Shown: positions 1 through 44,954 of the stretch, one piece after another
Position numbering within the stretch: position 1 is the first letter of the stretch
How the letters are laid out: each line of letters starts with the position of its first letter
Origin: Stellaceae bacterium
GTDB taxonomy: Bacteria > Pseudomonadota > Alphaproteobacteria > ATCC43930 > CGMCC-115725
DNA: 44,954 nucleotides
Assembly (NCBI GenBank): GCA_035319545.1
Contig: DATHCK010000193.1
Span: forward strand, 1 to 44,954
Direction of reading: 5' to 3'
Notes under the pieces: generated by a model
The model's input: the letters and a program-made list of their open reading frames with translations, nothing else
Databases searched by the model: none
Told to the model about the DNA's origin: nothing
Made by a program: the position numbers and the translations under genes

Positions 1-407
1 AAGAGGTCGAGCCCGGCGACCAGCTCGCGCTTGAGACTGGAGGCGTCGGCGAGTGCCTCGAAGACCTGCGCCGGACGCAGGTTGGCGAAAAGGTCCATCT
101 CCTTGCGCAGCTTCAAGAGGCCGCGCTCGGGCTGCAGCTCAAACGGCAGTTTCTCCCATTTCGGCCCGCCGACCGAGCCGAACAGCACCGCGTCGGCGGT
201 CTGGGCGCGGGCGAGGGTGGCGTCGCTCAGCGGCACGCCGTCAACGTCATAGGCGCTACCGCCAACAAGGCCCTCGCTGACCTCGAAGCTGGCGATGCGC
301 TTGCGGTCGAAGAACTCCATCACGCGCATCACCTCGCGCATGATCTCCGGGCCGATGCCGTCGCCGGGCAGGACGAGGACGCTGCGGTTGGAATGGGTTT
401 GGGACAT
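1..407 (-). CDS. leuB: 3-isopropylmalate dehydrogenase, N-terminal part (gene continues past the left edge)
   Basis: Minus-strand translation from ATG (rc of 405-407) reads [36 protein letters not shown]...[10 protein letters not shown], a LeuB/IDH-type N-terminus. It is absent from the ORF track because the window edge truncates it. It lies downstream of leuC-leuD. Confidence 0.9.
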
Positions 408-437
408 TTGTTTTCCTAGAGCTTCTACTCTCTCGCC

Positions 438-492
438 ATCCCGGCGAAGGCCGGGATCCAAGGCCGAAATGGGCCCCCGGCGTTCGCCGGGG
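438..492. repeat. Two GC-rich perfect hairpins in the leuD-leuB spacer (ATCCCGGC-GAAG-GCCGGGAT and CCCCGGC-GTTC-GCCGGGG)
   Basis: Read directly: arms 438-445/450-457 and 475-481/486-492 are exact reverse complements. They resemble REP-like intergenic palindromes. Confidence 0.6.
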
Positions 493-502
493 TGCCAGGT
501 TT

Positions 503-1135
503 TTAGCCTGGCACTTTCTGCGTCATTCCGAACTGCCACGGGCGTTCGAGCTGGGCCTTCCCCTCATAGCTCGAAATCTCGGTGTTTTTTGCTTCGGTGA
601 GGCCGATATCGTCGAGGCCATTCAAGAGGCAATGCTTGCGGAAGGCGTCCAATTCGAAATGCACCTTCTCGCCGTCGGGGCGCGAGATGGTCTGCGATTC
701 GAGGTCGATGGTCATCACCGCGTTGGCGCCTTTCTTGGCGTCTTCCATCAGCTCGTCGCAGATTTCCTTGGGCACGGCGATCGGCAAAATGCCGTTCTTG
801 AAGCAGTTGTTGTAGAAAATGTCGGCAAAGCTCGGCGCGATGACGCAGCGAATGCCGAAATCGAGGAGCGCCCAGGGCGCGTGCTCGCGGCTCGACCCGC
901 AGCCGAAATTGTCGGCGCCGATGAGGATTTTGGCCTGGCGATAGGGCGCCTGGTTCAAGACGAAATCCGGGTTCTCCGAGCCATCCGGCTTGAAGCGGAT
1001 TTCCTGGAACAGCCATTGCGCGAGGCCGGTGCGCTTGATCGTCTTGAGGTAAATCGCCGGGAAAATCTTGTCGGTGTCGAGATTGACGATCGGCAAGGGC
1101 GCGGCGACGCCGCTCAGCGTGGTGAATTTGTCCAT
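503..1135 (-). CDS. leuD: 3-isopropylmalate dehydratase small subunit
   Basis: [26 protein letters not shown]...[18 protein letters not shown] matches the LeuD family. The track ORF 503..1510 has an Arg-rich spurious N-terminal extension, so the start is set at ATG 1135. Confidence 0.93.
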
Positions 1136-1146
1136 CGTGGCGTCTC

Positions 1147-2562
1147 CTAGCCCAGCTGCCGCACGTCGCTCAATTTGCCGGTGACGGCAGCGGCGGCGGC
1201 CATCGCCGGCCCCATCAAATGCGACTTGGCGTTCTTGCCCTGGCGGCCCTCGAAATTGCGGTTCGAGGTGGTGGCGACACGCTCGGCGTTCATCGCCTTG
1301 TCGTTGTTCATCGACATGCACATCGAGCAGCCGGCGTCGCGCCACTCGAACCCGGCTTCGAGGAAGATGCGGTCGAGCCCCTCCTCCTCGGCCTGGTGCT
1401 TGACGTGGCCGGAGCCGGGCACGACCAGCGCGACGACGCCGTCGGCGACCTTGCGGCCCTTGGCGACCGCGGCCGCGGCGCGCAAATCCTCGATCCGGCT
1501 GTTGGTGCATGAGCCGATAAAGACGCGCTGCACCGGCACGTCCTCGAGCCGGGTGTTGGGCGAGAGCTGCATGTATTGCAGCGCGCGCTCGACGGCGGCG
1601 CGACGCAGCGGATCGTCGATCTGCGCCGGGTCGGGGACGCGACCGGTGACCGGCGCGGCCATCTCGGGGTTGGTGCCCCAGGTGACATGCGGCGCGATGT
1701 CGGCGGCGGCGAGATGAGCCTCCTTGTCGTAGGTCGAGCCGCGGTCGGAGGGCAGCGTCTTCCAGTAGCTGAGCGCCTGCTCCCAGGCGGCGCCCTTCGG
1801 CGCGTAGGGCCGGCCCATCATATAGGCGAAGGTCTTGTCGTCCGGCGCGACAAGCCCGGCGCGAGCGCCCGCCTCGATCGACATGTTGCAGACGGTCATG
1901 CGCCCTTCCATCGACATGTCGCGGAAGGTGCTGCCGGCATATTCGAAGACATGGCCGGTGCCGCCGGCGGTGCCGATCTTGGCGATAATGGCGAGGATGA
2001 CGTCCTTGGGGCTGACGCCGGTACCGAGCGCGCCCTCGACATTGATCAGCATGTTCTTGGCGGGCGCCTGGATCAGCGTCTGAGTGGCGAGCACATGCTC
2101 GACCTCCGACGTGCCGATGCCAAAGGCGAGCGCGCCCATCGCGCCATGCGTCGCGGTGTGGCTGTCGCCGCAGACGATGGTCATGCCGGGCTGCGACAGA
2201 CCCTGCTCCGGCCCGATGACATGGACGATGCCTTGGTCGAGGCTGGTGATCGGGAAATAGGGGACGCCGAATTCCTTGACGTTGCGCTCCAGCACCTGGA
2301 CCTGGAGCAGCGAATCCGGCTCGTCGATGCCCGCGACCCCGGCCGCGCGGTTGGTGGTCGGGATGTTGTGATCGGCGACGGCGATCGTCTTGTCGGGGCG
2401 GCGCACCTTGCGGCCGGCGAGCTTCAGCCCCTCAAAGGCCTGCGGCGTCGTCACCTCGTGGATCAGGTGCAGATCGATGTAGATGAGGTAAGTGCCCTCG
2501 CCCTGCGGTGCGATGACATGGCTCTCCCAGATCTTGTCGAACAGCGTCTTTGGCGTGGGCAT
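1147..2562 (-). CDS. leuC: 3-isopropylmalate dehydratase large subunit
   Basis: [16 protein letters not shown]...[13 protein letters not shown]...[11 protein letters not shown]...CSMCMSMN are aconitase-family LeuC motifs. The start is set at ATG 2562 inside the longer track ORF. Confidence 0.95.
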
Positions 2563-2584
2563 AGGCGTACTCCCCGGAAAGCGA

Positions 2585-2995
2585 CTATTCAGCGTTGCCG
2601 GCCGCGGCCGCGGCTTCCGCCTCGCGGCGCAGCTGCTCACGCGAGCGCTCGGCGATGCGCGCCGCCTTGCCGGTGCGGCCGCGCAAGTAATAAAGCTTGG
2701 CGCGCCGCACGGCGCCGCGGCGCACGACCTCGATCTGGGTGATGCGTGGCGAATAGAGCGGGAAGATGCGCTCAACGCCTTCGCCGTAGCTGATTTTGCG
2801 CAGCGTAAAGTTGGAGTTGATCCCAGCATTCTTGCGGGCGATGCACACGCCCTCGAATGCCTGGATGCGCTCGCGCTCGCCCTCGACGACCTTGACACTG
2901 ACCCGCACCGTGTCGCCGGGGTCGAAACGCGGTACGCCGCGCTGGGCGAGAAGCTTGGCCTGCTGCTCGGCTTCGAGAGTTTGCAATAGGTTCAT
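2585..2995 (-). CDS. rplS: 50S ribosomal protein L19
   Basis: [15 protein letters not shown]...[35 protein letters not shown] is an L19 signature. Its start forms an ATGA overlap with the trmD stop. Confidence 0.95.
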
Positions 2996-3717
2996 CGTCC
3001 CATCCTCCGCCCGCTGCCGGCCTTTTCCGGCTCCGCGGCGCAATAACGTTCCCACAAATCGGGGCGGCGCTCTCGGGTCAAGAGCTCCGCCTGGGCCCGG
3101 CGCCAGGCGCGGACCCGACCGTGATCGCCCGACACCAGTGTCTCGGGAACCGTACGCCCGTGCCAGATGGCGGGGCGCGTGTAATGCGGATATTCGAGAA
3201 GGCCTTGCGTGAAGCTCTCCTCGTCAAGCGTCTCGGCGGCGCCAACCACGCCGGGCAGCAGGCGCACGCAGGCGTCAATCAGCGCGATCGCCGCCGGCTC
3301 GCCGCCCGACAACACAAAATCGCCAAGGCTCACTTCCTCGACCGCGTTTTCCTCGAGCGCGCGCTCGTCGACACCCTCGAAGCGGCTGCAAATGAGCCGC
3401 ACGCCGGGGCCGGCCGCCAGCTCGCGGACCCGTGTCTGGTCGAGCGGCTTGCCGCGCGGCGACAGGTTGATGAGCGGCCCCGCTCCGCCGGCGCCGGCGA
3501 TCGCGGCGTCGAGCACATCGGCACGCAGCACCATACCCGGCCCGCCGCCAAATGGCGCGTCATCGACCGAGCGGTGCCTGTCGGTCGCGAAATCGCGGAT
3601 GTCGACGGTGTCGAGCGCCCAAACCCCATTCTTCAGCGCCTTGCCGGCGAGCGAATAGGCGAGAGGGCCCGGCAGCATCTCCGGGAAAATCGTCAACACG
3701 GTCGCGCGCCAGGTCAT
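2992..3717 (-). CDS. trmD: tRNA (guanine37-N1)-methyltransferase
   Basis: [28 protein letters not shown]...[13 protein letters not shown]...LSGGEPAA is TrmD family. It has ATGA overlaps with rimM upstream and rplS downstream. Confidence 0.95.
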
Positions 3718-4259
3718 GCCGCCGGCTCCTGTAGTTTGGCGGCGTCGAAGAGGCCGTCGGGCGGGTCGATGACGACCCTGCCGCCAGCGACATCGACGAC
3801 CGGCACGGCGGCGCGGGTGAAGGGCACGAGCACTGGTTGGCCCTTTGCCGGCGCGATTTCGATCATGTCGCCGGCGCCGAAATCATGCACGGCGATGATT
3901 TCGCCCAGTTCCGTGCCGTCCCGCAGCACCGCGGCGAGGCCGACGAGGTCGGCATGGTAGAACTCGTCTTCTTCCGTCGCGGGGAGCGCCGCGCGCGGCG
4001 CATAGAGCCGCAGGCCGCGCAGCGCCTCGGCGCTATCGCGATCGGCCACACCGGAGAGGTGGGCGATCACCATGCCCTCGCCCTTGGCCGCCCCGACAAT
4101 GCGCAACGTAAAGCACCGCTCGCCGCTTTCGTCCTCGAGCGCGCCGTAGCGGGCGATGGCCTCAGGCGTGGCGGTGAAGCTCTTGATCCTGACCGCGCCG
4201 CGCACCCCATGCGGCGCGCCAACGATACCCATGCAGACGCGGTCCCTCCCGTTTGTCAT
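3714..4259 (-). CDS. rimM: 16S rRNA processing protein RimM
   Basis: [35 protein letters not shown]...[10 protein letters not shown] is RimM family. The start at ATG 4259 keeps the conserved R-V-C-x-G-x-I-G-A-x-H-G-V-R-G N-terminus. The longer track ORF reads through an intergenic repeat. Confidence 0.85.
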
Positions 4260-4375
4260 TCCGGGATGGCGCGCAGCGCCAGGCCCGGAACCCATGAACA
4301 CCGACTCCTGCCCTTCAGGGACAAGTCCGTGCTCATGGGTTCCGGGTTCACGCCGTTGGCGCGCCCCGGAATGAC
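4255..4375. repeat. 121-bp nested imperfect palindrome (MITE/REP-like) between rpsP and rimM
   Basis: Outer arms GTCATTCCGGG (4255-4265) and CCCGGAATGAC (4365-4375) are exact reverse complements. Inner arms CCGGAACCCATGAACAC / GTGCTCATGGGTTCCGG differ by one mismatch. Confidence 0.8.
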
Positions 4376-4410
4376 GGGAGAGGGACATGGCGATAAACTC
4401 GGCCCTGGTC

Positions 4411-4767
4411 CTAGTTGCTCGCCGCGGCGCCGGCGGCTTCCTCGGCCGCCTTGGCGCGCTCCTGTGCCTTTTTCTTGGGCGCGGACTTGCTCGGCGTCTC
4501 GCGGATCTCCGGCTCCGCGACAAGGCCGGCATTCCCGAGGAAGCGCGCGACGCGCTCGGTCGGCTGTGCGCCGACGCCGAGCCAATGCTTCAGCCGCTCT
4601 TCCTTCAGGGTCACGCGGTCGGCGTGGTCGCGATCGAGCATCGGGTTGTAGGTCCCGACCTTCTCGATAAAGCGGCCGTCGCGCGGACTGCGCGCGTCGG
4701 CGATGACGATCGAATAAAACGGCCGCTTTTTCGCGCCGCCGCGCGCCAGGCGGATTTTCAAGCTCAT
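4411..4767 (-). CDS. rpsP: 30S ribosomal protein S16
   Basis: [42 protein letters not shown] is the S16 signature. Confidence 0.95.
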
Positions 4768-4815
4768 GCGATCCCTCTCATCTCGTCTTAGCCCTTCTCT
4801 GCAACGCGTTGATCT

Positions 4816-6183
4816 TTAATGAAAACCACCCGGCATCAGCGCCGAAAGCCCGTGTCGCATCATTCCCTTCTGCCCGAGCTTTTTCATGCGCTTCATCATC
4901 CCGGACATGTCCTGGTACTGCTTCATCAGGCGGTTGACGTCGGGTACCTCGACACCCGCGCCGGCCGCGATGCGGCGGCGGCGCGAGCCGTTGAGCAGAT
5001 TGGGGTTTTTGCGCTCGGCCTTGGTCATCGAGCCGATGATCGCTTCCTGCCGCTTGATGACGGTTTCGTCGATATTAGCAGCGTCGATCTGCCGCTTGAT
5101 CTTGCCGATCCCCGGCAGCATGCCGAGCATCGACGACATACCGCCCATGCGGCGCAGCTGGCGCAGCTGGCTGGCGAGGTCGTCGAGGTCGAAATTGCCT
5201 TTTTCGAGCTTTTTTGCGAGCTTTTCGGCTTCTTCCTGGTCGGCGACCTCGGCCGCCTTCTCGACCAGGCTGACGACATCGCCCATGCCGAGGATGCGGC
5301 CGGCAATGCGCTCGGGGTGGAACGGCTCGAGCGCGTCGATCTTTTCGCCCATGCCCATAAAGACGATGGGCTTGCCGGTGATCGCGCGCATCGACAGCGC
5401 CGCGCCGCCGCGCGCGTCGCCATCGACTCGCGTCAGCACGATGCCGGTGACACCGGCGCGCTCGCCAAAGGCCTTGGCGACATTGACCGCGTCCTGACCG
5501 GTCATCGCGTCGGCGACGAGGATCGTCTGATGCGGCCGCGCCGCGTCACGCACCGCGGCGACCTCGAGCATCAGCTCCTCGTTGATCGTGAGCCGGCCGG
5601 CGGTGTCGTAGATCACCACGTCGTAGCCCTCGCGCCGCGCGACGTCGAGCGCGCGCCGGGTGATCGCGACCGGCCGTTCGCCGGCGACGATCGGCAGGGT
5701 GGTGACGCCGACCTGCTTGCCGAGCTGCGCCAGCTGCTCCTGCGCCGCCGGCCGCTGCACGTCGAGCGAGGCCATCAGCACCTTCTTGCGTTCGCGGTTT
5801 TTGAGGCGCAGAGCGATCTTGGCGGCGGTCGTGGTCTTGCCCGAGCCCTGCAGCCCGACCAGCATCACCCCGACCGGGGCGGGCGCGTTGAGGTCGAGCC
5901 CAGCATCGGTAGGCGTATCGCCCGTGAGCGTCCGCACGAGATGGTCGTGAACGATTTTCACCACCATCTGGCCCGGCGTCACCGAGCGGATGACATCCTG
6001 GCCGACCGCCTTCTCGCGCACGCCGGCAATAAAGTCGCGCACCACCGGCAGCGCGACATCGGCCTCCAAGAGCGCGATGCGGATTTCGCGCATCGCGGCG
6101 GCGACGTCGTCCTCGGAGAGGGCGCCGCGGCCGCGCAGCCGGTCGAAGATGTCGCCGAGGCGATTGCTCAGTGTATCGAACAT
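4816..6183 (-). CDS. ffh: Signal recognition particle protein Ffh
   Basis: MFDTLSNRLGDIFDRLRGRG..., P-loop LVGLQGSGKTTTAAK, DTAGR, TRVDGDARGGAALS, and a Met-rich M domain (MGGMSSMLGMLPG). Confidence 0.95.
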   Translation of the reverse strand: MFDTLSNRLGDIFDRLRGRGALSEDDVAAAMREIRIALLEADVALPVVRDFIAGVREKAVGQDVIRSVTPGQMVVKIVHDHLVRTLTGDTPTDAGLDLNAPAPVGVMLVGLQGSGKTTTAAKIALRLKNRERKKVLMASLDVQRPAAQEQLAQLGKQVGVTTLPIVAGERPVAITRRALDVARREGYDVVIYDTAGRLTINEELMLEVAAVRDAARPHQTILVADAMTGQDAVNVAKAFGERAGVTGIVLTRVDGDARGGAALSMRAITGKPIVFMGMGEKIDALEPFHPERIAGRILGMGDVVSLVEKAAEVADQEEAEKLAKKLEKGNFDLDDLASQLRQLRRMGGMSSMLGMLPGIGKIKRQIDAANIDETVIKRQEAIIGSMTKAERKNPNLLNGSRRRRIAAGAGVEVPDVNRLMKQYQDMSGMMKRMKKLGQKGMMRHGLSALMPGGFH

Positions 6184-6508
6184 GCCCGCTTGCCAAATCC
6201 CGCGCGCGCTTCCGACGCAAAACGAGCCGGCGCGCGAAACTCGCGGGCCGGCCGCCTCCCATCCGCGGGAGGGTTCACACGCTCCGTCGGGGAACGCGCG
6301 CGGACGCTAGTCCTGCGGTCCATTTCTGTCAATGTCACGCGGCTGGATGGCGGGTTTGCGTCCTTCGAGGCTCTCACCGGGTCAAAGCCCGGTGGTTGCA
6401 CCTCTGGATGAGGTTCTTTCTTAACGCCATCATGGACCGAGATGCCTTCACCGCTATCCCTCATCGTGAGGCGCCTCGCGCAGCGAGGCCTCGAAGAGCG
6501 CCGAGGCG

Positions 6509-6542
6509 GTTTTGCAACGATCCACGAGAGCATGTGCAAAAC
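6509..6542. promoter_or_regulatory. Candidate operator: 8-bp perfect inverted repeat GTTTTGCA-N18-TGCAAAAC upstream of the MmyB-like regulator gene
   Basis: Arms 6509-6516 and 6535-6542 are exact reverse complements. They sit in an unusually AT-rich stretch just upstream of the putative promoter. Confidence 0.3.
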
Positions 6543-6563
6543 GTAATCTCCAGAACTTACCCG

Positions 6564-6592
6564 TTTAAGATAGATAGTTATCCTGGTATAAT
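6564..6592 (+). promoter_or_regulatory. Candidate sigma70-type promoter (TTTAAG-N17-TATAAT) giving a leaderless or near-leaderless transcript
   Basis: A consensus TATAAT lies at 6587-6592, only 8 nt before ATG 6601, with no room for an SD. A weak -35 (TTTAAG, 6564-6569) sits at 17-nt spacing. Confidence 0.35.
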
Positions 6593-6600
6593 TTGACACC

Positions 6601-7401
6601 ATGGCAACCGATACAATCTTCGAGCGGCGGCGCGAGCTCGGCGATTTTATCCGCGCCCAGCGCGAACGGGTGACGCCGGCCTCGGTCGGACTCATGCCGG
6701 CGCGCCGACGGCGGACGCCGGGGCTGCGGCGCGAGGAGCTGGCCGAGCTCGCCGGGCTCAGCACCACTTGGTACACCTGGATCGAGCAGGGCCGCGACGT
6801 ATCGGTATCGCCCTCCGCGCTGGCGCGGCTGGCGCAGGCGCTGCGGCTCGACCGGGCGCAGCGCGCCTATCTGTTCGAGCTTGCCGGCAAGCGCGACCCC
6901 GATCCCGGCGCCAGCGACGGCGACGCGCTGCCGGCGGCGGTCGGGGCCTGCGTCGCGGCCATTGAAGCGCCGGCCTATGTGCTCGACCGCTGCTGGCGCG
7001 CGCGGGCGTGGAACAGGGCGGCCGAGCAGCTTTTCGTCGGCTGGCTCGACGCGCCGCCGCCCGACAATCCAGAGCGCAACCTGTTGCGCTTCATATTTCT
7101 CGCGGCCGGGGCTCGCTCGCTGATCTGCGACTGGGAGCGCCGGGCGCGGCGGGTCGTCGCCGAGTTCCGCGCGCACTGCGCCGCGCATCTCGACGACCCG
7201 GCGCTACACCGGCTGATCGACGAACTGCGCCGCGCTAGCGCCGATTTCGCGCAGATGTGGGAGCAGCATGGCGTGCTCGGACGCGAGGGTGGCGAGCGCA
7301 CCTTCAACCACCCGCGCGACGGGTTTCTCGCGTTCGAGCAGGTGACATTCGAGCTCGCCGGTCACTCCGACGTCAAGCTGACGATGCTGGTGCCGCGCTG
7401 A
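6601..7401 (+). CDS. XRE-family HTH transcriptional regulator, MmyB-like
   Basis: N-terminal HTH (LRREELAELAGLSTTWYTWIEQGR) plus a C-terminal region typical of MmyB-like regulators (YVLDRCWRARAWN...FNHP). Confidence 0.8.
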   Translation: MATDTIFERRRELGDFIRAQRERVTPASVGLMPARRRRTPGLRREELAELAGLSTTWYTWIEQGRDVSVSPSALARLAQALRLDRAQRAYLFELAGKRDPDPGASDGDALPAAVGACVAAIEAPAYVLDRCWRARAWNRAAEQLFVGWLDAPPPDNPERNLLRFIFLAAGARSLICDWERRARRVVAEFRAHCAAHLDDPALHRLIDELRRASADFAQMWEQHGVLGREGGERTFNHPRDGFLAFEQVTFELAGHSDVKLTMLVPR

Positions 7402-7450
7402 CTGTCCATGCACTATGCCGCCTGCTTTATTGGACAAGGACATCACGCCC

Positions 7451-8086
7451 ATGCATTTCGACCTCGGCAAGATGCCGGCGCAGGACGGATACAAATTGCT
7501 GATCTCGACCGTCGTGCCGCGGCCGATCGCGCTGGTGACGACGGTGGACCTGAGGGGTCATGTCAACGCCGCGCCGTTCAGCTTTTTCAACGCGGTCAGC
7601 TCGAACCCGCCGGTGGTGGTGCTGGGGATCAACGGCGAGGGCGCCGAGGGCGGCTACAAGGACACCGAGCAGAATATTCGCGACACCGGCGAGTTTGTCG
7701 TCAATTTGGTCGACGAGGCGCTGGCCGAACGGATGAACATCTGCGCCGTCGATTTCCCGCACGAGATCGGCGAGCTCGACCCGGCCAAATTGACCGCCGC
7801 GCCGTCGGCCGGGGTCAAGCCGCCGCGCATCGCCGAATCGCCAGTGAGCTTCGAGTGCAAGCGCATCATCGGCCTGTCCTTGGGCGGCAATTCCATGCTG
7901 GAGGTCGGCCGCGTGATCCACATCCATATCCGCGACGATTTGATGGACATGGAGAAGCTCTACGTCAAAACCGACAAGATCGGGCTGATCGGCCGCATGC
8001 ACGGGCGCGGCTGGTACACGCGCACCAGCGATTTGTTTCTGATGGACCGCATGTCGCTGGCGGAGTGGCAGGCGCGAAGAGGGTGA
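7451..8086 (+). CDS. Flavin reductase family protein (FMN-binding split-barrel)
   Basis: MHFDLGKMPAQDGYKLLISTVVPRPIALVTTVDLRGHVNAAPFSFFNAV matches flavin reductase-like domain proteins. An alternative upstream ATG lies at 7415. Confidence 0.8.
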   Translation: MHFDLGKMPAQDGYKLLISTVVPRPIALVTTVDLRGHVNAAPFSFFNAVSSNPPVVVLGINGEGAEGGYKDTEQNIRDTGEFVVNLVDEALAERMNICAVDFPHEIGELDPAKLTAAPSAGVKPPRIAESPVSFECKRIIGLSLGGNSMLEVGRVIHIHIRDDLMDMEKLYVKTDKIGLIGRMHGRGWYTRTSDLFLMDRMSLAEWQARRG

Positions 8087-8211
8087 TTGGATCAAATGCG
8101 GTGGATCCGCAGCGCCTTCGGCCGGCGCCGTAAGCTGGGCCGGATGGCCCGGCGCATTTGGTGACACGATTTTTGCTGCCTTTTTGATCTGGCTTCCGGT
8201 AGAGAGAGCGG

Positions 8212-8694
8212 ATGCTTTTGCGTTTGTCCTCGTGGCGGGTCGCCGTCGTCATCGGCTTCCTCGCCGCGGTTTCCGCCGTTGGCGCGCGCGCCGCCGACAC
8301 CACCGCTGGCTCGAAGAACTTCGCGGCGCCCACATCGGTACCGAACTATTTCAGCAACGAAGCGGGGCCGTTGCAGGGGCCGGCATCCGAGACGCAGCGC
8401 GGACCGCTCTATATGAACCAGGCCTATGGCACGCCGGGTGCCGCTGTCGCACGTGGGCCGCAGCACGTGGCCTTCGCGGAGCCGCGCGGCCGCTATGTTC
8501 ACGGCCGGGTCGCCTATGACCGGCATGGCCGGCCGATCGCCTCACGTCAGATCGGGGCGCATGGTCGCCCGGTGTACCGCGCCGTCGCGCATAGCAGCGC
8601 GCGCGGCCATGCCACGCATGTCGTGGCCCATTCGGGCGCGGTTGCGCACCACACCACGCAGGTCAGCACCGTCCATCATCACGCGCGGGGCTAG
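8212..8694 (+). CDS. Hypothetical exported protein with a His-rich C-terminus
   Basis: Signal-peptide-like N-terminus (VAVVIGFLAAVSAVGARAAD), GC-rich third codon positions by eye, and a His-rich C-terminal tail (HATHVVAHSGAVAHHTTQVSTVHHHARG). No family recognised. Confidence 0.55.
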   Translation: MLLRLSSWRVAVVIGFLAAVSAVGARAADTTAGSKNFAAPTSVPNYFSNEAGPLQGPASETQRGPLYMNQAYGTPGAAVARGPQHVAFAEPRGRYVHGRVAYDRHGRPIASRQIGAHGRPVYRAVAHSSARGHATHVVAHSGAVAHHTTQVSTVHHHARG

Positions 8695-8695
8695 T

Positions 8696-8749
8696 GATCA
8701 AGCGCGCTGCCGCGTCCACGGCAGCTCACGGCTGTTGCCGCGCTTGATC
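8696..8749. other. Nested stem-loop element: 11-bp outer arms GATCAAGCGCG/CGCGCTTGATC enclosing hairpin CTGCCG-CGTCCA-CGGCAG
   Basis: Arms 8696-8706 and 8739-8749, and 8707-8712 and 8719-8724, are exact reverse complements. The element starts 2 nt after the stop of the preceding gene. There is no T-tract. Confidence 0.6.
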
Positions 8750-8802
8750 CGATGCGCGGAGTGCGTTGGACAGCAGCCGGCTCGCCACAATATAAGCGGG
8801 CC

Positions 8803-9639
8803 ATGACACGCGTCGCCTTCCACAAGATGCATGGGCTCGGCAACGATTTTGTCGTGCTCGACCAGCGCCGCGATCCCATTCGGATCGACGCGGCGGCGGC
8901 TCGGGCGCTCGCCGACCGGCACACCGGAATCGGCTGCGATCAGGTGCTGCTCTTGGAGCCGCCGCGCGACGCGCGGGCGCAGGTATTTATGCGCATCCTC
9001 AACCCTGACGGCAGCGAAGCGGAGGCCTGCGGCAACGGCACGCGCTGCGTCGCCAGCCTCGTCGCGGGCGAGACGCGGCGGCGCGCTGTGGCGATCGAGA
9101 CCGTCGCGGGGCTGCTCGTTGCGACGATCGACGCTGCTGGTATTGCCACGGTCGAAATGGGTGTGCCGCGCCTCGGCTGGCGCGACATCCCGCTGTCGCG
9201 CGAGATGGATACGCTGCATGTCGATCTGCGGCGCGGGCCGCTTGCCGACCCCGTTTGCACCAACATGGGCAATCCGCACGCGAGTTTTTTTGTCGATGAC
9301 GCCGAGGCGATCGACCTCGCGACGCTCGGGCCCGAGCTGGAGCACGACAAGCTGTTCCCCGAGCGCGCCAATATCGGCGTCGCGGAAGTGCGTGACCACC
9401 AGACGATCCGCTTTCGCGTGTGGGAGCGCGGCGCCGGGATCACCCGCGCCTGCGGCAGCGGCGCCTGCGCGGCGATGGTGGCGGCGCGTCGCCGCGGGTT
9501 GGTGGGCGAGCGGGCAACTGTGCTGCTTGACGGTGGGACTCTCGACATCGCCTGGCCGGGAAAGGGCTCGGTGCTGATGTCGGGCCCCGTTGCGCTGAGT
9601 TTTGAGGGCACATTCGACGTTGCCCTGATCGGCGGCTGA
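8803..9639 (+). CDS. dapF: Diaminopimelate epimerase
   Basis: MTRVAFHKMHGLGNDFVVLD...EACGNGTRC...RACGSGACAA carries both catalytic Cys motifs of DapF. Confidence 0.93.
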   Translation: MTRVAFHKMHGLGNDFVVLDQRRDPIRIDAAAARALADRHTGIGCDQVLLLEPPRDARAQVFMRILNPDGSEAEACGNGTRCVASLVAGETRRRAVAIETVAGLLVATIDAAGIATVEMGVPRLGWRDIPLSREMDTLHVDLRRGPLADPVCTNMGNPHASFFVDDAEAIDLATLGPELEHDKLFPERANIGVAEVRDHQTIRFRVWERGAGITRACGSGACAAMVAARRRGLVGERATVLLDGGTLDIAWPGKGSVLMSGPVALSFEGTFDVALIGG

Positions 9640-9641
9640 CC

Positions 9642-10856
9642 GTGCGGGCGCCCGAGATCGTCACCTTCGGTTGCCGGCTCAATGCCTTCGAGAGCGAGAT
9701 CATCCGCCGCGCGGCCGGCGAGGCGGGGCTCGCCGACGCGGTAATCGTCAACACCTGCGCCGTCACTGTCGAGGCGGAGCGCCAGGCGCGCCAGGCGATC
9801 CGCCGCGCGCGGCGCGAGCATCCGGAAGCGCGGATCATCGTGACGGGCTGCGCCGCGACCCTCGCGCCGCAGCGTTACGCGGCGATGCCGGAAGTGGATG
9901 CCGTGCTCGACAACGCGGCGAAGCTGAAGGCGGAGAGTTACGCCGCCCCCCATTCACCAGCCGCTGCGCGGCCAGTCCCCCCTCGCCCGCATGCGGGAGA
10001 GGGTCGGGTCCGAGCCTACCTCCAGGTCCAGCAGGGCTGCGACCATCGCTGCACATTCTGCATCATCCCCTACGCGCGCGGGCCGAGCCGCTCGGTGCCG
10101 GCGGAAGCCGTGATCGAAGAGGCGCGCGCGATGATCGAAGCCGGTGTGCGCGAGGTCGTGCTGACCGGGGTCGATCTCACCGCCTATGGCGCGGATTTGC
10201 TGGAGCAGCCGACCCTCGGCACGCTGGCGCGGCGGCTTTTGGCCGAAGTGCCGGAACTGCCGCGGCTGCGGCTCTCCTCGCTCGACCCGAGCGAGATCGA
10301 TGACGATCTCTGGTCACTCTTTGCCGAGGAAGAGCGGCTGATGCCGCATCTGCATCTGTCCCTGCAGGCCGGCGACGACATGATCTTGAAGCGCATGAAG
10401 CGCCGGCACAGCCGGGCGCAGGCGATCGCGACGGCTAGGCGGGCCCGCGCGCTGCGCCCGGATGCGGCGATCGGCGCCGATCTGATCGCCGGGTTCCCGA
10501 CCGAGGACGCGGCGATGTTCCGCAACAGCCTCGACCTCGTCGCCGAATGCGGCATCGCGTTCCTCCATGTCTTCCCCTATAGCGCGCGGCCGGGCACGCC
10601 GGCGGCGCGCATGCCCGGGGTCGCGCCGGAGATCGTCCGCGAACGCGCGGCGCGGCTGCGCGAGGCGGGGGCGGGGGCGCTCGCCGCCGAGTTGCGCTCG
10701 CGCGTCGGCACGGTCGGTGAGGTACTGGTCGAAAAGCCGGGCAGCGGCCGCGCCGGCTTCTACGCGGCGGTCGATTGCCCGCCTCAGGTCGCCGGGATCA
10801 GCCGGATGCGCTTTACCGGCGTTGCCGATGGCAAGCTCATCGGAGCGCCGGCATGA
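9642..10856 (+). CDS. mtaB: Radical-SAM methylthiotransferase, MtaB-like (MiaB family)
   Basis: GTG start. N-terminal UPF0004 Cys pattern (FGCRLN...NTCAVT...TGCAA) and radical-SAM GCDHRCTFCIIPYARG. Confidence 0.85.
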   Translation: MRAPEIVTFGCRLNAFESEIIRRAAGEAGLADAVIVNTCAVTVEAERQARQAIRRARREHPEARIIVTGCAATLAPQRYAAMPEVDAVLDNAAKLKAESYAAPHSPAAARPVPPRPHAGEGRVRAYLQVQQGCDHRCTFCIIPYARGPSRSVPAEAVIEEARAMIEAGVREVVLTGVDLTAYGADLLEQPTLGTLARRLLAEVPELPRLRLSSLDPSEIDDDLWSLFAEEERLMPHLHLSLQAGDDMILKRMKRRHSRAQAIATARRARALRPDAAIGADLIAGFPTEDAAMFRNSLDLVAECGIAFLHVFPYSARPGTPAARMPGVAPEIVRERAARLREAGAGALAAELRSRVGTVGEVLVEKPGSGRAGFYAAVDCPPQVAGISRMRFTGVADGKLIGAPA

Positions 10857-11785
10857 GCGAGGAGCGGCGCGGCTGGTTTTCGCGGCTGCGCGCCGGGCTG
10901 TCGAAAAGCTCGGCGGCGCTCAACGAGGGCATCAACCACATCTTCCTTCGCCGGCGGCTCGACGCGGCGGCGCTCGATGAATTGGAGGAGTTGCTGATCG
11001 CGAGCGATATGGGGATCGGCGTCGCCGAAGAGGTGGTCGCCGCCTTGCGCCGCACCCGCTTCAACCAGGAAGTGACGGTTGATGAGGTGCGCACCGCGCT
11101 CGCCGGTGAGGTCGCGCGGCTGGTCGAGCCGGTGATGAAGCCGCTGCGCGTCGACCCGGCGAAAAAGCCGTTCACGATCCTCGTCGTCGGGGTCAACGGC
11201 AGCGGCAAGACCACGACCATCGGCAAGCTCGCGCGGCAATACCGTGATGACGGCAAGCGTGTGGTGCTGGCGGCGGGCGACACGTTCCGCGCCGCGGCGG
11301 TCGAGCAGCTGCAGATCTGGGGGAAGCGCACCGACAGCCCGGTGATCGTGCGGCCGCAAGGGTCGGACGCGGCGGGCCTCGCCTACGATGCGCTGGTCGA
11401 GGCGCGCGACATGCAGGCCGATGTGCTGCTGATCGACACCGCCGGGCGGCTGCAGAACAAGGCCGATCTGATGGCCGAGCTGCAAAAGCTCGTGCGCTCG
11501 TTGAAGAAGCTCGATCCCGCCGCGCCGCATGCGGTGCTCTTGGTGCTCGACGCGACGGTCGGCCAGAACGCGCATGCCCAGGCGGAGATTTTCCGCCAGG
11601 TGGTCGGCGTCACTGGCATCGTCATGACCAAGCTCGACGGCACCGCGAAAGGCGGCGTGCTGGTGTCGCTGGCCGAGAAATACGGCATCCCGATCCACCT
11701 GATCGGGATCGGCGAGGGCGCCGAGGATTTACGCCCGTTCGACGCCCACGCCTACGCGCGCGGGCTGGTGGGGCTGGAGGGTTAG
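10853..11785 (+). CDS. ftsY: Signal recognition particle receptor FtsY
   Basis: MSEERRGWFSRLRAGLSKS..., VVGVNGSGKTTTIGKLA, DTAGRLQNK, TKLDGTAKGG. ATGA overlap with the mtaB stop. Confidence 0.93.
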   Translation: MSEERRGWFSRLRAGLSKSSAALNEGINHIFLRRRLDAAALDELEELLIASDMGIGVAEEVVAALRRTRFNQEVTVDEVRTALAGEVARLVEPVMKPLRVDPAKKPFTILVVGVNGSGKTTTIGKLARQYRDDGKRVVLAAGDTFRAAAVEQLQIWGKRTDSPVIVRPQGSDAAGLAYDALVEARDMQADVLLIDTAGRLQNKADLMAELQKLVRSLKKLDPAAPHAVLLVLDATVGQNAHAQAEIFRQVVGVTGIVMTKLDGTAKGGVLVSLAEKYGIPIHLIGIGEGAEDLRPFDAHAYARGLVGLEG

Positions 11786-11904
11786 GGCCGACCCAGCGGC
11801 ACGCCGAGATAGCAGCCGAATTCCTTGGCGAAATCGACCGAGACGCGGGCGTGGACGCGGCCCTGGCGGTCCAAGAGCTCGGCATGGTCGGCATGTTGAT
11901 GACG

Positions 11905-14478
11905 CTACGGGCCGGGCAGCGGGGGCACGGCAAAGCCGGCGGGCCGCTCGCCTCGCTGAGAGCGTTGCCACATCGTCTCGTAGGCGGTTTCGAGATGGCC
12001 TGCGTAGCGGGCGGTGTCAAAGAGCGGTGGATCGCGCGGTTTGCGGGCGAGTTTGGCGTTGATCTGCCCGAGCAAGTTGGGATCGCGCGCGAGCTTGAGC
12101 GCGAGCGCCTCGTAGTCGGCAAGGCTTTCCGTCACCAGCTCGGACAGGCCGACCGCGCGCAGTAGGCTGGCGGCGACGCGGCCGGCATAGCTCGATCCCG
12201 CACAGGTCACGATCGGCAACCCGGACCAAAGCGCGTCGCCCGCGGTTGCATGCGCATTGTAGGGAAGCGTGTCGAGGAACAGCCCGGCCAGGCGATGCCG
12301 CGCGAGATGGTCCTCGAGCGTCTCGTCGCGCGAGGCGAAGATCAGGCGCTCGGGGTCGATCCCGCGTTGCCGGGCCTCGGTGCGCCGGTTGTCGATCGAG
12401 GCGGAATTGCCGCCCGACATCCACAGCACGCTGCCCTTGACCTCGCGCAACAGCCGCATCCAGACGTCGAACACGGGCGGCGTGATCTTGTAGGTGTTGT
12501 TGAACGAGCAGAACACAAAGCCGGTCTCGGGCAGGCCCTGCTCGGCGCGTGTCGGGGTGCGCTGGGCGATCTGCCGCGAGCTGTCGAACGGCATGAACGT
12601 GTCGGGCAGATAGACAACGTTCTCTGTAAAAAACAGCTGCTCTGCCTCGGGGATCACGGTCCGGTCGGCGACGATGTAATCAATGTAATCGGCGCCGGTC
12701 GTTCCGGCGTAGCCGAGGAAACCGACCTGAACCGGCGCCGGGCGCAGGGCAAAAACACCCGGCCGTCCGGTGCTCGTATGTCCCATGAGATCGATCGCGA
12801 TATCGACTTCCAACTCGCGCAAAAGGGCGGCGATGTCGCGATCGCGACGGTCGCGCGCATCGATGAAGTTGTCGAACGCGCGCTCGAGACGCTGACGGAA
12901 CGCGCCCTCGACAAGGGGGCCGAACGAGATCGCGGCGGTCTCGAAGCGCGATCTGTCGTGCCGCTCCCAGACCTGCACGAGCGAATACGCGACAGGGTGA
13001 TTGCGGAAATCGGCCGACAGATAGGCGACGCGGATACGCTCGTGACGATAGCGTTCGCCGCGCCAGAGCGGGTTTGGTGACGGTGGGTAATGCGTCGCGC
13101 TATAGGCGCGGGTGATGGCCAGCTGCGCCGCGGCCGAGCTTGGCGCGGTCAGGAACATGAAGGGTAGCCAGTGCTCCTTGCCCTCGCCCGCGCCGCTGGC
13201 GATCAGGTCGCAAGCCTCGTCGTAGCCGCTCCAGTCGCAGCACAGGAGCTGAGCGTGAAACAGATTGCCGCGGGCGAATTCCAGATCGGGATCGACGGCG
13301 ACGGCTTGCGCGAAGGCGCGGGCGGCCTCGTCGACCCGATCGAGCTGCAAGAGCGCGTTGCCGCGGTGAACGAACGTCGCCGCATGATCGGGATTGATAG
13401 CCAGGGCGCGATCGTAGCTCGCGAGCGCTTCCTCATAGCGCCCAAGCCCGATCAGCGCGCTGCCGCGGTTGTGCAAGGCCTCCAGGTGGTCGGGATCGAT
13501 CGCCAGCGCACGGTCGCAACCGGCTACCGCTTCCGCCCAGCGCTGGAGGTCGATAAGCGCCACGCTGCGGTTCGCGAGAACGCCCGGGTCGTCGGGTTTG
13601 ACGAGAAGCGCGCGATCGAAATCGGCGAGCGCTTCCGCCGGGCGATGGAGCAGCGACAGCACCTGGCCCCGGCCGTGCAGCGAGTCGAAATGGTCGGGCT
13701 GCGCGGCGAGTGCGCGGCCGTAGCTTGTCAAAGCTTCTTCGAGGCGGCCGAGCTGCCGCAAGGCGGCGGCGTGGTTGCACAATAGCTCCGGGTTGCCGGG
13801 ACCGAGAGCGAGTGCGCGGTCATAGCTGGCGAGCGCCTCATCATCGCTGTGCCGCTCGGCGAGTAGCTTGCCGCGGTTGGCCTGCGCCGCGGCGTAGCCG
13901 GGGTTGCGCGCGATCGCCGCGTCGAACGCGGCGAGCGCCTCGTCGAGCCTGCCCTGTTGATGCAGGGCCGTGCCGAAATTGTTCCACACCACGGGCTGCG
14001 CCGGGTCGAGATCGAGCGCGCGCCGGTAGGCGGCGGCGGCTTCCTCGAACCTGCCCTGCAGCAAGAGCGCGCTGCCAAGACCAGCGTCGGCTGCGGCGAA
14101 ATCGGGCGACAGGGCAATCGCGCTCCGGTAATGCGCGATGGCCTCGTCGAGCGCGCCTAGCGTGCGCAGCGCCTCGGCGAGATTGTAGTAGAGCGGCGCG
14201 CTGTGGTCGCCGAGCGCCAGCGCGCGCCGAAACGAGTCGACGGCGATCTGCGGCATGCCGACCCGGCACGCGATGAGCCCCGACAAGTGCAGCGCGCCGA
14301 CATCCTGCGGATTGGCCGCCAGCAGCTGCCCGCAAAGCCTGTTCGCCTCCTTGAGCGAACCCGCCTGAAAATGCTGAACCGCCGCCGCGAAGATCGGCCC
14401 GCCCGTAGGCCGCGCCGCCGGTTGCGGGTCGCTTGCGCCCTGCCGCGCCGCGGCGCGGCGCTGCCTCCGGTTCATCAC
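11905..14478 (-). CDS. TPR-repeat protein fused to a GT41 (O-GlcNAc transferase-like) glycosyltransferase, copy 1
   Basis: About 400 aa of TPR repeats, then an OGT-type catalytic region (FALRPAPVQVGFLGY, FCSFNNTYKITPPVF, SVLWM, LDTLPYNAHATAGDALWSGLPIVT, RVAASLL, LFDT..Y...LE.AYETMW). The GTG/ATG start overlaps the stop of copy 2. Confidence 0.88.
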   Translation of the reverse strand: MMNRRQRRAAARQGASDPQPAARPTGGPIFAAAVQHFQAGSLKEANRLCGQLLAANPQDVGALHLSGLIACRVGMPQIAVDSFRRALALGDHSAPLYYNLAEALRTLGALDEAIAHYRSAIALSPDFAAADAGLGSALLLQGRFEEAAAAYRRALDLDPAQPVVWNNFGTALHQQGRLDEALAAFDAAIARNPGYAAAQANRGKLLAERHSDDEALASYDRALALGPGNPELLCNHAAALRQLGRLEEALTSYGRALAAQPDHFDSLHGRGQVLSLLHRPAEALADFDRALLVKPDDPGVLANRSVALIDLQRWAEAVAGCDRALAIDPDHLEALHNRGSALIGLGRYEEALASYDRALAINPDHAATFVHRGNALLQLDRVDEAARAFAQAVAVDPDLEFARGNLFHAQLLCCDWSGYDEACDLIASGAGEGKEHWLPFMFLTAPSSAAAQLAITRAYSATHYPPSPNPLWRGERYRHERIRVAYLSADFRNHPVAYSLVQVWERHDRSRFETAAISFGPLVEGAFRQRLERAFDNFIDARDRRDRDIAALLRELEVDIAIDLMGHTSTGRPGVFALRPAPVQVGFLGYAGTTGADYIDYIVADRTVIPEAEQLFFTENVVYLPDTFMPFDSSRQIAQRTPTRAEQGLPETGFVFCSFNNTYKITPPVFDVWMRLLREVKGSVLWMSGGNSASIDNRRTEARQRGIDPERLIFASRDETLEDHLARHRLAGLFLDTLPYNAHATAGDALWSGLPIVTCAGSSYAGRVAASLLRAVGLSELVTESLADYEALALKLARDPNLLGQINAKLARKPRDPPLFDTARYAGHLETAYETMWQRSQRGERPAGFAVPPLPGP

Positions 14479-16925
14479 GGCGCGATCTCACGCGGCGGCA
14501 GCGGCGGGACGGCAAAGTTGGCGGGCGGCTCGCCGTGCTGGTAGCGCTCCCACATCGTCTCGTAGGCACTTTCGAGATGCCGGGTATAGCGGACCGTATC
14601 AAACAGCGGTTGGGTCGCGCGATTGCGTTCGAGCTTTGCCTTGACCGCAGCGAGCGCCTCGGGGTCGCGCGCGAGGCGCAGCGCCAGCGCCTCGTAGTCT
14701 TCGAGGTTTGCCGTCACCAGCTCGGGCAGGTCGATCGCGGCAAGCTGACTGGCCGCCATGCGGCCGACAAAGCTTGACCCGGCGCAGCTGACGAGCGGCA
14801 GTCCGGCCCACAACGCGTCGGCCGCCGTCGCGCCGGCATTATAGGGCACCGTGTCGAGAAACAGCCCCGCGAGGCGGTGACGCGCCAGATGCTCGGGCCC
14901 CTCCTTGCGGCGCGCGAACACCAGCCGGTCCGGGTCGATGCCGCGCTCTGCGGCATAGGCGCGCCTGTTGCGCACCGCCGCCGCGTTGCCATCGAGCAGC
15001 CACAGCACGCTGCCCTCGACCTGTCGCAGGAGTCGCAGCCACGCATCGAACACCGGTGGCGTGATCTTGTAAGTGTTGTTGAACGAGCAGAACACGAAGC
15101 CGGTGTCCGGTAGCCCTTCCTCGGCACGCGTCGGGGTGCGCGCGGAGATCGGGCGGGTCGCGTCGGTCGGCAAAAAAATCTCGGGCAGCCAGGCGATGTT
15201 CTCGCCGTAAAAGCCTTCTTCGCCCTCGGGGATCGTCGTGTGGTCGGCGATGATATAGTCGATGTAATCGGCGGCCATGGTGGCGAGATAGCCGAGATAG
15301 TTGACTTGGATCGGCGCCGGGCGGAGCGCGAAAATGTCCGGCTGGCACCATTTCTTGTAGCCCATCAGATCGACGGCGATATCGACCTGCCAGGCCTTCA
15401 ACATCGCGGCGATTTCGCGCGCGCCGCGATCGTGGGCGTCAAAGAAGCGGTCGAACGAGGCTCTGAGGCGGCCGACAAAGGCGTCACCTGGCGCCGGCCT
15501 GAACGAGACCGCGATGGTCTCGAAGCGCGCCCGGTCGTGCCGCTCCCAGACCTCGGCGATCGAGGAAGTCACGGCATGGGCCCGGAAATCGGCCGAGAGA
15601 TAGGCGACGCGGATGCGCTCATGCGGGTAGATCTCGCCGCGCCATAGCGGTAGCGGCGCCGGCGGATGCCGCTCCTGCCCGTAAAGCGCGGCGGCGGTGT
15701 GCTGCACGTCCGACGTTGTCGGCAGGCTGAGCACCATGAAAGGGGGCGCCACGCGCTGTCCCGCGGCAAGGCCGGCGCCGATGCGCTCGACCGCCGGCGC
15801 GTAATCCGTCCAGTCGCAACAGAGCAGCCGAGCGTAATGCAAGGTGCCGAGCGCGTAGGGATGATCCGGGCTCTGGCGCAGCAGCCGGGAGAAATCTTCG
15901 GCCGCTTCCGCGAAACGGTCGGTCTCGAGGAGCGCCGTGCCGCGATTGTTGAGCGCCTCGAGAAGACCCGGCTGCAGCATGAGCGCTCGGTCGTATCCGG
16001 CGATCGCCTCGTCGTACCGGCCGGCGGCCAGCAAGGCGTTCGCGCGATTGTAGATCGCCTCGACAAAGTCGGGGCTGAGCGCCAGCGCCTTGTCGTAGCT
16101 CGCGATGGCCTCGGCATGGCGGCCGAGCTGCCGCAACGCGCCGCCGCGGCTGTTGTAAGCTTCGGTGTCATCGGGCGTAAGCTGCAAGGTACGGTCGAAG
16201 CTGACGAGCGCCTCGTCGTAACGCTTGAGTTCGACAAGCGCGATGCCGCGATTGTGCAGCGCCGCGGCGAGATCAGGGTGCAGCCGCAACGCCGCGTCGA
16301 AGCTTGCCAGTGCCTCGTCGTACCGCCCGCCAGCGAGCAGCGCGTTGCCGAGGTTGTAATGCGCCTCGACATGGCCCGGGTTGAGCGCGATCGCCCGGCG
16401 GAACGCCGCGCTCGCTTCTTCCAGCTCGCCCCGGGCCTGCAGCGCCGAGCCGAGATTGTCGTGCGCGGCGGCGTTGCCAGGGTCGAGCGCGATCGCGCGG
16501 CGCAGCGCGTCGATTGCCTCCGCCACATGGTTCTGCCGCAGCAGGCAGTTGCCGAGCGCGGCCTGCGCGTCGGCGAAGCCCGGCGCGAGGCGCAACGCGA
16601 CCTGGTAATGCGCCGCCGCCTCGCCGAGATGGCCGCTGCCGCCGAGCGCCTCGGCAAGATTGTAGTGCAGCACCGGGATCCGCTGGTTCAACGACATCGC
16701 GCGGCGCAGCCGCTCGATCCCTGCCGCGACGGCGCCGGCCTGGCAGAGCACGAGGCCGCTCAAATGCAGCGCATCGACGTCGTCCGGCTCCCGCGCCAGG
16801 ATTTGCTGGCAGATGTCGTAGCCTTCCTGCAACGCGCCCGAGCGGCAATGCGCCAACGCCGCGGCAAAGGGCTGGCGCTCGCGATTGAGCCAGCCGTCCA
16901 AGGGATCCGCCGGGGTCGCGCTCAT
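14475..16925 (-). CDS. TPR-repeat protein fused to a GT41 (O-GlcNAc transferase-like) glycosyltransferase, copy 2
   Basis: Paralog of the downstream gene with the same architecture and motifs (FALRPAPIQVNYLGY, FCSFNNTYKITPPVF, SVLWLL, LDTVPYNAGATAADALWAGLPLVS, RMAASQL, YETMWERY). Confidence 0.88.
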   Translation of the reverse strand: MSATPADPLDGWLNRERQPFAAALAHCRSGALQEGYDICQQILAREPDDVDALHLSGLVLCQAGAVAAGIERLRRAMSLNQRIPVLHYNLAEALGGSGHLGEAAAHYQVALRLAPGFADAQAALGNCLLRQNHVAEAIDALRRAIALDPGNAAAHDNLGSALQARGELEEASAAFRRAIALNPGHVEAHYNLGNALLAGGRYDEALASFDAALRLHPDLAAALHNRGIALVELKRYDEALVSFDRTLQLTPDDTEAYNSRGGALRQLGRHAEAIASYDKALALSPDFVEAIYNRANALLAAGRYDEAIAGYDRALMLQPGLLEALNNRGTALLETDRFAEAAEDFSRLLRQSPDHPYALGTLHYARLLCCDWTDYAPAVERIGAGLAAGQRVAPPFMVLSLPTTSDVQHTAAALYGQERHPPAPLPLWRGEIYPHERIRVAYLSADFRAHAVTSSIAEVWERHDRARFETIAVSFRPAPGDAFVGRLRASFDRFFDAHDRGAREIAAMLKAWQVDIAVDLMGYKKWCQPDIFALRPAPIQVNYLGYLATMAADYIDYIIADHTTIPEGEEGFYGENIAWLPEIFLPTDATRPISARTPTRAEEGLPDTGFVFCSFNNTYKITPPVFDAWLRLLRQVEGSVLWLLDGNAAAVRNRRAYAAERGIDPDRLVFARRKEGPEHLARHRLAGLFLDTVPYNAGATAADALWAGLPLVSCAGSSFVGRMAASQLAAIDLPELVTANLEDYEALALRLARDPEALAAVKAKLERNRATQPLFDTVRYTRHLESAYETMWERYQHGEPPANFAVPPLPPREIAP

Positions 16926-16949
16926 GATCTTCGATCGCCGCTCTGACCT

Positions 16950-17528
16950 TTAGAGACCCTGCGGCGCGTCGGGATCGGTCGCCGCGGGGGTGGTGGGTGG
17001 GGGATTGCCGCGCGGCGTCAGATCGCCCGTCGCCTGCGCCTCCCTCTCGTGGCCGAGCGCCCAGCGCACCGAGGGGAAGGCGATGTCGTTCCACGGGATG
17101 TCGTCCCAGCCGAAGAGCCCGACTTCGAGGCTCTCGGGCCCGGCTCCGATGTTTCCGTCGGTCAGCCGCGCCCGGTAGATGAGCTGTACCTGGCTGAGGC
17201 TGGTGATGTCATAGACCGCGAGGAGGCTTTCGATCGCGATTTTGGCGCGCGCCTCTTCCCAGGCCTCGCGCTCGGCCCCGGCTCGGGTCGTCTCGTTGAG
17301 TTCGAGATAACCCGCCGGTAGCGTCCAGAAGCCGCGGCGCGGCTCAATCGCGCGCCGGCACATCAGAATCTTGTCGCCCCATCGCGCGACCGAGCCGACG
17401 ACGATTTTCGGATTGTCGTAAAGCACGAACCCGCAATCGCCGCAGACGAGGCGCTCGCGGTCGTCGCCTTGCGGGATGGCCCGCGTAAACGGGTGCGGCG
17501 GGGGCGGCGGCGGACGCGTGTCGCTCAT
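16950..17528 (-). CDS. NUDIX hydrolase with an N-terminal zinc-ribbon
   Basis: CGDCGFVLYDNPK zinc-ribbon-like segment, then a Nudix box (GYLELNETTRAGAEREAWEEA). It lies 24 nt upstream of, and co-oriented with, GT41 copy 2. Confidence 0.85.
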   Translation of the reverse strand: MSDTRPPPPPPHPFTRAIPQGDDRERLVCGDCGFVLYDNPKIVVGSVARWGDKILMCRRAIEPRRGFWTLPAGYLELNETTRAGAEREAWEEARAKIAIESLLAVYDITSLSQVQLIYRARLTDGNIGAGPESLEVGLFGWDDIPWNDIAFPSVRWALGHEREAQATGDLTPRGNPPPTTPAATDPDAPQGL

Positions 17529-17539
17529 CGCATCAATTC

Positions 17540-17587
17540 GTCACTGCCGGGCCGACCCGGCCATCTCGGGTCGAGCCCGGGCATGAC
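17540..17587. repeat. Imperfect GC-rich palindrome (GTCACTGCCGGGCCGACCCGG...CCGGGTCGAGCCCGGGCATGAC)
   Basis: The two halves are near reverse complements (about 17 of 21 by eye). It lies between the GST stop and the NUDIX start and has the same GTCA...TGAC termini as the other palindromic elements in the window. Confidence 0.55.
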
Positions 17588-17596
17588 GACATGTAA

Positions 17597-18319
17597 TCAG
17601 CCCGGCACTGGGAGGGCGCGCTGGTTGTACATGCGCTTGCGGATCGCCGCCTTTTCTTCGTCCGAGAGCGTTGCGGGATCCGGCGGCAGGTTGGCGCCGA
17701 CCGCGAGCCCGCGCTGCACCGCCGGCCGCGCGGAGAGCTCGTCGAACCAGCGCTTGAAATATTTAAATTCCTCGATGTCCTGGCCCTGCGCCTTCCAGTT
17801 GACTGTCCACGGGTAGCAGATCATGTCGGCAATCGTGTATTCGTCGCCGGCGACGTATTTGCTGCGATAGAGCCGGTTGTTGAGCACGCCGTAGAGCCGG
17901 TTCGCCTCGTCGGTGAAGCGGTTGATCGCGTAGGTGAGGTCGCCCGCCTCGGGCCCCGCACGGCGGAAATGGCCGCATTCGCCGAGCTTCGGCCCCTGGT
18001 TGGCCATCTGCCAGATGAGCCATTCGGTCACGGCGTATTTGCCGCGGACGTCTTGCGGCCAGAATTTGCCTTCCTTTTCGGCGATGTACATCATGATCGC
18101 GCCCGACTCGAAGACCGAAATCGGCGCGCCGCCGCCTTTTGGTGTGTGATCCACCAGCACCGGCATCCGGTGGTTGGGGTTCATCGCGAGAAACTCGGGC
18201 GTGAACTGATCGCCGCGCTGAATGTTACAGGGAACGATCTTATATTCGAGGCCGCACTCCTCGAGCAGGATCGTCACCTTCTTGCCGTTGGGGGTCGGCC
18301 AGTAGTGCAGGTCGAGCAT
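17597..18319 (-). CDS. Nu-class glutathione S-transferase (YfcG/YghU-like)
   Basis: MLDLHYWPTPNGKKVTILLEE...NPNHRMPVLVDH...FESGAIMMYIAEK...WLIWQMANQGPKLGE aligns closely by eye with E. coli YfcG. The start is set at ATG 18319. Confidence 0.85.
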   Translation of the reverse strand: MLDLHYWPTPNGKKVTILLEECGLEYKIVPCNIQRGDQFTPEFLAMNPNHRMPVLVDHTPKGGGAPISVFESGAIMMYIAEKEGKFWPQDVRGKYAVTEWLIWQMANQGPKLGECGHFRRAGPEAGDLTYAINRFTDEANRLYGVLNNRLYRSKYVAGDEYTIADMICYPWTVNWKAQGQDIEEFKYFKRWFDELSARPAVQRGLAVGANLPPDPATLSDEEKAAIRKRMYNQRALPVPG

Positions 18320-18526
18320 CGCACATCCTTTTTGCTGGTGGGCTCTTGGCCGGGGGGAGCCCGCGCGGCGTCGTCGCCGGCCGGCCCGGTTGTTGCGACA
18401 GTAGAGCAAATCCGGCTACCGCGGAAACGTTCAAGGCTGCGTTGCGACGGATGCGCTGGGTTAGCGGCAACGCAAGCGGGCAAGCTTGCGTATAATTTTC
18501 AACGCTGAAAAGCGACCGAGGGGTGC

Positions 18527-19906
18527 ATGGACGGGATGGTGCTCGACAACGGCCTTGAAGCGGCGCCCGACCGCGCCGGCCCGGCCGCGCTGTCGCCGCT
18601 TTCCGAACCGCCGAGCCAATTGGCGCCCTTGCCGGCGCCTCTGAAAGTCGGCGTGCTCGTCGATCTGACCTTGACCCCGGATGCCGGCGGCCACGTCAAA
18701 TGCTGGGAGCGCATCGCCGAGGCCGCCGTGGAATTTCCCGAGCGGATCGACCTGACGGTGCATTTCAACAGCCCGGATCGCTCTGCGCCGCTCAGCCGGA
18801 TAGAGCTCTCGCCCTCGGTGCGCTACGTTCTGATGCCGCCGGTGTTCAGCACCAGCCGATTGCTGCGCCAAGTCCCCGACCATACCGATCTTGGCCTGTG
18901 GCACCCTCGTCTCGCGCGCATGCTGCCGAATTATGATGTGATCCACACCACCGATGCGTTCTTCTGCTACGCGCGCACCGCGACGCGATTTGCGCGCAAG
19001 GGCGGCGTTCCGGTGGTCAGCTCGATCCACACGAACACTCCCGAGTATGCGCGGATCACGGTCGACAACCTGCTTCGGAACGCCTTCGGCGAGGGTGTTG
19101 TCTATCGCCTGACGAGCCGGCGCCTAGGCTTGCCCCGCCGCGTCAGTCGCGTCCTCGAACGGCGGCTGCACCGGCATCTTGGCCAAGTCACGCTGGCGAT
19201 GGCGAGCTATGCCGGCGACAAGTCCGGCGATTGGCATTGCGGCGTGTCGCTGCGCCGGGGCTTCGACCGCGCGCGGTTTAGCCCGCGCCATCGCGATCGC
19301 GGCTGGCTGGAGGAGCGCTTCGGCGTGCCTGCGGGTCACTTTGTCGTGATCTACGCGGGCAAGCTCAACAGCGGGAAGAACGTGCCGCTGTTGGGTCCGG
19401 CGATCGAGCTCGCGCTCCGGATGACCGCGCAAGCCGGCGCTCCGCCGATCCACCTGTTCTGCGCCGGCAAGGGCGACGAGCGCGATGCGCTGGCGGCGCG
19501 GCTGGGGGACGCGGTGACCTTGCCGGGCGTGGTGTCGCAAGAAGAACTGGCGCGGGCCTATGCCTCGGCCGATCTTTTCGCCTTTCCATCGATGATCGAC
19601 GAGGCCGGCAACGTCGGTGTCGAGGCTTTGGCGTCAGGCCTGCCGGCGCTGTTCGCTGCAGGGAGTGGTGTCGCGTCGCGCATGGCGGATTGCGCCGCGG
19701 TGCAGGTGCTGCCGGGAGATGCGCCGGAGCGCTGGGCGGCGGCGATCGCCGCGCTGGCGGCGGCGCCGAGGCGCTGCCGCGAACTCGGCGCGCTGGGCCG
19801 CGCCTATATCGATGCGAAGGTGCCGAGCTGGGGTCAGGTCGTCGTCGAAGACCTGTTGCCGGTGTGGCAGCAGGCCGCGGCGGCGCGATGGACGAGCAGA
19901 GGCTAA
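18527..19906 (+). CDS. GT4-family (GT-B) glycosyltransferase
   Basis: C-terminal GT-B retaining-transferase signature (YASADLFAFPSMIDEAGNVGVEALASGLPAL) and an N-terminal Rossmann start LKVGVLVDL. The exact start is uncertain. Confidence 0.8.
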   Translation: MDGMVLDNGLEAAPDRAGPAALSPLSEPPSQLAPLPAPLKVGVLVDLTLTPDAGGHVKCWERIAEAAVEFPERIDLTVHFNSPDRSAPLSRIELSPSVRYVLMPPVFSTSRLLRQVPDHTDLGLWHPRLARMLPNYDVIHTTDAFFCYARTATRFARKGGVPVVSSIHTNTPEYARITVDNLLRNAFGEGVVYRLTSRRLGLPRRVSRVLERRLHRHLGQVTLAMASYAGDKSGDWHCGVSLRRGFDRARFSPRHRDRGWLEERFGVPAGHFVVIYAGKLNSGKNVPLLGPAIELALRMTAQAGAPPIHLFCAGKGDERDALAARLGDAVTLPGVVSQEELARAYASADLFAFPSMIDEAGNVGVEALASGLPALFAAGSGVASRMADCAAVQVLPGDAPERWAAAIAALAAAPRRCRELGALGRAYIDAKVPSWGQVVVEDLLPVWQQAAAARWTSRG

Positions 19907-20706
19907 CGTCGCCGGCGGTGCGGCGGATCCTGATCCTGGCGCCGCATCCCGACGATGAGATCGTCGCTTGCGGCATCGCCGCCCACCGCGCCCGGTCCGC
20001 GGGCGCGCAGATCTTCGTGCAATACCTCAGCACCGGTGTCCCGCCACCCGAGCTGCAGTGGCGATGGCGGCGCGGCGGCTACGAGGCGAGGGCCGCGCGC
20101 CGGCGTGAAGAAGCCCTGGCGGCGGCGATGATGCTGCGGGCGCGGCCGGTCGGGTTTTTTGACATTCCCTCGCGCCGGCTGGTCGCGCATCTCGACGAGG
20201 CGGCGCAAGCGCTCGACCGGGCGCTCCGCGAGACGCGCGCGACCGAGCTTTGGGTCACCGCGTTCGAGGGCGCGCACCAGGATCACGACACCGCCAACGC
20301 GCTCGCCGCCAGCGTGCGCGACCGGCTGCCAGTTTGGGAATTCGCCGCCTATAATTTTGTCGGCGGGCGGGTGTGGTCGAACCGTTTTCCCGACGCACGC
20401 GGCGGGGTCGTAGAGCTACGGCTCAGCCGCGAGGAGACGGCACTGAAGCGCCGCGCCCTGACGCTCTACCGCTCGGAGCGCGGCAACCTCGCGCATATCC
20501 GGGTCGAGGAGGAAGCCTATCGCCCGCTGCCACGTCACGATTACAGCGCGCCGCCGCATGCCGGCACGCTGTTTCGCGAACGTTTCCAATGGGTGCGGTT
20601 GCGTCATCCGCGGATCGATTTCACGCCCTCGGCCGAGATCTACGCGGCGCTCGGGAAATGGAGCGCCACGGCAAGGCTTGACACGAGTGCCGCGGCCGTC
20701 GGGTGA
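19888..20706 (+). CDS. PIG-L / LmbE-family N-acetylglucosaminyl deacetylase
   Basis: ILILAPHPDDEIVACG and AHQDHD zinc-ligand motifs of the LmbE/PIG-L family. The start at ATG 19888 overlaps the GT4 gene by 19 nt. Confidence 0.8.
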   Translation: MDEQRLTSPAVRRILILAPHPDDEIVACGIAAHRARSAGAQIFVQYLSTGVPPPELQWRWRRGGYEARAARRREEALAAAMMLRARPVGFFDIPSRRLVAHLDEAAQALDRALRETRATELWVTAFEGAHQDHDTANALAASVRDRLPVWEFAAYNFVGGRVWSNRFPDARGGVVELRLSREETALKRRALTLYRSERGNLAHIRVEEEAYRPLPRHDYSAPPHAGTLFRERFQWVRLRHPRIDFTPSAEIYAALGKWSATARLDTSAAAVG

Positions 20707-20734
20707 TGGCGGGCACAGTTGCGCGAGGCAGCGC

Positions 20735-21772
20735 GTGAAGTTCAGCACATTTCTCTTTCCCGACAGCCGCGATCCCGCCGAGGACGGCCAGGTCATCGAC
20801 GAGACGGTCCGCGAGGCGGTGCTCGCCGATCGGCTCGGTGCCGATATCGTCTGGCTCGCCGAGCACCATTTCGACGGCATCTCGGTCTATGCCGACCCGA
20901 TGGTGCTGGCGGGGGCGCTGGCGGCTTCGGTGCGGCGGGCTGGGCTCGGCTTCGCGGTGATCCAGACCGCCTTGCACCATCCGGTCCGCCTCGCCGAGCA
21001 GATGGCGCTGCTCGACCATTTGATGAAAGGCCGGCTGATCGTCGGGCTCGGTCGCGGCAGCTCGTTCAACATCTACGACTATCAGGGCTTCGGCATCGAC
21101 CATCACGAGGCGCAGGCGCGGCTCGACGAGGCCGAGGCGATCATGGTCAAGGCCTGGAGCGGTGACGAATTCGAGCACGCCGGCCGGTTCTGGCAGGTGC
21201 AGGTCCCGATGCTGCGCCCGCTGCCGTATACGCGGCCGCACCCGCCGGTGATCCGTGGCTCATCGACCGACGGGTCGCTGGTCGAGTTGGCGCGCGAGGG
21301 CAAGCCGTTCATGATGAACGTGCAGTCGCTGGAAACGACAACTCGCCGCGTCGATCTGTACCGGCAAACGATGCGCGACGAGGGATTTGGCGAGGAGCGC
21401 ATCGCCGCGAACCTCGAGGCGAGCTGGGCATGGCGCAATTTCTATGTCGCGAAGGATGACGAGACGGCCGAGCGCGTCGGCATTCCCGCCTTCGAGACGA
21501 TGACCCGCGCCCGCGCCGAGATGCGCGACCGCTATGCCGCGATGGGGCAGCGCATCGTGCCGGTGGACGCACTGCCCGGTGCCCGCAGGGCCCGCGGCGA
21601 GGGGCTGATCCACGGCGCGCCGTCGCGGGTCGCCGAGGACGTCGCGGCGATCGACCGGCTCGGGATCGGCGGCATTATCGGTACGTTTCGCCTCGGGCCG
21701 ATGCCGCACGAGGTCGCAGCCGAAAGCCTCACGCTGTTCCTGGAAAAGGTCGCGCCGCAGTTCCGCGGCTAG
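20735..21772 (+). CDS. LLM-class (luciferase-like) flavin-dependent oxidoreductase, copy 1
   Basis: VKFSTFLFP...DIVWLAEHHFDGISVYADP...GRLIVGLGRG is luciferase-like monooxygenase family. GTG start at 20735, in frame inside the longer track ORF. Confidence 0.85.
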   Translation: MKFSTFLFPDSRDPAEDGQVIDETVREAVLADRLGADIVWLAEHHFDGISVYADPMVLAGALAASVRRAGLGFAVIQTALHHPVRLAEQMALLDHLMKGRLIVGLGRGSSFNIYDYQGFGIDHHEAQARLDEAEAIMVKAWSGDEFEHAGRFWQVQVPMLRPLPYTRPHPPVIRGSSTDGSLVELAREGKPFMMNVQSLETTTRRVDLYRQTMRDEGFGEERIAANLEASWAWRNFYVAKDDETAERVGIPAFETMTRARAEMRDRYAAMGQRIVPVDALPGARRARGEGLIHGAPSRVAEDVAAIDRLGIGGIIGTFRLGPMPHEVAAESLTLFLEKVAPQFRG

Positions 21773-21948
21773 TGTTCTTCGCTGCCCTGGCTGGCGATGC
21801 GTTCCTGTTCAGCCAGCAGCTCGTCCTCGGCCAGCCGCGAGAACAGCGCCCTGCGCCGCTCGCACATCTGATGGATTTTGCGCTCGATGCCGCCGGGGAA
21901 GGGATCGAGCACATACTCACGGGCGAGCGGCTCGTCGATCTGGCTCAT
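21769..21948 (-). CDS. Hypothetical small protein (59 aa; may extend upstream to a GTG near 22078)
   Basis: MSQIDEPLAREYVLDPFPGGIERKIHQMCERRRALFSRLAEDELLAEQERIASQGSEEH has coding-like GC3 by eye. No family recognised. Confidence 0.4.
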   Translation of the reverse strand: MSQIDEPLAREYVLDPFPGGIERKIHQMCERRRALFSRLAEDELLAEQERIASQGSEEH

Positions 21949-22385
21949 CCGAGCGCCGATGCGCTCGAGCAGCAACTGCACTTCGCTGAGCGGGATATAG
22001 CCTAGTTGCAGCAATGCTCGACTTAGTTGGGCGGCCAACTTGCGTTTCCTTGCCACTTGCCGTTGTGGCGTTCGGGACACCCCCTTATCGCGCAAAGTCG
22101 TTAACGCCAGACAAACGCGAGGCCGCCGCCACCGGTTTCGCGACGTTCGTCTCGCTTCGTAAGTAAGGCTTGATCGCACGCGGCCGAGCGGCACCGATCG
22201 GGCCGATTTATCTTCAGACGCGGGTGCGAATCGCGGCTTCGCGGGTGTGCTCGTTCGCCGCACGCCGTTGCGAGCTAAGTGAGGGTTCTGACTGACAGAA
22301 TCCGAAAGGAAAATGGCCGTCTTGACCCGGTGGCATGATGGGGTGCACAGCCGTGGCGAGACAAACGAGGGGCGGGTGCCGGGAG

Positions 22386-22799
22386 ATGGCCGAGCTGTTC
22401 GGATGGGGAGAGGAAATGGCCGGCGCGGTCGACTGCGTCGGCTTCGAGAGCGAGCCCGCCACCGACCCGAAAGCCGCCGAAAGCGAAGGCGTGCGGGCCG
22501 AGAAAGCCCCGGCGCCGGCAACATCGCGGCCTCGACGCCGTACCAAGGCGCGCGCCGCCCAAGCGTCTGCGGAGCGGGTCGACCTGTTCGCGCCGAAAGC
22601 TGTTTTGCCGCTGCCCGTCCAGCGCCGTGTCCCGCCGCTGTCGCCCGATCTCGAAGGGCGGATCAACGCTTATTACGCGCCGCGCGACGGGTTCGTCGCG
22701 ATCCTACCGGACCGTGAGCGCCGCGCGGCCGAGAAGCGGGCGCAACCGAGGCGGCTTGCCAGGCTCGGGCATTTCTTCACCGCGCTGGTCGGCGCGTGA
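22386..22799 (+). CDS. Hypothetical protein, probably disordered (Ala/Pro/Arg-rich)
   Basis: The frame has consistently G/C third positions by eye (MAELFGWGEEMAGAVDCVGFESEP...INAYYAPRDGFVAILPDRERR). The start is uncertain (alternative 22335). No family recognised. Confidence 0.4.
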   Translation: MAELFGWGEEMAGAVDCVGFESEPATDPKAAESEGVRAEKAPAPATSRPRRRTKARAAQASAERVDLFAPKAVLPLPVQRRVPPLSPDLEGRINAYYAPRDGFVAILPDRERRAAEKRAQPRRLARLGHFFTALVGA

Positions 22800-22907
22800 C
22801 GCCGCGCCGCGCGGCGTTGTCGCAGCGAGGGAGTGGCCTTCGGTTTGCACTCGACCTTGCCAAGGCGGCTTCCTACATGAGCGTTACAAGCTCGGTGGAG
22901 TAGATTG

Positions 22908-23930
22908 ATGAAATTCGGACTTTTTGGCGGGGCGCGCGCACGTGGCGGGCCGGCCGGCGACAGCGACGGCTATCACGACTTCATCAACTACGTCGTCGAG
23001 GCCGAGCGGCTCGGGTTTTCGAGCGTGTTTCTCGTCGAGCACCATTTCACCGGGTTCGGCCAAGTCTCCGCTTCGCTCAATCTGCTGAGCTATCTCGCGG
23101 CGCGCACCGAGCGCATTCGCCTTGGCACCGCGGTCGTCGTGCTGCCGTGGCACAACCCGATCCTCGTCGCCGAGCAGGCGGCGACGCTCGACCTGTTGTC
23201 CAACGGCCGGCTCGATCTCGGCGTCGGCAAAGGCTATCGCGCTTACGAATTCTCCGGGTTCTGCGTGCCGCAGGACGAGGCGACGGAGCGCTTCGACGAA
23301 GCGATGGAGGTCATTCGCCTGTCGTGGCAGTCGGGCGGCGAGCGGTTTTCCTATAAGGGCAAGTGGCACTCTTACGACAATGTCGTTGTCGAGCCGAGCC
23401 CGATCCAGCAGCCGCACCCGCCATTCTGGCTTGGCGCCGGCAGCGCTGAGTCGATCGGTCGCGCGGCGCGCGAGGGGTACAATCTGCTGCTCGACCAGAT
23501 CGCGCCAACCGACATCATCATCGACCGGGTCAAGACCTTCCGTGAGGAATGCAAGGCTTGCGGCCGCGCCTATGACCCGATGATGGTGGGGGTGACTCGC
23601 GGGTTGCAGATCATCCGCAAGGAATCCGAGCGCAAACAGGCGATCCGCACGCGTCGCGAGGTGCTGAAGAACATTGGTGATTTGGCGCGCGGCCCCGGCG
23701 CCGAGCGCTACCACCAGATCAAGGACGACGAGGACGCGTTTGTGCTCGACGACGCGCCGCTCCTCGGCACGCCGGAGGAAATCGTCGCTCAGCTGAAGCG
23801 GCTCGAAGCCGGCGGTATCGAGAACGTGCTGTTCGCCGCGCCAGGCGCCTCGGTCGCGCATCTTCGCACCTTCGCCGAGGAGATCATGCCGGCCCTTGGC
23901 GGTGATCCGATGGGCCTCGCGCAGGTGTAA
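22908..23930 (+). CDS. LLM-class flavin-dependent oxidoreductase, copy 2
   Basis: MKFGLFGG...SVFLVEHHFTGFGQVS...GRLDLGVGKGY. SD GGTGGAG lies 7 nt upstream of ATG 22908. Confidence 0.88.
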   Translation: MKFGLFGGARARGGPAGDSDGYHDFINYVVEAERLGFSSVFLVEHHFTGFGQVSASLNLLSYLAARTERIRLGTAVVVLPWHNPILVAEQAATLDLLSNGRLDLGVGKGYRAYEFSGFCVPQDEATERFDEAMEVIRLSWQSGGERFSYKGKWHSYDNVVVEPSPIQQPHPPFWLGAGSAESIGRAAREGYNLLLDQIAPTDIIIDRVKTFREECKACGRAYDPMMVGVTRGLQIIRKESERKQAIRTRREVLKNIGDLARGPGAERYHQIKDDEDAFVLDDAPLLGTPEEIVAQLKRLEAGGIENVLFAAPGASVAHLRTFAEEIMPALGGDPMGLAQV

Positions 23931-23931
23931 C

Positions 23932-23995
23932 CCCGCCGCTGTCATTCCTGCTTTCGCGCGTTAAACTCGCGCCCCGGAATGACAAGAGCGGCGGG
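23932..23995. repeat. Palindromic element GTCATTCC...GGAATGAC with flanking arms CCCGCCGCT/AGCGGCGGG, between the LLM and SDR genes
   Basis: 23941-23948 and 23976-23983, and 23932-23940 and 23987-23995, are exact reverse complements. The termini match the 4255-4375 element. Confidence 0.7.
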
Positions 23996-24003
23996 AGGGA
24001 ACG

Positions 24004-24858
24004 ATGCCCAATGATCGCGAGAACCGGGTGGCGCTGGTGACCGGCGGGTTGCGCGGCCTCGGCAAGGCGATGGCGCTCGGGCTGGCGCGCGAAGGGCACC
24101 CGGTCGTCGCGGTCGGTCATATCGAAGGCGATGTCGCCGAGATGGAGGTCGAGGCCGAGAAGCTGCAAGTCAGTCGGCGCTTCCAGCCGCTCGTCGCCGA
24201 TCTGCGGGAAGCCAGCGAATGCGACCGGGTAGTCGCGGCGACGGGCGAGCGCTTTGGCAAGGTGGATATCCTCGTCAACAGCGCCGGCCTCACCTTCACC
24301 TATATCGACCCGGCGCGGTTCCGTCGTGACAGCCTGCAGCGCTTCTGGCAGGTCAGCGATGAGATCATCGACAATGTCATCACCACCAACTACCTCGCCG
24401 CCGACCGGCTGGCGCGCCGCGTCGCGCCAGCGATGATCGAGCGCGGATGGGGCCGCATCGTCAACGTCACCACCAAGCTCGACACGATGAACCGCATCGG
24501 CACGCACCCTTATGGCGCATCAAAAGCCGCTCTCGAAATGGCGACGGAAGTGTGGGCCAAGGACGCGGAGGGGACGGGGATGACAGTCAACATCGTCAAC
24601 CCCGGTGCTGGCGCCAACACGCCCGGCATGGCGGTGGAAGCGCGCGCGCTGGCCGAGGCCGGCAAGATGGCGCGCCTCGTCGAGCCCGAGGAAATGGTCG
24701 GGCCGATGAACTTTGTCGCCTCACGCGAGGCCGACGCGGTCAATGGTTGGCGGTTTGACGCTAATCTGTGGAACCCGGCGCTCCCCGCCCGCGAAGCCGC
24801 CTGGCTCGCCGGCCGGCCGGCCGGATTTGTCTTTCACCCGCACCGGGATTTGCCGTGA
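24004..24858 (+). CDS. SDR-family oxidoreductase
   Basis: VALVTGGLRGLGKA (TGxxxGxG), NSAG, and catalytic YGASKAAL (YxxxK). Confidence 0.88.
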   Translation: MPNDRENRVALVTGGLRGLGKAMALGLAREGHPVVAVGHIEGDVAEMEVEAEKLQVSRRFQPLVADLREASECDRVVAATGERFGKVDILVNSAGLTFTYIDPARFRRDSLQRFWQVSDEIIDNVITTNYLAADRLARRVAPAMIERGWGRIVNVTTKLDTMNRIGTHPYGASKAALEMATEVWAKDAEGTGMTVNIVNPGAGANTPGMAVEARALAEAGKMARLVEPEEMVGPMNFVASREADAVNGWRFDANLWNPALPAREAAWLAGRPAGFVFHPHRDLP

Positions 24859-26879
24859 CCGACGGCGAAGACCCGTTCCTCTGGCTCGAAGACGTCGAGG
24901 GCGAGAAGGCGCTCGACTGGGTGCGCGGGCAGAATGCGCGCACCATCGAACGGCTTGAGGCCGACCCGCGCTACCAGGCGCTTTACGAGACGACGCTGGC
25001 GATCCTCACCGCCGAGGATCGCATCCCCTACCCGATGTTCTTGGGGCGGGGGGTCAGTAATTTCTGGCAGGACGGCACCCATGTGCGCGGCCTGTCGCGG
25101 CGCACCACGCTCGCCTCCTACCGCGGCGCCGAGCCTCAATGGGAGACCATTCTCGATTTTGATGCGCTCGCTGCCGCCGAGGGGCGCAACTGGGTCAACG
25201 CCGGTGCCTCGATCCTGCCGCCCGAGGATCGGCATTGCATGCTCGCCCTGTCGGACGGCGGCAAGGACGCGGTGACCCTGCGCGAGTTCGACATCGTCGC
25301 GCGGCAATTCGTCGACACCGGCTTCGCGCTTCCCGAAGGCAAGCAGTCCGCGACCTGGCTCGATGCAGACACGCTCTTCGTCGCGCGCGACTGGGGGCCG
25401 GGCACGATGACGGCGTCGGGCTACCCCTACATTGTCAAGCGCTGGCGCCGCGCCGCGTCGCTCGACAGCGCCGAGGAGATTTTCCGCGGCACACAAGACG
25501 ACGTCAGCGTCCGCGTTGGCGTGCTGCGCGATCCTGACGGCACGGTGCGCGGCATCGTCGCGACGCGTGCGATTGATTTCTATATCAGCGAGCGGTTTCT
25601 CCTGACCGGGTCCGGCGCGCTCAAGCTCCCGCTCCCCGGCAAAGCGAGCCTGCAGGCATTTGTTTCCGGCCAGATGGTCTTTACCCTCGAGGAGGCCTGG
25701 CGCGGTTTCCCCGCGGGCGCCCTCGTCTCGCTCGATCTGCAGCAATGCCTCACCGACATCGCCACCGCGCGCCCGCTGCTGATCTACGCCCCGGGCCCGC
25801 GCGAGACCATTGAGGGTGTCGCCGCCAGCGCGTCGCGCCTGCTGGTCGCGGTCTACCGCAATGTGCGCGGCAGCGCGGTCGTCTACCGCTTCGACGCCGG
25901 CGCCTGGCGCGCCACGCCGCTGCCGCTTCCCGACAACGCCTCGGTGCAACTCGTCACCACCAGCGACGGCGACGACACCGCCTTTCTCGACATCGCCAGC
26001 TACCTCCTGCCCAACACGCTCTATTTCGCCGATCTCGCCGCCGCTACGGCCGAGCCGGTCAAGGCGATGCCGGCGCGGTTCGATGCATCAAAGGCCGTGG
26101 TCGAGCAGTTCGAGGCCATCTCCAAGGACGGCACCGCCATCCCCTATTTCGTCGTCCGTCCACGCGATCTCGCGTTCGACGGCAACGCGCCGACCCTGCT
26201 CTACGGTTATGGCGGGTTTCAGGTGTCGATGAACCCTGCCTATTCGGGCGGACTCGGCAAGATGTGGATCGAGCCGGGTGGCGTCCATGTCGTCGCCAAT
26301 ATCCGCGGCGGCGGCGAGTTCGGGCCCGAATGGCACCAGGCCGCGCTCAAGCAGCACCGGCAGCGCGCCTATGACGATTTTATCGCGGTCGCCGAAGATT
26401 TAATCGCCCGCAGGATCACCTCGCCCCGCCGGCTGGGGATCATGGGCGGGTCGAATGGCGGGCTGTTGATGGGGGCGATGCTGACCCAGCGTCCCGAGCT
26501 CTTCCGCGCCGTGGTGTGTCAGGTGCCGCTCCTCGATATGCTGCGCTACCACAAGCTCTTGGCCGGTGCGTCATGGATGGCGGAATACGGCGACCCGGAC
26601 AACCCGGCGGAACGGCCGTTTCTCGAACGCATCTCGCCCTATCACCATCTGCGCGCAGGCACGACCTATCCCGAAATCTTCTTTCTCACCTCGACCAAGG
26701 ACGACCGGGTACATCCCGGCCATGCGCGCAAGATGGCGGCAAAAATGGCTTCGATGGGCCTACCGTTCCTTTATTACGAGAATATCGACGGCGGCCACGC
26801 GGCCGCCGCCAACCTCGATGAGCGCGCGCGCCGCAACGCCCTCGAATTCACCTATCTCTTCGAAAAGCTGATGGATTGA
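24855..26879 (+). CDS. Prolyl oligopeptidase family (S9A) serine peptidase
   Basis: DPFLWLEDVEGEKALDWVRGQN N-terminus, a propeller region, catalytic GGSNGGLL, and a C-terminal DGGH. The GTG start overlaps the SDR stop (GTGA). Confidence 0.88.
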   Translation: MTDGEDPFLWLEDVEGEKALDWVRGQNARTIERLEADPRYQALYETTLAILTAEDRIPYPMFLGRGVSNFWQDGTHVRGLSRRTTLASYRGAEPQWETILDFDALAAAEGRNWVNAGASILPPEDRHCMLALSDGGKDAVTLREFDIVARQFVDTGFALPEGKQSATWLDADTLFVARDWGPGTMTASGYPYIVKRWRRAASLDSAEEIFRGTQDDVSVRVGVLRDPDGTVRGIVATRAIDFYISERFLLTGSGALKLPLPGKASLQAFVSGQMVFTLEEAWRGFPAGALVSLDLQQCLTDIATARPLLIYAPGPRETIEGVAASASRLLVAVYRNVRGSAVVYRFDAGAWRATPLPLPDNASVQLVTTSDGDDTAFLDIASYLLPNTLYFADLAAATAEPVKAMPARFDASKAVVEQFEAISKDGTAIPYFVVRPRDLAFDGNAPTLLYGYGGFQVSMNPAYSGGLGKMWIEPGGVHVVANIRGGGEFGPEWHQAALKQHRQRAYDDFIAVAEDLIARRITSPRRLGIMGGSNGGLLMGAMLTQRPELFRAVVCQVPLLDMLRYHKLLAGASWMAEYGDPDNPAERPFLERISPYHHLRAGTTYPEIFFLTSTKDDRVHPGHARKMAAKMASMGLPFLYYENIDGGHAAAANLDERARRNALEFTYLFEKLMD

Positions 26880-26933
26880 AAGAGGCGCCGCTCGGCCGCA
26901 AACCGAGGCGACGCCCTTCCAAATTCCGTCCCC

Positions 26934-27419
26934 TTAGGGGACTTGCGTGAGCGAAATCGCCGCGATGCCGGCGGCCACATTGAGGCCGGTATTGCCCTCG
27001 ATGCTGAGCGGCTGCAGCGCGATTTGGTTGCCCGAGCCGCCGATCAGAGCATTCGCGCCGAGGCCGACGCCCACCGTGGCGCTGGCGGTGCCTCCAGCGT
27101 AGCCGCCGTTGAGCGCACCTGGCATCAATGTCGCCTGCGGAGCGAACACGGTCCACACGATCACGCCACCCTGCGTGTAGCCGATGTCGGCGCCGAATTT
27201 CGTGATGTTGCCGGAGTAGTGTTCGGAATTGCCATTGGTCCCGGTGAAGGTGCAATTCAGCGAGCGCGACGAGCCGAAAATGAAACCCCAACCGCTCGAT
27301 ACATTGCAGCTCAACACGCCCGCAGCAATGCCCGGAGCCGCCGATGCCGGGGTCACCGCCGCGGCGCCTGCGACGATCGCCGCCGCCAAAGCCGCGGCCC
27401 GATATTTCTTCATCTTCAT
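26934..27419 (-). CDS. DUF992-family secreted protein
   Basis: Signal peptide MKMKKYRAAALAAAIVAGAAA, then GVLSCNVSSGWGFIFGSSRSLNCTF...FGADIGYT...ATVGVGLGANALIGGS..IALQPLS, typical of Rhizobiales DUF992 as I recall it. Confidence 0.75.
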   Translation of the reverse strand: MKMKKYRAAALAAAIVAGAAAVTPASAAPGIAAGVLSCNVSSGWGFIFGSSRSLNCTFTGTNGNSEHYSGNITKFGADIGYTQGGVIVWTVFAPQATLMPGALNGGYAGGTASATVGVGLGANALIGGSGNQIALQPLSIEGNTGLNVAAGIAAISLTQVP

Positions 27420-27526
27420 CTTCACCTTTCTCCATGGTTTGACGACGTCATATGTCGCGTGAGGGATACAGCTTAGACAGTTTTTTACCTGTCGTTGGTT
27501 CGGATCAGAAAAATTTTCGTGATGGG

Positions 27527-27796
27527 TTAGCGGTGATGCCCGCCGGCGTGGCCAGCGCCGCCATGGTAGCCGCCGTGCCATCCCCCGCCGCGCCAGCCGC
27601 GACCGTAATAAAAGCCGAAGCCCGGCACAATGATGGGATCGGAGTAATAGCCCAGCGGCGCACAGCCATAACCCTCGATGTAATAGTAACCGTCCGGGCA
27701 CCAATATTGCGCGCTCGCGGGCGATGTTACGACCGCGGTGGCTGTTAACCCCAACACGGTCGCGAGAAACGCGGCCTTAGTCAAACGTTTCGCCAT
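27527..27796 (-). CDS. Small secreted Gly/Tyr/His-rich protein (89 aa)
   Basis: Signal peptide MAKRLTKAAFLATVLGLTATAVVTSPASA. The mature part is QYWCPDGYYYIEGYGCAPLGYY...GRGWRGGGWHGGYHGGAGHAGGHHR. SD GGAGG lies upstream. Confidence 0.65.
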   Translation of the reverse strand: MAKRLTKAAFLATVLGLTATAVVTSPASAQYWCPDGYYYIEGYGCAPLGYYSDPIIVPGFGFYYGRGWRGGGWHGGYHGGAGHAGGHHR

Positions 27797-27865
27797 TTTG
27801 ACCTCCGAGAGAATGGCTGCGGCCAGCGGCCTATCTGGTTGATAGAAAGGACAGCGGCGCCCGCA

Positions 27866-28390
27866 TCACTGGCTGCGGCGCAGCCAGATCGGCTTTCGCC
27901 GCTGACGGAATTGCTCGAAATACCTGTCCGCGGCAGCCTTCTGCTGGTCGGACAGGCTCTGGTAGAGCGCGTCGAACGGAGCAATCAGCCGGCTTGTCGC
28001 CTCGGCATGGGCGGCGGTCAGTTGGGCATACCAGCGCAGCCGCGCCGGGGCGGTGAAGTCGGTGACGGGCACCCGTTGCAAAAACAGCGCGTGAATGGCG
28101 TGCGCGTTGGCGCGCATCGCATCCGCATAAGCATCGAACAAAACCTCCTGACCCGGTTGGATATTGAGCTGTCGGTGCAGGGTGGCGATGCGCAGTTCGA
28201 TCTCGTCCGCAAATCGCTCGGGAAGCGGGGCGGCAACAGCCGGTGGTGGCGCCGGCGGCATCGGGGCGGCTGCGGGAGGCGGTGCGGGCATGGGCGCTAC
28301 CGGTGCGACGCAACCGCCGAGCGATACCGCCGCGGCGATCATTGCGCCGGATGCCCAGGCGCTCATCCACGGCCTTACGGAATTCGTCAT
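27866..28390 (-). CDS. Periplasmic LTXXQ-motif (Spy/CpxP/ZraP-like) lipoprotein
   Basis: Lipobox AVSLGGC, a Pro/Ala-rich linker, and helical repeats with LTXXQ-like motifs (LHRQLNIQPGQ, LSDQQK). Strong SD GAGGAGG. Confidence 0.65.
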   Translation of the reverse strand: MTNSVRPWMSAWASGAMIAAAVSLGGCVAPVAPMPAPPPAAAPMPPAPPPAVAAPLPERFADEIELRIATLHRQLNIQPGQEVLFDAYADAMRANAHAIHALFLQRVPVTDFTAPARLRWYAQLTAAHAEATSRLIAPFDALYQSLSDQQKAAADRYFEQFRQRRKPIWLRRSQ

Positions 28391-28626
28391 GGTTCCTCCT
28401 CTCTTGCTGCCTGCGACCGCGCGGGCGCTGGATGAACGCCAGGGGATCAGTGAGGGGAAGGTGGGTGAGGCGGGCTTTGACTGCCTTGATTCAAATCAAT
28501 AAGCCGGGGCGCTCCGGAATGCGTCGCAATCCCGCTTTCGGTTATGCGCCCGAGGTGCTTGGAATTGGCCGGCGCTTGCCCCTAGTCTAGCGTCACGTGG
28601 ACGACAGCCTGTTTCGGGAGGAACTC

Positions 28627-29811
28627 ATGGCGATCAGCAAATTCACCACCGTCTATGCCGGCCATATCGATTTTCCCGATCACGGCCAGGACGCGACCCC
28701 GGCCAACGAGCGCCGCTTTACCAATGACGAGCTGGCGAGCGTGTTCGAGAAGTCGGAGGCGATCGCCAAGACGATGGACCGACTCGGCTACGACATGATG
28801 TGGATGGCCGAGCACCACTTCCAGCACGAAGGTTACGAGTGCATCCCCAACATCCTGATGCTGGCGGTTCACCTTTGCCACGTGACGAAGAACATCAAGA
28901 TCGGCTGCGGCTTCAACATCACGCCGATGTGGCATCCGCTGCGTCTCGCCGAGGATTTCGCGGTCGCCGACATCCTCACCAAGGGCCGCACCGTGTTTGG
29001 GGTCGGGCGCGGCTACCACACCCGCGAGGTCGAGACCTTCGGCGCGCCGATGATGGATGGCGACGCCAATCGCGAGCTGTTCGAGGAACAGGTCGAGATC
29101 GTCATGAAGGCCTTCAACAACGAGAGATTCTCGCACAAGGGCCAGCACTACACGCTGCCGCCGGCGGTGCCCTACCGCGGCTATGATTTGAAGGAGCTGA
29201 GCCTGGTGCCGCGCCCGGTCAACATGCCGGTCGAATGCTGGCAGCCGATTGTCAGCGCCAACCCGCGCGGGCTCGACTTCATGGTTAAGCACGACATCAA
29301 GGGCGCGGTCGGCGGCGGCGCGGCGACAATGCAGGCCGGGCCGATCCAGGGCTACATGGACGCCGCGCACCGCGCCGGCAAAAACTGGAAGCTCGGTGAG
29401 AACCTGACGATCGGCATCCATTTCATGGTCGGCAAGACCAAGGAAGCCGCGTTAAAGGCTCTGAAGCCGCTTTATGAAGAGCATGCCAAGATGTTCGCGC
29501 CGTTGGGTTTTGTGCCCGGCCTCACGCCGGCGCAAGTCGCCGCGGTGGCGAAGCGCGGCGGATGGGACGCGGCCGGTGTGCCGAGCGTCGAGCACTACGT
29601 GAATTTGGGGTCGTGGTTTGCCGGCTCGCCGCAAGATTTGGTCGAGCGGCTCACGAAGATCGAGGAAGACTATCCCGGCATGGAGCTGATGAGCCTGTCG
29701 CCGCCATTGACGACGCCGAAGGAATTGATGCTCGAGCAGTTTCAGATCGTCGCCGAGGAGGTCATGCCGCATTTTCGCGCGAAGCCGGCGATGAAGGACG
29801 CCGCTAAGTGA
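28627..29811 (+). CDS. LLM-class flavin-dependent oxidoreductase, copy 3
   Basis: MAISKFTTVYAGH...DMMWMAEHHFQHEGYE...GRTVFGVGRGY. SD GGGAGGA lies upstream of ATG 28627. Confidence 0.88.
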   Translation: MAISKFTTVYAGHIDFPDHGQDATPANERRFTNDELASVFEKSEAIAKTMDRLGYDMMWMAEHHFQHEGYECIPNILMLAVHLCHVTKNIKIGCGFNITPMWHPLRLAEDFAVADILTKGRTVFGVGRGYHTREVETFGAPMMDGDANRELFEEQVEIVMKAFNNERFSHKGQHYTLPPAVPYRGYDLKELSLVPRPVNMPVECWQPIVSANPRGLDFMVKHDIKGAVGGGAATMQAGPIQGYMDAAHRAGKNWKLGENLTIGIHFMVGKTKEAALKALKPLYEEHAKMFAPLGFVPGLTPAQVAAVAKRGGWDAAGVPSVEHYVNLGSWFAGSPQDLVERLTKIEEDYPGMELMSLSPPLTTPKELMLEQFQIVAEEVMPHFRAKPAMKDAAK

Positions 29812-29850
29812 CCCTGGCTGCTGGTGGCGCTGATCGACGGCTTGCACGGC

Positions 29851-30423
29851 TTATGAGGTAAGTTTGCGGGCGTGCAGCGCCATCGCGATCAGCGAGGTGC
29901 CGCCGAACACGAGATCGATGCCGACCAACAGGCCGAGCGCCCATTCGAGCGTCCCCGGCAGTCCGGAGATGATGATCCCGGCGAGAATCAGATCGATCAC
30001 CCCGCCGAGCATCATCAACTCCCAGCGGCCCGATAGCTCGCGCCGGTGCTCGAACGCCATCACGATGATGAGGACGCCGTCGATCAGGAAGAACGCGATC
30101 AGCACATAGGTCAGCGTCGCGACCCCATGAGCCGGATTGGCCAGCAAGACGCCGCCGGCCAGCACCGCGATCGCCGCCGAGAGCAAGGCCCACCAGAACC
30201 CGGGCGCGTTCCTCTGGTTGAAAGTGGCGACGAGGCCGACCGCCCCGCCGATCAGGAACAGCCAGCCGACCACGACCGCCACCGCGAGCCCGGCGAGCGG
30301 GGGCACCGCGATCGCGGCGATGCCAAGGATCGTCAGCACGATCCCCTCGATCAGGAAGGCGCGCCAGTGCTCGTGCAGCGATTTCCTGAAGGCGGCGCCG
30401 ACATCCTGCGGGTTCAGCGACAT
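29851..30423 (-). CDS. HdeD-family (DUF308) membrane protein, copy 1
   Basis: Six predicted TM helices with the HdeD-type repeat pattern (FLIEGIVLTILGIAAI..., GWLFLIGG, FFLIDGVLIIVMAFEHR). Confidence 0.8.
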   Translation of the reverse strand: MSLNPQDVGAAFRKSLHEHWRAFLIEGIVLTILGIAAIAVPPLAGLAVAVVVGWLFLIGGAVGLVATFNQRNAPGFWWALLSAAIAVLAGGVLLANPAHGVATLTYVLIAFFLIDGVLIIVMAFEHRRELSGRWELMMLGGVIDLILAGIIISGLPGTLEWALGLLVGIDLVFGGTSLIAMALHARKLTS

Positions 30424-30553
30424 GGCCTATCTCCTGTTATGAAGCGGCGGGGGGAGAACACATCGAGCCGCGCAGAAAAAGCTGCGAGAGAGGCACCACT
30501 ATACCTGATGGGCGGATCGTCCTGTCTCCGCGTCTCGCAAATATAGCGGGAAT

Positions 30554-31114
30554 TCAGCCCTGCCGCGCCGCGATCGCCATTGCGATCAGCCCGATTCCGC
30601 CCACCAGCAGGTCGAAGCCGACGAGCACGCTGGGGGCCCAGGTGAAACTGTGGGGCATTCCCGCGATAAACGCGCCGCCCAGACAGAAATCGAGGACGCC
30701 GCCCGCGAATATCCACGTCCAACGCGGTGACGATTCTCGTCTGTGTTCGATGGCGAGGGCCAGCATCAAGGCCCCGTCGATCAAGAAAAACAAAATCAGC
30801 AGCAGCGACAGACCGATCACCCCGGCTGCCGGGTCCCAGACCAGCGCCGCCCCGGTGATGAGCGCGAGCGCGGACGACGGCAGTGACCATTTGAACCCGG
30901 GCGCGTGCGGCGTCGCCAATGTTGCGACCAGCCCGACCGCGCCGCCGCCCAAAAACAGCCAGCCAAGGTCGCGCGTCGCCGCCGGTCCCGCGACACTTGG
31001 GAGCGATATGGCAATGACGCCCAGGACGACCAGCACAGCTCCTTCGGCCAGATAGAAAAAGCGATAGCCGCGACCCATGCGGGCGCCGAAAATGTCGATA
31101 CTCTGACGCAACAT
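30554..31114 (-). CDS. HdeD-family (DUF308) membrane protein, copy 2
   Basis: Paralog of the adjacent gene (GWLFLGGG, FFLIDGALMLALAIEHR, GFDLLVGGIGLIAMA). Confidence 0.8.
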   Translation of the reverse strand: MLRQSIDIFGARMGRGYRFFYLAEGAVLVVLGVIAISLPSVAGPAATRDLGWLFLGGGAVGLVATLATPHAPGFKWSLPSSALALITGAALVWDPAAGVIGLSLLLILFFLIDGALMLALAIEHRRESSPRWTWIFAGGVLDFCLGGAFIAGMPHSFTWAPSVLVGFDLLVGGIGLIAMAIAARQG

Positions 31115-31192
31115 CGTGGTTTTGCTCCGCGAACCCCGCCCACTTGTCGCATGGGAGCGGGCGCCCGGTCATGATCTGAATCAAGGCAACAG

Positions 31193-31220
31193 AAAACCCC
31201 TCCCGGTCGGGGAGGGGTTT
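31193..31220 (-). terminator. Rho-independent terminator downstream of the amidohydrolase gene
   Basis: The minus strand reads AAACCCCTCCC-CGACC-GGGAGGGGTTTTCTGTT: a perfect GC-rich stem followed by a T-tract, 16 nt after the stop at 31236. Confidence 0.7.
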
Positions 31221-31235
31221 CTGCCGCTCGATCAC

Positions 31236-32939
31236 TTAGCGGTGGTTCGCCTGATAGCGCGAGTTGCGCAGCACGTGGCCCGGCAGATTGCCGGTGTGGT
31301 TGCCTTCCCTCATCAGCATCTTGCCGTTGACGAAGGTGGCGTAGATGCCCGCCGCGGGCTCCTTGAAGCGCCATCCGCCCGCCGGGAAGTCGTGCACGAT
31401 GAACTCGGGCAGCGGCTTCACGGTGACGGGGTCGAAGACGGTGATGTCGGCGGTCATCCCCGGCCGCAGCAGGCCGCGATCATAGAGGCCGAAGGTCGAG
31501 GCGCTGTCGAAAGTGAGGCGCCTGACGGCGTTTTCGAGCGTCATGACCTGCTTCTCGCGCACCCATTCGCCCAAGAGCCGGGTCGAAAACCCGTAGCCGC
31601 CGTGGAACTGGACATGCGCGCCGCCGTCCGAGAGGCCGATCAGCGCGTTCGGGTAATTGAGGATTTCCCGCATCGCGTCGACATCGATGTTGTTCTCGGC
31701 CTGCATGAATACAGTCTCGAGCTTTTCCTCGACGACGAGGTCGAGGAACGCGTCGATGATGCCCTTGTTCTGCTTCTTCGCGAGCTGCTCGAGGGTGAGG
31801 CCCTTGAGCGCGGCGTTCTTCTCAAGCTTGGGTTCCTCGACCCAGATGTATTTGTACCACTCGCGCGAGATCGTGTTGCCGGGGATCTCGACCTTCCACT
31901 CGATCATCTCTTCGTGGAGTTTCGCGCGCACCGCCGGGTCGGCGTAGGCGCGCAGCTTTTCCTCGTTGGTTGCCAGGAGGATCGGGTGCCAGGTCGGCGC
32001 GCCGCGGAATACCTGGGTGTTCTTCATGTCGAAGACTTGCGTCGTCGTGTTGGGCGAGGCCAGCGGGTAGGCGCGGATGCCCTTGGCCGAGGTCTCGTCG
32101 ACCCGGTCCATGTGCTTGCGCCACTCGCCCGGCCGGCGCACCGACTGGCCGAGATTGTTGTAGACGACCGGGCGGCCGGTGGCCTCGGAGAGGCGCGCCA
32201 TCAGCCCGTCCTTCATCTCGGCGTCGCGGCCGCCGCCCGACTGGATGATGCCGGTGCCCATCTCGCGCAGCACGTCCGCGAGCGCGAAAATCTCCTTCTC
32301 GTCCGCCCATAGCGCCGGGATGTGGAGGCCCTGCGGGTCGTAATGGCCGCGGTTGCGCGACACGCTGAGGCCGAGCGCGCCGCCCTCCATGCCGTCGCGC
32401 ACGACGGCCTGCATTTCCTGGAGCTCGGCATCGGTCGCCGCGCGCGTCTGGCAGGCGTCGCCCATCACGTAATAGCGCACCGCAGTGTGGCCGATCAGGG
32501 TGCCGACATTGACGCCGAGGTTCTTGTCGAGCTTGTCCATGTATTGCGGGAAGGTCTCCCAATCGACCTCGATGGTGTTGAGCACCTCCATCGGGATCGC
32601 CTCGACATAGGAAAGGAACTCGGCCATGCGCGTGGCCTTGCCCTTTTTCACCGGGGCGAGGCTGAGCGAGCAGTTGCCGATGACAACGCTGGTCGCTCCA
32701 TGGTCGCACGAGAACGAGCACATCGGGTCCCAGGTGACCTGGGCGTCGTAATGGCAGTGATTGTCGATAAAGCCTGGCGCGATGACCTGGCCGCCAACAT
32801 CGACCACCTGGTCGGCCGCGCCCGACAGCTTGCCGATCTCGGCGATCTTGCCGTCCTTCACCGCGACATCGCCCTGGAACGCCGGCATTCCCGAGCCGTC
32901 GATCACCTTGCCATTCTTGATGAGGACGTCATACGCCAT
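31236..32939 (-). CDS. Amidohydrolase, N-acyl-D-amino-acid deacylase (D-aminoacylase) family
   Basis: MAYDVLIKNGKVIDGSG...VIAPGFIDNHCHYD metal-binding motif. Length and layout are typical of D-aminoacylase-type amidohydrolases. Confidence 0.8.
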   Translation of the reverse strand: MAYDVLIKNGKVIDGSGMPAFQGDVAVKDGKIAEIGKLSGAADQVVDVGGQVIAPGFIDNHCHYDAQVTWDPMCSFSCDHGATSVVIGNCSLSLAPVKKGKATRMAEFLSYVEAIPMEVLNTIEVDWETFPQYMDKLDKNLGVNVGTLIGHTAVRYYVMGDACQTRAATDAELQEMQAVVRDGMEGGALGLSVSRNRGHYDPQGLHIPALWADEKEIFALADVLREMGTGIIQSGGGRDAEMKDGLMARLSEATGRPVVYNNLGQSVRRPGEWRKHMDRVDETSAKGIRAYPLASPNTTTQVFDMKNTQVFRGAPTWHPILLATNEEKLRAYADPAVRAKLHEEMIEWKVEIPGNTISREWYKYIWVEEPKLEKNAALKGLTLEQLAKKQNKGIIDAFLDLVVEEKLETVFMQAENNIDVDAMREILNYPNALIGLSDGGAHVQFHGGYGFSTRLLGEWVREKQVMTLENAVRRLTFDSASTFGLYDRGLLRPGMTADITVFDPVTVKPLPEFIVHDFPAGGWRFKEPAAGIYATFVNGKMLMREGNHTGNLPGHVLRNSRYQANHR

Positions 32940-33079
32940 GGAATTTCCTCCTGCGGGCAGTGCGGTTCAACCGGTTGTTGGGAAAAACTATAGCACGTGC
33001 TGCAAGCGGCGAACGCGTTATCTCGGCATGATGCAGCCGCCTGTCATGCGCGGGAGCGGACGCTGGCTTCGGCCGGACG

Positions 33080-34402
33080 CTAGGCCCCGAACGCCTGGGT
33101 GAGCGACAAATAGAGGCCGAACAGGAAGCCCGCGACGGTGGGGAGCACCGCGGCGGAGCCGGCTTCTTCGATTGCCTCGGGGATCATCGCGTGGGCGACG
33201 AGCGCCAACACCGCGCCGCCGGCGATCGCTTCGCAGAGCAGCGCGGGCAGCGCTTCGGAACTGGCCAAGAAGGCCTTACCGGCCGCGGCGGCGATGAAAC
33301 CGGCGACGAGCACGGTCGACCACAGGCCGAAAATCGTGCGCGAGTTGTAGCCTGCCTTGCGCAGCATCGCCGCGCTCGCCGCCGCCTCGGGGATGCCGCC
33401 GATAAACATGCCCAGCGCCAGGCTCAACGAGATCGTTTCGAAGCTGACGAATTTCGCGCCAATCACCAGACAGCCGGGGATCGTATCGAGGATGTTGCCG
33501 AAGACGATGGCCAATCCGGCGCCAGATCCGGTCTCCTTGAGCAGCTGATCGCTTTCCTTGCGGGTGATCCGGTCGAGACCGGCGGTCGCGAGCCCGGCCC
33601 AGGTCGCCGATTGCGGGCCGCCGGCGCTGAGATTGCTCAATGCGCGGGCGTGACTGAGGCGCTCGACGGCATTCGCCAGTTGCGGGTCGAATTTGATCAG
33701 GTGATCGAAGTCGCGCTTGTCGATCGCCAACAGCTCGCTGTCGGCCGCGGCGCGCGCCGCGGCGGTGCGCTCGCCGCCATGCAGCAGCGCCATCTCACCG
33801 AAGGCCTGGCCCGGGTCGAGACGGGCAAGCGAATGCCCGTCTTCCGCGGCAAGGATCTCGATTTCGCCGCGCGCGATGATGTAGAGCGCGTCGGCGGCGT
33901 CGCCGGCATGAAACAGGGTCGTGCCGGCGCTCACATCTTTCACCCGGATGAGCGGCAATAACTGATGCATGTCCTCCGGGGGCAAATGCCGCAGCAGGTC
34001 GCAGCGCGACAGCAGTTGGATCAGCTCCTCGTTGTCCGCGCGCTTACGCTGCTCGGCGAATTCGCGAAAGCGCGCCGGGTAGCGGATCGCCGCCCCCTTG
34101 GCTTCGAGGTAGAGCGCCGTTCGGTAATAGATCAGCGCGCCGATCGCGAACCCGCCGCCGACGAACCCCCAGGCGGCATGAGTGCCGAACCCTTGGTTGT
34201 GGAGCGTTTCGGCGCTTTCGAAGGCCAGTTCGATGGCGAGCGCGCTAATGAGTGCGCCAGCGGCGAAACCGAGCACGCAGGCAAGGCCGCGCTCGGAAAG
34301 GCGGCTGTAAAGGCCAAGCGCCGCCCCGATCAGCGACGACGACGTCGTCGCCAATCCTAGAAGGGCGGCCGCGAGCAATGGAAAAAGGCCGAGCCCGGGC
34401 AT
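33080..34402 (-). CDS. ZIP-family (ZupT-like) membrane transporter with a cyclic-nucleotide-binding domain inserted in the central cytoplasmic loop
   Basis: N-terminal ZIP-like TM1-3 (LLGLATTSSSLIGAALG...LGFAAGALISALAIEL). The cNMP-binding cassette is GQAFGEMALLHGGERTAAARA. The C-terminal ZIP-like TMs have IPG/IPE motifs and ...HAMIPEAIEE. Confidence 0.75.
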   Translation of the reverse strand: MPGLGLFPLLAAALLGLATTSSSLIGAALGLYSRLSERGLACVLGFAAGALISALAIELAFESAETLHNQGFGTHAAWGFVGGGFAIGALIYYRTALYLEAKGAAIRYPARFREFAEQRKRADNEELIQLLSRCDLLRHLPPEDMHQLLPLIRVKDVSAGTTLFHAGDAADALYIIARGEIEILAAEDGHSLARLDPGQAFGEMALLHGGERTAAARAAADSELLAIDKRDFDHLIKFDPQLANAVERLSHARALSNLSAGGPQSATWAGLATAGLDRITRKESDQLLKETGSGAGLAIVFGNILDTIPGCLVIGAKFVSFETISLSLALGMFIGGIPEAAASAAMLRKAGYNSRTIFGLWSTVLVAGFIAAAAGKAFLASSEALPALLCEAIAGGAVLALVAHAMIPEAIEEAGSAAVLPTVAGFLFGLYLSLTQAFGA

Positions 34403-34425
34403 CGTTTCGCGCGGATTTTAGCCAT

Positions 34426-34444
34426 CGCGATATATAAATTCGCG
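34426..34444. promoter_or_regulatory. AT-rich core flanked by a short inverted repeat (CGCGA-TATATAAAT-TCGCG) upstream of the ZIP/cNMP gene
   Basis: Read directly. It lies 24-42 nt upstream of ATG 34402 and could be a -10 region or an operator. Confidence 0.3.
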
Positions 34445-34478
34445 GTGGTTCGGCGATGATTTTGTTGCCGTTTCGCGC

Positions 34479-34724
34479 TCAGCGGTTCCGCGTATCGACG
34501 ACCAGCTCGCTGACAGCCGCGCCGAGCGGATGCCGCCGTTCGGCGCAGCGCAGCATCTTGAGCGCGGTCGATTTCGCGACCGGCGTTCCCGCACGCAATT
34601 TGCCCAGCACCTTCGGGTCGGTGTGCAGCGCGCGCGCTGCCTCGACGTCGCTCGCATAGTGGTCGGCGACAAGTTTCTGCCATTGCGGGCAGATGAACCA
34701 TGCACGTTTCTTCTTCGCACTCAT
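34479..34724 (-). CDS. Hypothetical small protein (81 aa)
   Basis: MSAKKKRAWFICPQWQKLVADHYASDVEAARALHTDPKVLGKLRAGTPVAKSTALKMLR... has GC-rich third positions. A possible HTH-like segment is present. No family recognised. Confidence 0.45.
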   Translation of the reverse strand: MSAKKKRAWFICPQWQKLVADHYASDVEAARALHTDPKVLGKLRAGTPVAKSTALKMLRCAERRHPLGAAVSELVVDTRNR

Positions 34725-34759
34725 AACGCACCTGATGAATTTGCTGCGGGAGTGAGGCT

Positions 34760-34984
34760 TTACGCCGCGCGCTTTGGGGTTGGCGGCGCATTGCCCGGGT
34801 CCTCCCCGACGATACGCGCGGAGAAGCCCCAGTCCCGCAGACATTCGACCGCGATCTCAGCTTCGTCACGTGGGATGCGTCGCACCCATGTGCCGCTGGT
34901 GATGTTGCGGACGACCCGCAGTCCCAACGACTCGGCGGCTGCCTGAGCATTGGCCGGAAGCGCGATGTCGACGAGACCAGTCAT
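34760..34984 (-). CDS. Hypothetical small protein (74 aa)
   Basis: MTGLVDIALPANAQAAAESLGLRVVRNITSGTWVRRIPRDEAEIAVECLRDWGFSARIVGED... SD GGGGAG lies 5 nt upstream of ATG 34984. Confidence 0.45.
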   Translation of the reverse strand: MTGLVDIALPANAQAAAESLGLRVVRNITSGTWVRRIPRDEAEIAVECLRDWGFSARIVGEDPGNAPPTPKRAA

Positions 34985-35279
34985 GGATCTCCCCGTGTTT
35001 GAACGATCGTCGAAAGGGCACGGCGGCCGACCGCGCAAGAACCCAGCTTCGGTTTCTTTGCGTTGATGCTGCCGTGCGCGGGAATTTCGGGGTGCCGGCA
35101 TATGGTTTCCATATAAATCGGCGCGGAGGACGCCGAATTCGGTGCGGTTCACGTGGCGGCTATGCCCGCCTATCTCGCCACTATTTCCTAGCCTACTGAT
35201 CCCACTGGAAATTTTACGGCCGGGTCGCCTCTTGTTACTTCGGCGCGACAAATCCCTGCGCTCGAACGGAGTTTATGCT

Positions 35280-35492
35280 GTGACCGCGGCCATCATTCGC
35301 TCATTCGAACCCGACCGGGGCATCGTCCGTGTGCTTTTGGCGAAGACGCTGACCGAGGCTTCGCTGCGGGTGTGCGGCAGCGACAAATCAGTGATCGCCC
35401 GCTTGCCGCCCGGAGAGCCGATTGAATTCGAGTTGGTGCGCGACCGCCGGGGCTGCGACTGCGCGATCGATGTCGTGCCGATCTGCCGCTAG
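35280..35492 (+). CDS. Small cold-shock-domain-like protein with degenerate RNP motifs (70 aa, GTG start)
   Basis: VTAAIIRSFEPDRGIVRVLL...LPPGEPIEFELVRDRRG aligns by eye to the Csp pattern G-x-V-K-W-F-N-x-x-K-G-F-G-F-I ... L-x-E-G-Q-x-V-x-F. GGAG lies 8 nt upstream of GTG 35280. Confidence 0.4.
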   Translation: MTAAIIRSFEPDRGIVRVLLAKTLTEASLRVCGSDKSVIARLPPGEPIEFELVRDRRGCDCAIDVVPICR

Positions 35493-35577
35493 GAGCGGCG
35501 GGTCCGGCCGCTTCGCGGCGGCGTTCGGCCCGGTTTCGCGACAGCGTCTGCGCATCTTCCTGGTGAAGCTCGCCGCC

Positions 35578-35793
35578 ATGATCCTCTTCGCGGCGATGTT
35601 CGCCGTTTTCCGGGGCCGGTCGCCCCTCGGCATGCTCGCGGTCTTCTGCGGCTGGCAGGCGCTGCTTTCGGCTGTCACGGCATTGCTGCAGGGACGTCGC
35701 CTCAACGCCGGCCGCCTTAGCGCCTGGGACGAGATGGCCGCCTTTGTCGGCATCTCGGCGTTGGCGCGTTTCGCCAGACTGTTCATCGGATAA
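35578..35793 (+). CDS. Possible small membrane protein (about 71 aa)
   Basis: Hydrophobic segments (MILFAAMFAVF, MLAVFCGWQALLSAVTALL, MAAFVGISALA) suggest a membrane protein. The start is uncertain. Confidence 0.3.
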   Translation: MILFAAMFAVFRGRSPLGMLAVFCGWQALLSAVTALLQGRRLNAGRLSAWDEMAAFVGISALARFARLFIG

Positions 35794-35873
35794 AGGGGGT
35801 TGGCGGCGTAGCGCACATCAGCCAATCCGCCGCGCCCATTGACAGTTGCACGCGGCGCGGGCGCAGTTCGCGG

Positions 35874-37142
35874 GTGACGATAGCCGCGCCCCGATTACCC
35901 GCCGCGCTCGCCGCCCGTACGCCGTTCTTCTACGGCTGGGCGGTGCTCGCCTGCCTATGCTGCGCCGGGTTCGCGCGGCAGGGGCCGGCGGTGTCGACCT
36001 TGTCGGTCTTTGTCGAGCCGCTGACCCGCGATTTTGGCTGGTCTCGCACTGCGCTGTCGGGCGCGGTGTCGCTCGGCGGCATTCTCGCCGCGATCATCTC
36101 GCCGAGGATCGGCGTTTTTCTCGACCGTGCCGGCTCGCGGCTGGTGCTGTGCTACGCGGTGCTGACGACGGGTGTGGCGCTCTTGGCGCTGTCGCTGACA
36201 TCGTCGCTGGCGATGTTTTACGTGCTGTTCTGCGTCGCGCGGATGAACTGGGCGAGCCCGTTCGAGCTCGGCATCTACGGCGCGGTCAACAATTGGTTTG
36301 TGGCGCGCCGGCAGTTCGCGACATCGGTCGCCACCTTGGCGCAGATGGCGGGGCTGGTGACCATGCCAATCCTCGCCGAGCTGGCGATGCTGCGCTGGTC
36401 GTGGCGCGCCGGCTGGCTGGTCATCGGCGCTCTGACCCTGGTCGTCGGGTTTCTGCCGACCTGGCTCTTACTGGTGCGTCGGCCTGAGGATGTCGGGCTG
36501 CATCCTGACGGAGTGAAGCACGAGCCGGATGCCAGCGGCAGCGCGGGCGTGGTGCGGGAGCCCGAGCCGGATTTCACTCGCGCCCAGGCGCTGCGCACCC
36601 CGGCGTTTTGGCTGATGCTGGCCTACACGGCGCTGGTCTACCCGATCCAGGCGGGGATCAGCCTGCACATGGCGCCGCATCTGATCGAGCACGGCATCGA
36701 CCCGGCCATCGTCGCGACGATCGTCAGCACCTATTCGCTGATGTCGGCGGCGGCGAGCCTCGCCTGTGGGTTTCTGCCGCGGCGACTGCCGATCCGCTAT
36801 CCGATGGCGGCGATCGGCGTGTTTCTGACGGTGAGCCCACTGCTGATGAGGGGCATTACCTCGCCCGCCGAGGCGTATCTCGCGGCGGCGCTGTTCGGGT
36901 TTGGGGTCGGTGGCATCTTGACCCTGCTGCCGATCGCCTGGGCCGATTATTTCGGCCGCGCCAGCTTTGGCGCGATCCGCGGCGTCGCCTTGTCGGCGCA
37001 GGTCGTGTCCCAGGCGGTGGGGCCGATGGTGTCGGGGGCGCTGCGCGACTGGACGGGCGACTATCGGCTGTCGCTGACGGTGTTCGCGATGTTTGGCGCG
37101 CTCAGCGTCGTCGCGGCGCTGTGCTCGCGGCCGCCACGTTGA
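35874..37142 (+). CDS. MFS transporter
   Basis: 12-TM-like hydrophobic pattern with an MFS loop motif region (GVFLDRAGSR). GTG start. Confidence 0.8.
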   Translation: MTIAAPRLPAALAARTPFFYGWAVLACLCCAGFARQGPAVSTLSVFVEPLTRDFGWSRTALSGAVSLGGILAAIISPRIGVFLDRAGSRLVLCYAVLTTGVALLALSLTSSLAMFYVLFCVARMNWASPFELGIYGAVNNWFVARRQFATSVATLAQMAGLVTMPILAELAMLRWSWRAGWLVIGALTLVVGFLPTWLLLVRRPEDVGLHPDGVKHEPDASGSAGVVREPEPDFTRAQALRTPAFWLMLAYTALVYPIQAGISLHMAPHLIEHGIDPAIVATIVSTYSLMSAAASLACGFLPRRLPIRYPMAAIGVFLTVSPLLMRGITSPAEAYLAAALFGFGVGGILTLLPIAWADYFGRASFGAIRGVALSAQVVSQAVGPMVSGALRDWTGDYRLSLTVFAMFGALSVVAALCSRPPR

Positions 37143-37217
37143 TCAAGTACGCTTGCGCCTCCGCGCAAGCTCGCGGTTCCGGACGAGGGCGACACGGATG
37201 TGTCGCCGCACTTGATC
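37141..37217. other. Structured convergent intergenic element: outer arms GATCAAGT/ACTTGATC enclosing two perfect 8-bp hairpins
   Basis: Three arm pairs are exact reverse complements: 37141-37148 with 37210-37217, GCTTGCGC (37151-58) with GCGCAAGC (37163-70), and GGCGACAC (37188-95) with GTGTCGCC (37200-07). The element spans the whole gap between the MFS and DsbA-like stops. Confidence 0.65.
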
Positions 37218-37833
37218 AGCTCCGTTTCACCGCGCCGGCCTTCTCGACGAGCTGCGCCAGCACCTCGTAGGGCTGCGCGCCGACGACGCCATAGCGCGCG
37301 GCGACAAAGGTCGGAACGCCGGTGACGCCGTAATTCGCCGATTTCTGCCAGTCGGCGTCGACCGCGTCCTTGAAGCGGCGCTCCTCCAGCACCTTCTTCG
37401 CCTCTTCGGGGTCGAGCCCGACCTTCGCGACGATGTCGAGCAGCACCGCGGGGTCGCCGATATTGCGGCAATCGACAAAGTAGGCCCGGTAGGCGGCATC
37501 GTGATAGGCCGCGCCGCCGCCCGGCTGGGTATCGGCCCATTTGCCGAGCTCCTGCGCCAAGCGGCTGTTGTAGCTGTGGGTGCGCTTGCCGTAGGGCAGG
37601 CCCTCGGCGTCCATGCGCGCCTTCATCTCCTGGTACATCTGCTCGGGGTCGCGCCCGCGCTGCCGATACCAGGGCGCCATCTCGCGCCCCTCCTGCGGCG
37701 TGTCGGGGTGCAGCGGGAAGTGCACGAGCACCGGCTCGATGTCGTACGTCGCCTTGAGCTTTTCGATACGCACGGTAGCGAGATAGCACCAGGGTCAGAC
37801 GTAGTCGGTGAAGATCTCGAAAGTGACGGGCAT
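37216..37833 (-). CDS. DsbA/FrnE-family thiol:disulfide oxidoreductase with an in-frame TGA (37795-37797) at the first Cys position of CPWC; candidate selenoprotein or pseudogene
   Basis: The minus strand reads ATG(37833)-MPVTFEIFTDYV-TGA-PWCYLATVRIEKLKATYD..., continuous with track ORF 37216..37773. The C-terminal region ...NYGVTGVPTFV... is typical of the DsbA/FrnE family. Confidence 0.6.
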
Positions 37834-37914
37834 GCGCGTGTCCCGAGCGGGAATGGTGCCGTCAGTCTACGCTCGATTGCCCCGCTGCGGCAAACCCGCG
37901 ATGATCGCGATGGC

Positions 37915-38826
37915 ATGAGTACGCAGCAAGTCCTCGGGCTTCGGCGCGTCGCGATCGCTCGGCGGCGGCCGCCGCGCTGGCATGTGCATCTGCATGGCTC
38001 GGAGTTGGCTTGGGCGCTCGCCTTTGTCGTGCCGTACGCGGCGGTGTTTCTTCTGTTCGCCGCGTACCCGATCGCCTACGCGATCTGGATGGGTAGTGAC
38101 CCGGCGCTCTATCGTGAGCTCTTCGACGACCCGCATTATCTCGAGGCGGCGGCTAACACCGCGCTCTTCGCCGGGTTCGCGGCCAACATCATGATGTTCG
38201 CGGCGTTGCTGCTGTCGGGGTTCTTCATGCGGCGGCGCTGGTGGATCAAGGCGATGTTGGTCGTGGCGATGCTGCCCTGGGCGCTCCCGGCGATCCCGGC
38301 TTACGTGTCGTTTCACTGGATGCTGATCGGCGATTACGGGTTCCTCGACAGCGCGTTGTGGAACCTATTCGGGATCGATGGCCCGCACTGGTTCAACAAG
38401 CGCTGGCTGGCGCTCGCCGCCAACATGATCGCCTACATATGGAAATGGCTGCCGTTCTGGACGCTGATCTTTCTCGCCGGGCGGATGGCGATCCCGCAAG
38501 AGCTGCACGAGGCGGCGGCGATCGACGGGGCGAGCGGGTATCGCCGGTTTCTCCACATCACCGTCCCGCTCCTGACCAATCTCTATCTGATCTCGACCGC
38601 GCTCGCGACGGTCTGGATCGTCGGCGATTTCACCGCGTCGGAGCTGGTGTCGGGCGGCGCGCCGTCGCGCACGACCGAGGTCTTGACGACGCTGAGCATC
38701 CATTACGCGTTCGACAGAAGTCAACCCGCGCTCGGTGTCGCGGCGGCGTTGTCGGCGCTGCCGGTGCTGATCCCGATTGTCGTGATCCTGATGCGGCGGA
38801 TCGAGCGGCGCGAGGTGCAGCTGTGA
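37915..38826 (+). CDS. ABC transporter permease (CUT1/MalF-type), system A
   Basis: Six TM segments and an EAA loop (QELHEAAAIDGASGYRRFLHITVPLL). The start is set at ATG 37915 inside the longer track ORF. Confidence 0.85.
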   Translation: MSTQQVLGLRRVAIARRRPPRWHVHLHGSELAWALAFVVPYAAVFLLFAAYPIAYAIWMGSDPALYRELFDDPHYLEAAANTALFAGFAANIMMFAALLLSGFFMRRRWWIKAMLVVAMLPWALPAIPAYVSFHWMLIGDYGFLDSALWNLFGIDGPHWFNKRWLALAANMIAYIWKWLPFWTLIFLAGRMAIPQELHEAAAIDGASGYRRFLHITVPLLTNLYLISTALATVWIVGDFTASELVSGGAPSRTTEVLTTLSIHYAFDRSQPALGVAAALSALPVLIPIVVILMRRIERREVQL

Positions 38827-39728
38827 GCGTCGCGGCGACATCGCCGCGCCGGCGGCGACGCCGGCGGGCGCGGCCGCGCGACCGGCTGCGGCGCTGGGCG
38901 GTCGAGGCCGGCTCGGTGGCGCTCTGCGGCGCGCTGCTGATCTGGACGCTGGTCCCGGTCTACAACATGCTGCTGATCGCCCTCGACCCCGACGAGGGCG
39001 AGACCGAGTTCACCGGCACGCTGTTCCCGGACGAGCCGTCGCTCAACAGCTTTCGCGCGGTGGTGAGCCAGGACTATTGGTATCTTGAGCATTTCTGGCA
39101 GCAATTCGCCAACAGCTTTTACGTCGGGCTGGCGACGATGGCGCTGACCGTGGCGATCGCCTCGCTGGCGGCGTTCGCGATCGGTCGGATGCGGCTGACG
39201 CGGGTACGGGTGCTGACCAACACGGCGCTCATTATCTACGCGATCCCCTCGGCGCTGCTCGCGATCCCCTTTATCCGGCTGGCGCAGCGCTATGGTCTCT
39301 CGGACAATATCTGGGCGGTGATCGCGGCCGAGGTGATGTTCGCGATCCCGTTCGCGGTGCTAGTGCTGCAGCAATACGCGACGATCATCCCGATGGAACT
39401 CGACGAGGCGGCGCGGATCGACGGAGCCTCACCCTGGCAGGTCTACCTGCGCATCTATCTGCCGTTGACGGCGCCGGCGCTGGCGGCGGTCGGGACCTAT
39501 GCGCTGCTGCTCGCCTGGGGCGAGTATCTCTACCAATATCTGCTGCTGTCGTCGGAGCGGAACTGGACCGTGGCGGTGGCGATCGAGCAATTCTTCGATG
39601 CCGACGAGGCGCCGTGGAACTACATGATGGCGCTCGCCATCATCTATTCGCTGCCGCCGATCGCGGTGTTCTATGCGCTGCGGCGGTATATGGCGGCGGG
39701 GCTGACGATGGGCGCGGTCAAGGGATAG
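38823..39728 (+). CDS. ABC transporter permease (CUT1/MalG-type), system A
   Basis: EAA loop ELDEAARIDGASPWQVYLRIYLPL. The GTG start overlaps the upstream stop (GTGA). Confidence 0.85.
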   Translation: MSVAATSPRRRRRRRARPRDRLRRWAVEAGSVALCGALLIWTLVPVYNMLLIALDPDEGETEFTGTLFPDEPSLNSFRAVVSQDYWYLEHFWQQFANSFYVGLATMALTVAIASLAAFAIGRMRLTRVRVLTNTALIIYAIPSALLAIPFIRLAQRYGLSDNIWAVIAAEVMFAIPFAVLVLQQYATIIPMELDEAARIDGASPWQVYLRIYLPLTAPALAAVGTYALLLAWGEYLYQYLLLSSERNWTVAVAIEQFFDADEAPWNYMMALAIIYSLPPIAVFYALRRYMAAGLTMGAVKG

Positions 39729-39838
39729 CGCGGGCTCGGTGCGGGCATTGACACCGCCCCCGAACGGGTCTCTCCTTACCGCAAGATTACAAAAACCGCT
39801 GCCGCAACGGCGGATTGTCCGAACCTTGGGAGGTGGCC

Positions 39839-41206
39839 ATGCCGTTGACGCGCAGGTCGGTTTTGCGGAGCACCGCCGCTGTCGCCGCAATCGGCGCGCT
39901 CGAACGCCCGTTTGTCGCCAGAGCCGAAGCAAAAACCGCGGAAGTCTGGTGGATCCAGGGCTTTGCCCAGGAAGAAGACGTCGGGTTCAAGAAGATCGTC
40001 GAGGATTACCAGAAGGCGAGCGGCAATACGATCGACTACACGATCAGCCCCTACGCGGCGATGCGCGAGAAGACGGTTTCGGCGATCACCGCCGGGCTTG
40101 TGCCCGATCTTATCCAGAACAGCCCGGCCGAGATGAACGCGGTCTGGGCCTGGAGCGACAAGCTGGTCGAGATCGGCGACGTGGTCGCGACCCAGAAAGA
40201 CAAATTCACCGAGAGCGCGCTGCAATCGGCGCTGTCCTACAACAGCGTCACCAAGAAGCGCGGCTACTATATGGCGCCTTATGTGCAGGCCTCGCTGCCG
40301 AACCACATTTGGCGCCCGCTGGTCGAAAAGGCCGGCTACAAGATGGAGGACATTCCCAAGACCTGGGACGCCTATTACGGCTTCTTCAAGGATGTGCAGA
40401 AGAAGCTGCGCGACCAGGGCATGCGCAATGTCTACGGTCTCGGGTTCCAGGTGACGGCGCAGGGCAACGACCCCAACAACGTCTTCAATTATTTCCTGAT
40501 CGCCTATGGCGGCGGGAACATCATCACCCCCGACGGCAAGCTGCATCTGGACGACCCGCAGGTCAAAGAAGCGGCGATCAAGGCGATCGAGTTTCCGACG
40601 ACCGCGTACAAGGAAGGGTTTGTGCCGTCGAGCGCGATCAACTGGAACGACGCCGACGACAACAACGCCTTTCACGCCAAGACGATCGTCATGGATCTCG
40701 ACGGCACGATCTCGACCGAGGTCGCGATCATCAAGAACAAGGAGGATTACGACGACATCGTCGTGCAGGGGCTGCCGCTCAGCAACGACGGCAAGCCCGT
40801 CACCAGCCAGGTGACGCATCTCGGCGGGATGATCCCCAAGGGCGCCAAGAACGTGGAAGTCGCCAAGGACTTCCTCAAATACCTGATCCAACCGCAGATC
40901 GCGAACGACTACCTGAAGATCGGGCTGGGCCGGAACATCCCGGCATTTCCCGAGGTCGTGAAGAACGACCCGTGGTGGTTCGCCGACCCGCACCGCAAGG
41001 CTTATGTCGAGCAGAACATCCTGGGGCCGACCTCGCCGGATTGGTTCGTCTTCAACCCGGCCTGGGCCGAGGTGCGCAACCAGCATGTCTTTGGCGCGGC
41101 CTGGGCGGATGTCATGAAAAACGGGATGACACCGCAGGAAGCCGCCGACAAGGCATTCAAATGGGTGGAGCAGATCTTCCAGAAATACCCGATCGAGACG
41201 ACCTGA
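39839..41206 (+). CDS. ABC transporter substrate-binding protein (family 1), Tat-type signal, system A
   Basis: MPLTRRSVLRSTAAVAAIGAL twin-arginine signal. SD GGGAGG lies upstream. The fold family is inferred from length and layout. Confidence 0.85.
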   Translation: MPLTRRSVLRSTAAVAAIGALERPFVARAEAKTAEVWWIQGFAQEEDVGFKKIVEDYQKASGNTIDYTISPYAAMREKTVSAITAGLVPDLIQNSPAEMNAVWAWSDKLVEIGDVVATQKDKFTESALQSALSYNSVTKKRGYYMAPYVQASLPNHIWRPLVEKAGYKMEDIPKTWDAYYGFFKDVQKKLRDQGMRNVYGLGFQVTAQGNDPNNVFNYFLIAYGGGNIITPDGKLHLDDPQVKEAAIKAIEFPTTAYKEGFVPSSAINWNDADDNNAFHAKTIVMDLDGTISTEVAIIKNKEDYDDIVVQGLPLSNDGKPVTSQVTHLGGMIPKGAKNVEVAKDFLKYLIQPQIANDYLKIGLGRNIPAFPEVVKNDPWWFADPHRKAYVEQNILGPTSPDWFVFNPAWAEVRNQHVFGAAWADVMKNGMTPQEAADKAFKWVEQIFQKYPIETT

Positions 41207-41229
41207 AAATCCCAGGTGCGGCGGGATTT
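41207..41229 (+). terminator. Weak terminator-like hairpin after SBP A (AAATCCC-N9-GGGATTT)
   Basis: The 7-bp stem begins directly after the TGA at 41204-41206. It is short, with no separate T-tract beyond the stem. Confidence 0.3.
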
Positions 41230-41340
41230 GCTCCTGCGCCCGATTGCCGCGGCGTCCACCCATCCCGCCACCGAGTGCGGCCGTTTCGCCACGATCGCTA
41301 AAGGCGAGGCGCGGTCCATACCGCTCTTCACCCTGATTTC

Positions 41341-41361
41341 ATTGCAACTCTGTAATGCAAT
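41341..41361. promoter_or_regulatory. Candidate operator ATTGCA-N9-TGCAAT upstream of ABC system B
   Basis: Perfect 6-bp inverted repeat in an AT-rich patch about 100 nt upstream of the SBP B start. Confidence 0.3.
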
Positions 41362-41462
41362 AACGATTGAGCCGGTACTAAGCCGGCCTTATATTTCGCC
41401 GCCCGGCCTGCGGTGAGAATGCGGCCGGAGGCGGCGGCTCGTGCTGCCGGTTGGGGAAGGAA

Positions 41463-42842
41463 ATGAACATGACGATGATCACCAGGCGTTCGGTGTTGCG
41501 TAATTCGCTGGCGGTCGCCGCCGCGGGGACGCTGGCGCGTCCGTTTATCGCCAAAGCGGCCGCGTCGACCGCGTCGATTTGGTGGACTCAGGGCTTTGTG
41601 CCCGAGGAGGACGCCGCATTCCGCAAGCTGGTGGACGAGTATCAGAAGCAGAGCGGCAACACGATCGACTACAGCCTGATCCCGTTCGCGCCGCTGCAGC
41701 AGAAGATCGTTTCGGCGCTGACCAGCGGCGATGTGCCGGACGTGATCTCGCACGATGTCAACGACCAGATCTTTGTTCCGCAGAACGCCTGGGACGACAA
41801 GATCATCGAGGTGAGCGACATCATCGCGTCGCAAAAAGACCTCTATCATCCGACGATCTGGCTCGCCACGCAGTACTACAACAATGCGACCAAGAAGCGT
41901 GGCGCCTATCTGATCCCGTTCAAATCGGCCGCCATCCCGCTCCACGTCTGGAACGGGATGGTCGAGAAAGCCGGCTACAAGTTGGCCGACGCGCCGAAGA
42001 CCTGGGACGCATTCTGGGACTTCTTCAAACCGATGCAGGCAAAGCTGCGCGAGACAACGCGGAACGTCTACTCGATGGGCCTGCAGTGCACGACGACCGG
42101 CCCGGCAGACGGCAACAACATGTTCTGCCAGTTCCTCATCGCCAATGGCGGCAACGGCATCGTCACAAAGGACGGCAAAGCGCATCTTGATGATGCGCAA
42201 GTTAAAGAGGCGGTTATTAAGTCATTGAAATATATAACAGATGCCTACAAGGGAGGGTATGTCCCCTCGGGCGCGCTGAGTTGGAACGACGCCGACGACA
42301 ACAATGCCTTTCACTCGAAGCTGTTCGTGGTGGATTTCGACGGAACGATTTCGACCGAAGTGGCGGTTGCGGATAAAGCGGAGCGCGACGACATCGCGAC
42401 CATGGGGTTGACCCTCGGCAATGACGGCAAGCCGATGCCGGCGCAGCTCGGGGTCGGCGGCGCCTTCATTCCGAAGGGCGCGAAGAATATCGAGGTCGCC
42501 AAGGAGTTTATGAAGTACCTGATCCAGCCGAATATCGTGAACGACTACCTGAAGAACGGACTGGGCCGCTGGCTGCCGCCTTACCCGTCGGTCGTCAAGG
42601 GCGACAATTGGTGGTTCGACGATCCGCACCGCAAGCCCTATACGACCGAGGCGCTGCTGGACCAGACGGTGCCGAACTATATGGTTTTCAACCCCGGCTG
42701 GGCCGAAGTGAACGCGCAACAGGTCTGGGGCTCGGCCGAGGCCGACATCATTCGGAACGGCGCGACGCCGGAGGCCGCGACCGACGCGGCGTTTAAGAAG
42801 ATCGAGGCGATTCTTGGCAAATACCCGATCGTCCAGAGCTAA
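41463..42842 (+). CDS. ABC transporter substrate-binding protein (family 1), Tat-type signal, system B
   Basis: MNMTMITRRSVLRNSLAVAAAG. It is roughly half identical to SBP A by eye (shared GNTIDY, NDADDNNAFH, DGTISTEVA, IPKGAKN.EVAK.F.KYLIQP). Confidence 0.85.
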   Translation: MNMTMITRRSVLRNSLAVAAAGTLARPFIAKAAASTASIWWTQGFVPEEDAAFRKLVDEYQKQSGNTIDYSLIPFAPLQQKIVSALTSGDVPDVISHDVNDQIFVPQNAWDDKIIEVSDIIASQKDLYHPTIWLATQYYNNATKKRGAYLIPFKSAAIPLHVWNGMVEKAGYKLADAPKTWDAFWDFFKPMQAKLRETTRNVYSMGLQCTTTGPADGNNMFCQFLIANGGNGIVTKDGKAHLDDAQVKEAVIKSLKYITDAYKGGYVPSGALSWNDADDNNAFHSKLFVVDFDGTISTEVAVADKAERDDIATMGLTLGNDGKPMPAQLGVGGAFIPKGAKNIEVAKEFMKYLIQPNIVNDYLKNGLGRWLPPYPSVVKGDNWWFDDPHRKPYTTEALLDQTVPNYMVFNPGWAEVNAQQVWGSAEADIIRNGATPEAATDAAFKKIEAILGKYPIVQS

Positions 42843-42856
42843 GGTAAGAGGTGCAC

Positions 42857-43774
42857 ATGGCATCCGTATCGGTCATCGAAACCGGCCGCCCCACATTGGG
42901 GTGGCGTTCGCGCTTGCGCGGCCTGCGCGGCGGCTTGCAGGGCTCGGAATACGCGTGGGCGATCGCGTTTTGCATCCCCTACGTGGCGGTGTTTTTCGCC
43001 TTTGTCGTCTATCCCGTTCTGTACGGGCTGTGGTTGGGGCACAAGCCGAGCCTCTATATCGAGCTCTTTAATGACCCGATCTATCAGCAGACGCTGGTCA
43101 ACACCGTTCTCTACCTGGTCATTGGCGTCAACGTGAAGATGTTCTTCGCGCTGCTCTTGTCGGGCTTCTTCATGCGCAAGGGCTGGTGGGTCAAGGGCCT
43201 GTTGATGATCTACGTGCTGCCCTGGGCGATCCCGGCGCTGCCGACCTTTATCTCGATCCACTGGATGCTCAATACCCAGTGGGGGCTCGTCAACAACGTG
43301 CTATGGGATACCTTCCATGTCGACGGGCCGGGTTGGCTCGACACGTCGCGCTGGCTGGCGCTCGGTTCCGTGATCGTCACCTACATCTGGAAGAACATGC
43401 CGTTCTGGACCGTCATTCTGCTCGCCGGCCGGATGGCGATCCCGCAGGAACTCTACGAGGCGGCCGAGGTCGACGGCGCGACCGGCATCAAGCGTTTTGT
43501 GCATGTCAGCCTGCCGCTGCTCGCCAATCTCTATCTCGTGTGCACGCTGCTCTCGACGATCTTCACGCTCGGCGATTTCAACACGGCCTACTTCATCTCG
43601 GGCGGCGGACCGGCGTTGTCGACGCATGTGCTGGCGACGCTCGGCATTCGCGACGCGTTCGAGATCGCCCGGCCTGAGCTTGGCGTCGCGGCGGTGCTGT
43701 CGGCGTTGCCGCTGATGATCCCGCTGGTGATAACGCTGATGCACAAGCTGCGCACGTCCGAGGTGCAGCTATGA
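42857..43774 (+). CDS. ABC transporter permease (MalF-type), system B
   Basis: EAA loop QELYEAAEVDGATGIKRFVHVSLPLL. Paralog of 37915..38826. SD AGAGG lies 5 nt upstream of ATG 42857. Confidence 0.85.
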   Translation: MASVSVIETGRPTLGWRSRLRGLRGGLQGSEYAWAIAFCIPYVAVFFAFVVYPVLYGLWLGHKPSLYIELFNDPIYQQTLVNTVLYLVIGVNVKMFFALLLSGFFMRKGWWVKGLLMIYVLPWAIPALPTFISIHWMLNTQWGLVNNVLWDTFHVDGPGWLDTSRWLALGSVIVTYIWKNMPFWTVILLAGRMAIPQELYEAAEVDGATGIKRFVHVSLPLLANLYLVCTLLSTIFTLGDFNTAYFISGGGPALSTHVLATLGIRDAFEIARPELGVAAVLSALPLMIPLVITLMHKLRTSEVQL

Positions 43775-44658
43775 CCGCCGTCACCGCAAATACCGCCTCG
43801 CCGCCGCAGCCGAATTACAAGCGCCGCAAGGTGCTGGGCGAGGCGGCGGCGCTGGGAGTGGCGCTCATTCTCATCATTTGGACCCTGGCGCCGATCTACA
43901 ACATCGTGATGGTGGCGCTGTCGTCGCATAACGACGTTTTCAGCGACAGGCTGTGGCCCGCGGACCCGTCCGCTGACAGCTTCTGGATCGTCCTGACCCA
44001 GGGCTACTGGTACCTCGAGTATTTCTGGCACCAATACGCCAACAGCATCTATATCGGCTTCTGGACGGTTTTCCTGACGCTGTTTATCGGCTCGATGGTC
44101 AGCTATTCGATCGGCCGGATGCGCATCCGCCACGGCTGGCTCCTGACCAATGCCGCGCTGATGACCTACCTCGTGCCGGCGTCGTTTCTGGCGATCCCGT
44201 TCTACCGGATCATGCAGAGCTATGGTCTCGGCAACAATGTCTGGTCGATCATCGCGGTCGAGGTGACGTTCGCGACGCCCTACGCGATCTTTATCTTCCA
44301 GCAATACGGTCGCAGCATCCCGTTCGAGCTCGACGAGGCCGCGCGGATCGACGGCGCCTCGCCGATCCAGGTGTATTTCCGCATCTATCTGCCGCTGATG
44401 GCGCCAGCGCTGGTCGCGGTCGGCACCTATGCGCTGCTGCTCGCGTGGAACGAGTATCTCTACCAGTTCCTCTTGCTGTCGAACAAACGCAGCATGACCG
44501 TGCCGGTGGCGCTGGCGCAGTTTCTCAACAGCGACGAATCGCCGTGGAACTACATGATGGCGACGGCAATCGTTTACGCGATCCCGCCGGTCGTCATCTA
44601 TTACCTGTTCCGCGGCCGGATGACCGCCGGGCTCACCATGGGCGGGGTCAAAGGCTAA
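43771..44658 (+). CDS. ABC transporter permease (MalG-type), system B
   Basis: EAA loop ELDEAARIDGASPIQVYFRIYLPL. Paralog of 38823..39728. ATGA overlap with the upstream gene. Confidence 0.85.
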   Translation: MTAVTANTASPPQPNYKRRKVLGEAAALGVALILIIWTLAPIYNIVMVALSSHNDVFSDRLWPADPSADSFWIVLTQGYWYLEYFWHQYANSIYIGFWTVFLTLFIGSMVSYSIGRMRIRHGWLLTNAALMTYLVPASFLAIPFYRIMQSYGLGNNVWSIIAVEVTFATPYAIFIFQQYGRSIPFELDEAARIDGASPIQVYFRIYLPLMAPALVAVGTYALLLAWNEYLYQFLLLSNKRSMTVPVALAQFLNSDESPWNYMMATAIVYAIPPVVIYYLFRGRMTAGLTMGGVKG

Positions 44659-44671
44659 ACACCGCGGATAC

Positions 44672-44954
44672 CTAGCGTCCGGGTTCGCGTCGCGCGGCGA
44701 GCTGCAGCTCGCCGCGGCCGAACCCGTGGGAAATCGCGATACGGATCAGATCGGCCATGCGCGGAGCCGCGAGCTTGGCCTTGAGTTGGGTGCATTGGTT
44801 GGCCACGGTCTTGTAGCTGACCCCGATCGCCTCGGCGATTTCCGTGAGGCTGCCGCCGTCGGCGAGCAGCCGCAAAATCTCGATCTCGCGCGACGACAGC
44901 TGGCTTAGCGGGTGCGAGCTCCGACGGACATTGCCCAGCGCGAGCTCCTGCGCC
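44672..44954 (-). CDS. LuxR/FixJ-family transcriptional regulator, C-terminal HTH part (N-terminus beyond the right edge)
   Basis: The minus strand reads ...LSQLSSREIEILRLLADGGSLTEIAEAIGVSYKTVANQCTQLKAKL, a LuxR-type HTH. The frame is open to the window edge. Confidence 0.8.
   Translation of the reverse strand, partial: AQELALGNVRRSSHPLSQLSSREIEILRLLADGGSLTEIAEAIGVSYKTVANQCTQLKAKLAAPRMADLIRIAISHGFGRGELQLAARREPGR

Follow-up and report, generated by a model that had tools for sequence, protein, structure and literature searches.

The in-frame TGA near the 5′ end of a DsbA-like gene in a 44,954-nt contig of a Stellaceae bacterium (the whole of which is hereafter called the window) almost certainly encodes selenocysteine (Sec) at the active site of the enzyme. 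The gene very probably specifies a 205-aa cytoplasmic DsbA/FrnE-like oxidoreductase with the active site Sec13-Pro-Trp-Cys16, its UGA being decoded by SelB and tRNA-Sec under the direction of a proposed SECIS element. This interpretation draws on the reading frame, the protein family, a universal TGA with protein-level selection on both flanks, and an RNA-level constraint with covariation that is relaxed in Cys orthologs. On the minus strand, an ATG at 37833-37831 opens a run of 12 sense codons (MPVTFEIFTDYV) that leads to the TGA at 37797-37795; beyond it the same frame continues as PWCYLATVRIEKL, with PWCY, and remains open until a TGA at 37218-37216. The through-read product is 205 aa long, the recoded codon being residue 13, and no disabling mutation besides the TGA was found in the gene. 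The mechanical ORF list holds a 185-aa ORF at 37216-37773 that starts at the GTG at 37773. The start, the TGA, the continuing frame and the internal GTG had all been described in the original prediction and were found unchanged in the sequence, its translation and the ORF list (Table 1); the U-P-W-C selenoprotein reading proposed there is now strongly supported by TGA conservation, a covarying stem-loop and Cys homologs.

Table 1. Features of the proposed selenoprotein gene, numbered along the window
Feature	Positions	Strand	Remarks
Complete CDS, DsbA/FrnE-like selenoprotein	37216..37833	-	205 aa, Sec at residue 13; terminator TGA 37218-37216; Pfam DSBA, SCO1869 and FrnE matches
Start codon ATG	37831..37833	-	Met lies 12-13 codons 5′ of the TGA in orthologs
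Codons 2-12 (PVTFEIFTDYV), predicted strand beta-1	37798..37830	-	Absent from database gene calls; protein conserved, variation mostly synonymous
In-frame TGA, proposed Sec codon, residue 13	37795..37797	-	TGA in 167 homologous sequences and 2 near-identical strains; Cys in FrnE, SCO1869 and Cys-type homologs
Redox motif U-P-W-C (TGA CCC TGG TGC)	37786..37797	-	81/81 sequences keep P, W and C
Proposed SECIS stem-loop	37758..37787	-	Lower stem 37787-37785 with 37760-37758; upper stem 37781-37775 with 37769-37763; loop CGUGC 37774-37770
Near-invariant 9-mer ACC GTG CGT (Thr20-Val21-Arg22)	37768..37776	-	Loop and two loop-closing pairs; 81/81 identical
GTG (Val21) in SECIS loop, false start of the 185-aa call	37771..37773	-	From the ORF list and homolog calls; about 21 divergent representatives begin here
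Alternative hairpin, including the 37790-37774 helix	37768..37795	-	UGA-CCN-UGG-UG pairs with ACCGUGCGU; RNAalifold, 0 compensatory pairs
T-G-V-P-T-F loop, residues 171-176	37306..37323	-	All six residues invariant in 25 family members; aligns with TGVPFF of FrnE and SCO1869

Whether orthologs carry Cys or TGA at this codon had been posed as a check, and the answer was uniform. TGA was present in 80/80 species-representative genomes (protein identity 70-95%), in each of the 73 metagenome contigs that span the codon, which were found with a Cys-type query, and in 8/8 divergent relatives (37-48% identity). Five further contigs with ends near the codon bring the soil-metagenome contigs to 78 and the TGA set to 159. 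The shared in-frame TGA is far beyond chance expectation because all 167 independent homologous sequences (159 + 8) have it; their identities run from 37% to 95%, and they come from at least two phyla. The relatives either belong to Stellaceae, in the order Rhodospirillales, or are Rokubacteria/Methylomirabilota MAGs, which does not bear out the earlier placement in a Rhizobiales-type chromosome, and the Sec form, once thought unusual here, proved nearly fixed in the lineage. The 159 TGA genes compare with two distinct Cys orthologs (P0093 and P0114) in a count that covers best-matching loci only and is no census; both of these have TGC at the Sec position and are called full-length in databases. 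CPWC likewise stands at the aligned position in 33 Cys-type representatives.

The flanks of the codon behave as coding sequence. Across 81/81 sequences the upstream E, F, D, Y and V residues never change, their codons varying synonymously (GAG/GAA, TTC/TTT, GAC/GAT, TAC/TAT and GTC/GTT/GTA/GTG), and the upstream variation as a whole is synonymous or conservative. These data bear on the two alternatives raised in the original prediction. A nonsense pseudogene, in which a CPWC gene was disabled by a change from TGC or TGT to TGA, would take a single transition or transversion, and gene callers do read the TGA as a stop; however, the TGA recurs in 167/167 sequences across that identity range and at least two phyla, the gene has no further disabling mutation, the upstream changes are synonymous, and the Cys forms are the rare exception. 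We therefore regard decay of the gene as extremely improbable; the agreement among independent assemblies also excludes assembly chimeras as the origin of the orthologs. A sequencing or assembly error at 37795-37797 is scarcely conceivable, its one recommendation being the prior plausibility of a single-base error: two other assemblies from near-identical strains (L165 and L166), which match the window at 736/738 and 735/738 positions, have TGA here even though 2-3 positions elsewhere differ, and all orthologs have it too. Reassignment of UGA in the genetic code was ruled out because TGA terminates 16 of the 29 window genes, this gene included.

With the TGA read as Cys, the protein matched Pfam DSBA (PF01323) at E=4.8e-31 and 108.5 bits (cut-off 25.6), over positions 3-189 of the 191-position profile and beginning at residue 6 of the 205-aa form. 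In phmmer searches it matched SCO1869 of Streptomyces coelicolor (E=2.3e-22; PDB 3gl5) and FrnE of Deinococcus radiodurans (E=3.1e-18 over residues 4-195; PDB 5cnw and others), the closest solved structures by sequence, and in both of them the first Cys of CPWCY falls opposite the window TGA. The DsbA/FrnE-like assignment made earlier from the bare sequence thus held, as did the claim that the TGA takes the place of the nucleophilic Cys that opens CPWC, since FrnE, SCO1869 and the Cys-type homologs have Cys there. JGI labels the homologs "predicted DsbA family dithiol-disulfide isomerase." The window protein, FrnE and SCO1869 have in common a D-x-x-C-P-W-C-Y site (Sec replacing the first Cys in the window protein, Cys in the other two), a DsbA core of similar length, no signal peptide, and a T-G-V-P-(T/F)-F loop, the proline of which (within residues 171-176) is presumably the cis-proline of DsbA/thioredoxin-fold active sites, as knowledge of the fold suggests. 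FrnE, however, is 260 aa long and carries a C-terminal tail in which Cys239 was mutated in one study (C239S structure entry), whereas the window protein lacks the Cys tail around C239. The window protein stops at residue 205 and has no cysteine other than C16 and C122; judging from its sequence, it is FrnE-like but no FrnE ortholog.

With the periplasmic DsbA of E. coli (CPHC type), the window protein shares a thioredoxin fold with a helical insertion, a cis-Pro loop and a CxxC-type motif at the N terminus of helix alpha-1. Unlike periplasmic DsbA, it has no signal peptide, and there is no room for one because the predicted strand beta-1 begins a few residues from the N terminus (the DSBA match starts at residue 6, and beta-1 of an ortholog is modelled from residue 5). 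It is therefore expected to be a cytoplasmic reductase/isomerase and not a periplasmic disulfide oxidant. An AlphaFold model of a Cys ortholog (pLDDT 72) was searched with Foldseek; the right proteins ranked first but TM scores to FrnE and SCO1869 were about 0.3, and these results were dropped as evidence because the model was too poor.

Orthologs carry a conserved, covarying hairpin just 3′ of the TGA, where the original prediction had proposed looking for one. Its positions were paired in 93% of cells, compared with 31-44% when the pairing scheme was slid, and compensatory changes occurred at three pairs. Of the 159 sequences, 116 have UA and 43 have CG at pair 21:31, which never mismatches and underwent three joint changes on the gene tree; pair 19:33 went from AU to GC in several lineages, and pair 12:39 shows a switch from CG to UA. 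In the diverse set 91% of cells were paired, and covariation, which rests largely on a few lineage-level events (about three for pair 21:31), was above 500/500 shuffles and all slid controls.

The published model of bacterial SECIS elements allows 3-9 nt in the apical loop and 4-16 bp in the upper stem, places a G, usually followed by G or U, at loop position 1 or 2, sets the UGA-to-loop spacing at 16-37 nt, and calls for a minimum free energy no higher than -7.5 kcal/mol (PMC13188914). The hairpin lies within these limits in loop length (CGUGC, 5 nt), upper stem (7 bp, columns 17-23/29-35), loop sequence (G in position 2 followed by U in 158/159) and spacing (20 nt, alignment columns 4-23). 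It thus shares with the bacterial consensus model of bSECISearch the small loop with G then U, the spacing and the stem length, and with the E. coli fdhF-type SECIS the form of a coding-region stem-loop just 3′ of the UGA, although its sequence is unrelated to that of fdhF. The first and last loop bases, C and C, are unpaired, unlike the commonest published pattern, which is an optional feature, and the window stem contains one C-U mismatch (pair 20:32). For the window sequence the named structure has an energy of -7.7 kcal/mol and the minimum free energy is -9.0 kcal/mol; across the alignment, the fixed structure is at -7.5 kcal/mol or lower in 8/159 sequences and the regional minimum in 158/159. 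The window hairpin showed no excess stability over shuffled sequence (z=0.19, not significant), and single-sequence thermodynamics was set aside as evidence.

The loop and its closing pairs hardly vary. ACC GTG CGT is identical in 81/81 sequences, fourfold-degenerate sites included, and the loop CGTGC is kept in 157/159, while nearby synonymous sites change 11-22 times on the gene tree; ACC GTG is retained in 8/8 divergent relatives (37-48% identity). The Cys orthologs have ACG GCG CGC or ACC GCG CGT instead, and 26 different dipeptides occupy the T-V position among the 33 Cys-type representatives. By these alignments, ACC GTG CGT is evidently constrained as RNA, imposing T-V on the protein. 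Two properties set this SECIS candidate apart from typical ones: the loop and closing pairs (ACCGUGCGU) are unusually conserved at 37-48% protein identity, and the loop GUG is at once a Val codon and a false start codon. The latter bears on the notion that the true product is the 185-aa protein from the GTG at 37773, the upstream frame being an untranslated leader. Database homologs are indeed called in this way, and the GTG is conserved in them. Such a protein, however, would be without beta-1 and the entire CxxC motif, and the Pfam DSBA match covers the long form from residue 6 onward; moreover, the 12 upstream codons evolve as protein, and conservation of the GTG goes with that of ACCGUGCGU as a whole, GCG taking its place in the Cys orthologs, which are called full-length. 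We give this short product next to no credence.

A second hairpin, closer to the UGA, was returned by RNAalifold from the 81-sequence alignment (Table 1). It excludes the 37787-37758 hairpin and is not SECIS-like, and it may form before decoding. The helix at 37790-37774 noted in the original prediction does exist as the core of this structure, but it did not stand up as a SECIS, since its spacing is 10 nt, no G opens the loop, and covariation is absent; the 37787-37758 hairpin overlaps it and fits the SECIS model better. Sec could still be inserted with the UGA-proximal hairpin (37795-37768) as the SECIS, or with both hairpins alternating as a switch. RNAalifold favors this structure, 97% of its cells are paired in diverse sequences compared with 17-56% when slid, its mean energy is slightly better (-7.4 versus -6.7 kcal/mol for the 37787-37758 hairpin), and it would also account for the invariant ACCGUGCGU. 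Nevertheless, its UGA-to-loop spacing of 10 nt is outside the published 16-37 nt and no G occupies the first two loop positions; 7 of its 10 pairs never vary, no compensatory changes were seen, and its covariation was not above that of shuffles; it reaches only -1.0 kcal/mol in the window sequence; and it offers no account of why columns 31, 33 and 39 change together with their partners. With the UGA in the A site, the 5′ half of this hairpin would also, given the usual ribosomal footprint, lie inside the ribosome. For these reasons the UGA-proximal hairpin was rejected as the SECIS, and a role for it in Sec insertion, alone or in alternation, appears unlikely.

A broader proposal, which we hold tentatively and rather doubt, combines the two exclusive hairpins with a large unrecognized terrestrial clade of FrnE-like selenoproteins in which Sec is all but fixed, the SECIS is ultraconserved (ACCGUGCGU) and the RNA acts as a conformational switch. 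The clade would comprise soil Stellaceae, other Alphaproteobacteria and also Rokubacteria, with the SECIS persisting while the protein diverges to below 40% identity. The 9-mer would pair either with UGA-CCN-UGG or with the downstream arm; the first hairpin would mask the UGA region until the ribosome melts the mask, freeing the SelB-binding hairpin at decoding.

Under the preferred interpretation, with the 37787-37758 hairpin as the SECIS, the UGA at 37797-37795 would be decoded by Sec-tRNA(Sec) brought by the elongation factor SelB, which would be recruited by this coding-region element opening 8 nt past the UGA; the 7-bp upper stem would begin 13 nt and the C-G-U-G-C loop 20 nt past it. Because the SECIS would lie in the reading frame and fix the codons ACC-GUG-CGU, Thr20-Val21 at the start of helix alpha-1 would be fixed as well. 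The selenolate would make the nucleophilic attack, the resulting selenenylsulfide would be resolved by Cys16, and the enzyme would be a FrnE-like disulfide reductase/isomerase whose active site is more reactive. SelB/tRNA-Sec decoding in this genome, selenium incorporation and the physiological substrate are the parts of this scheme that we infer.

Searches of the 45-kb window with Rfam and ARAGORN, and of its 29 genes with Pfam, detected no selA, selB, selC or selD, and Rfam and ARAGORN found no tRNA-Sec there; the Pfam assignments of the 29 genes are housekeeping, transport and monooxygenase functions, none of them sel. Among the 175 fetched loci, ARAGORN identified tRNA-Sec in one (1/175), the related L042 contig, where about 240 nt separate it from the ortholog; it scores 71.5 bits in Rfam against a gathering score of 47, and has a UCA anticodon, a G discriminator and a long variable arm. 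An approximate E. coli SelD probe gave no tblastn match in the 1.1 Mb of fetched loci, whose flanks are short, so that this negative carries little weight. No second selenoprotein was apparent in the window when in-frame TGA codons with high GC3 on both sides were sought, which returned only antisense frames and gene boundaries.

The UGA could also be recoded to a residue other than Sec, either to Cys by a SelB-dependent tRNA-Sec-like tRNA or by near-cognate read-through with tRNA-Trp. SelB-dependent tRNA-Sec-like tRNAs charged with Cys are said to have been described by Mukai and colleagues in 2016, the window has no selA or selD, and the SECIS evidence bears on SelB-type recoding and not on the amino acid carried. 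Against this, the L042 tRNA is a canonical tRNA-Sec by score and variable arm, with the G discriminator expected for serylation, and the site is the classic Sec/Cys position of a catalogued selenoprotein family. There is no obvious reason to retain a costly UGA over UGC in more than 160 lineages for the insertion of Cys, and unassisted read-through leaves the conserved hairpin unexplained. We therefore consider recoding to another amino acid very unlikely.

DsbA-like proteins with UxxC (PF01323/COG2761) are an established selenoprotein family, so the window gene adds a member to a known kind of selenoprotein. The family has been known since 2005 as DsbA-like, COG2761, UxxC (Zhang et al. 2005, PMC1088965), and appears as "DsbA 1," pfam01323, UxxC, in the GOS survey (PMC2398784) and as "DsbA-like protein form 1" in a 2026 review (PMC13188914). 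The original prediction was right that selenoproteome surveys include Sec forms of DsbA-like proteins (PMC1088965, PMC1794560, PMC2398784, PMC5029168, PMC13188914). Like the known family, the window gene has PF01323 and a UxxC motif in which Sec stands where CxxC proteins have their first Cys; Cys-containing homologs are widespread in both cases, and shortly after the UGA comes a SECIS-like hairpin whose small apical loop includes a G. It may belong to the same subfamily as the published representative NIP15863.1. Selenoproteome surveys found the family commoner in marine samples, whereas the window's clade is terrestrial (Stellaceae, other Alphaproteobacteria MAGs and Rokubacteria), with Sec nearly fixed. 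That Sec is hardly ever replaced by Cys in soil Alphaproteobacteria implies that Sec brings a lasting selective advantage and that the lineage depends on selenium in those soils.

The gene also matters for annotation. Nearly all of the best 120 database homologs are listed at 183-185 aa, and hundreds of these genes stand in public databases as truncated 183-185-aa "DsbA family proteins" without an active site: gene callers restart at the GTG that is really the SECIS loop and drop the active site. Because NCBIfam has no model for the family, standard pipelines will repeat this truncation. The gene is a clean natural case in which an RNA signal sets part of a protein's sequence, here the Thr-Val that follows the active site, and its compact, highly conserved SECIS could serve the engineering of Sec insertion.

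A promoter and terminator scan of the window returned nothing useful for this gene, and synteny gave no operon or functional clue. A convergent MFS transporter gene is the neighbor in 46 of 119 informative loci, and ABC-transporter genes adjoin the gene only in its closest relatives.

The in-frame TGA of the DsbA/FrnE-like oxidoreductase gene is very probably a genuine selenocysteine (Sec) codon, a reading supported by conservation of the TGA, translation of its flanks and a covarying hairpin 3' of it. Direct reading of the minus strand reproduced exactly the ATG, the TGA, the frame and the internal GTG start described in the original prediction. The codons between ATG and TGA read MPVTFEIFTDYV, and after the TGA the unbroken frame gives PWCYLATVRIEKL... 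up to the terminator, yielding a read-through product of 205 aa; the earliest start available to a mechanical ORF list is the GTG at 37773, which gives 185 aa. With the TGA read as Cys, the protein matched Pfam DSBA (PF01323) with E=4.8e-31 at positions 3-189 of the 191-position profile, and the nearest solved structures by sequence were SCO1869 of Streptomyces coelicolor (3gl5, E=2.3e-22) and FrnE of Deinococcus radiodurans (5cnw, E=3.1e-18), thus confirming the predicted family. In both alignments the TGA fell on the first Cys of D-I-A-C-P-W-C-Y. The T-G-V-P-T-F loop, which we take to be the cis-proline carrier of the DsbA/thioredoxin fold, is invariant across family members. No NCBIfam model searched with the read-through protein scored above its cut-off. 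The AlphaFold model of a Cys ortholog showed the expected order of beta-1, motif, alpha-1, helical insertion and beta-beta-alpha with moderate confidence (pLDDT 72), and Foldseek with this model ranked SCO1869 and FrnE top at a TM of only ~0.3; therefore, the family is assigned from sequence rather than from the model. The DSBA match begins at residue 6, too close to the N-terminus for a signal peptide to precede it; the enzyme is thus expected in the cytoplasm, as FrnE is, although it lacks the Cys-containing C-terminal tail of the latter.

Features of the probable selenoprotein gene, its candidate hairpins and associated loci (window positions unless a locus is named)
Feature	Position	Strand	Basis or remark
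Start codon ATG	37833-37831	minus	direct reading of sequence
In-frame TGA, residue 13 of read-through product	37797-37795	minus	direct reading
Terminator TGA of selenoprotein gene	37218-37216	minus	direct reading
UGA-proximal helix	37795-37768 (alignment columns 3-30)	minus	RNAalifold choice; contains the 37790-37774 helix
Downstream helix	37787-37758, loop CGUGC 37774-37770	minus	pairing and covariation
Downstream helix pairs	columns 11-13 with 38-40, 15 with 37, 17-23 with 29-35		
tRNA-Sec	L042:3180-3273	minus	Rfam RF01852, 71.5 bits (gathering score 47)
MFS transporter gene	35874-37142	plus	convergent neighbour of selenoprotein gene

A sequencing error or a nonsense pseudogene had been considered as alternatives, and neither was borne out. 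The identical 185-aa product occurs on contigs of two other metagenome assemblies, both of which carry the TGA and, over 738 nt, depart from the window at 2-3 positions elsewhere; a sequencing error is thereby ruled out. Reading the DNA directly, as the prediction had proposed for distinguishing TGC/TGT from TGA, we found TGA at the homologous codon in 80/80 loci from species-representative genomes (Stellaceae, other Alphaproteobacteria MAGs and Rokubacteria/Methylomirabilota MAGs; 70-95% protein identity). TGA was also found in 73/73 codon-spanning metagenome contigs, even though the scan used a Cys-type ortholog as query and was hence biased towards Cys forms; with five further contigs cut close to the codon, 159 TGA sequences were available. 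Far more distant clusters, 37-48% identical to the Cys ortholog, carried TGA-CCN-TGG-TGY in 8/8 representatives. Moreover, codons 5' of the TGA show synonymous variation, with E, F, D, Y and V invariant, indicating that the upstream stretch is translated. Together these data rule out a pseudogene. Genome-wide reassignment of UGA is likewise ruled out, since TGA serves more window genes as an ordinary stop than any other codon (16/29, the selenoprotein gene included), so that a local recoding signal is needed.

The sequence 3' of the TGA is constrained beyond its coding content. ACC GTG CGT (+21 to +29 after the TGA, 37776-37768) is identical in 81/81 sequences, fourfold-degenerate sites included, and its central CGTGC is retained in 157/159, whereas nearby synonymous sites changed 11-22 times on a tree inferred from the remaining gene sequence. 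The rare Cys orthologs served as a control: two homologs with TGC have ACG GCG CGC (P0093) and ACC GCG CGT (P0114) instead, and 33 Cys-type representatives show 26 different dipeptides at the Thr-Val-equivalent residues, T-V occurring only once. As judged from these comparisons, the constraint is linked to the TGA and exerted at the RNA level.

This invariant 9-mer can be used by two mutually exclusive helices. The UGA-proximal helix showed zero compensatory changes in RNAalifold; in a diverse set, 7/10 of its pairs never varied and covariation did not exceed that of shuffles, and its energy in the window sequence is only -1.0 kcal/mol. The downstream helix was 93% paired, compared with 31-44% in slid controls, with compensatory changes at three pairs (81 sequences). 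Of the 159 sequences, 116 have U:A at pair 21:31 and 43 have C:G, none a mismatch, and the two columns change jointly three times on the gene tree. In the diverse set, the upper stem was 91% paired with covariation above all 500 shuffles, and pair 19:33 changed from A:U to G:C in several separate lineages. In the published model of bacterial SECIS elements (PMC13188914), the loop measures 3-9 nt and the upper stem 4-16 bp, the loop lies 16-37 nt from the UGA, loop position 1 or 2 is a G, usually with G or U as the next base, and the free energy does not exceed -7.5 kcal/mol. The downstream helix agrees in loop (5 nt), stem (7 bp), G then U, and spacing (20 nt), and is borderline in energy (in the window sequence, -7.7 kcal/mol for the named structure and -9.0 for the minimum). 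The originally predicted hairpin at 37790-37774 does exist within the UGA-proximal helix; that helix, however, departs from the SECIS model in its 10-nt spacing and in its loop sequence. The functional SECIS is thus probably the downstream hairpin, with the qualifications that its fold does not exceed shuffled sequence in stability (z=0.19), that its independent compensatory events are few and that pair 20:32 is a C-U mismatch in the window copy. The UGA-proximal helix may form before the ribosome arrives. With the UGA in the A site, the ribosome should enclose the 5' half of this helix, which would free the 9-mer for the downstream hairpin.

The GTG at 37771-37773, inside the candidate SECIS loop, is taken as the ORF start by gene callers. 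Nearly all of the best 120 database homologs (P0001-P0120) accordingly have 183-185 aa, lack the active site and align with just 90% of the query, the hallmark of the same in-frame stop. No NCBIfam model exists that could correct these truncated calls.

Some relatives differ at the site. In the database protein P0098, Arg occupies the Sec position (...FTDYVRPWCY...) and Thr-Val-Arg is retained; either a mutation of TGA to CGA/AGA or an irregular translation in the source may account for this. A Cys-type gene (L084:1001-1621) still has the SECIS stem with a loop U to C change, and the Cys-type protein P0222 retains T-V-R; both look like recent Sec-to-Cys conversions. Seven loci from Rokubacteria/Methylomirabilota MAGs (L019, L040, L043, L051, L055, L070 and L075) form their own subgroup, marked by Phe at -8 and by a GAG at column 36 that contributes a further C:G pair to the stem. 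Their 72-74% identity to the alphaproteobacterial genes suggests gene transfer between the phyla.

As for the Sec machinery, no tRNA gene was found in the window, the Rfam scan gave no match, and none of the 29 Pfam-annotated genes is a sel gene. In the homologous locus L042 (75% identical protein), the orthologous TGA gene has a divergent tRNA-Sec ~240 nt upstream of it, with a UCA anticodon, long variable arm and G discriminator; L042 is the sole carrier among 175 fetched loci. NCBI assigns Stellaceae/Allostellaceae to Rhodospirillales, not the "Rhizobiales-type" background originally supposed, and selABC clusters are on record for some members of that order (PMC8124441).

DsbA-like Sec forms were, as stated in the prediction, already listed in selenoproteome surveys. 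"DsbA-like protein, COG2761, UxxC" was a new family in the 2005 Sargasso Sea survey (9 sequences; PMC1088965), was later found in 4 sequenced bacteria (PMC1794560), appeared as "DsbA 1" in the GOS survey with 63 Sec forms, 704 Cys homologs and a higher abundance in marine samples (PMC2398784), then in 41 organisms among ~5,200 genomes (PMC5029168), and is entered in a 2026 review as "DsbA-like protein form 1, PF01323, UxxC" (PMC13188914). The window gene is therefore a member of a known selenoprotein family and no new kind of recoding; its subfamily may coincide with the published one. Three features appear unreported in the literature searched: near fixation of the Sec form in a large terrestrial clade, where it is thus not "unusual" as had been supposed; extreme conservation of the SECIS core across very divergent relatives; and a SECIS that imposes Thr-Val and supplies the false GTG start of a database-wide truncation. 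The finding matters mainly for annotation, soil selenium biology and the overlap of SECIS and coding sequence.

The gene appears monocistronic. The convergent MFS transporter, the only recurrent neighbour, adjoins it in 46/119 informative loci and also in the Cys orthologs; divergent ABC-transporter genes adjoin it in the closest relatives only, and no physiological substrate could be inferred from the neighbourhood. Elsewhere in the window, two tandem paralogous genes (11905-16925, minus) encode proteins of 857 and 816 aa, each with many TPR repeats and a C-terminal glycosyltransferase family 41 (O-GlcNAc-transferase-like) domain. Three genes for luciferase-like monooxygenases (20558-21772, 22905-23930 and 28597-29811) are found close to genes for a short-chain dehydrogenase and an S9 prolyl-oligopeptidase, in a region (20558-29811) annotated on either side of 26880-28596.
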